A stretch of DNA of 64,000 nucleotides from Eledone cirrhosa (Eukaryota). Made by a program: the position numbers and the translations under genes. Positions 1 to 64,000 of the stretch are shown one piece after another. Position 1 is the first letter of the stretch; each line of letters begins with the position of its first letter. Location: the NCBI GenBank assembly GCA_964016885.1, contig OZ024744.1, positions 57,970,001-58,034,000 of the forward strand, written 5' to 3'. The notes under the pieces are model-generated. The model had not been told where the DNA came from and did not search any database. It was given only the letters and a program-made list of their open reading frames with translations.

Positions 1-925
1 TTGAGATAGCTCGGAACATAGGGGAAAGAATAGACCAACACTGGAGTAAAGTAAAAGGACAAAAAGACGATTCAGTACTATATGAACACACCAGACAAAG
101 ACTTGATCATAATATATACAACATAGAAATCAAAATAATATCTAAACATAGAAATGACTTAACAGGTAGACAAATCATAGAAGCGACTGAAATAGAACTA
201 AAATAACTAAAGTTGAGCAGAAAAAATGAATGAAATAACAATACACAAACACACAATAGTGACCTAAGATAAATATAGATAAATAAATATACACGGGTAC
301 AATAGCAACAACCACACACAAACACACGCTAATGAACAAAGATAGAATACAAACACACACAGACTCAGACATGAACACAAACCAAACAGAAAACACACAC
401 AAATGTATGCGCAAACAGAGACAAGAATAAATGAATAAAAATAGAATAATCATTACAATACAACGGGAGAAAACATAATAGTACCACTGATGATGTCACA
501 GGTGTGTGATGAAAGAACTTTGATAGTCTATATATATATATGTATATCTATATTTTTAACCGTTGGTCAATCAACGATAAACATTGATTGCTAGATAAAT
601 TAATTATAGGGATATAAAATATACAGAAGCGAAAACCAATCCAAACCAAACAGTGAGTGTGTTGTATTATTATTTCTGGCAATGGGGCGATGGATTGGCA
701 GTATCGGTAGAGGGTCGGACGCCATGCTTTGACGCATAGAGTTACGGCGCTTGCCATTCTGAGTTCAAATCCCGCTGAGCTTAACTTTGCCATTCATCCT
801 TACGGAGTCGATAAAATAAAGTACCAGTAATGTACTGGGTAATTGCTGGCCTTGTGCCAAAAATAGAAACAATTATTTCTGGCAATATTATAACAATATG
901 ACCCTCCCCAAATATAACAATATAT
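1..925 (+). mobile_element. Degenerate PLE 3' fragment (GIY-YIG C-terminus plus pLTR with HHR motif), interrupted by a SINE
   Basis: 1-240 parallels the GIY-YIG ORF at 7165-7420 but has stops. CTGATGA-t-gtcaca-ggtg-tgtgat-GAAA-gaac at ~487-520. Ends in ATGACCCTCCC, as do the copies at 1870 and 7910. Confidence 0.8.
684..871 (+). mobile_element. tRNA-derived SINE with Deu/Nin-like core, 15-bp TSD
   Basis: A box-like TGGCAGTATCGG, B box-like GAGTTCAAATCCC, core CATCCTTACGGAGTCGATAAAAT. ATTATTTCTGGCAAT is duplicated at 669-683 and 872-886; an empty site is seen near 1841-1856. Confidence 0.85.
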
Positions 926-1511
926 AAACCTACCCTTTTAAGAAAACCCACTGTACTAATAGGAAATGTATTATATGTAAAGTAAACCCCCGTATAAACT
1001 GTAAAACTAGAAACGTAGTCTATTGCATAAGATGTACAGAGGGCACTTGCAGAAACATGACAACAACATACATAGGTGAGACAGTTCGTAGCATAGGTGA
1101 AAGGATAGACCAACACTGGGAGGAAACTAAAAGGACGAAAAAACAGTTCAGTACTATACGAACCTGCCAGACAACAACATGACGGTAACATAGACAACAT
1201 AGAAATTAGAATAATATCTAAACATACAAATGACCCAGCAGATAGGCAAATCAGAGAGGCCAGCGAAATAGAACTTAGAAGGCCAAGGCTAAACAGAAAA
1301 AATGAATGGAATAACAACACCCAAACAAACAACACTAACCTAAGAGAAGTATAAATAAATAAATACATACACAAGCACAATAACAACAAACACATAAACA
1401 CACACTAGTAAACTAAGAGAGAATACAATAACCAATACACAGTCACCCAAACACGAACACACATCAAACACAATATACACACGCAAACGCATGCGCAGAG
1501 AAGACAAAAAA

Positions 1512-1546
<35 letters not shown>

Positions 1547-1897
1547 AAATAAATAAATAAATAAATAAAAATAAAAAATAAATAAATAAACAGACGACGA
1601 CTAAATAAAGATGGCGTAGGCACACAATACAACAAGAGGAAACATAAAGCACCACTGACGATGTTGCAGATGTGCAACGAAAGAACTTTGTTAGACTATA
1701 TATGTGTGTTTGTGTCTATATTATATCTGTATTTTTGACCGTTGGTCAGTCAATGGTAACATTGAGGACCGAATAAATTAAATTAACCGATATAAAAGAC
1801 ATAGAAGCAAAAACCAACCAAACAGTGAGTGTGTTCTGTTATTAATTCTGGCAATATTATTACACAAATATGACCCTCCCCAAGTATAACAATATAT
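926..1897 (+). mobile_element. Second tandem degenerate PLE 3' fragment of the same family
   Basis: GIY-YIG remnants (CKTRNV, YIGET) at ~1000-1310; CTGACGA-t-gttgca-gatg-tgcaac-GAAA at ~1655-1683; same tail as the first copy. Confidence 0.8.
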
Positions 1898-2591
1898 AAC
1901 AGTAAAGGAAAAATAATCGAGCCTTCACTCTTTGTAAAATTAACAAAAGAAGAATTCCTTAGGAACTTACTATTGGGTGGTATTTTAAGAGATTTTGTTA
2001 CAGTACTTATGTAAAATCCGTAAACTTTGAAAAACTTATATTTACACAAATCTGAAATATTTCCTTTGTTGAATAATCTATCCGGATTTTTTTCATCTTT
2101 TATATAATCTTCTTTCAGATAAGACTTTTACTTAGCTAATTCTATAAATTTACCAGTGTTTGTTAAGAAAAGACGGCTATTCACTCTTTAGCAGGTGAAT
2201 GAATAGTTCATTTCTTAGTAAAAACAATCTAAAATTGATGAAAGATGGTAGAACGGCCTAATGAAATAGCAAAATATTTTTACCATAGGTTTTGAAACGG
2301 TTACATTTAAACAAATAAACCAAGAACACTTATCACATGTGTGCATGTATGTATATATATACATGCTACTGTACGTCTGTATACATATATGTATGTACGT
2401 ATACATACTTATATTTAAGTAACAGCCGTACTAAGAGTGAGAAATGAAATTTCGTTTCATTTTTTCCGTTTATCGTTTTCGGTGCGCCCGGCCGATTAAC
2501 TCACTCGATATGCAAATTAGGCTGCTCAGCAGTTGATATACATAAGGAAAGTATATACTTTCAGACGTTCAATCATCTGGCAGGAAGGTAT

Positions 2592-2634
2592 ACGTTGCTG
2601 ACGATAGCTAATAAGCTTGAAACTAGTACATCGT
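2592..2634 (+). ncRNA. Type I hammerhead ribozyme motif, palindromic stem III (CTAG)
   Basis: acgttg-CTGACGA-t-agct-aata-agct-t-GAAA-ctag-TA-catcgt; stem I can extend imperfectly over ~2567-2653. Confidence 0.65.
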
Positions 2635-2851
2635 TCCTTTGTCAGTGTTGAACAAACGAGCAACGATGGTTGCTAGACACTGTACGGCTTAATTCGGGAT
2701 GTTTGTTTACAAACACATCGAGCATTATAATAAATGTTCGGTGAATCCATACGTACATATATATATGTGTGTGCATGTATGTATATATATATACATGCTA
2801 CTGTACGTGTGTATACGTATATGTATGTAAGTATACATACTTATACTTATC

Positions 2852-3240
2852 ATATCATCATCGATTAACGTCTATCTTCCAAGCTAGCATGGGTTAGACG
2901 GGTTTGTCCCATTTAGAGGCAAATTGGGTTGGGTGACCGTGTCTCACTCATATAGGGGTATACCTGGCCGGTTTTCTAACGCCAACCATATTGTCTGTGT
3001 GTGCTTTTTGGCATGTCTTTTACACGTCCACTTTACATTGTGGGCTAGGTGTTTTGGGGCTGATTTTCTACGGCTGGATGTCCTACTTAACGCCAACCAC
3101 ATTTACAGTGTGCTGGGTGCTTTTTGTTGTGACACCTACACAGTCACTTTATAGTGTGAGCTAGATGTTCTTTACAGTGTGGACTAGGCACCTTTGTCAT
3201 GTCACCAACACAACACAGTGGGGCCTGAGCACTTTTGTCT
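2852..3240 (-). mobile_element. RTE-tailed SINE-like repeat with internal degenerate repeats
   Basis: (CAT)n followed by TTAACGTC..GCTAGCATGGGTTAGACGGG, the reverse complement of the RTE 3' end at 17650-17700; similar copies at ~17802, 28000, 28535 and 35765. Confidence 0.65.
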
Positions 3241-6200
3241 TAGGACTAGGGAGGGTGGAGAGGCTAGGGGGAAAAAACTCTGTAGTGTATCAAAATGTAG
3301 AAAAATCCTATTAATTGCCATTTTTAAGCTTAACCAGCTTGCTGACACATTCACCAGAATATTTCTATACTCTGTATCACAAAAGCAACAAAGCTCCTCT
3401 AACAGCCCTTTTTGTTTTGAAATCTTATAAAAAAGGTTAAATAAATCAATTTAAAGGTCTTCTATGTCGAAACAACATTTATCTCTAAATTTGGTTGAAG
3501 TAAAGGAAGCAATGTTTTGTACAAGATGACAATGGCATCCCATGAAACAAACAAGTATTGTTTATATTGTAAACTATAGATAACTGTTTATATTGTAAAC
3601 TATAGATAACTGTTTATATTGTGAAGTATAGATAACTGTTTATATTGTAAACTATAGATAACTGTTTATATTGTAAACTATAGATACCTGTTTAAATTGT
3701 AAACTATAGATAACTGTTTATATTGTAAACTATAGATAACTGTTTATATTGTGAAGTATAGATAACTGTTTATATTGTGAACTATAGATAACTGTTTATA
3801 TTGTAAACTATAGATACCTGTTTATATTGTAAACTATAGATAACTGTTTATATTGTAAACTTTAGATAACTGTTTATATTGTGAAGTATAGATAACTGTT
3901 TATATTGTAAACTATTGATACCTGTTTATATTGTAAACTATAGATAACTGTTTATATTGTAAACTATAGATAACTGTTTATATTGTAAACTATAGATAAC
4001 TGTTTATATTGTAAACTATAGATAACTGTTTATATTGTAAACTATAGATACCTGTTTATATTGTAAACTATAGATAACTGTTTATATTGTAAACTATAGA
4101 TAACTGTTTATATTGTAAACTATAGATAACTGTTTATATTGTGAAGTATAGATAACTGTTTATATTGTAAACTATAGATAACTGTTTATATTGTAAACTA
4201 TAGATACCTGTTTAAATTGTAAACTATAGATAACTGTTTATATTGTAAACTATAGATAACTGTTTATATTGTGAAGTATAGATAACTGTTTATATTGTGA
4301 ACTATAGATAACTGTTTATATTGTAAACTATAGATACCTGTTTATATTGTAAACTATAGATAACTGTTTATATTGTAAACTTTAGATAACTGTTTATATT
4401 GTGAAGTATAGATAACTGTTTATATTGTAAACTATTGATACCTGTTTATATTGTAAACTATAGATAACTGTTTATATTGTAAACTATAGATAACTGTTTA
4501 TATTGTAAACTATAGATAACTGTTTATATTGTAAACTATAGATAACTGTTTATATTGTAAACTATAGATACCTGTTTATATTGTAAACTATAGATAACTG
4601 TTTATATTGTAAACTATAGATAACTGTTTATATTGTAAACTATAGATACCTGTTTATATTATAAACTATAGATACCTGTTTATATTGTAAACTATAGATA
4701 ACTGTTTATATTGTGAGCTATAGATAACTGTTTATATTGTAAACTATAGATAACTGTTTATATTGTAAACTATAGATAACTGTTTATATTGTAAACTATA
4801 GATAACTGTTTATATTGTACACTATAGATAACTGTTTATATTGTACACTATAGATAACTGTTTATATTGTGAAGTATAGATAACTGTTTATATTGTAAAC
4901 TATAGATAACTGTTTATATTGTAAACTATAGATACCTGTTTATATTGTAAACTATAGATAACTGTTTATATTGTAAACTATAGATAACTGTTTATATTGT
5001 ACACTATAGATAACTGTTTATATTGTACACTATAGATAACTGTTTATATTGTAAAGTATAGATAACTGTTTATATTGTAAACTATAGATAACTGTTTATA
5101 TTGTAAACTATAGATACCTGTTTATATTGTAAACTATAGATAACTGTTTATATTGTAAACTATAGATAACTGTTTATATTGTAAACTATAGATAACTGTT
5201 TATATTGTAAACTATAGATAACTGTTTATATTGTACACTATAGATAACTGTTTATATTGTACACTATAGATAACTGTTTATATTGTACACTATAGATAAC
5301 TGTTTATATTGTGAAGTATAGATAACTGTTTATATTGTAAACTATAGATAACTGTTTATATTGTAAACTATAGATAACTGTTTATATTGTAAACTATAGA
5401 TAACTGTTTATATTGTAAACTATAGATACCTGTTTATATTGTAAACTATAGATAACTGTTTATATTGTGAAGTATAGATAACTGTTTATATTGTAAACTA
5501 TAGAGAACTGTTTATATTGTAAACTATAGATACCTGTTTATATTGTAAACTATTGATAACAGTTTATATTGTAAACTATAGATACCTGTTTATATTGTAA
5601 ACTATAGATAACTGTTTATATTGTAAACTATAGATAACTGTTTATATTGTAAACTATAGAGAACTGTTTATATTGTAAACTATAGATAACTGTTTATATT
5701 GTAAACTATTGATAACTGTTTATATTGTAAACTATAGATACCTGTTTATATTGTAAACTATAGATAACTGTTTATATTGTAAACTATAGATAACTGTTTA
5801 TATTGTAAACTATAGATAACTGTTTATATTGTAAACTATAGATAACTGTTTATATTGTGAACTATAGATAACTGTTTATATTGTAAACTATAGATAACTG
5901 TTTATATTGTAAACTATAGATACCTGTTTATATTGTAAACTATAGATAACTGTTTATATTGTAAACTATTGATAACTGTTTATATTGTAAACTATAGATA
6001 CCTGTTTATATTGTAAACTATAGATACCTGTTTATATTGTAAACTATAGATAACTGTTTATATTGTAAACTATAGATAACTGTTTATATTGTAAACTATA
6101 GATAACTGTTTATATTGTAAACCATTGATACCTGTTTATATTGTAAACTATTGATAACTGTTTATATTGTAAACTATAGATAACTGTTTATATTGTAAAC

Positions 6201-6963
6201 TATAGATAACTGTTTATATTGTACACTATAGATAACTGTTTATATTGTACACTATAGATAACTGTTTATATTGTACACTATAGATAACTGTTTATATTGT
6301 GAAGTATAGATAACTGTTTATATTGTACACTATAGATAACTGTTTATATTGTACACTATAGATAACTGTTTATATTGTACACTATAGATAACTGTTTATA
6401 TTGTGAAGTATAGATAACTGTTTATATTGTAAACTATAGATAACTGTTTATATTGTAAACTATAGATAACTGTTTATATTGTAAACTATAGATAACTGTT
6501 TATATTGTAAACTATAGATACCTGTTTATATTGTGAACTATAGATAACTGTTTATATTGTAAACTATAGATAACTGTTTATATTGTGAAGTATAGATAAC
6601 TGTTTATATTGTAAACTATAGAGAACTGTTTATATTGTAAACTATAGATACCTGTTTATATTGTAAACTATTGATAACAGTTTATATTGTAAACTATAGA
6701 TACCTGTTTATATTGTAAACTATAGATAACTGTTTATATTGTAAACTATAGATAACTGTTTATATTGTAAACTATAGATAACTGTTTATATTGTAAACTA
6801 TAGATAACTGTTTATATTGTAAACTATTGATAACTGTTTATATTGTAAACTATAGATACCTGTTTATATTGTAAACTATTGATAACTGTTTATATTGTAA
6901 ACTATTGATAACTGTTTATATTGTAAACTATAGATAACTGTTTATATTGTAAACTATTGATAA

Positions 6964-7114
6964 AAACACTTATTAGCAAGACATACCCGTTCCAAAGACC
7001 CTCATGTATAGATAAGAAATGTATAACCTGTAAAATAAGCCCCCATATTAACTGTAAAACTAGAAATGTAGTATATAGCATAAGATGTACTGAGGGACAA
7101 TGTAGAAACAAAAA

Positions 7115-7157
<43 letters not shown>

Positions 7158-7992
7158 GTGTACATAGGTGAGACAGCTCGTAGTATAGGGGAACGAATAA
7201 ATGAACACTGGCGAGACCTCCAAGATAGTAAAGAATCATCTGTGCTCTACCAACATGCTAAGATAGAACACAGGGGTAAATTAGAGAGCATAGAAATAAA
7301 AATAGAATCCACACACAAGAAAGACGCAATGTTTAGGCAAATTACAGAGGCAGTAAGCATAAAAGAATTAAAACCAAAATTAAATAGAAAATATGAGTGG
7401 AACAGCAACATCACAACTTACAATTAAGGACAAAATGAAAACACACACACACATATATAAACAACTTACAATTGAAAACACACACAAAATGAAAACACAC
7501 ACAAGACAAAATGAAAACACACACACACATAGAACAAACAACCAACCAACAATAAATAAATAAATAAACAAACAAATATAAATATAAAAATATAAAAATA
7601 GAAAAATGAACACAAACACACACAGACACCCGGATGTGGCGCATGCGCAAACTGAGCACGCAACCCACACACAAACAAAATGGCGTAGGATAGAAGAAAG
7701 GAAAGGCACAGAAACGAAGAAAGAAATCCCCAGTCACTGAAGAGGTCACAGAGTGTGTGACGAAAGAACTATGACTATATATATATAAACAACTATCTGG
7801 TTGTGGAACCAACCAACCAACCAGAAATTTATAAATTTGTAAATTTATAAATATATATTAAATTAAATTGAAGTGAAAGCAACTGGTGCGTGTGTTTCTT
7901 ATTGGCAACATGACCCTCCCAAAGTATAACAATATCGGTTTCAACACACGATTTCAGATAAAGAATCTTGCTAAACAAATTCAGAAACGAAA
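6964..7992 (+). mobile_element. 5'-truncated PLE (Cys-rich linker, GIY-YIG endonuclease, pLTR with HHR) inserted in the satellite
   Basis: ORF 6957-7427: CKTRNVVYSIRC...YIGETARSIGERINEH...RQITEAVSI...LNRKYEW. TATTGATAA flanks both sides. Confidence 0.9.
7732..7776 (+). ncRNA. Minimal type I hammerhead ribozyme in the PLE pLTR
   Basis: agtca-CTGAAGA-g-gtcaca-gagtg-tgtgac-GAAA-gaac-TA-tgact; perfect stems I and II, 2-bp stem III. Confidence 0.8.
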
Positions 7993-10900
7993 TATTGATA
8001 ACTGTTTATATTGTAAACTATAGATACCTGTTTATATTGTAAACTATTGATAACAGTTTATATTGTAAACTATAGATACTTGTTTATATTGTAAACTATA
8101 GATAACTGTTTATATTGTAAACTATTGATAACTGTTTATATTGTAAACTATAGATAACAGTTTATATTGTAAACTATTGATACCTGTTTATATTGTAAAC
8201 TATAGATACCTGTTTATATTGTAAACTATAGATACCTGTTTATATTGTAAACTATAGATAACTGTTTATATTGTAAACTATAGATAACTGTTTATATTGT
8301 AAACTATAGATAACTGTTTATATTGTAAACCATTGATACCTGTTTATATTGTAAACTATTGATAACTGTTTATATTGTAAACTATAGATAACTGTTTATA
8401 TTGTAAACTATAGATAACTGTTTATATTGTACACTATAGATAACTGTTTATATTGTACACTATAGATAACTGTTTATATTGTACACTATAGATAACTGTT
8501 TATATTGTGAAGTATAGATAACTGTTTATATTGTACACTATAGATAACTGTTTATATTGTACACTATAGATAACTGTTTATATCGTACACTATAGATAAC
8601 TGTTTATATTGTGAAGTATAGATAACTGTTTATATTGTAAACTATAGATAACTGTTTATATTGTAAACTATAGATAACTGTTTATATTGTAAACTATAGA
8701 TAACTGTTTATATTGTAAACTATAGATACCTGTTTATATTGTGAACTATAGATAACTGTTTATATTGTAAACTATAGATAACTGTTTATATTGTGAAGTA
8801 TAGATAACTGTTTATATTGTAAACTATAGAGAACTGTTTATATTGTAAACTATAGATACCTGTTTATATTGTAAACTATTGATAACAGTTTATATTGTAA
8901 ACTATAGATACCTGTTTATATTGTAAACTATAGATAACTGTTTATATTGTAAACTATAGATAACTGTTTATATTGTAAACTATAGATAACTGTTTATATT
9001 GTAAACTATAGATAACTGTTTATATTGTAAACTATTGATAACTGTTTATATTGTAAACTATAGATACCTGTTTATATTGTAAACTATTGATAACTGTTTA
9101 TATTGTAAACTATTGATAACTGTTTATATTGTAAACTATAGATAACTGTTTATATTGTAAACTATTGATAACTGTTTATATTGTAAACTATAGATACCTG
9201 TTTATATTGTAAACTATTGATAACAGTTTATATTGTAAACTATAGATACTTGTTTATATTGTAAACTATAGATAACTGTTTATATTGTAAACTATTGATA
9301 ACTGTTTATATTGTAAACTATAGATAACAGTTTATATTGTAAACTATTGATACCTGTTTATATTGTAAACTATAGATAACTGTTTATATTGTAAACTATA
9401 GATGACTGTTTATATTGTGAACTATAGATAACTGTTTATATTGTAAACTATTGATACCTGTTTATATTGTAAACTATAGATACCTGTTTATATTGTAAAC
9501 TATAGATAACTGTTTATATTGTGAACTATTGATAACTGTTTATATTGTAAACTATAGATACCTGTTTATATTGTAAACTATTGATAACAGTTTATATTGT
9601 AAACTATAGATACTTGTTTATATTGTAAACTATAGATAACTGTTTATATTGTAAACTATTGATAACTGTTTATATTGTAAACTATAGATAACAGTTTATA
9701 TTGTAAACTATTGATACCTGTTTATATTGTAAACTATAGATAACTGTTTATATTGTAAACTATAGATGACTGTTTATATTGTGAACTATAGATAACTGTT
9801 TATATTGTAAACTATTGATACCTGTTTATATTGTAAACTATAGATACCTGTTTATATTGTAAACTATAGATAACTGTTTATATTGTGAACTATTGATAAC
9901 TGTTTATATTGTAAACTATAGATAACTGTTTATATTGTAAACTATAGATACCTGTTTATATTGTGAACTATTGATAACTGTTTATATTGTAAACTATAGA
10001 TAACTGTTTATATTGTAAACTATTGATACCTGTTTATATTGTAAACTATTGATACCTGTTTATATTGTAAACTATAGATAACTGTTTATATTGTAAACTA
10101 TTGATACCTGTTTATATTGTGAAGTATAGATAACAGTTTATATTGTAAACTATAGATAACTGTTTATATTGTAAACTATAGATACCTGTTTATATTGTAA
10201 ACTATAGATAACTGTTTATATTGTGAAGTATAGATAACAGTTTATATTGTGAAGTATAGATATCTGTTTATATTGTAAACTATAGATAACTGTTTATATT
10301 GTACACTATAGATAACTGTTTATATTGTAAACTATTGATACCTGTTTATATTGTAAACTATAGATAACTGTTTATATTGTAAACTATAGATAACTGTTTA
10401 TATTGTAAACTATAGATAACTGTTTATATTGTGAACTATAGATACCTGTTTATATTGTAAACTATAGATAACTGTTTATATTGTAAACTATTGATACCTG
10501 TTCATATTGTAAACTATAGATAACTGTTTATATTGTAAACTATTGATACCTGTTTATATTGTAAACTATTGATACCTGTTTATATTGTAAACTATAGATA
10601 ACTGTTTATATTGTAAACTATTGATACCTGTTTATATTGTGAAGTATAGATAACAGTTTATATTGTAAACTATAGATAACTGTTTATATTGTAAACTATA
10701 GATACCTGTTTATATTGTAAACTATAGATAACTGTTTATATTGTGAAGTATAGATAACAGTTTATATTGTGAAGTATAGATATCTGTTTATATTGTAAAC
10801 TATAGATAACTGTTTATATTGTAAACTATAGATAACTGTTTATATTGTAAACTATTGATACCTGTTTATATTGTAAACTATAGATAACTGTTTATATTGT

Positions 10901-13042
10901 AAACTATAGATAACTGTTTATATTGTAAACTATAGATAACTGTTTATATTGTGAACTATAGATAACTGTTTATATTGTAAACTATAGATAACTGTTTATA
11001 TTGTGAAGTATAGATAACTGTTTATATTGTAAACTATAGATAACTGTTTATATTGTGAAGTATAGATATAAGTGAATTATCTTACCATGTTTAAGCTGCA
11101 ATTGTCTAACCTAAAGCCAACACAGTTGACCTACAGTGTTTCATTCTTATTCATAGAATCTTGAATTTTCTTATATTTCTACTTTGTCACAATTGAAGTA
11201 AACATATCAAAGACCTTTATTACAACCGTTTATGTGTAGTTTATTCATATGAAACATTCTAACATTTAAGAGGCTCATCCTATTTGGAGAAGCCCTATGT
11301 ATAAAAACAAGATGCCTGATACAGCTCTTAATTTCTGCTTTAGTATCTGCTATATGGATGTGACTTGACCCATTCTGACCTGTTTATATCTTATCCCCCT
11401 ACACCATCGCTCTTTTGTAATTATTTTCATCATCAATGTACCTGTCACAACTCTATCCAAGATCACTCCCAACCCCTTTTTTTCCTCATCTTACCCTATT
11501 AAGTTCCACTGAATTTGTTACGGCTCTTTAGTAGCCATTTTCCTCATCACTGCACCCTCTACGCTATCTGTAATTAATTCCAGCCCTATGGAAGTTGTCA
11601 TGTCTTTGACAGAACTGAAGAGTCCTCTTTATCCTTTATTAGGCAAATTTTCTCAGGATGCCCTTCCCTACCAACCACTTTACAGAGTGTACAGAGCATG
11701 TTTTATTGTGCCAACAACACCAAAGAGGTTGTGTTGCCCTTGAAACACTAAAAAGTATTCTCAACCTTTTTTTTTTTTTGTGGTTTCTAGTTGGATGCCT
11801 TTTCTATTACCAACAACCTTACAGGATGTACTGTTGTATATTATCATGGCACCAGAAAACTACACATGATAACTGGATGCCTTTTACCCTCAGACCATAA
11901 TAGCAGGTAATCTTGATACCTCTATGAACCCTTAAAATACAATGTGCCAACCCATCCTAGTGGTTATGTTCTGACATTTATTAATCACTGCTCTGCTGCA
12001 TTTTAAGGGAGTACAAGAAGATGATGGTTAAACCAGAGTATCCAGCAGATATGCTGGAATTTTGTAAAATGTCCATCATCCACCACTTTGACAAGCTGTC
12101 ATCAAAACATTATAAAAAATAAAGTAGGAAATCTAGACTGGACAACATTCCAGCTGATATTTTGAAGGGTGGTTATATATTAAAGTTGTGTATTAAGCAG
12201 CTGAAGTAGGTGTATATCTGTCTGTACCTGTGTTTATATTTACACTGCTTAACAACCAGTACTGTTTGTTTATGACCTGTAACTAAAATAGAGATCAATG
12301 AGATAAATCCAGACTTTTTTTTTTTTAAATAGGTACTGGGATCATTATAATTGATTAAACCCCAACTTGGCCACAGTCTAATGAATATAATCAGTAAAAG
12401 AGTAAATGAATAAATAGAGTACTCTCGCTTGTCTACATAATTGTATATTGTAGTACTTTATTGTTAAATAATTATTATATATGCTAACATATTATCATAC
12501 ACAAATCACTGTGAATTTATACATACAGGCATGGCTCTGTGGTTAAAACCCTTTAACATTTAAACCAGCTGTTTCCAGCCAGAATTCTCTCACCTCTTTC
12601 TGTTCAATCTGGCTGTAGCTGGCCACTCATACTGATGTTAAGGTATTGTTATCAAAATAAATAACATCAAAATCTCAGAGATTCAATATTATGTGAGATA
12701 ATTATGTGACATAAAGCTTTTACCACAAAAATACAATAGTAAATATAGAGTAATGTAAATACTAAAGGGTTAAATGAGTTTGCTTTACAACCATCACCAT
12801 CACCACCCATGCCAATCATTACCATCAGCAACAGCACCACCATCACTACCATCACCACCAACATCATCATTCCTACTATTACCAACACCACCATCACCAC
12901 CACTACTATCATCACACCATCACCATCAATATTAGTGTAACAACTATAATTAAGCTAGACTCATTACCAAAGTAACCTTGGATTATGAGAAATATCTATG
13001 TGAAGAATTAAATAAATAAACATATATATATATATATATATA

Positions 13043-13412
13043 GTAATAATTGTTTCTACTTCTGGCACAAGGCCAGCAATTACCCAGTACATTACTGGTA
13101 CTTTATTTTATCGACCCCTGTAAGGATGAAAGGCAAAGTTAACCTCGGTGGGATTTGAACTCAGACCATAAAGGGACGTAACTCTTTGCTGCAAAGCATG
13201 GCATCCGACCCTCTACCGATACTGCCAATAATAATAATATTAATGTTTCTACTTTTGGCACAAGGCCAGCAATTACCCCAGTGCATTACTGGTACTTTAT
13301 TTTATCGACCTCGTAAGGATGAAAGGCAAAGTTAACCACAGTGGGATTTGAACTCAGAACATAAAGGACCATAACACCTTACTGCAAAGCATGGTGTCTG
13401 TTGCTCTACCAA
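13043..13412 (-). mobile_element. Two tandem Deu/Nin-core tRNA-SINE copies
   Basis: Reverse complements of the 684-871 SINE at ~13043-13230 and ~13238-13412. Confidence 0.85.
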
Positions 13413-13482
13413 TAAATGTGAAGACTAAAATCTGAAGAGGGCTTGATAAGGATTTATATATATATATAAAACATATATATAT

Positions 13483-13615
13483 TAGAGCAAATATTTATTA
13501 TAAGAACAAATTAAAGTTTAAGCAAAGAATCGTTGCTTTCACCCTTAACGGGATCCTGTGAAACTAAAAAGATCAATCTGTGGACGCAGAAGTAAATATT
13601 TTGAAAAATGTTACA
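13483..13615. repeat. Dispersed repeat, unclassified
   Basis: ~13500-13615 is the reverse complement of ~34002-34120. Confidence 0.55.
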
Positions 13616-13867
13616 ACTGAAGGAAAACAGGAAGACAATACTTTGGTTCGTGAAGACGTTCTCTGACGATGAACAGGAAAAACAGCGAGGATAATTATGT
13701 CGTAATGTGGAGCGGTGAGAACAATTTCTTGCAAAGACAAAAACACGTTTATGGTATAAAAGAAATCATTAGACTAATATTCTATTTAGAATAACCGAAT
13801 GATTTCCAACTCCGGAGTTTGTGAATAATGTAAATAAAATTGTTAAACGAAAATGACAGAGGTTATT

Positions 13868-14057
13868 AATAATAATTGTTTCTACTTTAGGCACAAGGCC
13901 AGCAATTACCCAGTGCATTACTGGTACTTTATTTTATCGACCCCGTAAGGATGAAAGGCAAAGTTAACCTCAGCGGGATTTGAACTCAGACCGTAAAGGG
14001 ACGTAACTATGCTGGAAAGCATGGCATCCGACCTTCTACCGATACTGCCAATCCCCA
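13868..14057 (-). mobile_element. Deu/Nin-core tRNA-SINE
   Basis: Same family as 684-871. Confidence 0.85.
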
Positions 14058-14078
14058 TATATATATATACCAGGATTT

Positions 14079-14138
14079 TTTCATTCTGATGAATGAAAGC
14101 AATTTTGGTTGCTTTCAAGAAACCACTGGTAAATGAAA
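14079..14138 (+). ncRNA. Type I hammerhead ribozyme
   Basis: tttcatt-CTGATGA-a-tgaaagcaa-ttttgg-ttgctttca-a-GAAA-ccactgg-TA-aatgaaa; 7-bp stem I, 9-bp stem II. Confidence 0.8.
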
Positions 14139-14421
14139 TAATTATCTTATGTTCTTTATTACATAACTATATATATAGGAAAAAGTATGACCCCGACGGC
14201 AGAGCTCAAGCCGTTTCGACGGCTAGTTCTGGACTCTACTACCCTAAGTATTGAGTACTCTGGTGCGTTATGGTTCATCTGGTTCCTTATCACAATTCCT
14301 TTGTTATATATATATATATATATATATGATAATATATATGATGATGATGATGATGATATATATATATATTTCATCATCATCATCATCTTCGTTGAACGTC
14401 CATTTTTTTTTTTTTTTTTTT

Positions 14422-17400
14422 GTTTAATGACCATGCTGTAAAATGGAGGGGTAGAGAGGGCCCTTGAGTCTAGTAAGACATCCTCTCTAGTGCTGGTGGC
14501 ACAAATAAAAGCACCCAGTCCATGCTGTAAAGTGGCGCTGGTGTTAGGAAGGGCATCCAACCAGTGTATCAATGCCAAATCGCTTATCAGCACAGCAATA
14601 AAACAGCATAGAAAAATATGAAGACGTCGCATCTCAGAGTTGCAACACTTAATGTTGGCACTCTCAGAGGTAGATCTGCTGAAATAGCGGAGATGCTGGA
14701 GAGAAGGCAGGTGGATGTGTGCTGCATGCAAGAGGTGAGATGGAGAGGTGCCTCTGCGAGACTAGTCGTAGGCAAGCGTCTTAGCTATAAGCTATTCTGG
14801 GTAGGTAAGGATGATGGGTTAGGGGGAGTAGGCATTTTCCTGGCTGAGAAATGGATCAATAAGACAATAGAGGTAGTTCGAGTTAGTAATCGAATAATTA
14901 AGCTTAGATTAGTTGTAGGTAGGAGACTACTGACAATCATCTCGGTCTATGCTCCCCAAGCAGGCCTAAGCAAAGATGAGAAAGACTGCTTTTATGAGCA
15001 ACTTTTGCAAACAACCACAATGACAGAGGACGGAGACATCGTTATGCTAGCAGGAGACTTCAATGGTCATGTTGGACAGCTCCCGGATGGTTACACTGGG
15101 GTACATGGTGGGCACGGTTACGGTTCAAGAAATGAAGAAGGAGTGAGACTTCTTTAATTTTGTGATGCAAGTACATTGACTATTTGCAACACAAACTTCC
15201 AGAAACCTGCCAATCACCTAATAACCTACAAATCTGGTGAGCACATAAGCCAGATTGACTTCCTGCTAGTTAGGCAGCGGGACAGGCAGATAGTGTCTAA
15301 TACCAAGGCATACCCTGGGGAAGAATGTACCCCACAGCATAGGTTAGTTGTTAGTGATATCTCAGTAAGCAAGAGATGGAATGAGACATATAGGAAGGTG
15401 TGGAGAAGAAAGGTCTGGAAGCTAAAAGACCTTTCACTAAAATACAAATTTAGGAAAGCCCTTCAAGATGTATATGACGAAAAAGAAGACGATTTAGAGA
15501 CGTATGACATAGATAATAACTGGAAGTTCTTACGTGACAACTTGCTGCAGGCTACTGATGAAACCTGTGGCTGGAGCAGAGCTCCAACCAGACAGAGAGT
15601 GACCTGGTGGTGGAACAGCACAGTAGATAAGGCTATTAGAGACAAAAGACTAGCATGGAAGGCTTGGAAAAAGGGTGGGAGTAGGGAAGAATATACAGCC
15701 ACTAAGAGAGAAGCTAGACGTCAGGGGTACTTAGCATGCAGGGAGGCAGAGAGTAGGAGGTTTGCCAATGTTCTGCGACGGGAAGATCAGAGGCGTGCGG
15801 TGTTCCACATTGCAAGGCAGTGTGTCAATGCAAATCAGGATGTTGTTGGAGATAAATGTGTCCGGGATGATGCCGGTGTACTTAGTGTCATGAATGACCA
15901 GAAAAAGGAGGCCTGGAAATGTCATTATGAGAGACTGATGAATGTGGAGAACGAATGGGAGAGACAGAAATTACCCTCAGTAGATCCGACAGAGGGACCA
16001 GCTATTGAGATTGACGAATATAGGGTCCAAGAGGCGATTAGGGAAATGAAAAATGGTAAGGCGGCCGGACCATCGGGAATAGTTGCTGAGATGCTGAAGG
16101 CATCAGGGGGCGTAGGCACTAAACTGGTTGCACGCATCATCAATCAGGCTATATATGGTGGTGTCATACCCAAAGACTGGTGCAGCAGTATTCTCATAAA
16201 TTGCTACAAAAGTAAAGGGGATGCTTTGGAGAGGAGCAATTATAGGGGTATAAAACTGATAGATCAGGTTATGAAAGTGGCAGAAAGGATTTTAGCACAA
16301 CTAATTAGAGAAAGGGTCAAACTAGATGAGATGCAGTTTGGTTTTGTGCCTGGGAAGAGTACAACAGATGCCCTCTTCTTGGTGAGACAAATGCAAGAGA
16401 GGTTCTTAGAGAAGAATAAGCCACTATACTTAGCCTTTGTTGACCTAGAGAAGGCCTTTGATAGGGTACCCCGATCTGTCATCTGGTGGTCCCTAAGGAA
16501 GCTAGGTGTTGAGGAATGGCTTGTGAGGACAGTGCAAACTTTGTACAGAGGTACTCTCAGTAAAGTCAGGGTAGGAATGGAGTTTAGTGAGGAATTACAG
16601 ATACAAGTAGGAGTACATCAGGGTTCGGTCCTCAGCCCGCTCTTGTTCATTATAGTCCTCCAAGCCATAACAGAGGAGTTTAAGACTGGCTGTCCATGGG
16701 AACTTCTCTATGCTGACGATCTGGCTCTTATAGCAGAATCAGTAGAGGAGCTAGAGAATAAATTCCGGCTATGGAAACAGCAGTTGGAAGCAAGAGGACT
16801 GAGAGTAAATCTAGCTAAGACAAAAGTGTTGATGAGTAGAAAAGAGGACAAAACTCTGATTCCGTCAGGGAAATGGCCATGTTCGATATGCAGAAAAGGA
16901 ACTGGCATAAATTCTATAAAATGCACACAATGCAGGTCCTGGGTACACAAGAGATGTAGCGGGATAGCAGGCAAACTAACAGGTAGGGAGAAATATGTAT
17001 GCAGTAGATGTACAGGGAAATTAGACAGTAGAAGTCGCACTGATAGACACATTTTTCAAATGCGAAAGGGCGCTATAGAAGTGGTGGATAGCTTCCGGTA
17101 CCTAGGAGATCAGATTAGCATGGGAGGAGGGTGTTCCAAGGCCATAGTATCTAGAATAAGGACGGGTTGGAAGAAGTTTAGGGAGCTGCTTCCTCTGTTG
17201 ACGAAGAAGGGTTTCTCCCTGCGTACGAAAGGCCGGTTGTATGATGCCTGTGTGAGGAGCGCGATGCTGCATGGTAGTGAGACATGGGCAGCAACCGCAG
17301 AGGATATGCGACGGCTGGAGAGAAATGAGGCAAGCATGCTCCGTTGGATGTGCAGTGTAAATGTGCGTGAACGACCCAGCATAAATGTGTTGAGAGAGAA

Positions 17401-17703
17401 ACTGTGTCTGAGAGGGATAGAATGTAGTGTGCGAGAGAGGAGACTGAGGTGGTATGGACATGTGATGCGCATGGAGGATGACCGATGGGTGAAGAAGTGC
17501 CAGGAAATGCCAGTTGAAGGAAGACGTGGTAGAGGTAGACCACGAAAAACATGGGCGGAGGTGGTGAGAACAGACCTCAGATCATTGAAGCTCACGGTGG
17601 AGATGACGAGGGACCGTGACGAGTGGAGAGATGCTGTGCTGAATAAGACCCGTCCCACCCTTGCAAGCAGGGAAAAGCGGACGTAAAATGATGATGATGA
17701 TGA

Positions 17704-17706
<3 letters not shown>
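14422..17706 (+). mobile_element. Apparently full-length RTE-clade LINE with (ATG)n tail and long flanking duplication
   Basis: APE endonuclease plus RT in one frame; (ATG)n after 17686; a ~85-100 bp flank is duplicated on both sides. Confidence 0.93.
14618..17686 (+). pseudogene. RTE ORF (APE endonuclease, RT, PHD-like finger) with a single in-frame TAA at 15155-15157
   Basis: TLNV, MQEVRW, VYAPQ, GDFNGHVG, SQIDF; QFGF, DLEKAFD, HQGSVLSP, LYADD, FRYLG. The two ORFs are in the same frame: LL*FCD versus LLEFCD in the 32164 copy. Confidence 0.92.
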
Positions 17707-17757
<51 letters not shown>

Positions 17758-18070
17758 ATATATATATATGATGATGATGATGATGATATATATATATATT
17801 TCATCATCATCATCATCATCTTCGTTGAACGTCCATTTTCCACGCTAGCATGGGTTAGACGGGAGTTGTCCCACTTGAGGCAAGGCTGGTCGGGTGACTG
17901 TATCTCGCTCATATAGGACTATCTGCCCTTCCTAACACCAACCACATTTACAGTGTGGAACTGGGAACTTTTTACCGTGTTACCTACACTTATATATAAG
18001 TTTATCCTGGGTTCAATCGGGGGTAACCACAGTAAGTAAAGTACTCAAACATAGCAGAGTATAAATATTT

Positions 18071-18188
18071 AATATAGAAATGACTTCTACAGGACTAGAA
18101 CTGTTTAATTCAGGAGAAATCATCAGGGCTTCCTGATGACTTCTCCCAAATGAAACAGTTCTAGTCCTGTACAAGCCATTTCTATATT
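18071..18188. repeat. ~55-bp-arm inverted repeat, each arm with a degenerate HHR-like core
   Basis: ...aggactagaactgttt...catcagg / cctgatga...gaaacagttctagtcct... Confidence 0.75.
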
Positions 18189-18824
18189 ATATATATGTAT
18201 ATACAGTGGCAGACTGGGTCTAACAATATTGGTTGCCAGGCGATAAAGGGGACCCACTGACATATAGAATGCTATCATTTAATTTTTATAATGAATAAAT
18301 AACATTTTCAAAAAATAGATAAGTGAAAACAAAACAGTGCAATAAAATTTTTGCGGAAATGAATGTGTATTTTTTACTAATTATAGTGTATATATACTGT
18401 ACATATTACTGGCAGTATACAGTAATACTAAATGTTAATACAGAATGTTATAATTGAATTTTTAAATAATTGTGAATGTATAGTATACTGTTATTTAGAG
18501 TAGAGTTTGCAAGTGACCATTCTTAATTTCTACAATAAAAGGTATAAAGTACCTTGCGAAATATACACATCCAGGGACTTTCAATAACGACCTTTAGTCT
18601 TTCACATTCACTCAATATATATATCTGGGAGTGTGTGTATGTGTGTATATGTACATGTGTATATATATAGATTTATATATATGTATGCATACATGTTTTC
18701 AACTTGTCCTAGGGACTTTAGACTGAAGAACTGACTACTACTTGATTTTACATATGTCTTTAACCCATTGATATCAAATGTTATTGGGCCAGTAGGAATA
18801 GGCTTATTCCTACGAGGTTGCCCA

Positions 18825-19010
18825 ATACTCCTCGCGACGTTGCTGTCTTTTGCTCTGGTGTTGGCTCCGTTGTTCACCCCTTCCTTTACATTTTCTTTGA
18901 TATTGTAACATTAAAAGAATATATCTTTCTGAATGAATCGCGAGCTATTTATAATGTAATCTAAGCATTTGTAATGTTATTTATGTATATATTTAAAACA
19001 TATTTGTTTT
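18825..19010. repeat. Dispersed repeat, inverted copy at ~57555-57745
   Basis: High-identity reverse-complement match; family not recognised. Confidence 0.7.
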
Positions 19011-19043
19011 ATATATATTATATATATATATATTATATATATT

Positions 19044-19078
<35 letters not shown>

Positions 19079-19277
19079 ATTTTTTCTCACGAGTCAGTTC
19101 TTTCGTTGCTACGGACCCCGCGGCTGAATTACCAGTCGCTATCTTCAGTTTGCAAAGCCCTTTAAACTGTATGTTATTACTCTGAGGTTTTATACCTTGT
19201 TGAGTGCTTGGCTGCACTGCTGAATGCATTCGTCGGCTTAGCTGCGGCTCAAGCTTCGAATATGCTGTACATCCATT

Positions 19278-19325
<48 letters not shown>

Positions 19326-19329
<4 letters not shown>

Positions 19330-19370
19330 CTTTATCGGTTTCACAGTTTCTTATGATTTTCAAAAGTAAA
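19326..19370 (-). ncRNA. Degenerate HHR with U3-A8 core variant
   Basis: Minus strand: tttactt-TTGAAAA-tcataagaaactgt-GAAA-ccga-TA-aagtaaa; homologous to 47795-47832. Confidence 0.5.
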
Positions 19371-19547
19371 ATTGAGAGGGAGGGTTTGTGTTTCTGTTGT
19401 GGTTTGTTTCAGATGCAAGAAACACAAACCTTCTATTTCAATTTTACTTTTGAAAATGATAAGAACTGACTCCAGGTGCATTTTCAATTTCTTTTGTTTA
19501 TACTTTCACCCATGTGGTACATCTCCTTTTTTAAAAAAACCTCATTT

Positions 19548-19684
<137 letters not shown>

Positions 19685-19696
19685 GTGTGTGTGTGT

Positions 19697-20016
19697 AATA
19701 AATGACTAATAAGTTTCAAAAAGCTGGTAAAATGTGGTAGAAATGTATAAATAAAACCAAAGTAATCTTTTACCCAGTATATTTGAACATGATATTTCAA
19801 GACTATTACCTTCTTTCAAACTAACTGGGAAGAATACATTGATCATTCATTTTTGTTTTGAACCATTTTCGTTTTATTTTTGAAAAGAGGGTTATAGCCC
19901 TGAAATATTATGTTGAAATATATTGGGTAAAACATTACTTTGTTTTGTTTGTTATCCATTGCCCTTTGTATAGTTCTACTGCAATATAACAGCTTTTGAA
20001 ACTTATCAGTCATTTA
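19697..20016. repeat. Imperfect ~125-bp-arm inverted repeat containing a TTGAAAA-type HHR-like motif (19875-19920)
   Basis: Arms ~19697-19820 and ~19879-20016; tattt-TTGAAAA-gagggttatagccct-GAAA-tattatg-TT-gaaata. Confidence 0.65.
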
Positions 20017-20724
20017 TCATATATCGCACACTGATAGTGATGGTGGGACTTTGCAGGGTGGGGGTGGGGGTGGGGGTAGGGTAGCACTTATTGAGGGATG
20101 GGGGTATTTTGGTGATTGTGGGATTTTGGTGGAGAAATATTTGAGACAGGAGGGGGTTTACTTTTGATGGGGAAGCTAGGCAGTTTGACAGAGGTGAGAT
20201 TTAGGGGTTTGGACATGGCATATTTTTATGGATTGGGGATGAGAGGTGTTTGATTGAGTAGGGAGCACTTTTGTTATTTTATATTGAGTTTCTTGTGAGA
20301 GAAGGGTGGATGGGGGGGGGGACTGAAAGTGGTCTTGGGTGGTACAAAGCTCTTAGTTACATTGCTGTATGACATAGTAAACAGCACTTGGTTTGATTTC
20401 TCTTTTTGTTAATAAGCACATTATACAACAGATAATGTGCTTATGTATTGTGCCGTTAATGTCATGATGACACAGATATTTGTTGCCGGAATGATCTGGA
20501 CTGGAAGAAGAATGGAAGAATGAAAGTGAGGAGAGGGAGGGAGAGAGGGTGGGCATGATAGATATATAGATAGATATTTAGATAGATAGAAGAATGGATG
20601 GATGGTTGGATGAATGGACAGAAAGACAAATAGGTAGACAGTCAGATAGGGAATCAGATAGATAAAGAGGTAGATAGATAGATAGATAGATAGACAGACT
20701 GATGGACAGACACACAGATGGATT

Positions 20725-20756
<32 letters not shown>

Positions 20757-22424
20757 TATTTCTTTATTAGCCACAGGGGCACAAAAGAAGGGGACAAATA
20801 CAAAGGGGGAAGTTTACATACAATAAAAACGTGTAAAATGTTATCACAGATGGAATTTAAAAGTTAGTCGATTTTCCCCAATAGAGGGAGACAGTTTATA
20901 TGGGTAACACATACCCCCGAAAAAATGTGCAACCCTCATCTCCAGGAGTACGAAGAGCTTGTACTCCTTTCCTCTCCTCCTCCTTTTCCTCAATCTACAG
21001 GCTGATATAGAGAGAAGGCCCATTCACTCGGGCCATTCTCGCCACTTTCACCCACCTTTCATAAAACTTGCTGCGGTACAGCACCTCTCTCTCCATCCTG
21101 ATTCTTCTTCCAAAGTGGTATTTGAAAAAAAGAATCAGTTGTTGGCCGGAGAGAAAGGTGTCTGACCTCAGCCCTTTCAACCTTGTCCACCATACAACCT
21201 CTTTCGCCATAGCTATCACACAAAGGAAAACCGCCTCTCCTTCGTTTTTGAAGGAGGGTGGCGGTTTGATCATGACAATGGACTCGGTGGTCAACTGGAT
21301 TGGTCCCACCCGCGACAATAGTCGTTCTACATATCCCCACAGGTCAGTGACGCCCGGGCAGTGTATGAATGCGTGCGCGACGGTTTCTTCGTCTCGCACG
21401 CACCTCGGACAGATCTTTTTTGCAGGGTCCCTGCCCGGGCGCCCATGTCTGTAGAGCTTGTCTCGAACTGGTAGAGCTCCTCGGTAGCACTGCCAGGCCA
21501 GGGACTTTTGGAAGTTGTCCATCGGTCCCGGGCGGAAGGTCCTACCGAACAGACTGGCCAGTTCATCTTCCTCCACGCCTAGAGTTTCACCGAGCGCGTC
21601 GTCGCACTTGCTGCGGACCAACCCTCTATAGAATGACGAAGTGGAGTCTCCACTGATCGCCGGGTCCGCCTGCCAGAGGGCTGTGAGCGCCTGAGCACAT
21701 TCGATGTGCCAGTCGCCCATTTTCCTCGGTCTCTGCTTGACCCAGGACTGCAGCTCGGTCAGTGAGACGAGTCGTGGGAAGGCTCGCCTCACGAACGGGG
21801 CCCACACCGGTTGTCCGGTGAGGAATACGTAGAGATGCCGCAGCCTGAGCGCGTGTTTGCGCATCGTCAACCACGGCATCCCCAGCCCTCCGTTAGAAGG
21901 GTGTTGGCAGCAGATGGATCTTCTTACCAAAGGAGCCCGCCTCTTCCAAAGGAATCGGAAGAGGGCGCGCTCCATTTTGGCGAGCGTTTTGGCTGGACAA
22001 GGCACGACGGTCAAGCGGTAGTAGATGGCGGACGCTATAAAAGTGTTCGCCACCTCCGCTCGACCTTTCAAGGATAGTTTGCACTCGGCCCACTTCTGGG
22101 TGAGTGCAAACACCTTGGCCGTCACTTCGTTCCAGTTCTTCTCCACCTGGAGGTCCGGACCAAACCAGACCCCGAGCAGCTTTACCGGTCCTTCCGTCCA
22201 GCGTCCGACGACGCCATCGGAAGGCATCGGTCTGCCTCTCCACGATCCGAGTTGCAAACCGATGGACTTGTCCCGGTTCAGCTTCGCTCCTGTGAGACTT
22301 TCGTATTCCTTTAGTAAGGTGCCGACTTTCTCGATTTGCGAGGCGCTCGACACCATTACTGTCACGTCGTCGGCGTAGGCCGACGCCGCTTTCCGCAGTC
22401 CCGGTTCCAGAGGGATGCCCTGCA
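20757..22424 (-). mobile_element. 5'-truncated Tx1/L1-clade LINE (RT C-terminal half plus CCHC knuckle), frame open
   Basis: AYADDVT, KLLGVWFG, LSLKGRAEVAN, GGLGMP, CPRC..EETVAHAFIHC; AATAAAGAAAT 3' end abutting (GATA)n. Confidence 0.9.
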
Positions 22425-22460
22425 AAGATAGATAGATAAATAAATAGATAAATAGATAGA

Positions 22461-22914
22461 TATATTTCTTTATTAGCCACAGGGACACAAAAGAAGGGGA
22501 CAAATACAAAGGGGGAAGTTTACATACAATAAAAACGTGTAAAATGTTATCACAGATGGAATTTAAAAGTTAGTCGATTTTCCCCAATAGAGGGAGACAG
22601 TTTATATGGGTAACACACACCCCCGAAAAAAAATGTGCAACCCTCATCTCCAGGAGTACGAAGAGCTTGTACTCCTTTCCTCTCCTCCTCCTTTTCCTCA
22701 ACCTACAGGCTGATATAGAGAGAAGGCCCATTCACTCGGGCCATTCTCGCCACTTTCACCCACCTTTCATAAAACTTGCTGGGGTACAGCACCTCTCTCT
22801 CCATCCTGATTCTTCTTCCAAAGTGGTATTTGAAAAAAAGAATCAGTTGTTGGCCGGAGAGAAAGGTGTCTGAATTCAGCCCTTTCAACCTTGTCCACCA
22901 TACAACCTCTTTCG
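22461..22914 (-). mobile_element. Short Tx1 3' fragment nearly identical to the previous copy
   Basis: Matches 20757-21205; flanked by GATA repeats. Confidence 0.9.
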
Positions 22915-22935
22915 AATAGATAGATAGATAGATAG

Positions 22936-24229
22936 ATTTCTTTATTTGCCACAAGGGCGCACAAGAAAAGGGGACAATACAAAGACACATGCCAGGGATT
23001 TTACATACAGTCGTGTGAAAAAAAAAAAAAATTAAAATAAAACAATTACAACAATCGAAATCCCCAATAGGGAGGAGACGCCACAAATGGGTTGTTTAAT
23101 ACCCCGTCGATAGAACAACCCTCAACTTCAGGAGCATGTTGTGCAAGTGCTCCCTTCTTCCTTTTGCTCTCTTCTTTAACCTACAGGCTTATAAACAGAG
23201 AAGGCCCAATCACTCGGGCCATTTTCGCATCATTCACCCACCTTTCAGTAAATTTACTGGGGTGCAGTGCCTCTCTCTCCACTCTGATTCTCCTTCTAAA
23301 GTGATACTTAAAGAAGGGAATCAATTGTTGTCCAGAGAGAAAGGCATCTGTCCTCAGTCCTCTCAACCTCGTCCACCATATAACCTCTTTCACCATAGCC
23401 ACTGTACAGAGGAAAACCGCCTCTCTTTCGTTTTTGAAAGAGGCTGGCGGTTTGATCCTTACTATGGACTCGGCAGTCAACTCGATTTGTCCCATACGCG
23501 ACAGCAGTTGTTCTGCATAGTTCCACAGGTCGCAGTGTACAATTGCGTGCAAGACGGTTTCAATGTCCTGCTCGCATCTTGGACACGTCCTCTTGGAAGA
23601 ATCCCTGCCAGGGCGTCCGTACCTTTAGATCTTATCTCGAATGGGTAGAGCTCCTCGGTAGCACTGCCAGGCCAGTGACCTCTGGAAGTTGACCATAGGT
23701 CCCGGGTGGAAAGTCCTACCGAAGAGACTGGTGAGCTCGTCGTCTTCGACGCCTAGAGTCTCCCCGAGCATGTCGTTGCACTTGTAAAGTACTAACCCTC
23801 TATAGAATGTCGAAGTGGAGTCTCCACTGATTTCTGTGCCCGCTTGACAGAGGACTGTGAGCGCCTGGGCGCATTCAATGTGCCAGGCGCCCATCTTCTT
23901 CGGTCTTCGCTTGACCCAAGACTGCAGCTCCGTCAGCGAGACAAGTTGTGGGAAGGCCTGTCTCACAAACGGTGCCCACACTGGTTGGTCGGTGAGGAAT
24001 ATCTGAAGATGCCGTAGCCTCAGCATGTTTGCGCATCATTAGCCACAGCATGCCCAGCCCTCTGTTGGAAGGGTATTGACAGCAGACTGATCTCCTCACC
24101 AGTGGAGCCTGCTTCTTCCACAGGAACTGGAAGAGCATGCGTTCCATCTTGGGGAGGTATTCACGGGGACAAAGCACGACAGTCAAGCGGTAGTAGATGG
24201 CGGACGCTATGAAGTGTTCACCACCTCCA
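22936..24229 (-). mobile_element. Diverged, frameshifted Tx1 3' fragment
   Basis: ORFs 23181-23552, 23625-24026 and 23875-24186 are homologous to the 20995-22509 protein. Confidence 0.88.
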
Positions 24230-24232
24230 CTT

Positions 24233-24306
<74 letters not shown>

Positions 24307-24865
24307 ATAGTGGTGGTAGTCGTAGTAGTAGTAGTGGTGGTATCGTGCTGTCTATGGGCAAAAAGTAAAGAATTGACCAAATAAGAGTGTGTGCCATTCT
24401 ACATTTCATAGAAAAGAAAAACTGATGATGTGGTCGTAGGGTGTGTGCTTGACTCATGGCATGGCTTGGACATTTGAAACCTGATGGAGCCCATCCTTCT
24501 CTATATCTGAACACAGCTGATTTCTTCCAGAGAGACAGTGGGAGCAGGAGATAGTGTGTATAAGCGAACAAAAGTGTCTGAGAGAGATAGTGTGCATATG
24601 AGAAAGACAGACAAACAAACAGAGAGAGGGGGAGAGAGAGAGAGAATGATAAAGTTAGAGGAAGAATCCACCTCAGTACTAGATAAATACTTTAATTATC
24701 AACCCCGAAAGGATGAAAAGCAGAAAAGCAGTTTACTTTGATAGAATTTGAATTCAGAGCACAGAGAACTGAAACAAATCTTGAAGTACCTCACAACTCT
24801 GTCATGAAAAGGACAGTTCTTATTTAAACCAAATAATTCATTTAATACCCACTCTTGGAATATGT

Positions 24866-24900
<35 letters not shown>

Positions 24901-24989
24901 AACTCCATGTCAAGTCTGATTAGGCTGTCATACAATCAATAAATGTTCCAACCATTTCCGCAACTGTCACTCATCTTTTATAAAATTCA

Positions 24990-25760
24990 ATAGAAGGGAG
25001 TACCTCTCTCCCAACTCTGACTTTTCTTTACAAGTGGAAAAGTTTATGAGAGCTTGACCAAAGAGGAAAATGTCCTCACAACATTGTCCATCACACAACC
25101 TTTTTTTTGCTATATCCACCAAACAGAGAAGAACCCACCTTTCCCAATTAAAGGGCCATGGAAGGATCTTCACAATGGACTGAGCCAATTTTCAGTTTCT
25201 TCTACATGTGAAAATAGCCATTCTACATAACTCCAGAGGTCAGTGATGCCTGGACATTGAATGAGTGCATGTAGAATGGTTTAGTTGCATTAATTGGCTC
25301 ATTTGATAACCCTACCATACCTATAGACTTTATTTTGAACTCATAGGCTTTCCTGGTAGCACTGATAAGCTAAAGATTTCTAAAAGTTCTTCATATAAGG
25401 CCCTAGTCTTCCAGAACAGACTGACCAGTTCACTTTCATCATGGTTCAAAGTCTGTCCCACAATAATATGGTTACTCTTCCCTGCCAATTGTACTCTATA
25501 AACTGCCAGAGCTGAACTTCCACTAATCATCTTGCCTGACTGGTAGAGATCAGTGAGCACCTGATGACATTCCAGATTTCAATTGCCCAATCCTGACCTT
25601 TGTTTGATACAGGAGTGCAGTTCAAAGAGATGAGTTGTGGGAATATGAGTCTCACAAACAGAGACCATATATGTTCACAGTCAAGGAATCTCTGTCAAGG
25701 AATCTCTACAAATGCTGCAGCCTCAGTACTTGCCTGTTATTCAGCAGACATAGCATCCCT

Positions 25761-25762
<2 letters not shown>
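24990..25762 (-). mobile_element. Highly decayed Tx1 fragment
   Basis: Recognisable similarity (cagactgaccagttca, cagtgagcacctga, cagcctcag) to 21100-21900. Confidence 0.55.
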
Positions 25763-25838
<76 letters not shown>

Positions 25839-26013
25839 TTCAGGTAAACATTGATGCAAATCAATTCAAGCACTCAACGTACTTTTTCCACATAGAAGTG
25901 ATGGAGTATATATCGAATAAGAAAGCGAAGTAATTTCAGATGTTAATATATATATGTGTGTGTGTATATATATTACGGAGAGATATGTATGTATATACGT
26001 ATATATGTATATA

Positions 26014-26056
<43 letters not shown>

Positions 26057-26164
26057 TCACACCCTTGCTAGTGGGGAAAATGAAAGTTAAATGATTGAGA
26101 TGATGATGATGATGATGATGATGTTGATGACATATTAGAATAATTAGAAATAAAAAAAAAATAC

Positions 26165-27380
26165 CTCACATTCATTCACCTACAGTGAATATAACCAGGA
26201 GGAGTTGACGTCATCAGACAGTGTACAATGATCAATGAGTTTTTCAACTCTGAATTATAACATTGGTGTGTTAGCAATGGTAGCCAAATCACTGCCTGTC
26301 TCCACCTGGCTTCCAGCTTATCTCCTCTCATTTGCTCCAAAGCCAACATGAGGCTCTTTCTGCTGCCTTCTCCAGCTTGCTAACTGCTGCTTTTTTAATT
26401 CCTGTTATTCCAATGGCAGTGAGTATTTTCCATACTGATTGAGCCAGGTATCTCCTGCAATATGCATTAACTGATAATAGCCATGTCTGCCATCCGTTCT
26501 CACTTCATTCCTGCCCAAGGTTTTGGTACTTGACACTCTTTTGCTTGGCACTCTTCTTCCTGTGGATCTGTGAGTTCAATCAGGATTATTTTTTTCTCAT
26601 CTAGCTTCAGGCTTGTCTAAATGACCTGGGGAAACTGCAACCTTTCTCCCAGAGCAACCTTCATATCCAAAGATTAGACGAGTTGTAGTAAGCTACAGGT
26701 TGTTCTAACTGTAGTGAATGGCTTTTTACTCTCTATCACAAACCTTATTTGATGGTATTGATTTATGCCGTGTTTGGTATTCCTTCTGTCCCTCTTGGTC
26801 CAGATTATAAACAAGTGCCAAAACTACATTGTTGCGACACCATCTTTATCTCTTTAGAGCAAGGACTATTTTACATTTCGATAAAAAGTGTGTTATGGTG
26901 TTCCTCTTTCTATAGAGCCTACATGATTTGTCCTTCCTTATGCCCTAACTGATCATATTTGTTGGAATTAATAGCATGTCATCCACTGCTCACAGCAGGA
27001 AAAATATTTGGAAACGTTCCAGTTTCCATAAATCTGTCCAAATAATGTTCCTCTTAGGTATGCCACATATGGTCTAAGCTCTCTGGGATACTAGTTCCAC
27101 AACCATTCTTAATTGGTGTGCACCATATGGTCTAAGCTCTCTGTGATACTAGTTCCTCAACCCTACTTCCTCATGGTGTGGTACTTTGTTCTGGTTTATA
27201 GCTATCCTCTCCTTTCTGTCTATCTTTCTTCCACCTTAGATGAGACTGGGAAGTTCCAAGACGTTCTCTCTCTGAGCACTTTATTCCAATGATGTGTCAT
27301 AGCTTCAACTTATTTTCAAAATGTGTGACGGAGTTATTAGCTGCCCACATGTGCCCTGATCATATATAGATATCATTATC
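26165..27380 (-). mobile_element. Decayed RLE-type non-LTR element (Hero/NeSL-like) 3' part
   Basis: Minus strand encodes AAERASCWLW near 26335-26365 plus preceding endonuclease-like remnants; many stops. Confidence 0.55.
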
Positions 27381-27392
27381 TTCCCTTTACGG

Positions 27393-27950
27393 ACTGAGTT
27401 CAAAACCCGCCGAGGTTAACTTTGCCTTTCATCCTTAAGGGGTCGATAAAATAAAGTACCAGTAATACACTGGATAATTGCTGGCCTTGTGCCAAAAGTA
27501 GAAGCAATTATCTATATATAAAGGTGATGGATTGGCAGTATCGGTAGAGGGTTGGACGCCATGCTTTCTAGCATAGTTACGTCTCTGAGTTCAAATCCCG
27601 TCGAGGTTAACTTTGCCTTTCATCCTTATGGGGTCGATAAAATAAAGTACCAGTAATGCACTGGGTAATTGCTGGCCTTGTGCCTAAAGTAGAAACAATT
27701 ATCTATATATATATGGCAGTGGGTTGGCAGAATAAGTAGAGCGTCGGACACCTTGCTTCACGGCATAATTACGTCTCTTTATGTTCTGTGTTCAAATCCC
27801 ACCGAAGTTAGCTTTGTCTTTCATCCTTATGGGGATCGATAAAATAAAGTACCAGTAATGCACTGGAGTCGATTTAATTGACTTTCCCCTCCTCCCAAAT
27901 TACTGGCCTTGTGCCTATATTAGAAATCATTATCATCATCATCATCATCA
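27393..27950 (+). mobile_element. Three tandem Deu/Nin-core tRNA-SINE copies separated by short TA runs
   Basis: Copies at ~27393-27510, ~27522-27700 and ~27715-27935. Confidence 0.85.
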
Positions 27951-29564
27951 TAGCCGGAAAAGCAGATGTTAAATGATGATACATATATAAATATATATCA
28001 TCATCATCATCATCATTTAATGTCAAGCTTCCACGCTAGCATGTTAGCATGGGTTGTCCCATTTAAGGCAAGTTGGATCATATCTTGCTCATATAGGACT
28101 GTTTCTGGCTAGATTTCTACATCTGGATGCCATTCCTAACACAAACCACATTTACAGTGTGGGTTGGGTGCTTTTTGTCATGACACCTACACAACCACTT
28201 TACTGTGTGGGCTGGGTGCTTATTGTCACAACACCCACACAACCACTTTAAAATGTGGGCTGGATGCTTTTTTGTGATACCAACATAACTTTACAGTGCA
28301 AGGGTGGTGTGGACTGCAGTGGGAGGGTGTATGTAGGGCGTAGGCATATTTGGAAGGAAGTATAGTGGTTAAGAGGTACCTACAAGATGTGAGTCCGTGC
28401 ACAAGGGAAGGTGTGTCTTCTGTTTTACTATGTAATGCCAAAGATCTTGATCTTTGAGAGGTGTAATTGCGCAAGGTCAGCTTCTATCACACACACATCA
28501 AAATAAATATATACATAAATATATATATCATCATAATCATTTAATATCCATTTTCGCTGCTAGCAAATGTTGGACAGGTCTTCACAGACCAAGTCTGTGC
28601 TGAAGCAGGGCCACCGATCTTCACAGACAGGCCAGGGATTCACATCTCACTTACATACAGTTCTGTTCTCTACCAAGTGCATTTTATTATGGCACCAGTA
28701 CTAGAGAGGTTGTCATGTCTTTGACACAACTGGAGAGTCCTCCCAACCTTCTGTTTGACAAATTTCTATGGCTGTATGCCCTTCCTAACACCAACCATTT
28801 TACACTATGTACTGCATGCTTTTACGTGTAGATCACCAACACTAGTGAGGTTATCATGATCATGACTTTTTATTTGGCTAACTTTCTAGAGTTCGATGCC
28901 TTTACTATTACCAACCACTTTACAGCATGTACTCGGTGTATTTATCATGTAGATCACCAACACTAGAGAGATTGCTGTGCTATTGATGTAACTGAGGCGT
29001 CTTCTTAACCCTTTTAAGCTTGGTTTCTACAGTGGGGTGCCCTTCCTATCACCAGTCACTTTACTAGGTGAACTAGGTGAACCAGGTGCATTTTCATAGC
29101 ACCATCACTAGAGGTTTCTAGTCATAGTCCCAACTGAAGGTTCCTCTGTTTTGTTGGGTTTTAGGGCGGTGGGTAAAGAGGAAGGAAGATAGGTATGAAG
29201 TTATAGGTGTATGTGGTGATTTGGCAGAGTGATGAGTAAGGTGTAGAGTTGGCTGATAATGTATAGAGAGAAGGGCTGTAAAAATGTGGGGTATGTGGAT
29301 AGTGTGATCAATAGTGTGCCAGGGGGTGTTAGTGATGGAGAGATAAGGAGTGGTAGTGGGGGGATGCACAAGGGGTAGAAAGAGTAGGTGCTAGAGTGCA
29401 ATAGTGAGGATATCTAAGCGTTTTAGAGGGGAGAGTAACTAAGGAGTGTTTCTGAAGGGGGCATGTTTGGTTGTTACAGTAGTGGTGAAGATGGTTGCAG
29501 GGGAGTGCTAGTGGAAGGAAATGGGGACACATGGATGGGTCAGGGCATATTAGAATCTTCTGCT

Positions 29565-30945
29565 CACTAGATTACAGAGCATGGGACTCTGTCAAAGGCC
29601 TTCTCCCTATCTACAAAAGCCAGATACAGTGGCTTACTCTTAGCTAAGTACCTCTCCTGTAGTTGTCTCATCAGAAAGAGGGCATCAGTAATACCCCTGC
29701 CTGGCATGAATTCAAACTGCATCTCATTGAACTTGATTCTGTCTATAATTAGTTGTGCTTTAACCCTTTCAGCAACTTTTATGACCTTGACCATCAACAT
29801 CATGCTTCTGCAATTACTTCTCTCTAATGCATCTCCTTTGCTCTTGTAGCAATTCCTAATGATACTGCTGTGTCAGTCATTGGGTATGACACCATCCTGT
29901 ACTATGTGTCTGACTAGCACATAACTTACCGTGACAGATGCTTTAAGCATCTTAGCAACTATACCAGATGGTTCAACTGTCTTCCTTACCTTCATGTCTT
30001 TAATTGCTTTATCTATCACATTGTTATCAATTTTAATAGCTGGTCCTTCAGTTGGGCCTGCGTGGGGTAGTCCCTCACTGCCCATTTATTCTCTTCCTTC
30101 AACAGCCTCTCATTGCAAGTATTCCATGCTTCTTTCTTTTCGACATCAGACAGGGTAAGTGCTCCACTATTATTTCAGACACAATTTTTAAAAACCACAT
30201 CATGATTTTCTCTAGCACACTATCTCTCAATCTGGAACACATCGTGTCTCTGATCTTCAAGATGCAGAACAAGTGCGAACTTCTTTTCTGTCTCTGGCCC
30301 TTGCTAGGTATACCTAGTACCTGGCTTCTTTTATTGCTATTTCGTATTGCTCCCTGTCTCTACCTTTCCTCCAATCTATCAAAGCTTGTCTATTTGTTTT
30401 TATGGTTATATCTACCTTATCACCCTCCGTCTTGCTGGGACCTTGCTCCAACCATAGGCCTGGTTTATGGCTTCCTGTGTTCTATGTCCCTAACTCATCT
30501 TCCTTTTATTAAGTAGGTTTTATCTGAATTTGTTTCATGCAGCAGGTTCTGTTAGCATCTAGGTCTTCCTTCTCCAGACTTGCCCTTATTCTAAGGTCAC
30601 TGACAACTATGTTGGAAAGTGCATTCTTCCCCAAGAAACTCTTTGGCATTTACAACCATTTTCCTGACCTATTTCCTGGTGAGGATGAAGTTTATTTGGC
30701 TTGTATGCACTCCTGATTGGTAGGTAATCAGGTGTCTGGATGGTTTCTTGAAGTTTGTATTACAGATTATTAATTTAAGAACATCACAGAACACCAGAAG
30801 TCTAGTCCCCTCTTCATTTCTTGTGCCATAACAGTAGCTTCTATGTAAGCCAAGGAGTCCATCATGATGTTGCCCAACATGTCCATTGGAGTGATAAGTT
30901 GCTATAATGAGATTACTGTCATCTGTTATTGACGTAGTCTGTAGG
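29565..30945 (-). mobile_element. Decayed RTE LINE fragment (EN C-terminus to RT N-terminus)
   Basis: PTEGPAIKID, EMQFEFMPGRGITDALF, LAFVDREKAFDRVP. Confidence 0.85.
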
Positions 30946-31155
30946 GCCTCATATACATAGATACATTCATAAATAAAATGTAAATAAAGATTTAATCCTC
31001 AATGTTTTTTTCTATACCAACAGCAATAGATCTTTGTGCTGACATTAAAAATAAATAGATAGCGATTTTATATTAATATGCCATGGTTGCCATTAAGGCA
31101 ATGTCCAGATATTGAATGTTGAACATTGAAAGTTATGTCAGACAATATACATATA

Positions 31156-32189
31156 AATTTCTTTATTAACCACAAGGGCACAAAAGAAGGGGACAAATAC
31201 AAATGGGGAGTTTACATACAGGTATATGAAAATAAAACTATTAATAAAATAACAAATGACAATTGAAATCCCCAATAGGGGGAGGCGTTGCATAGGGGTT
31301 GTACACACCTCGAAAAAATGTACAATCCTCATCTCCAGGAGCACCAAGAGTGAGTACTCCCTTCCTCTCTTCCTCTTTTTCCTCAACCTTATATAGAGCT
31401 CAGGCTTATATAGAGAGAATGCCCAACCACTTGGGCCATCTTTGCCACATTCACCCACCTTTTATAAAATTTGCTGGGATACAGCACCTCTCTCTCCACC
31501 CTGATTCTTCTTCCAAAATGATATTTGAAAAAACGAATCAGTTGCTCGCCGGAGAGAAAGGTGTCTGACCTCAGCCTTTTTAACCTCGTCCACCATATAA
31601 CCTCTTTCACCATAGCCATAACACATAGGAAAACCGCCTCACCCTCGTTTTTGAAGGAGGGTGGCGGTTTGATCATGACAATGGACTCGTTGGTCAACTG
31701 GATTGGTTCCACACCCGCGACAATAGTCGTTCTACATAGCCCCACAGGTCGGTAACGCCCGGGCAGTGTACAAATGCGTGCGCGACGGTTTCCTCGTCGC
31801 GCACGCATCTAGGACAGATCTTTTTCGAAGGGTCCCTACCCAGGCTCCCGTGTCTGTAGAGCTTGTCTCGAACTGGTAGAGCTCCTCGGTAGCACTGCCA
31901 GGCCAGGGACTTTTGGAAGTTGTCCATTGGTCGCGGGCGGAAGGTCCTACTGAACAGACTGGCCACTTCGTCCTCCTCTACGCCTAGAGTTTCTCCAAGC
32001 GTGTCGTCGCACTTGCTGCGAACCAACCCTCTATAGAATGTCGAAGTGGAGTCTCCACTGATCGCCAGGTCCGTTTGCCAGAAGACTGTGAGTGCCTGAG
32101 CACATTCAATGTGCCAGTCGCCCATTTTCCTCGGTCTTTGCTTGACCCAGGACTGCAGCTCAGTCAGCGAGACGAGTCGTGGGAAGGCT
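31156..32189 (-). mobile_element. Tx1 3' fragment
   Basis: High similarity to 20757-21785; one frameshift near 31715. Confidence 0.9.
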
Positions 32190-33170
32190 CACCTTTATCA
32201 TTCCGGATACACTTCTCTCCAATGACATCACAATTCTCTCTGACACACTGCCTCGCAATCTTGAAAACCTCCTGTTTCTTGACCTCACGTTGCAAAACAT
32301 GCTTGAATTTTCTATCCTCTGCTTCCCTCCTAGCTAAGTATACTTGTCGCCTAGCTTCCCTCCTGGTCTCTATGTAATGTACCCTGCTTCCCCCGTTCTT
32401 CCATTCTTTCCATGCCTGTCTCTTGGCCTTAACCGCCTCATCTACCTTATTGTTCCACCACCAAGTCACTCTCCTCCTGCTTGTGGTCTTACTCCAGCCA
32501 CAGATCTCATCCATCGCCTCTAGTAAGTTATTTTTTAGGAACTCCCAGTGCTCTTCTACATTGAATGTCTGTATCTGTTCTTCTTTACTGTCGTAGGCGT
32601 TGAGTAAAATATCTTTAAATCTGTTACTGACTGAGGGGTCTTTCAACTTCCAGATCTTTCTTCTCCAGGATGACCTCTGTTTCCAGGTTCGTCTAGTTCT
32701 GACCGTGAGGTCGCTGACAACTAAGCTATGTTGGTAGGTACATTCCTCACTAGGGAGGGCTTTTGTGTTTACGACCGTCCATCTGGCACGTCCTCTGATG
32801 AGGATAAAATCTATCTGACTAGAATGCTCCCCTGATCTATAGGTGATCAGGTGGTTGTCGGGTTTTTTGAAGTTTGTGTTACATATCGACATGTCATTGG
32901 CGTCGCAGAATTCTAGAAGTCTGAATCCTTCTTCATTTTTTGTGCCAAACCCATGGCCTCCATGGACTCTATTGAAGCCGTCACAGTGTTTACCTACGTG
33001 CCCGTTAAAATCTCCTGCAATGATTAGGAAGTCATTGTCGTTTGTTAGAGCACTAGTGTGCATTAGGGACTCGTAAAACCTATCCTTAAGTTCATCTGGC
33101 AACCCCGATTGGGGTGCGTAAGCTGATATTATTGTGGTAATTGTTTTATTCAGGACTAGTCTGAGTTTAA
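32190..33170 (-). mobile_element. RTE LINE internal fragment (APE endonuclease region), frame open
   Basis: GDFNGHVG, LLEFCD, SQIDFILI, VTWWWN; homologous to the 14618 ORF. Confidence 0.9.
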
Positions 33171-33987
33171 TCTAATATATATTTGTGACGGACATGAAAA
33201 TTTATACACCTATGTAAAAAGTGCCAAGGAAGCAAATAAATGAGGTTTCAAATCTCTAACTTGAAAAATGTGGTCCCTAGGGCTCCCAAACGGTCTATTT
33301 ACTATCGCGTTCGGTTAGTTATTTCCTCCCGTTCTAGTACTTGGATGAGTTATTTACAATTTCATACAAATGTTTAAACTCATCAACGTTCTTTCGCTGT
33401 TAACATACAGTACCAATAATTTAAAAAATATTATTGAAAGTTTATTATAAAGAAGCAGTTTCAGGAAAAAAAAAATAGAAATATGCACTTTGGGCTGGAC
33501 GGCGTACAATGAGAAGTGGAACGACGTGAAAAGCGTTGTTTATTAACAGCGAAATAGCAATATCGATGATATGCAAGTTTGAAAATGCAGATTAATAAAC
33601 TGTTGCCTTCTACAGTACGTTTAATTTTCACAGTACCATTTTATGAAATCGATTCTGCAGTACGGTCACTGTTTTCCATCAAAAGAAATAAAACCCTTAA
33701 ATTGCGAAGAAGGGACGCGTGTTTTTATTTTAATTCTAATACATGTTAACCACCACTAACAGTAAGTAGTATTTTTCAAATTGCATATCATCGACATTGC
33801 TATTTCGCTGTTAATAAACAATGCTTTTCACGTCGCTCCACTTCTCATTGTACGCCGTCCAGCCCCAAGTGCATATTTCTATTTTTTTTTCCTGATACTG
33901 CTTCTTTATAATAAACTTTCAATAATATTTTTCAAATTATTAACTTAATAAAAAGTGGCCCCGGGTGCAACCGGGCTCAGCTGCTAG
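33171..33987 (+). mobile_element. Non-autonomous Helitron-like element with large internal inverted repeat
   Basis: A|TC start; subterminal hairpin CCCGGG-TGCA-ACCGGG ~9 nt before CTAG|T; no TSD. Confidence 0.7.
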
Positions 33988-35543
33988 TATATATATATAT
34001 AGTGTGTAACGTTTCTCGAAATATTTACGTCTACGTTCACAGATTGATTTTTTTAGGTTCAGAAGATCCCGTTATGGGTGAAAGCAGCGATTCTTCGCTT
34101 AAACTTTAATCTGTTATTTTAATATATGTATATATAATTATATATTCGTGTACAGATATTTTTGCATACACAATAACAAAATATAAACAAACGTATTTAT
34201 TTCACGAGGCTCAATAAGGATAAATATATATCAAATATATAAGAACCCTAGAGCAAATATTGTTCTCATTGCTGACGAGGCAGAAGGGGATATACACGAT
34301 TGGCTGAAGAAGGACGAGACTGTGTTAGTAGTACGACCAATGGCTGCTATCACACCAACAGCAGCAAAAACAACAACAAAAAAAGAGAGGGAACGCAATT
34401 ACATGCTTTTGAAAAATCTTAATGGAAAATTATTTGCCTATTCACCCAAGGCGACTTCACTTTTTATTAGGACTTCTGCATCAATTGGTGAACATACGAC
34501 GAAACTGTTTCAGAAAGGAGGAATAAACATGCCAATCTATGTTTAGAATCCCGAGCAATGCCGGGCCATTCTGCTAGTAATGTACTAAAACTGTCAAACA
34601 TTGTCAACATTTCCTGTGTTTCACAGACTTTCACAAGTTGAAATAATATACGCCTCAAAGAATAGCTGCCTCTTATTTAGACAAAGCAGACAGACAGTGG
34701 ACACACACATGCGCGCGCGTGCACCCACACACACATATACATTCGTACACACACATATATAATGATATATATTGATATATGGACACTCTAATCCATGCAT
34801 AAATATAATATATGGACAGAAACGTGTAAACATATATGTACAGCTACGTAGACATAAGTAAAAAAAAATACACATATATGTAATATAATTAAATACGACT
34901 GAGATTCTATATTTTTAGATGTTCCAACATGAAGAATATTACTGGGACATTCTCATCAAAACATCCCTCAAATGCAAAAATAAAATAAAAATTCACCCTC
35001 AAATTAAATCCTATGGTCTTTTGAGGGAGAAAAGTAAGAAGACACAGAATGATGTAGTTCCTGATATAGAAAATGACAGGATGCGTAAGGTTAGAATGCC
35101 TTTGATCAGAGATGTGCATGGAAAAATAGATGTTAAACAGTTATTATGTGTGATAGACACTTGCTTGGCTGTATGATTGAGGAGTTTGTTTCACAACCAT
35201 GTAGTTTCTGATTCACTCATACAGCGTGGCATCTTGGGTAAGTGTTCTCCACTGGTAGCCTCGAGTTGGTTGATGCTTTATGAATGAAATCTGGTACATA
35301 GAAACAGTGTGGAAGATTGTTATATTTGTATATATAAACAATTTATGTAACATCAGCATCTTTCTTAATGTTATTATCATATATATGTTGAAATGACTCT
35401 TTTCCTATTACCCAATCTACTTCCCTAAGTATTGAGTACTCTGGTGTGTTATGGTCCACCTGCTATCTTACCACATCCTCTTTGTTTTATATATATATTA
35501 TATAAATTAACAAAGAAGCCTTTAATACATTAAAAATCTTTAT

Positions 35544-35588
35544 TTGCTGACAATGTTTCGTCCCATTAATTAGGACTCATCAGAGCAA
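35544..35588 (-). ncRNA. Canonical minimal type I hammerhead ribozyme
   Basis: Minus strand: ttgct-CTGATGA-gtcc-taattaatg-ggac-GAAA-cattg-TC-agcaa; GUC cleavage triplet. Confidence 0.85.
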
Positions 35589-36001
35589 GGAAAAGACAAA
35601 AAAATATCATCGGCTAGAACAAGCCAAAATTCAGAAGAATAGCGAATGGATATTTAGGAAAATTATCATGGAAAGACATGTTAAACCTAATAGGGTGCAT
35701 TGTTTTACTCTAATGCACTCAAGTATTTTTATCTTATATATGTATATATATATATATATATGTCATTATCATCATCATCATTGTTGCTTTAACGTTCACT
35801 TTCCTTGCTAGCAAGGGTTGGACGGATCTACATAGATCAAGTCAGCACTTCACAGGGTGCACAAGTACGTTCTCTATGCTGGATGCCCTTCCTATCACCA
35901 ATCACTTTACAGCATGTACTGGGTGTATTTATCGTGTAATTTACCAACACTTGGGAGGGTGTCATGCTAGCGTGCAAGATAGACGTTAATCGATGATGAT
36001 G

Positions 36002-36027
<26 letters not shown>

Positions 36028-36032
<5 letters not shown>

Positions 36033-36478
36033 GATTGGGGCTCTGAAATAGCGATGTATACATGAATGTATGTATAGTATATTTGGCAATATACCGTATG
36101 TTTAATTAAAAACATTTTGAAGACCTTGCGCTATCATTTTTAAAGTAGTGACTATGTCACTTACTTCTTTTTATTTTCGGCAAAAGAAGTAAGAGAAGCT
36201 AACAGAGTCTGATTCGCACTGTTGGTGATCATCAGCGCAACGTACCGAAAATCATAGAAGCTGGATTCTTATAGAATTCCAGTAATAATCAGGAGCTGAT
36301 TATACAGAGTGATTGCTGGTCCAACAAAAATTAGGTATTAGGATTGGTGCTCTGAAATAGCGATGTATACATGAATGTATGTATAGTATATTTGGCAATA
36401 TACCGTATGTTTAATTAAAAACATTTTGAAGATCTTGCGCTATCATTTTTAAAGTAGTGACTATGTCACTTACTTCTT

Positions 36479-36482
<4 letters not shown>
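36028..36482. repeat. ~140-bp direct repeat pair between TA runs
   Basis: ~36028-36168 matches ~36337-36478; a partial copy lies at ~44840-44910. Confidence 0.8.
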
Positions 36483-36520
<38 letters not shown>

Positions 36521-36560
36521 GAAAATGAAGAATCAGTGATGCATCGGAACTCAATTTATT

Positions 36561-36653
36561 ACGTATTACAATTGTTTCCCCGGCGAACAGCTCGAGGTGC
36601 GATCTGTGTGTGGATCAAACCTGACTCTGGATTCACAGGTTCCTCAGACACGT
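36561..36653 (-). ncRNA. HHR with ~61-nt extended stem II
   Basis: Inverted copy of 44126-44218. Confidence 0.75.
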
Positions 36654-37076
36654 CTAGTGATTTCGGAGCAAATCCTCTTTCTCTAGGGTTCCGACCTTAC
36701 GAGTCTATATCATCTACCTTCATCCTGTTTGCGCGTCCTTGGATTGGTCACTGATTTGTGACATCATCATAGTTCTGACAACTGGAAGCAGCCCACTGAC
36801 CATCAAGGCGTAAGCTGTCACTCACTCACAGTCCCATCGGCAAAATTACTCCCACACGCACACACACGCGCACCGAGAGACACAGACAGAATAACTTGCG
36901 TGCTTGCCTTCACACATGTACCTACAGAAATATATACACATATCTATATATACACACACATACACAGTCACACAAATATACACATACATGCACACACACA
37001 CACATATGCATGTATGCACATATACACACACACACACCTGTATATATACATACATACATACACACGCATACATATA

Positions 37077-40000
37077 TGTAGCGACGTGGTTAGTCAGTCT
37101 AGTCAATACTTCTGATCAGATCCGAGAATAGCCCTTACAAGAACTCTTATCGCATACGGTCTGATCAGATCTGAAGGTAGCCCTTAAAAGGACTGTTGTC
37201 GCATATAGCCCTTAAAAGAACTGTTGAGGATGGACAGACGAAAGCACAAGTTGAAAGGACGAAGCAAGGCGAGATGTAAATTCGATCATCTATTTATTTT
37301 CACATGAAGCGACGATACGAGGTACAAGGCGTGTGTGAGTGACAAAGCGTGGCAGAGTAAAGGAACAACGATGCGCTAGCTAACACTGCCAAAAGTCGAC
37401 TGGCGAAGTGTTAGGGACCACTCTATTTATACAGGAACAATCCTTTGTTGTTTAGTCGATGTGTAGGCGTTTATTCTGGTAGGTTCTAAGGGTTCTGTTG
37501 TTTCACGTTGAAGTAGCTAGCTAACAGGTAGATGGCGCTGTATATTTCACAGATGTTATTTCCGGTGGCTGTACATTAGCCCCCTGCCAGTTCTTTTGTA
37601 CAACAAAAGAGCGAAATATCGTATAGTAATGGGCCAGTGGTGCATTTGTCATGACAATAACCCCAGGAGTGTCCAGCACGTTGTGAAATTTTGTGATCTT
37701 CGAGTACAGGACAGAGTCGATGTTGAGATGATATGGCAAGATGTGTGTGTCAGGAAGAGAAAAAAGAAATAAACTATAAAATGACTTTGACCAGATTTAT
37801 GCAGGCGTGATGAATGAGCCTGTTGCAATTTGGGTTGAGCTGCCTGTGAATTGCGTGACAAAAAGTCTAACTGGGCAGTGAAAATAACCGTAATGTGTGA
37901 ACTGAATGGCCGTAAGCATGCTGCCTAAAAGTAACAGCTTGCTCCACAGCATATGACTTGAGCGAATTCATGTGGTAAAAAAAAATAGCGAGGCATTCTC
38001 GAGCTATTGAGTGAATGTGTACGTGAAAAAAGAAGGCCAATGTTTTGAGGATGCGATTTGTGAAATGCGTGATCAAAGAGAAAACATTTTGTAGTGTAGG
38101 AGTTAAAGGGACACAAATATCTATTGCTGAACCAAATATCTATTGTATGAACCAAAAGGTGAAACAAATGTGGTTTTGTAGTGTGCATGAAAAACAAAAT
38201 ATGTACACGCCTTGTATGTATATAAAAATTATGGCAATTACACAATCAATGTTACAGAACAAGAAAAATACAAATTTTGCAAAACAAGAGAGAGAAGAAG
38301 AAAAAAATGTTATACACAATGTTTGTTCTTAAATAGTGTTTGTAATAGATAATGTTCATAATAAATAATGTTCTTCGTGACATGAGCACATGGTCACTAA
38401 AAATTGCAATTGTTCAAGCAGAAAGTTCATTGTATTTGAAACTGGAAATAGGAAACACAAGAAAAATGGAAATGTTTTGCACGAAGACTGATTAATAAAC
38501 TCACTTGAGTTTAACGGTAAGTCACATATTATGCCAACTTTGCGGGCCAATGGACGCGTCGTCCGCTTCTCGTGATTGGAGATGAAACAGGTGGCTCGCT
38601 GGGACAGAAATCTGTTGGAGTTTCTAGTGTAGAGACTGTAACAGTATCCATGATGGCTTTTTTTAATCTGTCCACGCTGACAGAATTCTGTTTACCATCT
38701 AGATCGAGAATAAAATATTTCGGATATTTTTTTAGAACACGATAAGGGCCAGAATATGGAGGTCGAAGATGAGCTGAGATGGTGTCGTTTCGAACGAAAA
38801 CGTGTGTCCAATCTTTAATGTCTGAAGGTACGTGTGTGGCCGTGTTCTGTTGACGGGTGCTTGCAGGAGCAAGGTGAGACATATATTGTCGAAGACGGTG
38901 TACGTATGATCCTGGGTCTGGAACGTCCTGAGGAGAGATGGGAGCAACCATCTGACCAGGTAGAACCAGGGTGGTGCCGTACACTAATTCTGCAGGTGTG
39001 TGTCCGAATTCCTCCTTAACGGTAGATCGAATGCCCAGAAGGATGAGTGGTAGGTATTCAAACCAGTGGGTCTTGTCTGGATATGCTTTTATTGCAGCTT
39101 TCAATTGGCGATGGAATCTTTCCACGAGACCATTAGCTTGCGGGTGATAAGCTGTCGTGCGGATGTGTTTACATCCTAACAGGCGAGTCAGTTCCCTGAA
39201 GAGGTGGGAGTCAAATTGGCGTCCTCTGTCCATTGTTATCTTCGCTGGGGCGCCATAACGTGATACTCAGTGTAAAACCAAAGTTTTAGCGACTGTTTCT
39301 GCTGAGGTATCATTTATGGGAAAAGCCTCAGGCCAACGAGAAAATCGATCGATGCAGGTGAGCAAGTGTGTGTAGTTCTGTGATGGTGGTAGAGGTCCGA
39401 CGATGTCGATATGCACATGATGAAAACGTGCATCAGGTTGCGCGAATGTGCCGAGTGGAGTTTTGATGTGTCTGTGGACTTTGGCTTTCTGGCAGGCAAT
39501 GCAGCTCCTGGACCAGTCGCGCACGTCCTTGTTAATGTTAGTCCACACAAAACGAGCAGAGATGAGTTTCTGTGTAGCCCGGATTCCCGGGTGAGAGAAG
39601 CAGTGTAAAGCAGAAAAAACTTGTCGACGATGCATCTGTGGTACGTACGGTCGTTCATGACCGGTAGAAAGGTCGCACCAAATTTGTCCCGGAGAAGAAG
39701 GAATGGGAACTTGCTGAAACTTGAGAGATGGCGAATCTCGGAGTTTCATAAACTCTTCGTCAGTCTCTTGGTCAGCTGCGATTTGTTGAAGGTCGATGCC
39801 TGAATGCACATGTATTGCGTTCAGCTGGATTCGGGACAGGGCGTCGGCTGCTACGTTGTCTGATCCCTTGATATGCCGAATATCAGTTGAATATTGGGAG
39901 ACAAAATCCAGGTGTCGGAGTTCTCTCGGTGAATGTCGATCAGGTTTGGTATGGAACGCATAAATTAATGGTTTATGGTCCGTGTAGATCACGAAATCTG

Positions 40001-42321
40001 ATCCTTCGAGCATGTGCCGAAAATGCTTAACCGAAAGATAGGTTGCCAAGAGATCCCTGCCAAAGGTACTGTATTTCGTTTCTGCCGGTTGCAACCGCTT
40101 AGAAAAGAAGGATAAGGGTTGCCACACGCCGTCGACATGTTGTTGTAGAACGCCTCCAACCCCTGTGTCTGATGCGTCCACTAGCAGCGAAAGAGGAGCG
40201 CCAGATCTGGGAAAAACGAGCATGGAAGCGTTTGCCAACATTTCCTTCAAGCGGTTAAAAGATGTTAATCCTTCCTCGTTTAGAGTGATCTCTTCGTTTT
40301 TGCGAGTCCGGTTACGAAGAAGGTCCGTGAGGAGTCTGGCTGCGTCGGAACAATGAGGGATAAAACGCCTATAAAAATTCACCAGACCGAGGAATTCACG
40401 CAGTTTCCGAAGTGATGTAGGTGCGGGAAAACTGCGGATAGTTTCTACTTTCTCGGGAAGTGGACGAATGCCGTCTTTATCGATGATGTGCCCGAGAAAG
40501 GACAGTGAAGGAACGCCGAGAAGGCACTTGCTGGGGTTGATGATGATACCGTACTCAGCCAAACGTCGGAAAAGGAGATCTAAATGCTTCTCGTGTTCAT
40601 TCTCGGACGCACTTGCTACCAGTACGTCGTCAATATACGCGTATACGAAGGTATCTGGTTATATGCACGCACCAGATCTACCTTGGAAAAGATACATGCG
40701 CCTTGCAGAGAGGCAGAAAAATCGTGCAGGTGAGGTACAGGGTAATTATCGGGCACTGTAGAATTGTTAAGTGCACGATAATCCCCACATGGTCGTCAAC
40801 CATTCTCGTTTTTTTTTTGGAACAAGGTGTAGGGGTGCAGACCAGTTGCTGGAGGAAGGGCAAATGATTCCGAGGTCCAGCATGTATTGGAACTCCTGCT
40901 TGGCGATTCTCAATCGGTCTGGAGGCAGTCTCCTTGGTCGGGCAGCTGTGAGTGGTCCCTTTGTCTCGATGTGGTGCGTGACACTATGCTTAATGGGACC
41001 ATCCTTAAATACCGGGCGAGTGATGTCTGGGTATTTCTGGAGAATGCCGTTGTACCGCGAAGGCTCTGACTGGCAAATTACAGGGCTCACTGTGGATTGC
41101 GTGGTAAATATACCTCTCACAATGAGGTTTGTGGTGGTGTCGATAAGCCTCCGGTTCTTCATATCCACCAGAAGGTTGAAGTGGTGGAGAAAATCGGCTC
41201 CTAGGATCGGGGTCGGCAGGTCTGCCACGACGAACACCCATTGAAAACGACGCCTCAGGCCTAAATTGAAGGTCAGAGACTTCTCCTCGAAAGTCGGAAT
41301 TGACGATTGGTTCACTGCCTGCAGAAAGGACGGGGTTGGGTGTCTTTTTCCCGAGATTAGTGAAACCGGAATAACACTAACCTGGGCTCCTGTATCCATG
41401 AGGTAACGGATGCCTGTCGCCTGGTCGTTAATAAAAAATAAACGACTTTTCTTTTCAGTACCAGGGGTGAACGTCGTCGCTAGACCCTGGGTGGCATTCC
41501 GGAAAGAGCACGGGGCTTTGCACTTAGATGCCTGTGCGCCGAAATTTGTGTGATACCAGCAGAGGTTGCCAGGCACACGATTTTGACTGGAACTACTGGA
41601 TCTTTGACTGTGAAAAGGCCTGGATCGATTGTTGCTGCGTCGCCGGTGTGTTTGAAATGTCAGCTTCTCTACTTGATTTGAGAGGGCTTTAATTTGACCA
41701 GCCCGCTCTCTCATCATAGCCCGCAGCTCTGAAATCTCGGCCTCTGTCGTTTGTAACATGTCCATGTTGATATTTTCTTAGGTGCTGTCTGGTTGCGCGT
41801 TCGACTCACGTTCGGGTCACCAATTGTAGCGACGTGGTTATTCAGTCGAGTCACTACTTCTGATCAGATCCGGGAATAGCCCTTAGAAGGACTCTTATCG
41901 CATACGGTCTGATCAGATCTGAAGGTAGCCCTTAAAAGGACTGTTGTCGCATATAGCCCTTAAAAGAACTGTTGAGGATGGACAGACGAAAGCACAAGTT
42001 GAAAGGACGAAGCAAGGCGAGATGTAAATTCGATCAGCTATTTATTTTCACATGAAGCGACGATACGGGGTACAAGGCGTGTGAGTGACAAAGCGTGGCA
42101 GAGTAAAGGAACAACGATGTGCTAGTTGACTCTGCCAAAAGTCGACTAGCGAAGTGTTGGGAACCACTCTATTTATACAGGAACAATCCTTTGTTGTTTA
42201 GTCGATGTGTAGGCGTTTATTCTGGTAAGTTCTAAGGGTTCTTTTGTTTCACGTTGAAGTAGCTAGCTAACAGGTAAATGGCGCTGTATATTTCACAGAT
42301 GTTATTTCCGGTGGCTGTACA
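37077..42321 (-). mobile_element. Ty3/Gypsy LTR retrotransposon, CsRn1-type, internally deleted
   Basis: LTRs TG...CA at 37077-37575 and 41825-42321; TSD TATA; PBS TGGTGACCC; PPT-like GGCAGGGGGC; Gag Cx2Hx9Cx3C, protease DTGA, RT YIDD, RNase H DAS/TDHKPL/ADALSR, integrase HHCC and GPY. Confidence 0.95.
38529..41765 (-). pseudogene. Gypsy gag-pol with frameshift, stop and an RT deletion
   Basis: ORFs 40767-41765, 39267-40562 and 38529-39233. AYNQIP is joined directly to FVYAYIDD near 40650, so the MPFGL region is missing. Confidence 0.9.
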
Positions 42322-42339
42322 TATACATACCTATACACG

Positions 42340-42724
42340 CCAACAACAACCCTGAGTACCTTTTTGATCTCTATGTGTCTAACACACGTGGACATGCCTA
42401 CAAAATCAGAAAACAGCACAGCTCCCATGACTTTCGTAAATATTTTTTCACGCTCAGAGTTGCTGAAGCATGGAACAAACTGCCTGCGTCAGTTGTTAGC
42501 TGTTGGGACACTGCATCCTTTAAAACACTCATGCTCCCGAAATTCGCCAAAACTACACCTGATGTACCCCTTCCACACACATGCACATGTGTATATCATG
42601 ACTCATGCACTGTTCATTTTCCTGACGTTTGTACATTACCCTATGTACTATACATACACTTTTGATGAGTTGTAGTGCACCTGAGCACTGTACACAATAT
42701 TTTCATTATTATCATTATTATTAT
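42340..42724 (+). mobile_element. CR1-type LINE 3' end
   Basis: TRGHAYKI...RKYFFTLRVAEAWNKLPASVV followed by a (TTA/TCA)n tail. Confidence 0.8.
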
Positions 42725-44125
42725 ACATACATACACATATACACACAAACAAATACATATATATATATATACCTACACACACGCACACGCACACATATAT
42801 ATATATACACATATATATATCCCCCCTCCCTACATGTGTGTATATACATACACGCGTAAATATATATATACATAAATATGTGTGCTTACATATGCATATA
42901 CATATGTGCTTACATATGCATATACATATACATACATATGCATATACATATACATACATACGTGCGCGTACTTTTACATGTACATGCACACACATACATC
43001 CACCTATACATATATACCCATGCACACACGCATATATGCACTCACACCCAGACTGATGTACGCGTATACACGTACTCTCATATATGAGAATAAACAGTAT
43101 AAAAAATACAGAAATATAAGAAAAATATACAAGATATAAAATCATATAAAAAATATATAAGAAATATAAACTGTATTAAAATATGTGGAGGGTGTATACA
43201 GCAAGCACATGGTGTTGTCCATAGAAATGTTACGTGAGGGAAATACGTGCAAGGTACGAAAAAGTACATATGGGATTGCGACGGTTAATGCATGCACCAT
43301 CTCACATGACGGTATATAGGTTCGTTGACACACTTTGATGTACATGTTGACAGAGTTGGCATTATGGTGCTAACGTAGATTAAACAAAATTATATATGGG
43401 GAGCTCATAGGAATAATGTAAAGGGTATACCCAGAACATATATAGAAAATACATACAGAATATATAAAAAATATATTTAAAAAAATATATAAAGAAAAAT
43501 ATATTTAAAAAATACACATTGGTTTGTACATGAAAACATACATAAGGTGTTACATAATGGAATGTGTGGAGAAGATATACACACTACTTAAAAGATACAT
43601 ATGTAGGGAGTGTGGGAGAACAGCCTATGTTACTATGGGTGAAATAGAGTGCCTTATTGATGTATGATACGCGATTGATTATACTCATGGTAATTGAGCC
43701 ACCGTGTCCTGGCTCCTGCGACGTCGTTGCTTAAGATGAGGTGCTGAGTCTAATGGGCAGTATAGATTGTGTCGATTTACCCCACAGGGCATACATAATC
43801 ATCAAGGCATGGTGTCTGTTCCCTTGGACCCGCGCCGCCACCCAGACTGACGTCTGCTTCCCCGTATGCCTTTAGTTTGGGCCATCCGGTGGTGTCCATG
43901 TGGAGAGTGTGCACCTTCTCTGATGTCTGCATGCCATGATAATCTCCGATTTCAGGTTGACTGCATCACGCCTTGACGTTCAGTGGGCTGCTTCCAGTGG
44001 TCAGAACTATGATGACGTCACAAACCAGTGACCAATCCAAGGATGCGCAAACAGGATGAAGGCGAATGATATAGTCTCGTAAGATCGGAACCCTAGAGAA
44101 AGAGGATTTGCTCCGAAATCACTAG

Positions 44126-44218
44126 ACGTGTCTGAGGAACCTGCGAATCCAGAGTCAGGTTCGATCCACACACAGATCGCACCTCGAGCTGTTCGCCGGG
44201 GAAACAATTGTAATACGT
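44126..44218 (+). ncRNA. HHR with ~61-nt extended stem II and palindromic stem III
   Basis: acgtgt-CTGAGGA-a-[cctgcgaa...aggttcgatc..gatcgcacct...ttcgccggg]-GAAA-caattg-TA-atacgt. Confidence 0.78.
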
Positions 44219-44259
44219 AATAAATTGAGTTCCGATGAATCACTGATTCTTCATTTTTC

Positions 44260-44317
<58 letters not shown>

Positions 44318-44405
44318 CGAAGGAAATGTGGTAAGGAACCAGGTGGACCATAACGCACCAAAGTACTCAATACTTGAGGTAGTAGAGTGGGTAATAGGAA
44401 CCAGT

Positions 44406-44443
<38 letters not shown>

Positions 44444-45052
44444 GGAAAAGTAAACAAGATAAAGAAAAATTTACCTATTCACTTTCATGTCCCGACTGCA
44501 GTTTTGAACACTGTCAGAAATCTCCCTCGTGGTTCAATAAAAAATTTGGCTGAATTGAACTGCTTCTTCTAACACCCATGTTACTTGCCATTGTCCACCT
44601 ATTGCTGCTCTTCTGTTGACCGTAAATCACGTAATAATTCTTCCATTCAAAATAATCGCTGATTGTGGTTAACTCAGAAGATTTTTTTCTTGACTGAGAA
44701 ATTCCCAGATGAGTTGAGATTTCTCACAGGGTTCAAAACTGAGGTTACTCAATGAAAGTGCAGTCGAGACATCAATGTATGTCTATGTACATCTATACTT
44801 GTGTGTGTATATATATATATATATTTATATATATTTGTGTTGGAGCTCTGAAATAGTGATGTATATATGAATGTACGTATTGTATATTTAATAATATAAT
44901 GTACGTTTTAAATAAACATACAGTATATTATTAAATATACAATAACGTTTATAAGAGATATCAACATGAATGGACCTGTTATTTTTATCTAAAGACATTT
45001 TTTTCCAATTCCAACCCGCCCGTCCCCTCAATCTATCTTATTTCTCATTCTT

Positions 45053-45088
45053 TCTTCTGATGAAGGACTAGCGTCCGAGACGTTAAGA
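45053..45088 (+). ncRNA. Minimal PLE-type HHR with mutated core (GAGA)
   Basis: tctt-CTGATGA-a-ggac-tagc-gtcc-GAGA-cg-TT-aaga. Confidence 0.6.
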
Positions 45089-45144
45089 CCCTCTTCCTGC
45101 TATATCAAGCGTTAACCTAATATATCCCGCTGTTTACCTTTTAT

Positions 45145-45180
<36 letters not shown>

Positions 45181-45692
45181 TAAAATCTACATTTTCATAT
45201 TATAAATACTACCAGGATTGAACGCCTGTCTCTATCCCCGTTTGATTGTCAAAATAGATATTAACATTCTTTATTAGTCTTAATTCTATCAACTCTTCTA
45301 TTATTTACCTTTTAATACAAACTGCTATAGATAAAATGAGATTTCTGATTTCTTGATTCAATTCCCTAATGCATATACCAGCTGGCTACTAGCATTGATG
45401 TTATTTAGTAGCAATCGAAATCTCCCCCTTCCCCAATTAACACTTTATAATTAATACTACTGCACCAAATGACCAGCCCTGTCCACTGTCCAGTTGGTCA
45501 AGTAGAGATTAAAATTGGCACTCCCAAAATTCTTATTTAGATTTACTCATGGTATTCTCATTAGAAACCCATTATATACTTGTTTAGCAGTAAATTAATT
45601 TACCATCTGTCATATACTATCCCCTGTTTCTTCCTCTTTTACTAATATAAATACTTCAATTTTTCTGATTTTATCCAATTTATCCAAAATCT

Positions 45693-45801
45693 CTGAAGAA
45701 GTGACAACTGATTATACATTTGCTATCGAATACTTGCTAACATTATATGATTACGCAAGCAGCGATACATAGGTATTCAGTCTGTTACAGAAACATATGT
45801 C
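45693..45801 (+). ncRNA. HHR-like motif with ~89-nt stem II; stem I decayed
   Basis: CTGAAGA-a-gtgaca...tgttac-a-GAAA-catatg-TC, with nested pairings ctga/tcag, tatcg/cgata, cttgc/gcaag. Confidence 0.55.
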
Positions 45802-46019
45802 AATACCTAATAAATTCCTTTTTTAAAAAAAAGCACTTTCATTTTATATTCATCCTTTCTACATTTTCTCCGGAATATAATTTATACTCGTTGAGCAAAC
45901 CTGCACGTACGCTGTTCATCTCTAACGTAACGATATATTATCACTACATTATTGATAACCTGAAATTTTATATATATATATATATATATATGTACATAAA
46001 AGGTAAACACGTATACATT

Positions 46020-46838
46020 TAAATCAGGACAAAATTTTACTGTAAAAAATCACTTCACTTGCTCATCAAAAAATCTAATTTATGCCATTAAATATAAAGG
46101 ATGCAATGAAGATTATATAGGACAAACTAAACTCACACTCAGAAACAGAATGACAGTTCATCGCCAACAATTACGAGATCCAACCACGAGACAGATACCA
46201 CTAAGTGCATATCTAGACATATGCGCAAGTAATAAGACACCCAAATTCCAAGTCTTCCCATTTTACCTTTGCGCTAACAATACAACAGGACAAATGCGAA
46301 TAAATAAGGAAAATATGTTTATTCAAAAATATAGACCAACATTAAATATGGTTTAATATACATTATGTCAACACCATAATATGACATACACACACACACA
46401 CACATAACACCTTCTACTTTAGAAAATAAAAACCCGAACTAAATAAACCTTAACATACGTTTGCACTGATAATACAACAGCAAATACGAATAAGTAAGGA
46501 AAATATGTTCATTCAAAAATATTCCTACTAAAGGAATCACTTTCCTACACACACACATACACACACACAATATATATATATATATATATATTCTCCTCAT
46601 CTTAACATGCTAACCATACTCCCACACACATAACACCCATACACACACATAACAACCTCCACACCCACAACTCCCTCCCCATTTCAACTAATAGAACCAC
46701 TTTCCTACACACATATATATACACACACACAAAATATATATTCTCTCCATCTTAACATACTCGCACACACACACATAACACCCATATATACACACACACA
46801 ACTCCCTCCCCCATTTCTACTAATAGAATCATCTTCCA

Positions 46839-46929
<91 letters not shown>

Positions 46930-47961
46930 AGCACACAAATAAACATACATATCTTCACTTCAATAGAAAATCTGAACTCTGACACCCCAGCGAACTAACC
47001 ATATTCATTGAACTAGAACAATTCTCCCAATCCCATTTCTCTTGACCACTATCTTTCCATTGTCATAACATTCGCTATAAAGGCTACAGAATAGTTTTCC
47101 AAATAAGGGCGCAAAAATGTAATGAAAACTTGTTCACGTGACAGCCAAATTTCATTTATAACCAATCAAATCACGTTTATTAAAAAAAAGCCTTCGTGAG
47201 CCACCTTTTTTTAAAGTAAAGAAATTCAAACACACACACACACAACACACACACACGCACACACACACAAGCACACAAATAAACATACATATCTTTACTT
47301 TCTTTATTCAATAGAAAATCTGAATTCTGACACCCCAGCGAACTAACCATATTCACTGAACCAGAACAATTCTCCCATCCCTTTCCCTTGACCATTATCT
47401 TTCACTTATCAAAAAATTCTCTAAAAAGGCTACAGAATGGATTTCTAAATAAGGGCACAAAACTTTAATGAAAACTTGTTCACGTGACAGCCATAATCTC
47501 ATTTATAACCAACCAAAAAAAAGCCTTCGTGAGCCTCTTTTTTTCAAGTAAAAAGAAATTCAAACACTCATATATGAAAAAAACAACCTGTGACAACCCC
47601 CCCCCCCCCCCCCCCCTCTTATTTGAAGAACTATTGTAACGCGAACTGGCGCGAAATTTATTATAATTATTGACAAACCAATCAAATTACTTCTCGAAAC
47701 ACCTGGCTTTCGAGCCACTTTTTCCATATAAAACAAGTAACATTTAGAGACCAACCAGATGTGAGAAAAACCACAGACCCTCCATCTCAACTCACCTTTT
47801 GAAAAGCAGAAGAACTGCGAAACCGGTAAAGGAACCAAATAAATATATATATTTTTAAAAAAAATAAGACTCCAGTTGCATTTTCGATTTCATCTCTTTT
47901 TCTTTATACTTTCACTCGTGTAGGATACCTCGGTTATTTTTCATTTTGTAAAAAACCTCAC

Positions 47962-47965
<4 letters not shown>
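46020..47965 (+). mobile_element. PLE 3' fragment (GIY-YIG, possibly Naiad-like) with internally duplicated UTR and U3-A8 HHR
   Basis: FTCSSKNLIYAIKYKGCNEDYIGQTKLTLRNRMTVHRQQ at ~46054-46356; duplicated block ~46920-47215 / ~47265-47545. Confidence 0.75.
47795..47832 (+). ncRNA. Minimal HHR, U3-A8 core variant
   Basis: cctt-TTGAAAA-gcag-aagaa-ctgc-GAAA-ccgg-TA-aagg; all stems perfect, palindromic stem III. Confidence 0.75.
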
Positions 47966-48028
<63 letters not shown>

Positions 48029-48031
<3 letters not shown>

Positions 48032-49332
48032 GGTGGGGCATAATTCCTGTTACAAAGTTTTAAATCAATTTAAAAATACATTATGTTGCTAATATAACTA
48101 ATATATTTGTATCAAATCCATGCACTATAACCATATTAACTATTTTTCAGAACATTACTCCATTAACAATTTGCAATGTCCATAGAATTGAAAAGAAAGT
48201 TCATAATAGAGAAGCATGAAAAAGGCCTGACTCCACCCAAGATATTTAAACTAGGGAAAATTCTTAAGATCAATAGAATGTTGATCAAAAGGACAATCGA
48301 TCGATTTAAGGAAACTTCCTCGATCAAAGACAGACCTCGATCCTGTCGCCCTCGCACCTCAAGAACACCAAAACTCGTTAAAAGTGTGAGGGAAAAAATA
48401 AGGCGTAATCCAAGAAGGTCCATGAGAAAAATGGCAGAAGAAGCAGAAACATCGCCGAGAACTATGCGGAGGATATGTCGAAATGATCTGGGGATGTCAC
48501 CCTATAAGTTCCAAAAGAGGGAACTTCTTTCTGCAGCCACAATTGAAAAGAGGCTCTCCAGAAGTAAACTGTTATTGAACTGTATCAAGGATGGCACGCT
48601 GCAAAACATCATCTTTACAGATGAGAAGTTATTCACTGTGCAGCAGTCTCACAATCATCAAAATGATCGAGTACTTGCAAAAAGTCTCAAATCAATTCCT
48701 TCAAGTGTAGCAAAAGTGTTCAGAACACAGAAACCAGCATCAGTGATGATTTGGGCAGCCATTTCTGAAAGAGGTAAGTCTCCTCTGATTTTTGTGCCTC
48801 AAGGAGTTAAAATTAACAAAGAACTTTACATAAAGGATATTTTGGAAGGAGCACTGATGCCATGGTGCATATCTGTTTATGGCGATGACATTTGGACTCT
48901 CCAACAAGATGGAGCGATGAGCCACACTGCTTGCATAACACAACAGTGGTGTAGAGACCATTGTCCTGCATGGTTCAGTAAGGAAGAGTGGCCTCCCACA
49001 TCACCAGATCTCAACCCTCTCGATTTTTCTTTATGGTCAATTCTTGAGAGTGAAACCTGCTCTACTCCTAGCCTAAATATTGAAACTCTAAAATCAAAAC
49101 TGAATAAAGTATGGGAGAAAATACCCATGGAAACTGTTCGTGCAGTCATCGAAGACTTTCCTAGAAGACTTCCAGCGGTGGTGAGAGTTAGAGGAAAGCA
49201 TTTCGAATAAATTTTTGTGCAGTTGTTTAATAGTATATTACTTACTATTTGTTGAAGTCAGATCTTGAAATAAATGTTTTTTTCAAGAACTATTTGCATT
49301 TTATTTTGTAACAGTTTTTATGCCCCACCCTG
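48029..49332 (+). mobile_element. Full-length Tc1/mariner DD37D (maT-type) transposon
   Basis: 26-bp TIRs CAGGGTGGGGCATAA(TTC/AAA)CTGTTACA with TA on both sides. Confidence 0.95.
48176..49210 (+). CDS. DD37D transposase, 344 aa, uninterrupted
   Basis: HTH region with RPR, FTDEK, QQDGA, SPDLNPLD; 37 residues between the second and third Asp. Confidence 0.95.
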   Translation: MSIELKRKFIIEKHEKGLTPPKIFKLGKILKINRMLIKRTIDRFKETSSIKDRPRSCRPRTSRTPKLVKSVREKIRRNPRRSMRKMAEEAETSPRTMRRICRNDLGMSPYKFQKRELLSAATIEKRLSRSKLLLNCIKDGTLQNIIFTDEKLFTVQQSHNHQNDRVLAKSLKSIPSSVAKVFRTQKPASVMIWAAISERGKSPLIFVPQGVKINKELYIKDILEGALMPWCISVYGDDIWTLQQDGAMSHTACITQQWCRDHCPAWFSKEEWPPTSPDLNPLDFSLWSILESETCSTPSLNIETLKSKLNKVWEKIPMETVRAVIEDFPRRLPAVVRVRGKHFE

Positions 49333-49339
49333 TATATAT

Positions 49340-49868
49340 ATATTGGTAAAAGGAAAAGAAAATGCTGACAAATTGTTCCCAGTGAAAAATAGTTTAATTA
49401 GGAATAAGTAAAAATTAGTAATAAGTATTGGTTAGTATTCAGTTTTGGTTTTAAGTTTTTACCGGTTGCGCATTTCTAATGCTTTTCAAAAATAATTTTG
49501 AGATAGAGCGCCCGTGATGTTTGCTCTAATCTGATTAATTTTGGAAATTCTACCTGTTTTATGTGAAAAAGGTGGCTCCAGATGTATTAAAATAAGTTTC
49601 CCGCCAATTCGTGTTGCAAAAATTCTTGTGGTCAAAACAATTTTGATTGGTCGGTAGAGGTCATGTGAATGTTAAAAATTGATTTTGCGCCAAATGTAGG
49701 TTTGTCTCGGCTGATTGAGAAGTCACTGAAAAATAAGTCTTTTAAGACAAATATGTGTGTGTGTGTGTGTGGTAGTAAAGAGGTTCATTGTTGTGATAAT
49801 GGTCAGTAGGGATGTATGTGTGAATTGCAGTCATGTTGACAGGTCAACAGTTCAGGTGCCTATTAAGA

Positions 49869-49966
<98 letters not shown>

Positions 49967-50300
49967 AGTGTAATTCGTGGTAGAGGGATCGGTCAGTAGG
50001 AATGTGTCTGTACGTGTGTGGGGGATATTTTAACATGTTAAAAGATATTTTTCAGCTCTTGTCTTATACGGAGAAGTGTATATGTGTGTGTGTATATGTC
50101 TCTTTGTATGTTAGTGTACGCGTGTGTATATGTATGTGTGTGTGTGTGTATATGTGTGTATGTGTGTGTGTGTGAGTGGACCAGTATTTTTGTGATACTG
50201 GTAAAAATGGTGTACATTATTCGTATATGTTCAGTAAAAACGATTCTCTCAAGAGAACATCTTGTGAGTTCAGCATTTTCTTTTCCTTTTACCAATATAT
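49340..50300 (-). mobile_element. PLE-derived non-coding element with short inverted termini and decayed U3-A8 HHR (49456-49493)
   Basis: ATTGGTAAAAGGAAAAGAAAATGCTGA at 49342 is inverted at ~50270-50297; 49440-49620 is a diverged reverse complement of ~47630-47840. Confidence 0.6.
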
Positions 50301-50432
50301 CATAACTCGTGTGTTACACCTCTATTCTTTTAAATATATATATATATATATATCAAAGGTATATATTGAGTTAGGAACTCAAAATAGTCTCTTACAATAA
50401 AATAGCTCTAAGAAAGAGATATTTCTAAGCTG

Positions 50433-50945
50433 TATATTATAATTGAATATAAAAGAAAAACGAACACAGATATATACATATGTGTTCAAATCGTAAGGGA
50501 CCAGATTCGCTAAGGTGGAAAGAATACTAACTATAGACAATAGGGTTTGCCTGACTCAATTTAAGAAAAAATCAAGAAAATAAATACAAACCGGAATTGT
50601 GGTAACTACCAATCACCCAGACAGCTCTTGGTGCTGTTTCGCAATATTAATTATGAATAGAAATACCAATTCTTGCTCATCAGTGGGTGAAGAATTAGTA
50701 TGCTAGACACTTCTAAGTATATTAAGAAACTGAATAGTGTGCTATATATAATAACGCACATGGTATCTTAGCGTGTCTCTTCCGGTTTGTATTTATTTCC
50801 TTGATTTTTTCTTAAATTGAGACAGGCAAACCCTATTGTCTATAGTTAGTATTCTTTCCACCTTAGCGAATCTGGTCCCTTGCGATTTGAACACATATAT
50901 GTATATATCTGTGTTCGTTTTTCTTTTATATTCAATTATAATATA
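50433..50945. repeat. ~163-bp-arm inverted repeat enclosing an HHR
   Basis: 50433-50596 versus 50780-50945, few mismatches. Confidence 0.9.
50613..50690 (-). ncRNA. Type I HHR with full stem III
   Basis: Minus strand: tcaccca-CTGATGA-gcaa...ttgc-GAAA-cagc-accaaga-gctg-TC-tgggtga. Confidence 0.85.
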
Positions 50946-50964
50946 TATATATATAAATATACAT

Positions 50965-51005
<41 letters not shown>

Positions 51006-51079
51006 TGGTGTTGGATGCTTAAAGCGTCTGTATGCGGTAGGCCGTATGAGCACTCAATGCCCTCGTAGAGCAGAGTATG

Positions 51080-51219
51080 ATATCATAGAAAAAAGAGAAT
51101 CAGTGTTGCGACGAAAGGAATTTATTGGACATTTTACAATTGTTTCTCGGGTCACCCGAGAAACAATTGTAAAATGTCCAATAAATTCCTTTCGTCGCAA
51201 CACTGATTCTCTTTTTTCT

Positions 51220-51226
<7 letters not shown>
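51080..51226. repeat. Near-perfect palindrome with 73-bp arms
   Basis: Centre at 51153 (ctcgggt-c-acccgag); one G-T mismatch near the base. Confidence 0.95.
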
Positions 51227-51259
<33 letters not shown>

Positions 51260-51464
51260 AAAGTTTTATTTAAGATTGTTGGGTTACAACGAGTAAATAT
51301 TTTATAACTGATATAAAAGCACTCAACAGTTTCTGGAGTAGGTTTACGATATTAAACAATACATAAGCTGTTTTATAAATCAACTTTTTAAATCAACTTT
51401 TTAAAAGGAAGTTGCATTATTACAAGGTATGTCACTAATTATTTATAAAACAGCTTATGTATTG

Positions 51465-51530
51465 TATTTTGTCTGAGGAAGGCATAACATATTTTTAATA
51501 TGATATCCCAGAAATATATATAACGAAATA
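51465..51530 (+). ncRNA. Type I HHR, palindromic stem III (TATATA)
   Basis: tattttgt-CTGAGGA-a-ggcataacatatttttaatatgatatccc-a-GAAA-tatata-TA-acgaaata. Confidence 0.65.
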
Positions 51531-52153
51531 GATATGGTTTTATAAATATATATATATATATACTGAAAACATGACAGTGCTCCAGTTTTATTAAGGATTT
51601 TTCCTTACCATTCCTAAATCATGACTCCATCTACAGAACCAGAAGGGTCATACTAGTAGCATATTGATCACATTCTTAGCAGGGATCATGAAACATGGAA
51701 AATTCTGTGTGTCTGTTTTTTCTTTCTTTTTTTTTTAGTTAGAGAGAAAAGAAAAGTCCTTGCACATATCTCTCCATGGCTGGTGGGGGGAGGGAGGTAT
51801 TCTCAAACAGGGGACCTTGTTCAAAATCTTTCAACAGAATAGATTTTGTTAAAGATACCCAATGACCAGGCGGTGTTATTAAACTGGACAATTGATTAGG
51901 TCTATCACACCAAGAGGAAATGTTACAGAAAAGAAAATAGAGGAACGTTTGTAGCACCTAACACCTGCTCAAAAGAAATTTAATGAAAATTAAAAACCCA
52001 CCAATGAAATTCCAGCATTGATCCACACTGAGCTCTAAAATAGAGGTGACACCTTAACATAAAGAAATGTAGTTGAAATGATGGTTCAATTGATAAATTA
52101 ATAACTGATTAAAAATATTTTGCTTTTGAAGATTTTTTTGTTGTATGAATGAA

Positions 52154-52248
52154 TGATAATGTTTGTTACGAACTGCTTTTAATCGCTTGTCCCCAAATAA
52201 TGATAATGTTTGTTACGAACTGCTTTTAATCGCTTGTCCCCAAATAAT
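52154..52248. repeat. 47-bp tandem duplication
   Basis: tgataatgtttgttacgaactgcttttaatcgcttgtccccaaataa occurs twice. Confidence 0.9.
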
Positions 52249-52391
52249 GGTACTAAGAACATTGAGAAATATGGGGGTCAATTCCTCAAAGTTGCTGATG
52301 GCAACTTCTTTTTTCAACTTTTAAGGGTTTGCACCCTATTTTCTAAGCTATTTTATAGCATCTCTGTGCATGAGTACAACGTCCTTTATAT

Positions 52392-52766
52392 CAGGGGTGT
52401 GCAACAGGCGACCCGCAGGCCACAATCCAGCCCGCCAGACCAATCAGAGTGGCCCTCAATAACCATTTCTAATTTTTATCTTGTGGGCTTATTTAGAATT
52501 GTTTTGGTAACTGTAATACAATTTTCTGTTAGTTGACCTCTACTAAAGGGCTTCACTAATAGGGTTATGTGTGTTATAGTTTCCCCAGTTGACCTATACT
52601 AAAGGGCTTCACTAATAGGGTTATGTGTGTTATAATTTCCCAGTTCCATGTTATGGAAAGAAGTTGTGGTGAATCTTTGGAATAGTGCTTAATAAATATT
52701 AATGGCCCTAATAGTTGTTCCAATGTTCAAAAGTGGCCCCCCAATGGAATATGTTGCACGCCCCTG
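52392..52766. mobile_element. hAT (Charlie-like) MITE
   Basis: TIR CAGGGGTGTGCAACA / TGTTGCACGCCCCTG, subterminal GGCC-rich motifs; internal ~56-bp duplication; TSD not clean. Confidence 0.7.
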
Positions 52767-53171
52767 ATTTTTATTATCTCTATATGCTTAAAAGTTCAAG
52801 AAATTGTCTAAAAACACTGGAATTAACAAACCCCAATTTTGACACTTTCTGTGAACTTGTTACAAGGTCTTAAGAGTTAACAATGATATAGTTAGTTATA
52901 TTAGTAGATCCTTTCATTTTCAAAATTAATTGAAAATCATAGGCAGAGTCTTTTATTAGAAATACAGTAATGAAAGGATTTAACACTGTGTCTCGTGGAA
53001 ACGTGGAGCTTGCAAATACATGACCAGATCAGCTGGGAATATAACCTGCTGTTGTTTATCCTGCTTCATTGAATAAAAAAAAAATCGATTATAATCAAAG
53101 CCATTGAAGTCATGACTACCTTGTCTTTTATTTTATTTTCAGTAATAGTGTGCCTCAGTCTTTACTATGAT

Positions 53172-53352
53172 ATAATAATTGTTTCTACTTTTGGCACAAG
53201 GCCAGCAATTACCCCAGTGTATTACTGGTACTTTATTTTATTGACCCCATAAAGATGAAAGGCAAAGTTTACCACGGTGGAATTTGAACTCAGAACTTAA
53301 AGGGCCCAAACTCTATGCTGTAAAGCATGGCGTCTGACGCTCTACCGACCGA
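53172..53352 (-). mobile_element. Deu/Nin-core tRNA-SINE
   Basis: Same family as 684-871. Confidence 0.85.
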
Positions 53353-53647
53353 TAATGCAAATTCATTGCCTTTCCACTACGATATTTAATGTCCTTTTTT
53401 TGTTTTTATTATTTATTTTTTGTATATTTTTTTCCAAGGCAGTAGCATATGATTTGAAGGCAGGAGATTTAGTGACTATTTCTAGCAAGTCAAATAACCA
53501 AGTAAAAGCTTTGTCATTAGCCCCTTTCCTTTGTTAGTCTAACATATTTACCAGCTGGCAGCTAGAGTTTATCTCCCAGACACTTAACACTGACTATCTG
53601 TATATGATTCCCTTATTATTCATAGCATTTCTCTTCCATATATATAT

Positions 53648-53703
<56 letters not shown>

Positions 53704-53715
53704 ATACATACATAT

Positions 53716-54381
53716 AACGCCACATTAAAAGCTACAGCAATGTGGAAGACATACACTTAAATAATATGATAGAGTACTGGTGGAATGTTCCAGTAAAATC
53801 CCCAATAAAGTGCAGGCATAACAGACCAGATATAATGATATGGGACAGGGAAAAGAAGGCATGCACAGTAGTGGAAATTAGCTGCCCAGCAGATGCCAAT
53901 ATAATATCAAAGATTAGTGAAAAGGAGAATATTTATGCAGAACTGATGAGAAATCTGCAGATACTCCACCCTGATTATACCTTCAGATTTATACCTGTGA
54001 TTATTGGGGCACTGGGGTATGTTAGTAACTGCCTCAATACAAATCTTAAGAAGCTAGGCTTCACAGGAACAGAAAGAACACAACTAGTTAGGAAATTACA
54101 AGTACAATCCATTAATGGAACAGTATAAATATGTAAAACATTCCAAAAATTCTGCATCTAATAACTGCATATACACATGACAGATACAAAGCATATACAC
54201 ATGCACACATATAACTCAAAACATCCACATCCACACATCCAATAACATCCATATCTACACATACATACATATCTACCTAGTTGATGTTGTGTAAATTCCA
54301 ATGAGAGAGTCTTGTGTCATTGTTAGAAACCGACTCTCGCCTCTATTGGTAAAACTTTGTGAAATTATAAAACCAGAAGAA
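53716..54381 (+). mobile_element. R4/Dong-like non-LTR 3' fragment (restriction-like endonuclease)
   Basis: HNRPDIMIWD...VVEISCP...EKENIY...IPVIIGALG; (TACA)n on both flanks. Confidence 0.8.
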
Positions 54382-55185
54382 CATACATACATACATACAC
54401 ACATACATACACTCACACATGCACACACACACACACACACACATGGATACACACACACACACATGCACACACTCACACACACGTACATACAAACATACAT
54501 GATGGCTGCAACTGGATTTCATGCAATGCCATCACTTGACACTCCTCTTAAGCATGACCAGTATGGATGTAGCTTTTTTGTCGCACCAGGGACACACACA
54601 CTTTTGCACAGACATGGCAATGATGGAGGCTTCCCACAGTAAGCATTATGATGTTGCTTTGGTGAGCTTTTATTTGATGTTTCAGGCCACTAACTGAGGC
54701 ACATTCCTTACAATGCATAGCTGACAGGGTTCTTGTGCATGTGGCTTCTTTAATGACTTCTAAGGTCTACCTTACTTAGATATAACTGGCCACATTCTTT
54801 ACAAGTTAAATTGACTTGCATGCCAAGATACTCAGGCAAACTAACCCCAAGGCCTTTATGAGCACACCATTTGAGCTGTCCATGCTCAATACAGTTTCTT
54901 TTAAATCCTCCCTACGCGCCATGCATTGCCTTCCTCCAAGAAAGACAATCTACAGTGAAAATTCTCCCAGCCATTCAACAATATTTTGATCACAACTCTT
55001 CCATCAAAACAACCACTATCCTACACAAATTACTGGTATGGGGGTGACAGATGTCATCAGGTTTCACCTGTCATACATTATTTCTATAATAAGTGGTGCA
55101 TTTGTGAGATTGTTTCAACTTTCTGGGGCCACAGTATTCCGATTCAAGCAATCATTTTGTTCCCATTCTGTGTATATATTTCCAA

Positions 55186-55264
<79 letters not shown>

Positions 55265-55918
55265 TCTCTCTCTCATGCTCACTTTCTGGTTGATTCATCC
55301 TATAGTGCGATGGCTAAGACCCTGTCTTACATTTGTAAGCATTATGAAACATTCTCACTGTAAGATATGAGATTTAAATTATTGGGAAGCCTGCTTCCCC
55401 TTGCGGTAACACAACTTTCCGGCATATAACATGGTTCAATTCCTGTGGGCAGTTCTGTTCACTTTTTTTTCCCATCACAAGAGGGTTATATCATTGATTT
55501 TATTTAACTATATCAAAGTTAGTAATGCATTGTAGTATCTACCCTTTGCAAAACATACTTTCACATTTCAATCTTACTGCACACATTCTTAAGCTTTCCA
55601 TTGTTTAACTATCGATCTATGTCTACCTGTCTATCTATATCATTGTATATCTATCTATGTGTGTGTGTGAATGCATGTGTGTGTATGTGTGTGTGTGTGG
55701 GGGGGGGGTTATTCTTTATTTCTCTCATAGTTTCTATAGTGCCAGTCTTACAGTTCATTTATTGTTTTGCTCTTCTATAAATAGCATACTTTTATCTTCA
55801 ACTCTAGGGATACAGAGAGGAGAGGAGATGAATATGTGTGGGGAAGGGGGAGAAGAAGAAGAAAATGAAGGCAGGAAAGAGATACAGACAGAGAGACAAG
55901 ACAAACAGACAGAGAGAC

Positions 55919-55958
<40 letters not shown>

Positions 55959-56959
55959 GGGGGGAGGCATACAGAGAAAAAGGGAAAGACAGAGAGATAG
56001 ACCGGCGAAGACAGAGAGATAGACAGGCAGGCAGAGACAGACTGACAGACAAAAAGAGAGAGATAAAGAGGTAGAATATTAGAAAGGTAGATAAAAAGAG
56101 CTCTAGATTGCAAAATGAACAGGTGTGTGCCTATCCCTTACTGTTGTCTACAGAAACAATGATTTACATTACACCAGCATCATCATCATCATCATCATCA
56201 TCGCAATTACCATCATCACCATCATCAACAACACCAACAACAACAACAACAAAAACAACAAAAACAACAACAACATCGTTCATCATCATCATCATCATCA
56301 TCATCACCATCATCATCATCAACATAGTCATCATTATCAACATTATGAACATTATCATTATAATATAATGGTGGTAGGAAGAATTGAATCTGCATAGATC
56401 AAATGACATTCCTTGTTGCATGGACAGCATAGTACCATAAATAAAAGAGAAGATGATTGGAGAGAGAGCAGTATTAATAGAGAGATAAGAGTATACCAAG
56501 GAGGTGGAACAAAGACTTAATTGGAATCCTCATGAAGATGATACAGGCTTCTAATAATTGGTGACTCACCATGCTAAAAACTGACCTTTTCACCAATAGC
56601 ACAAACAGAGCAACACTAAATATAAGTGTGGGGAAGAATTCAAAACTGTTGAGCATGCAGTGTTTTGGGATTGTCTGATCAATAAAGAATTAGGAGGACC
56701 CCTTTAATCTCGTCAAATGCATGACAACCTCACAAGTGTTAGTGCCACAATAAAATGCACATAGTACACTATGTAATGTGGTAGTACTTTTGCCATGATA
56801 AAATATACCCAGTACACTATGTAATGTGGTAGTATTGGCTCCATGATAAAATGTACCCAGTACACTATACAAAATGGTAGCACTGGTACCATTATAAAAT
56901 GCACCCAGTACACTATGTGGTGGTGATGATGATGGTGATGATGATGATGATGGTGGTGG

Positions 56960-57014
<55 letters not shown>

Positions 57015-58500
57015 GGTGGTGGTGGTGGTGGTGGTGGTGGTGGTGGTGGTGGTGATGAATATGCATCTCAGACTCAAAACATTTTAAATGTAGAATGAAC
57101 TGTTCGAGCTACATAGGTTAGATGGGACTTCCCCATCAGTGACTCACCTCTTGGTTGTGGTCCTTTGTCATCGCCTTTTTGAGGTTCAACATCCTGAAAT
57201 CAGTTTCCAGCAGTTTCCCCAACATCTTCCTCAGTCTTCCTTTTTTGTCGGTCCCTTTCATTTGGATCTTTTTTCATTTCTTTAATCAACTGTCATTCTC
57301 CATACACATCACATGTCTGTACCAGCACAGTCTTTATTCTTATCAACTATACCTGATTTCTCTTATACCCAGTTTTTCTTTCAAATCATATATGCTCCTT
57401 TCTTCAGGCACACTAAAATCACACATTCTGTGGAGCTATTTCTTCCAAGTTTTGACATATTTTACATTTAAATACATTACAAATCGTTTGCAATTCTTTC
57501 AGAATGAAAATATAAACAGAGCATATAAATAAATTTACAGCAGAATAACATAACAAATATGTTTTAAATATATACATAAATAACATTACAAATGCTTAGA
57601 TTACATTATAAATAGCTCGCAATTCTTTCAGAAAGATATATTCTTTTAATGTTACAATATTAAAGAAAATGTAAAGGAAGGGGTGAACAACGGAGCCAAC
57701 ACCAGAGCAAAAGACAGCAACGTCGCGAGGAGTACTGGGAAACCTCTCTAATGATTTCTGAGGCAAGCCAGCACACTCGCAGCATTGCCTCGGGTGATGG
57801 CGAGGCTGATGCCACCATTTTACTTTTAATACTTATGATTTCCTCCCATGCAACATCACATTTTGTACACAAAAATCAAAAATATGTCTGTTACACAAAT
57901 AAAGAATCTCTTTGTTGACAGCTGTAGTAATTTCTAGACCTTTTCCTATCCTGTTTGACTATTTCAGAACACACTCCTCTCCTGCTAATTAGTAACAGAA
58001 GATATCAACTACCTTTAGGGAGCCTTCCAAACATTTGATAGAATTTATTTCAGGAGCACTCGCACTACTAACTACTTTTGTGTATAGGTCATATATGAAT
58101 TTTTCTTTCTGTCTTTGAGTTAGATTGTGACCTTACGACATCTCTTTATCATGCATTGTTTACATTGCATTGGGCACACTGTAGAAATACAGTATAATCA
58201 ATATAACATACAACTTTTGTTAACTTAACTCTCCTTACTCTAGCTTTCCTGTCACAACATCCATGTCTTAGCAACCATATACAAACTGTTTTAGCAATGA
58301 ATGATATACATATTTTATTGTGAAGTCTCACCATATTTTGGTTTTTATATTCTTGGTTTTTTCGTCATCTCTCTACAATCTAATGAAACACATAACCCCA
58401 AAAAATCTTATGCACTAATTTTCTCTGACTTCTGAGCATTAAACTAATATCCTCAAATTTTACCATATTCTGTTTTGACTCAATGTTTGTTTTTTACTGT

Positions 58501-58576
<76 letters not shown>

Positions 58577-58713
58577 AAGGTTAAACAAGGTTCAATGAAT
58601 AAATCAAAGAATGAGTTTTACAATAGATTGGAAGCACTCAACAAAAATGGTTTTCCGGAGTTATTAATATTAATTCAAAATATTAACAAAATAGATATTC
58701 TTGTGATCAAGTA

Positions 58714-58780
58714 TATTTTATTATACATATTTCAGAGGTACTGAGTTAACTTCAACAGTACGTCCTCATCAGATAAAATA
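58714..58780 (-). ncRNA. HHR in the PLE pLTR, moderately extended stem II
   Basis: Minus strand: tattttat-CTGATGA-ggac-gtactg-ttgaagttaact-cagtac-ctct-GAAA-tatgta-TA-ataaaata. Confidence 0.75.
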
Positions 58781-59314
58781 AGATGATGCATGACATACCC
58801 TGACATAGTAAATGGTTAAGATTCAGTCATGGTAGTGAGTAATATATGATAAAACTCAATATTTATATACCTTAATATTGAAAACATGAAAAAAACCCAC
58901 ATATAATACATATAATACATATAATACATATAATAGAGAGGGTACGTGTGAGAAAGCTTAAAAGAATACAAGGCAGCAATATAACTGTTAAAGATTCAAA
59001 TAATTTAAATTACTGAAGAAAGAGGAAAGAAAAGAAAGACATAGAGGAAGAAACAGATGAGGGGATAATATAGCTAGTAGGAGCCTAGAAAACAAAAGAG
59101 AGTTGATTACAGAGAGAGATAGATAAAGAGGAATAACTTTTATAATGTAATAATATAGGGAGATATTAAATTAGAACAACATTTGGGCTTAGCTTTAGGA
59201 AAACGAAAAAATTCAATTCATTGAATTATTGAAATATCTAAAAATATTCATCAATCGGAATTTTAAATATAATTGGGTGTATTCATATGAAGGTTAATAC
59301 CAAGTCTTTAGACA

Positions 59315-60069
59315 ATTATTTATTGAGGAAGACCTGCTAGTTAGACTGATTGCTCCATCTAAATCGGATATTGGAGTAATCAGTAAGAATATTATTGATA
59401 GAATTCTACCTATTCTGAAATTGAGGTCTAAATTGAGCTTGTGGAAAGACACCAATGAAGTGATTGATTGGTTTAAAAATATAGATAAGAAAAACCACAA
59501 ATTCATCCAAATGGACATAGCAATCTATTACTCTTCCATTACACCTAACCTATTAAATAAGGCCTTATCCCACGCTTACAAACATACAGATCTAACTACG
59601 GATGAAATCGATATCATATTAACTGCTAGAAGAACTCTAATTAATTTCAACAATGAATATTGGACCCGCTCTGATAGAAATAGAAACTTTGACATTACCA
59701 TGGGATCATCGGTCTCAGCGCAAGTCACGGATCTTCTGGAGATTTTCATCTTAAATATGGTAAATAGAAAACTGCCGGAGATTACCGGTGGTTTATATAG
59801 GGACGATATTTTATTTACGGTTGTCAAACACAGCAATACAGAACTAAATAGGGTTAAGAAAACTATAATTGAATTCTTTAAAAATTACGACCTTAAATTA
59901 GAGGTTGAAAGTGGTACCAAAATAGTTAATTTCCTTGATGTTACCCTTAACTTAAACTCTGGTTTTTATTTCCCTTTCCATAAGCCCAATGAAAACTTAA
60001 ATTACGTTAGTTATTACTCTAATCACCCTAAATCTGTGAAAAATGCAATTGTTAATAGTGTACAGAAAC
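59315..60069 (+). pseudogene. Inverted duplicate of the PLE RT core
   Basis: Protein is identical to 62841-63764 except G>E (LLGIF versus LLEIF); truncated after NSVQK. Confidence 0.9.
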
Positions 60070-62079
60070 TCAGTCATGGTAGTGAGTAATATATGACAAA
60101 ACTCAATATTTATATACCTTAATATTGAAAACATGAAAAAAAAACACATATAATTCATATAATAGAGAGGGTGCGTGTGAGAAAGCTTAAAAGAATACAT
60201 GGCAGCAATATAACTGTTAAAGATTCAAATAATTTAAATTACTGAAGAAAGAGGAAAGAAAAGAAAGGCATAGATGAAGAAACAGATGGGGGGATAATAT
60301 AGCTAGCAGGAGCCTAGAAAACAAAAGAGAGTTGATTACAGAGAGAGAGATAAAGAGGAATAACTTCTATAATGTAATAATATAGGGAGATATTAAATTA
60401 GAACAACATTTGGGCTTAGCTTTAGGAAAACGAAAAAATTCAATTCATTGAATTATTGAAATATCTAAAAATATTCATCAATCGGAATTTTAAATATAAT
60501 TGGGTGTATTCATATGATGGTTAATACCAAGTCTTTAGATAATTATCTATATATACAATATATATCCAAACATATCTGGTTGACCGTTAACATTCAAAAC
60601 ATTTAATTTAAGTTAGTTTAGAGTAATGAATAATATTTTAGGTTATAAAAGTTAATAATTAACTGTATTAATATTAAAGTATACTATCATATTTAATTTA
60701 TAAAATCAAATTTTATTAAATCAAATTTAAAGGATTTACAAACACGAGAAAGAAAACAATGTTTTTACAACCTCACGAAGGTAAACTTTACAAAATTTTT
60801 TATATAATATTAAATTATTTATATTATATTGAAAATAGTTTATATTATATAATTTAGAAAATAATTACATTTATAACTTTTAAGATTAACAATTTGAATG
60901 CCTAATGGATCAACAGGCCTTATAATTAAACTTTAAAAAAAAAGCTTGATCATTAAATTATATATATGCGTTTATCAAAAAAATACACAAAGATTATATT
61001 GTCTAAAGACTTAAGATGATACCTCTCAATTAGACATAACCTAATACAATACAATAAATAAGTTACTGAAAATATTGTTAAAATTAATGTTTTAGATCAA
61101 TTATTGTAATAGGATTATTTAATAGATATATACTATAAATATACAAGTCAAAACTTCATGAGTCCTAAGGATAAGGACTAGATTCAAAATAAAAAGTGAA
61201 AAAAGTAAAAATAATAAATTGTTTACGATCATAAAAGTGCCCAATATCAAAAAAATATAGTTTAAAATGCAAGAGAGTTTTTTTTAATTTTATATAGTAG
61301 ATTAACAACCCTTCTAAAGTGTCTACGAAGATGATAGAAAGAGGAGCTAAGGATTTGAATAACCCGAAGGTAACCCGAATTTAATTAAAATAAATTAAAT
61401 TAAATTAAGTAATAATCGTTATATAATTTAGAACAATTAAGGAAATTATAACAATAGTTATTTGAGTATCCAAATCATTTGAGTATCCAAATTACTTATA
61501 AATGTAACCAGGAGCATGTTATTATACTAGATAAACAAATTTGTTCAAATATATAGAGAGAGTATTATAGGTATTAGTGAAATGATATACATATAATAAA
61601 TAATGTTATAATTGTAGTTTTACATCCAGTTCAGTGGAAAGAAAGACTAATATTTGCCGACTAGTATGATTTGTGACCTAAATATATATAAAAAAATATA
61701 TATGTACAAATCTAACTTTCTGAATCCCCAAACATACTCAAAATGAGTAAAATATATAAATTCATGAATGATTTACGGTTCAATTATAACCGGTAATCTT
61801 ACAAGTTATATATCCAAATTATATATTTAAAACAAAAACAAATATATAAGGATCCCAATCTAAATTATATATATCTAAAATAATCCAAAGGTGTGCATAT
61901 TCATCAAGAGAACAAGTTAACAAATAATATGTTTATATACCTAAACAGTGTAACATTTATATACCTTCAGTGTAACATTAATTCTATCATAAATGAATAG
62001 AAAATAAAATGTTTATAATCTGTTATAACATTTTAGGTACACAGTTGATAAGAGACGTCAAAAATTAAAACTTGTTTAT

Positions 62080-63870
62080 TTAGTGTTTTTTCCTGACATT
62101 TTGCGAGACTTTGAATGTAGACAAAGCTTTATGGAGGCAGTTTGAGAATAATTCACTTTTTTTGTTAATTGAGTTTTCATAATTAGTAATTATTAATAGG
62201 GTCTCCATAGTACAGAGGTTGCAGTTAGGTGATATTGACGAATTCGAGTAGATTCTACTATTACATAGCTTCGTCCAAAAAATCGAGTATTTTAAATTTT
62301 TGTCTTTTAATGACCATATACGTTGTGATAAAGAAGTCGAAGACTTCCTATTAGGATTCGAAAAAGAGCGTTTGTGATTCCCAAATCTCGATTTAAATGT
62401 CGAAGAAGTTGCCCCTATGTAATTGTATGTGATGTTATTTGCTTTTACGGTGCATTTATACACCAAATTTCTATCTAGACAATTATTTTGCAGAGGGCAA
62501 TCTGGTTTATTTCTACAATTACATTTCGATTTATTATTATTATAATTTATATTAACACTATTATTACTTCAAAATGTTCTATTGATAGTGCTTATATTGC
62601 TGTTAATGTTATTCATAGTATCAATATTGTTAGTGTTATTATATTCATTATTGTTATAAGTATGCGGATTCTGGTTTAGAATTCTACTATTTAATTTAGC
62701 GATGTTTTTGGTCATATTCATAGTTGTAGAATAAGAAAGCTTAATTGTGTGTCTATTAAATATGGAACGGTATTTATGTTGAATAGGGAAGGAATTATCT
62801 AAAGCTTTAAAGAATAGATTAGCGAGTGGTGTTTTTATTGCTACAGAAGCAGGGGGGGGGGGGGTAGGGACCATATAACTGATTTAGTTCTGGTTTTTTC
62901 CCCCAATTTATTCACAGTACAGGTGTTTGAATTATAATTTTTAGAATTTCGTTTATACATGTCAGTCATATTATTATTTTTATCAGGATTAAGATTCAAA
63001 TTATTATTGTCAATATATTCTATATTATATTTATAACCTGCCTTTCTTAGCGCATCATTGTAATATCCTGCTTTTTCATCAAATATGGATTTATTAGCAG
63101 ATATTCTAGTTATGCGTTTCTGTACACTATTAACAATTGCATTTTTCACAGATTTAGGGTGATTAGAGTAATAACTAACGTAATTTAAGTTTTCATTGGG
63201 CTTATGGAAAGGGAAATAAAAACCAGAGTTTAAGTTAAGGGTAACATCAAGGAAATTAACTATTTTGGTACCACTTTCAACCTCTAATTTAAGGTCGTAA
63301 TTTTTAAAGAATTCAATTATAGTTTTCTTAACCCTATTTAGTTCTGTATTGCTGTGTTTGACAACCGTAAATAAAATATCGTCCCTATATAAACCACCGG
63401 TAATCTCCGGCAGTTTTCTATTTACCATATTTAAGATGAAAATCCCCAGAAGATCCGTGACTTGCGCTGAGACCGATGATCCCATGGTAATGTCAAAGTT
63501 TCTATTTCTATCAGAGCGGGTCCAATATTCATTGTTGAAATTAATTAGAGTTCTTCTAGCAGTTAATATGATATCGATTTCATCCGTAGTTAGATCTGTA
63601 TGTTTGTAAGCGTGGGATAAGGCCTTATTTAATAGGTTAGGTGTAATGGAAGAGTAATAGATTGCTATGTCCATTTGGATGAATTTGTGGTTTTTCTTAT
63701 CTATATTTTTAAACCAATCAATCACTTCATTGGTGTCTTTCCACAAGCTCAATTTAGACCTCAATTTCAGAATAGGTAGAATTCTATCAATAATATTCTT
63801 ACTGATTACTCCAATATCCGATTTAGATGGAGCAATCAGTCTAACTAGCAGGTCTTCCTCAATAAATAAT
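62080..63870 (-). pseudogene. PLE RT-GIY-YIG ORF, 5'-truncated, frameshifted at the G-run (~62851) and near 62570
   Basis: Consecutive ORFs 62841-63764, 62569-62874 and 62080-62466 join into one PLE protein. Confidence 0.88.
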
Positions 63871-64000
63871 TGTCTAAAGACTTGGTATTAACCTTCATAT
63901 GAATACACCCAATTATATTTAAAATTCCGATTGATGAATATTTTTAGATATTTCAATAATTCAATGAATTGAATTTTTTCGTTTTCCTAAAGCTAAGCCC

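What the first reader, a model, noticed from the sequence alone, without database searches (positions are those of the whole stretch)
36516..44265. Hidden PLE with inverted pLTRs whose hammerhead has a 61-nt stem II
Removing the nested Gypsy and CR1 leaves a ~2-kb element in (TA)n: inverted pLTR, last codons of a GIY-YIG, a long simple-repeat-rich UTR, then pLTR. Both pLTRs hold an intact HHR core with a palindromic CAATTG stem III and a long multi-segment stem II. The two differences between copies inside stem II are C>T changes compatible with G-U pairing. Long stem II on a minimal dimer-type HHR is unusual and would escape standard models. It may be a protein-binding or tertiary module (inference).
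Basis: partly seen in the sequence, partly recalled or inferred. Interest (0 to 1): 0.75.

Follow-up and report, generated by a model that had tools for sequence, protein, structure and literature searches.

The report
Long-armed hammerhead in Hydra retrotransposon
This is a broken, two-ended copy of a Penelope-type jumping gene whose hammerhead RNA motif carries a 62-base side arm; thousands of related copies keep a small fixed loop in that arm while two normally fixed core bases change, so the arm is likely a docking site for the element's own protein on a likely weak self-cutter, and cutting is untested.

Summary
Observation confirmed. With the Gypsy and CR1-like inserts removed, a 2.1-kb minus-strand element remains in (TA)n: inverted pLTR, last 31 codons of an endonuclease, long UTR, 3' pLTR. 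It is a 5'-truncated dead copy of an autonomous Hydra-clade Penelope-like family; ORF-bearing copies were recovered. Both pLTRs hold a type I hammerhead with a 62-nt stem II that Rfam misses. The arm is nonetheless a conserved structure. Across 24 subfamily representatives 81% of cells pair (27-39% when slid), with 11 compensatory branch changes against 1.5 expected, although no single pair passes a tree-aware test. A 2x1 AG/G loop sits 11-13 nt from the core in about 7,700 exact matches, in elements whose RT is as little as 52% identical. Core bases U4 and A6 and pair 10.1-11.1 vary between amplified subfamilies, and 69 of 72 copies span the cut site. Best reading: a weak, pair- or protein-assisted ribozyme whose arm is a protein-recognition element in the RNA leader. 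No RNA data. This scan noted long arms, U4C cores and the leader start before, on other DNA of this genome and others. New variant of a known kind.

The parts
36482..36515 (.). (TA)n target, left flank
   Evidence: sequence
36516..36811 (-). 3' pLTR of the Hydra-clade element; ends at the common family terminus about 53 nt after the hammerhead cut site
36561..36653 (-). type I hammerhead, 3' copy: core 36647-36641, stem II 36640-36579, GAAA 36578-36575, CAAUUG, predicted cut 36567/36566; carries both CpG changes and is predicted to misfold
36812..37076 (-). 3' UTR, distal part (simple-repeat rich), colinear with other copies
37077..42321 (-). nested Gypsy-type LTR retrotransposon; LTRs 37077-37575 and 41825-42321, TATA target duplication, pol frame broken near 40660-40770
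42340..42724 (+). nested 3' end of a CR1-like LINE with (ATT)n tail (label recalled; boundaries approximate)
   Evidence: no Pfam hit
42725..43871 (-). 3' UTR, proximal part (long, simple-repeat rich)
43872..43967 (-). last 31 codons and stop of the Hydra-type GIY-YIG endonuclease, with the CxH motif; 5' truncation point of the main copy
43968..44264 (+). inverted pLTR at the element's 5' end, starting from the same family terminus
44013..44036 (+). TGACGTCA and CCAAT motifs, candidate promoter elements (consensus recalled)
44097..44099 (+). inferred transcript start, 116-114 nt before the cut site; 5' ends of short copies pile up here
   Evidence: 11 of 72 ends at -116..-114, 6 of 72 in the 113 nt upstream
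44126..44218 (+). type I hammerhead, inverted copy: core 44132-44138, GAAA 44201-44204, CAAUUG 44205-44210, predicted cut 44212/44213
44139..44200 (+). 62-nt stem II arm: basal helix with A.G at 10.1-11.1 and U.C at 10.4-11.4, UC bulge, 3-bp helix, AG/G loop, middle helix, apical hairpin with variable loop
44151..44190 (+). near-invariant internal-loop motif, AGAGUC (44151-44156) opposite GAGCU (44186-44190)
44219..44224 (+). AATAAA directly after stem I, candidate poly(A) signal
   Evidence: AATAAA or ATTAAA here in 114 of 146 clan copies
44265..44317 (.). (TA)n target, right flank
   Evidence: sequence

Best explanation
This is a 5'-truncated, twice-interrupted copy of a Hydra-clade Penelope-like retrotransposon with a hammerhead motif in each pLTR, and the motif's conserved 62-nt stem II arm likely serves as a recognition site for the element's own protein on a likely weak ribozyme that is predicted to cut only as a pair or with protein help. 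Shown: element identity, anatomy, family ORF, covarying arm, fixed loop, variable U4/A6 and 10.1-11.1, and copies spanning the cut site. Inferred: (1) transcription starts in the pLTR about 116 nt before the cut site, so the hammerhead and its arm fill the 5' leader, 174-197 nt ahead of the ATG; (2) reverse transcription starts in the tail behind the hammerhead on uncut RNA, from both sides of a break in (TA)n, giving one long and one short cDNA joined head to head, as in this window; (3) because the template must stay uncut, the core tolerates weakening changes, while the arm's loop is held fixed by a partner, most simply the RT-EN protein; (4) this copy is dead: no RT, no promoter ahead of an ORF, and two hammerheads on opposite strands that cannot pair as a dimer in one transcript.
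For: Hydra motifs in family copies (against section 11 of PMC8557442). Arm structure: RNAalifold finds 13 pairs on 24 representatives, 9 with changes on both sides; 81.3% of 685 cells paired against 27-39% for slid partners; 11.1 compensatory double changes on tree branches against 1.5 +/- 1.3, maximum 6 in 200 partner permutations; alignment-free basal register 103 of 136 against 39 of 119 to 48 of 136 for shifted registers. Loop: A.G and the flanking G-C, U-A, C-G in 17 of 17 lineage consensuses, including lineages first seen by a pattern that did not ask for it; 4,313 matches at 9-16 nt from the core against 46 at 17-46 nt and 16 with a longer apex. Depth: present in pLTRs of ORF-bearing elements with RT segments 100%, 67-81% and 52-53% identical to the query, absent from a sister family at 48-49% whose stem II is 26 nt; clade support 91. 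Non-coding: ATG lies 174 and 197 nt after the cut. Core drift with the loop kept: 1,692 matches with U4C and 1,673 with a non-A at position 6, mostly CCGUCGA in two separate lineages; 0 of 21 motif copies in loci fetched by RT similarity have a canonical 7-nt core. Changes at U4 and A6 lower activity (PMC3088659). Uncut template: 69 of 72 tail-sampled copies span the cut site and none starts within 2 nt of it. Precedent: the Anolis PLE hammerhead cuts only with protein, and uncut RNA is the substrate (PMC11167929).
Against: No binding, cleavage or RNA data exist here. No single base pair passes my tree-aware G-test; the best structural pair has E 5.8 among 4,772 column pairs. The loop itself is invariant, so covariation says nothing about it, and the clan was collected by near-match to the loop, which inflates its conservation. 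Single decayed copies often do not fold this way: mean basal-pair probability is above 0.5 in 7 of 24 representatives. Unrelated families here have long arms without this loop, so length alone may simply be tolerated. Among 66 copies with non-canonical cores, 64 keep GAAA, 63 keep UH and 48 keep a palindromic stem III; catalysis is therefore probably still selected, which also fits a tertiary role for the arm. Most lineages (C, D, H, K, E, J, M, N) were not tied directly to an ORF: 1 of 80 non-AB copies had endonuclease sequence upstream.
Confidence: 0.5

Rival explanations
1. The arm is a tertiary activator: its loop docks on stem I or the A-rich strand behind it and offsets the weak core, so the ribozyme cuts well without protein.
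For: The loop is at a fixed distance from the core (11-13 nt in 144 of 146 copies). Natural core variants are thought to be offset by distal contacts (PMC3088659). G5, G8, A9, GAAA, UH and the stem III palindrome are kept.
Against: Stem I is only 3-7 bp, while the loop is about 12 bp out on stem II. The AAUAAA behind stem I also occurs in families with short stem II (8 of 24 hits with inserts up to 21 nt). Efficient cutting fits poorly with 69 of 72 copies spanning the site.
Confidence: 0.2
2. In this clade the hammerhead no longer needs to cut; the three-way junction and arm survive only as a scaffold for protein binding or translation control.
For: CCGUCGA cores amplified to more than a thousand copies in two lineages; an 8-nt core in a third; ribozyme mutants do not block insertion in vitro for the Anolis element.
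Against: The general acid and base positions G8 and G12, the C3-G8 pair, the NUH site and a palindromic stem III that changes sequence (CAAUUG, CAUAUG, CGCGCG) are kept.
Confidence: 0.15
3. The long arm is a tolerated insertion under selection only to stay paired, and the loop is conserved by descent.
For: Many unrelated families in this genome have long arms of different shape; no single pair is significant.
Against: Both loop strands stay fixed while the helices on either side and the apical loop turn over, across RT segments 52% identical.
Confidence: 0.08
4. The fixed motifs are DNA-level elements of an internal promoter, 55-95 nt downstream of the start.
For: They lie just downstream of the inferred start; D. 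virilis Penelope has an internal promoter (abstract of PMC2377424).
Against: The two motifs are complementary to each other around a 2x1 loop, inside helices with compensatory changes.
Confidence: 0.06
5. The 297-bp inverted repeats are TIRs of a DNA transposon.
For: Inverted ends in a TA target.
Against: Most copies have one pLTR with variable 5' ends; full copies have direct pLTRs around an RT-EN ORF (L062, L330, L334); the inverted part varies in length between copies.
Confidence: 0.01

Closest known systems
Hydra clade of C-terminal EN+ Penelope-like elements (Craig et al. 2021, PMC8557442; e.g. Hydra-1_Obim, Penelope-13_HM)
   Same: RWK-like, DKT, CxCX5C, CxxC and CxH motifs, no CCHH, (TA)n target, type I hammerhead near the 3' end; an inverted 5'-truncated copy is listed for Penelope-13_HM; non-canonical 10.1-11.1 (U.U) is common in File S2.
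   Different: Listed Hydra hammerheads have stem II of 3-7 bp with loops of 3-10 nt and canonical CUGANGA cores; here the domain is 55-63 nt with a fixed internal loop and U4C, A6U or insertion cores. Unit length is about 4.6 kb (L062) against under 3 kb, from a linker insertion in the ORF and a long UTR.
Metazoan PLE hammerheads, minimal and Drosophila-type (Cervera and de la Pena 2014, PMC4209133)
   Same: pLTR location, short palindromic helix III predicted to need dimers, pairs of motifs on opposite strands in truncated copies, low expected activity.
   Different: Described helix II is 6-8 bp with an extra nucleotide after A9 and a conserved G10.1-C11.1; here 10.1-11.1 is G-C in 4 of 17 lineages and A.G in the window copy.
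Poseidon element of Anolis, PAc (Frangieh et al. 2024, PMC11167929)
   Same: Works-like model: internal RT start in a tail behind the hammerhead, two termini, both strands extended, uncut RNA as substrate, protein-assisted cutting.
   Different: In PAc the ORF starts at stem II, so the motif is coding; here it is non-coding leader. Different clade.
PLE-X1_sMoe and PLE-X1_sTam hammerheads (File S2 of PMC8557442, marked as deviating)
   Same: PLE hammerheads with a stem II domain of about 50 nt.
   Different: Plant EN-less elements; a 9-bp stem with a 35-nt loop, with no conserved internal loop reported in the table.

Membership tests
Hydra-clade PLE | single ORF with PLE RT and C-terminal GIY-YIG endonuclease | tested here: met
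   RT-EN frames between direct pLTRs in L062 and L334; GIY-YIG E 0.0014, 19.3 bits, below the Pfam cut-off of 22.6; the window keeps the last 31 codons
Hydra-clade PLE | RWK motif and DKT in place of DKG | tested here: met
   RWR (variant) and DKT in L062
Hydra-clade PLE | CxCX5C linker, CxxC and CxH in EN, no CCHH | tested here: met
   read from P0001 against section 11
Hydra-clade PLE | insertion into (TA)n | tested here: met
   both window flanks; most of 30 tail-sampled copies end in (TA)n or in the longer tail
Hydra-clade PLE | placement in the published RT phylogeny | not tested
   the tree holds only loci of this genome and one unnamed outgroup; published proteins were compared by eye only
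Hydra-clade PLE | generally short, under 3 kb | tested here: not met
   pLTR-to-pLTR unit 4.6 kb in L062; descriptive in the paper, not diagnostic
Type I hammerhead ribozyme | core CUGANGA, GAAA, NUH with stems I-III | tested here: met
   both window copies; stem I has changes on both sides in 6 of 6 pairs
Type I hammerhead ribozyme | G10.1-C11.1 closing pair | tested here: not met
   A.G in the window; G-C in 4 of 17 lineages; U.U is the usual exception in Hydra
Type I hammerhead ribozyme | self-cleavage at the NUH site | not testable with these tools
   needs an assay; no RNA holder listed
Dimer-type PLE hammerhead | short palindromic stem/loop III | tested here: met
   CAAUUG 89, CAUAUG 9, CGCGCG 2 of 146 clan copies with an intact UH, plus G.U near-palindromes; two copies co-fold through it
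Non-LTR retrozyme | non-coding tandem repeats of a hammerhead unit | tested here: not met
   family carries an ORF; copies are dispersed, single or inverted
TIR DNA transposon | fixed inverted termini around a transposase or deletion derivative | tested here: not met

The most novel reading that the evidence does not exclude
One Hydra RT clade has turned its hammerhead into a ribonucleoprotein handle: the stem II arm with its AG/G loop is the element that the telomerase-related RT-EN recognises in the RNA leader, while the U-turn has been detuned in parallel (U4C, U4C+A6U, one-base insertion) to keep the template uncut. It would be a natural ribozyme caught in transition from catalyst to protein-binding scaffold, with a series of subfamilies as intermediates.
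Probability: 0.3. Interest if true: 0.75.

Novelty: new variant of a known kind. Interest (0 to 1): 0.5.

Why it matters
What hammerheads do in Penelope-like elements, and what RNA feature their telomerase-related RT recognises, are both open questions (PMC8557442 calls the function unclear; PMC11167929 narrows binding only to a 172-nt stretch). This clade offers a defined 11-nt motif, natural core variants and young ORF-bearing copies, which make both questions directly testable. It also shows that standard searches undercount these motifs: about 7,700 exact matches in one genome belong to a form on which Rfam gave no hit in this window, and the published core descriptor allows a spacer of only 7-17 nt. 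The window copy itself is an ordinary dead insertion.

Tried and rejected
Rfam: no hammerhead hit on either copy. Per-pair tree-aware G-test: nothing significant. Extra-A register with C-G closing and a bulged C, and a two-base-bulge register: the second costs about 4.6 kcal/mol more, and the symmetric register wins across lineages. Long-range pairing of the loop strand CAGAGU with ACUCUG in the tail: rejected, because the F lineage breaks it and the tail has a local partner. A splice acceptor at -116: not favoured, since ends include the A or G and no shared upstream exon is seen. A homologous arm at other spacings: not found; L274, L277 and L278 are unrelated sequence. Linking other lineages to ORFs through 3.5-kb flanks mostly failed because copies are short; RT-first sampling succeeded for A, F and G only. 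Protein database search gave one unnamed relative. PMC13725137's 'long helix II' is 6 bp, not a precedent. Lunse et al. (PMC5785218) is not held, so its variants were not seen; supplementary figures of PMC4209133 and most of File S7 of PMC8557442 were not read and could hold long-arm examples. No look-alike by sequence among earlier scan notes.
Full report
Anatomy. The window lies in a 3.0-Gb animal genome; the host was not identified. A 297-bp inverted repeat, 280 of 297 identical, bounds the finding and (TA)n lies outside both ends. Inside are a Gypsy-type element at 37077-42321 (LTRs 478 of 496 identical, TATA duplication, pol domains by Pfam) and a CR1-like 3' end at about 42340-42724 (label recalled; no Pfam hit). 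The Gypsy LTRs are more alike than the pLTRs, which fits its later arrival. The remainder is 2,119 nt. Other copies are colinear with it on the minus strand: endonuclease end, long simple-repeat UTR, then pLTR 36811->36516. The right arm is therefore an inverted second piece that starts from the same family terminus.

Family. The pLTR gave 3,220 first-look candidates and the endonuclease end 391 (only 40 of each were scored). Copy L046 has a 357-residue frame ending in a GIY-YIG domain with CxCX5C, CxxC and CxH motifs and no CCHH. L062 and L064 hold the RT with RWR and DKT motifs. These are the features given for the Hydra clade, which also targets (TA)n (section 11 of PMC8557442). The window keeps the last 31 codons. 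L062, L330 and L334 have direct pLTRs around the ORF, which excludes a TIR transposon. The ATG lies 174 nt (L062) and 197 nt (L334) after the hammerhead cut site, so the motif is non-coding.

The hammerhead. Both arms read CUGAGGA, 62 nt, GAAA, CAAUUG, UA, with a 6-bp stem I. Rfam at E<=5 gave no hammerhead hit on either. The insert folds as one long imperfect hairpin, z -3.6 for the right copy and -2.0 for the left. The two differences between the copies are both CpG transitions, which are 2.8 times more frequent than other C/G transitions in this lineage (38 of 576 against 25 of 1056, 48 copies). They carry no signal of selection, and they tip the 3' copy into a fold that traps G8 and A9.

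Is the arm conserved? A pattern that fixed only the core and the GAAACAATTGTA end gave 1,264 matches against 3 control matches, and showed divergent subfamilies sharing AGAGUC and GAGCU. Core + AGAGTC + GAGCTG gave 4,313 against 2. From the 200 loci held at that point I extracted 146 clan copies with a CUGA core, within two mismatches of the motif, and grouped them by hand into 17 lineages. Pairing the k-th base after the core with the k-th base before GAAA needs no alignment: 103 of 136 cells pair, against 39 of 119 to 48 of 136 for shifts. Position 10.1-11.1 is G-C in 4 of 17 lineages and otherwise mixed. On 24 hand-picked representatives, RNAalifold predicted 13 pairs of the arm, 9 with changes on both sides. 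My named structure has 81.3% of cells paired against 27-39% when slid. Parsimony on a tree gave 11.1 compensatory double changes in stem II against 1.5 +/- 1.3 for permuted partners. Against this: no single pair passed a tree-aware G-test (best structural pair E 5.8); the apical helix is poorly aligned in lineages C, D, M and N; and only 7 of 24 decayed representatives give basal-pair probability above 0.5 on their own. I rate the fold as real at about 0.85.

The loop. The A.G with its flanking G-C, U-A and C-G pairs is present in 17 of 17 lineage consensuses, and the bulged G in 16; the clan definition inflates this. Its distance from the core is 11-13 nt in 144 of 146 copies. Longer spacings gave 46 and 16 matches, mostly local duplications or unrelated sequence. 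Sampling by RT similarity instead (20 of 151 matches, chosen for long frames) found the arm in pLTRs of elements at 67-81% and 52-53% identity, but a 26-nt stem II in a sister family at 48-49%. The arm-bearing elements group with support 91. Lineages C, D, E, H, J, K, M and N were not tied directly to an ORF; most of them share the tail motif.

The core drifts. With the same arm, 1,692 matches have U4C and 1,673 have a non-A at position 6, mostly CCGUCGA, in an F-type and a G-type subfamily with different helices; a few of the latter matches are spurious. A third lineage has an 8-nt core. None of 21 distinct motif copies in RT-selected loci has a canonical core, one being truncated, although 7 of 66 canonical AB copies have endonuclease sequence upstream. 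Among tail-sampled relatives of the window copy, 23 of 53 read CCGAGGA and 14 CTGAGGA. U4C and changes at A6 lower activity without always abolishing it (PMC3088659 passages and section 8). GAAA, UH and the stem III palindrome are mostly kept in these variants (64, 63 and 48 of 66). The window's own subfamily has the canonical U4 and A6.

Ends of copies. Of 72 copies sampled by a tail pattern alone (the first 70 or so of 441 matches by position), 69 span the cut site and none starts within 2 nt of it. Eleven start at -116 to -114, only 6 in the 113 nt upstream of that, and 13 run past -230. TGACGTCA and CCAAT lie 84 and 65 nt upstream of this cliff (promoter consensus recalled). I infer a transcript start there. 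3' ends fall about 53 nt after the cut (52 of 72) or extend into a longer tail (20 of 72), like the two RT starts of the Anolis element (PMC11167929). AATAAA or ATTAAA follows stem I in 114 of 146 copies.

Mechanism. Taken together, the hammerhead and its arm occupy the leader between the inferred start and the RT start, uncut RNA is the usual template, the U-turn is free to weaken, and the loop is not. The simplest account is a weak, dimer- or protein-assisted ribozyme whose arm is held fixed by a binding partner, most likely the element's RT-EN (0.5). A tertiary-activator role (0.2), a non-cutting scaffold (0.15), tolerated insertion (0.08) and a DNA promoter motif (0.06) remain. The window's layout fits two cDNAs primed from both sides of a break in (TA)n and joined where short similar sequence meets at 43967/43968; this is inference.

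Novelty. Hydra elements, their hammerheads and inverted 5' copies are described. The Hydra rows of File S2 have stem II of 3-7 bp with 3-10-nt loops; one plant PLE there has a 53-nt domain. Ten literature searches found no report of a conserved 60-nt arm with a fixed loop, or of a CCGUCGA core; the library lacks Lunse et al. and most subscription papers. Long arms are common in this genome: a separate clan of about 95 nt, mostly with U4C, has 2,370 matches. Earlier notes of this scan report long arms, U4C cores and the same start-site reading on other DNA; they are unchecked AI notes and not independent support.

Papers seen: PMC4209133 parts 1-2 of 4; PMC11167929 parts 1-2 of 4; PMC8557442 abstract, passages, section 11, supplement parts 1-2 and passages; 10.64898/2026.07.22.740005 part 1 of 5; PMC3088659 passages and section 8; PMC6765202 passages; PMC13725137 abstract and passages; PMC2377424 abstract.

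Noticed in passing
window 35402-35589 and 44304-44400: A different repeat, 86% complementary arms over 97 nt, flanks the whole element; the left piece continues into a short canonical hammerhead at 35543-35589 (-), Rfam 28.8 bits. The element may sit inside an older inverted Penelope-type insertion.
   Followed up: partly
window 14086 (+), 51473 (+), 58772 (-), 50683 (-), 7737 (+), about 45058 (+): Further hammerhead-like motifs with stem II inserts of 18-36 nt; the one near 45058 has a damaged GAAA.
   Followed up: no
window 59313-60068 (+) and 62113-63872 (-): Fragments of another Hydra-type ORF in an inverted arrangement, 39-57% identical to the query proteins.
   Followed up: partly
window 46000-46356 (+): GIY-YIG endonuclease fragment of another PLE type, Pfam 28.7 bits, followed by simple-repeat-rich tandem units.
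   Followed up: partly
window 36027-36172, 36336-36481, 44808-44908: 146-nt direct repeat at 98% identity just left of the element, with a third partial copy to its right.
   Followed up: no
L046, L034, L041, L047, L048 (ORF linker): The family ORF has an insertion of roughly 200 residues after the RT, holding an (ACT)n-type repeat read as poly-threonine whose length differs widely between copies.
   Followed up: no
L004, L009, L073, L163, L196 and others, 55-120 nt after the cut site: The longer tail holds ACTCT ... GCAT(C)GAGTGCT in most lineages of the clan, able to form a local hairpin right behind the common terminus.
   Followed up: partly
L311-L320: Separate clan with a stem II of about 95 nt and mostly CCGAUGA cores, 2,370 exact matches.
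   Followed up: no

What the first reader, a model, noticed from the sequence alone, without database searches (positions are those of the whole stretch)
51080..51226. Pure palindrome made of an HHR 3' half plus pLTR tail: minimal product of fold-back retrotransposition
Each arm reads GAAACAATTGTA..AATAAATT..CACTGATTCT..TTTT then TA, clearly related to 44201-44265. The fold point lies inside HHR stem II. With 18.1, 19.7, 36.5-44.3, 49.3, 50.4 and 58.6-64 kb this forms a size series of outward-facing pLTR pairs next to (TA)n. Inference: two 3' ends primed on opposite strands of the symmetric TA target, or cDNA snap-back at the ribozyme hairpin, produce MITE-mimicking palindromes. Inverted pLTRs are known for PLEs; this extreme form linked to stem II may not be described.
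Basis: partly seen in the sequence, partly recalled or inferred. Interest (0 to 1): 0.7.

Follow-up and report, generated by a model that had tools for sequence, protein, structure and literature searches.

The report
Head-to-head Penelope stub, two start sites
This mirror-image DNA is one of hundreds of short head-to-head stubs of a Penelope-type jumping gene, a known footprint; it was likely made by copying one RNA twice from two fixed start points, and the stubs mostly stop at one spot that likely marks the RNA's start, not at the ribozyme.

Summary
The palindrome is real (66-nt perfect arms, 1-nt centre at 51153) but not 'pure': the left arm carries a family-constant tail, so the insert spans about 51001-51226. 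It is a short head-to-head insertion of a 5-kb, Hydra-like Penelope element (RT, GIY-YIG, pLTR) in (TA)n. In 98 junction-blind copies, 65 have an inverted partner. That partner reaches into the tail in 64 (60 to its end); one further, dropped copy had two tail-less ends. Both arms share haplotype, so they likely come from one template. The fold here does lie in hammerhead stem II, but stem II is not enriched (rate ratio 0.98, p=0.92, 212 ends). Ends pile up instead at -107..-96, upstream of the ribozyme (70 of 212, 18-fold), and none falls at the cut site. Snap-back alone cannot build most copies. Best reading: two reverse-transcription starts on opposite target strands, joined by microhomology, with run-off at the RNA 5' end. 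The architecture is published, and the scan has notes with these key words in at least 45 genomes, several with the same reading. Reads did not span this junction.

The parts
50937..51003 (.). Left (TA)n tract: insertion target; no target duplication can be read
51001..51079 (-). Tail (+67..+145 relative to the G of GAAA). Ends at site B, with 3 nt (TAT) shared with the TA target. In full-length copies it continues into the ORF (ATG at +185).
51001..51152 (-). Tailed arm (site B arm), reaching 5' to -6 including the microhomology
   Evidence: and the sequence
51150..51226 (+). Tail-less arm (site A arm), -10..+66. Ends at site A, with ATAT shared with the TA target.
51150..51153 (.). Head-to-head junction: 3-nt microhomology GGT at the element's interrupted palindrome GGT-C-ACC. 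The central C (51153) can only come from the tail-less arm.
   Evidence: read from the sequence
51160..51178 (+). Hammerhead 3' half only (GAAA, 2-bp stem III with AATT loop, predicted cut after 51171, stem I 3' strand). No CUGANGA core, so no complete ribozyme.
51128..51146 (-). Mirror copy of the hammerhead 3' half. Shares with the right arm a rare T-to-A variant (51133/51173).
51223..51256 (.). Right (AT)17 tract

Best explanation
The stretch is a short head-to-head insertion of a Hydra-like Penelope retrotransposon in a (TA)n tract, likely made when both target strands were cut and primed reverse transcription on one RNA from two fixed start sites (pLTR end and tail end), and the two short cDNAs were likely joined by a 3-base microhomology. 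Shown: the parent element, the one-tailed/one-tail-less pairing, the shared haplotype of the arms, short microhomologies at clean junctions, no stem II preference, and a pile-up of ends near -103. Inferred: that the two ends are RT start sites (by analogy with the anole element in PMC11167929); that one RNA molecule, rather than two from the same locus, served both arms; that -103 is the RNA 5' end, so most stubs are run-off copies of the mRNA leader; and that host end-joining sealed the junction. This copy stopped early, at a spot where the element's own GGT-C-ACC offered the microhomology. It lacks the ribozyme core and the ORF-side sequence, so it is probably a dead end.
For: Parent: the pLTR flanks an RT + GIY-YIG ORF in L105, L106, L111. 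Asymmetry: of 65 inverted copies chosen by the tail-less end, 60 partners reach the tail end, 4 end inside the tail and 1 at +32. Of 40 copies chosen by the tail, 20 partners resolve to the tail-less end and none to a second tail (8 are cut off or truncated, 12 not inverted). An unrelated 512-nt tandem family follows the same rule: 27 of 28 inverted partners reach its tail end, none ends tail-less. Same source: both arms carry the minor allele at 47 of 70 informative site-locus pairs, against a permutation mean of 10.3, maximum 20. The focal arms share a variant seen in 4 exact matches genome-wide, 2 of them these arms, against 341 for the common form. Junctions: 17 of 25 clean junctions have 2 nt or more of microhomology against 16% expected (p=1e-8). 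Run-off: 70 of 212 ends lie at -107..-96, and 70 of the 95 arms that get that far stop there. Dead ends: 364 exact tail ends run into TA against 4 that run on into the ORF (the two patterns differ in length). PMC11167929 reports cutting and extension of both strands, two RT starts bounding the tail, and a predicted dimer.
Against: No read or contig spanned this junction in 7 runs laid, so the locus is not independently verified. No RNA run was listed, so the 5' end at -103 is untested. There is no extra-G (cap) bias before -103 (3 G of 22). 33 of 98 copies have no inverted partner. One copy with two tail-less ends (L151_0) was dropped before the counts. 30 of 55 uncorrected junctions carry 1-49 inserted or unassigned bases rather than microhomology. 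23 of 70 informative sites disagree between arms, which later mutation can explain but two templates could too. PMC11167929 saw no difference in start site between strands and does not report a one-of-each rule. Near-symmetric folds outside the run-off zone are mildly in excess (6 against 2.5, p=0.03), which a snap-back fraction would give. The second family shows no run-off peak.
Confidence: 0.7

Rival explanations
1. Two RNA molecules from the same source locus (or two units of one tandem transcript), one per RT subunit, each give one arm.
For: Both arms copy the same stretch in 52 of 64 copies (12 tailed arms stay within the tail), which is easier with two templates. Haplotype sharing shows the same source, not the same molecule.
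Against: Two independent RNAs should give tail/tail and tail-less/tail-less pairs often; seen in 1 of 66 and 0 of 20. 26 rare variants are shared by both arms.
Confidence: 0.15
2. One reading: one cDNA snaps back on itself at the ribozyme hairpin and copies itself (self-priming, as proposed in PMC3846280).
For: The focal arms are identical over 66 nt and share a rare variant. Near-symmetric folds are mildly in excess (p=0.03). Some junctions show short fold-back or templated pieces (L056, L082, L150, L174, L178).
Against: The copied arm cannot be longer than its template, yet the tail-less arm reaches further in 39 of 65 copies, and it cannot supply the tail. At this locus a fold-back of the tailed cDNA would leave G, not C, at 51153. 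No stem II enrichment.
Confidence: 0.08
3. A longer inverted insertion later lost its centre by microhomology-mediated deletion, or its arms were homogenised, leaving this short perfect palindrome.
For: Internal deletions occur in arms (L150, L157, L176). Arms here differ at 1 of 73 positions against about 4 expected from the family rate (hand arithmetic, P about 0.09).
Against: Symmetric and asymmetric copies have like rates of unshared changes (0.026 against 0.028 per arm-nt), so there is no general homogenisation. It does not explain the tail rule, only the length of this copy.
Confidence: 0.05
4. A MITE moved by a DNA transposase, or an assembly fold-back artefact.
For: Terminal inverted repeats in a TA context. 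No read bridging the centre.
Against: Centres differ from copy to copy. The arms are the 3' end of an RT-encoding element. A fold-back artefact would mirror the flanks and the tail, which differ on the two sides.
Confidence: 0.02

Closest known systems
EN+ Penelope-like insertions with an inverted 5'-truncated pLTR and a one-sided tail (Adineta Pen2a, PMC3846280; overview in PMC8557442; D. virilis Penelope, PMC2377424)
   Same: Head-to-head inverted ends, tail on one side only, palindromes at the junction, AT-rich targets.
   Different: Both halves here are under 160 nt with no ORF. The tail is 76-79 nt rather than 30-40. Self-priming, the explanation offered in PMC3846280, does not fit most copies here.
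Hydra clade of C-terminal EN+ PLEs (PMC8557442, section 11)
   Same: DKT, CxCX5C linker, no CCHH, CxxC and CxH around the conserved E and N, (TA)n targeting, hammerhead in the pLTR.
   Different: RWR instead of RWK. The unit is about 5.0 kb with a 3' UTR of about 2 kb, against under 3 kb described. No tree was built.
PAc (Poseidon of Anolis) in vitro mechanism (PMC11167929)
   Same: Two fixed 3' ends bounding a tail; AT-rich target; both strands used; ribozyme cutting not needed (0 of 212 ends at the cut site here).
   Different: Here both sites lie upstream of the ATG (+66, +145; ATG +185) and share 3-4 nt with the target. The text I read reports no one-site-per-strand rule and no 5' run-off.
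L1 twin priming
   Same: Second priming at an internal site from the other target strand; microhomology at the inversion; 12 of 64 copies here have non-overlapping arms as in L1.
   Different: The internal site is fixed, and in most copies both cDNAs copy the same stretch, which gives palindromes.
Minimal hammerheads of metazoan PLEs (PMC4209133)
   Same: Type I, short stem III with palindromic loop, unpaired base 5' of stem II; pairs on opposite strands 100-700 bp apart were noted there in Schistosoma.
   Different: Stem II here is a 62-nt hairpin, and 23 of 42 cores read CCGAGGA rather than CUGANGA. Activity untested.

Membership tests
EN+ Penelope-like element insertion | Parent with RT and C-terminal GIY-YIG between pLTRs | tested here: met
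   L105, L106, L111. RT read from motifs and from tblastn to the window's second RT. Pfam GIY-YIG only weak (E=0.014, below cut-off). No Pfam or PDB hit for the RT pieces.
EN+ Penelope-like element insertion | Inverted 5'-truncated copy with a tail at one end only | tested here: met
   This locus; 64 of 65 inverted copies
EN+ Penelope-like element insertion | Hammerhead motif in the pLTR | tested here: met
   Stem I, core, stem II, GAAA, stem III in the family and sister family; same stem II fold with 2 of 21 pairs changed on both sides in 6 sequences. The focal insert holds only the 3' half.
EN+ Penelope-like element insertion | Target-site duplication | tested here: inconclusive
   Both ends lie in (TA)n
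Hydra clade PLE | DKT and RWK motifs | tested here: met
   SDKT present; RWR variant of RWK
Hydra clade PLE | CxCX5C linker; CCHH absent; CxxC and CxH around E and N | tested here: met
   CNCRVREEC; one Cys between VVY and YIG; CKLC and CRH
Hydra clade PLE | Insertion into (TA)n | tested here: met
   251 and 364 exact end-plus-TA matches (TA is part of the pattern); TA within 10 nt of 45 of 47 tail ends not selected for it
Hydra clade PLE | Generally short (under 3 kb) | tested here: not met
   Unit about 5.0 kb; hence filed as Hydra-like
Hydra clade PLE | Phylogenetic placement of the RT | not tested
   No reference Hydra sequences were fetched
MITE | Fixed-size copies with one fixed interior | tested here: not met
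   Junctions and lengths vary, 82-580 nt
MITE | Symmetric termini derived from a DNA transposon | tested here: not met
   Termini are asymmetric and derive from an RT element
Non-LTR retrozyme | Short non-coding tandem monomers, each with a complete hammerhead | tested here: not met
   Single inverted insert with half a ribozyme. The neighbouring family at 50.35-50.93 kb does form 512-nt tandem units.
Active hammerhead ribozyme | Self-cleavage | not testable with these tools
   0 of 212 arm ends at +10..+14 gives no genomic sign of cut templates

The most novel reading that the evidence does not exclude
Penelope insertion is obligately two-handed: an RT dimer copies one RNA from two fixed sites onto opposite target strands, one site per strand. 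Because those sites lie in the leader of the element's own mRNA, most events run off the RNA 5' end and leave palindromic 'strong-stop' stubs that map the transcription start (-103 here) from DNA alone. This would explain the inverted pLTR and the one-sided tail as one event.
Probability: 0.5. Interest if true: 0.6.

Novelty: new member of a known kind. Interest (0 to 1): 0.35.

Why it matters
How Penelope elements make their inverted ends and one-sided tail is still open (PMC8557442; PMC11167929 leaves the later steps unvalidated). The counts here turn that into direct tests: one start site per strand, one template for both arms, and a predicted RNA start at -103. They also argue against self-priming and against a role of the ribozyme in setting ends in this family. 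In practice such stubs can be mistaken for MITEs or miRNA hairpins (this one scores a sub-threshold miRNA match). The single locus itself is ordinary.

Tried and rejected
Stem II enrichment: tested three ways, not found. A post-hoc window around GAAA (-12..+11) gave rate ratios of 1.26 and 1.59 (p=0.32, 0.07). Ends at the ribozyme cut site: 0 of 212. Cap-derived extra G before -103: not seen. Splice acceptor at the TAG near -100: rejected because 23 of 162 ends include the ATAG. General homogenisation of arms after insertion: not seen. Read check: 7 of 9 listed runs laid; contigs are short and low in depth and the raw runs are RAD-seq; nothing covers 51134-51168 at 98% identity, which is inconclusive. 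No RNA holder listed. Rfam gave no hammerhead hit at this locus, only sub-threshold miRNA matches. Pfam and PDB did not name the RT. The protein atlas gave no answer. Sequence look-up in earlier scan notes found nothing. Literature searches returned no paper stating a one-site-per-strand rule or 5' run-off for PLEs; subscription papers and the supplements of PMC11167929 (Figs S1, S2) were not seen and may bear on this.

Full report
Observation. The window holds a perfect palindrome at 51087-51219: 66-nt arms around one C at 51153, extending to 51080/51226 with one mismatch. Only the right arm runs into (TA)n. The left arm continues for about 76 nt to the TA tract at 51003, and that extension recurs on one side of all 16 best-matching palindromic loci printed (in L030 the other end lacks TA). 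The insert is therefore about 51001-51226. Positions below count from the G of the hammerhead's GAAA. An octopus-type host is my guess and the wording of an earlier scan note, not a result.

Parent element. Longer copies lead through a 3' UTR of about 2 kb to a GIY-YIG endonuclease and an RT. L105, L106 and L111 show pLTR-ORF-UTR-pLTR, a unit of about 5.0 kb. The protein has RWR, SDKT, a CxCX5C linker, one cysteine between VVY and YIG, and CKLC/CRH. These match the Hydra clade description (PMC8557442, section 11, read whole), except for length; no tree was built. Pfam gave only a weak GIY-YIG match and nothing for the RT pieces. The extension is the canonical tail: the sequence that follows the pLTR and leads to the ATG at +185. 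The two 3' ends are site A (+66) and site B (+145); each shares 3-4 nt with the TA target.

Ribozyme. The family has a type I hammerhead with a 7-bp stem I, a 2-bp stem III with an AATT loop and a 62-nt stem II. The family and the sister copies at 36.5 and 44 kb give the same stem II fold, with 2 of 21 pairs changed on both sides among 6 sequences. 23 of 42 readable cores are CCGAGGA. The focal fold (-10..-6) is in the 3' strand of stem II. Neither arm has the core, so the insert has no complete ribozyme.

Sample. A pattern for site A plus TA has 251 exact matches. I examined 99 of the first 100 listed, chosen without regard to the junction. One (L151_0, two tail-less ends, sharing its junction with a neighbour 760 bp away) was dropped before counting, leaving 98. 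14 end calls were corrected by hand and one partner arm (L189) was left out of the end counts. A second set is the 40 best tail matches of 1443 candidates; the focal locus, 4 duplicates and 1 read-through copy were left out when pooling to 212 ends.

Result 1, asymmetry. 65 of 98 copies have an inverted partner: 60 reach site B, 4 end in the tail, 1 at +32. In the tail set 20 partners resolve to site A and none to a second tail. An unrelated 512-nt tandem family next door (30 of 41 matches, two identical) has inverted partners in 28, of which 27 reach its tail end and 1 is unresolved.

Result 2, fold points. Stem II is not enriched: rate ratio 1.04, p=0.90 in the first set; 0.98, p=0.92 pooled; 1.32, p=0.2 on a stricter baseline. 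Ends concentrate at -107..-96, mode -103: 70 of 212, 18-fold, and 70 of the 95 arms that reach that far. No end falls at the predicted cut site (+10..+14); I ran that test after reading earlier notes that report such stops in other genomes. The top hits fold near stem II only because the query selected them.

Result 3, one source. Both arms carry the minor allele at 47 of 70 informative site-locus pairs, against 10.3 by permutation (68 loci). Shared plus unshared changes per arm (0.0185 + 0.0275) equal the tail's rate (0.047), as expected if shared ones come from the source and unshared ones from ageing. The focal arms share a variant found in only 2 other exact matches against 341 for the common form.

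Result 4, joints. Of 55 uncorrected junctions, 25 are clean and 17 of these have 2 nt or more of microhomology (16% expected, p=1e-8); 30 have short inserted or unassigned bases, some templated. This mix resembles alternative end-joining (recalled). At the focal locus the overlap is GGT, and the central C belongs to the tail-less arm.

Mechanism. PMC11167929 (main text read; supplements not seen) shows a Penelope protein cutting and extending both strands of an AT-rich target and starting at two internal RNA sites that bound the tail, with a predicted dimer and no need for ribozyme cleavage. The data here fit one start per strand on one template, with end-joining of the two cDNAs. D. virilis Penelope starts transcription inside its upstream pLTR (PMC2377424, passages). 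If this element does the same at -103, both start sites lie in the mRNA leader and most cDNAs run off after 170 or 250 nt; longer copies (25 of 212 ends) need tandem read-through RNA. The tandem family shows no such peak, as expected for a multimeric template. Tail ends run into TA 364 times and into the ORF 4 times, so the stubs are mostly dead ends. Snap-back (PMC3846280, part 1, passages and Discussion read) fails for the 39 of 65 copies where the tail-less arm is the longer and cannot supply the tail; it may account for a few symmetric copies (6 against 2.5 expected, p=0.03).

Limits. No read spans this junction and no RNA run was listed. An artefact is unlikely because tail and flanks are not mirrored and the family shows many distinct junctions. 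The RNA start, single-molecule templating and ribozyme activity are untested; no cap-G signal was seen.

What is known. Inverted truncated ends with a one-sided tail are standard for these elements (PMC3846280; PMC8557442, passages). Hammerhead pairs on opposite strands were noted in PMC4209133 (part 1 of 4 read). PMC13282606, PMC3681739 and bioRxiv 10.64898/2026.07.22.740005 were seen as passages and add nothing on mechanism. Five searches returned no paper with the one-site-per-strand rule or the run-off. My reading was recorded before the first look-up. The scan's notes hold 495 findings with these key words in at least 45 genomes, and several of the 8 shown give the same twin-priming and run-off reading; these are unchecked and not counted as support. 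Verdict: a new member of a known kind; stem II link rejected; interest 0.35.

Noticed in passing
window 50354-50940: Head-to-head insert of a second, non-coding family: 512-nt tandem unit, hammerhead with a full stem III (minus strand, core at 50683), 86-nt tail on one side. Looks like a retrozyme moved by a Penelope element and follows the same tail rule.
   Followed up: yes
window 50354-51545: Three different inverted-repeat inserts sit side by side, separated only by (TA)n tracts: a local insertion hot spot.
   Followed up: partly
window 36515-36820 and 43951-44265: Sister Penelope family (78% to this pLTR; CUGAGGA core), two tail-less-type ends facing outward 7 kb apart around a Gypsy-like element (38.5-41.8 kb). 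One insertion or two is unresolved.
   Followed up: partly
window 58570-64000: Another Hydra-like Penelope (RT about 45% identical to this family; EN with CxCX5C at 62080-62568) with an 888-nt 100% inverted repeat, so probably very young.
   Followed up: partly
window 18070-18190, 19320-19560, 33467-33890, 49330-49500: Other TA-flanked inverted repeats unrelated in sequence to this family; 18.1 kb carries a CUGAUGA...GAAAC core, 19.3 and 49.3 kb are related to each other.
   Followed up: partly
window 35543-35589 (minus): Sub-threshold Rfam type I hammerhead match (28.8 bits, E=0.006) next to (TA)n.
   Followed up: no
window 3559-11068: 7.5-kb array of a 26-bp unit, interrupted near 6927-7427 by a GIY-YIG endonuclease fragment of canonical Penelope type.
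   Followed up: no
L151 (G000:C2:102548380-102549600): Two neighbouring inserts share the same junction in reverse complement; one has two tail-less ends. Possibly a palindrome re-copied locally.
   Followed up: partly
L142, L202: Near-perfect 250-nt-arm palindromes with 12 shared but only 1-3 unshared changes: divergent source or arm homogenisation.
   Followed up: partly
window 14612-17686, 20995-23648, 48167-49210: RTE-like LINE with a long ORF, L1/Tx1-like fragments and a Tc1/mariner-like transposase ORF (family names recalled from motifs, not searched).
   Followed up: no
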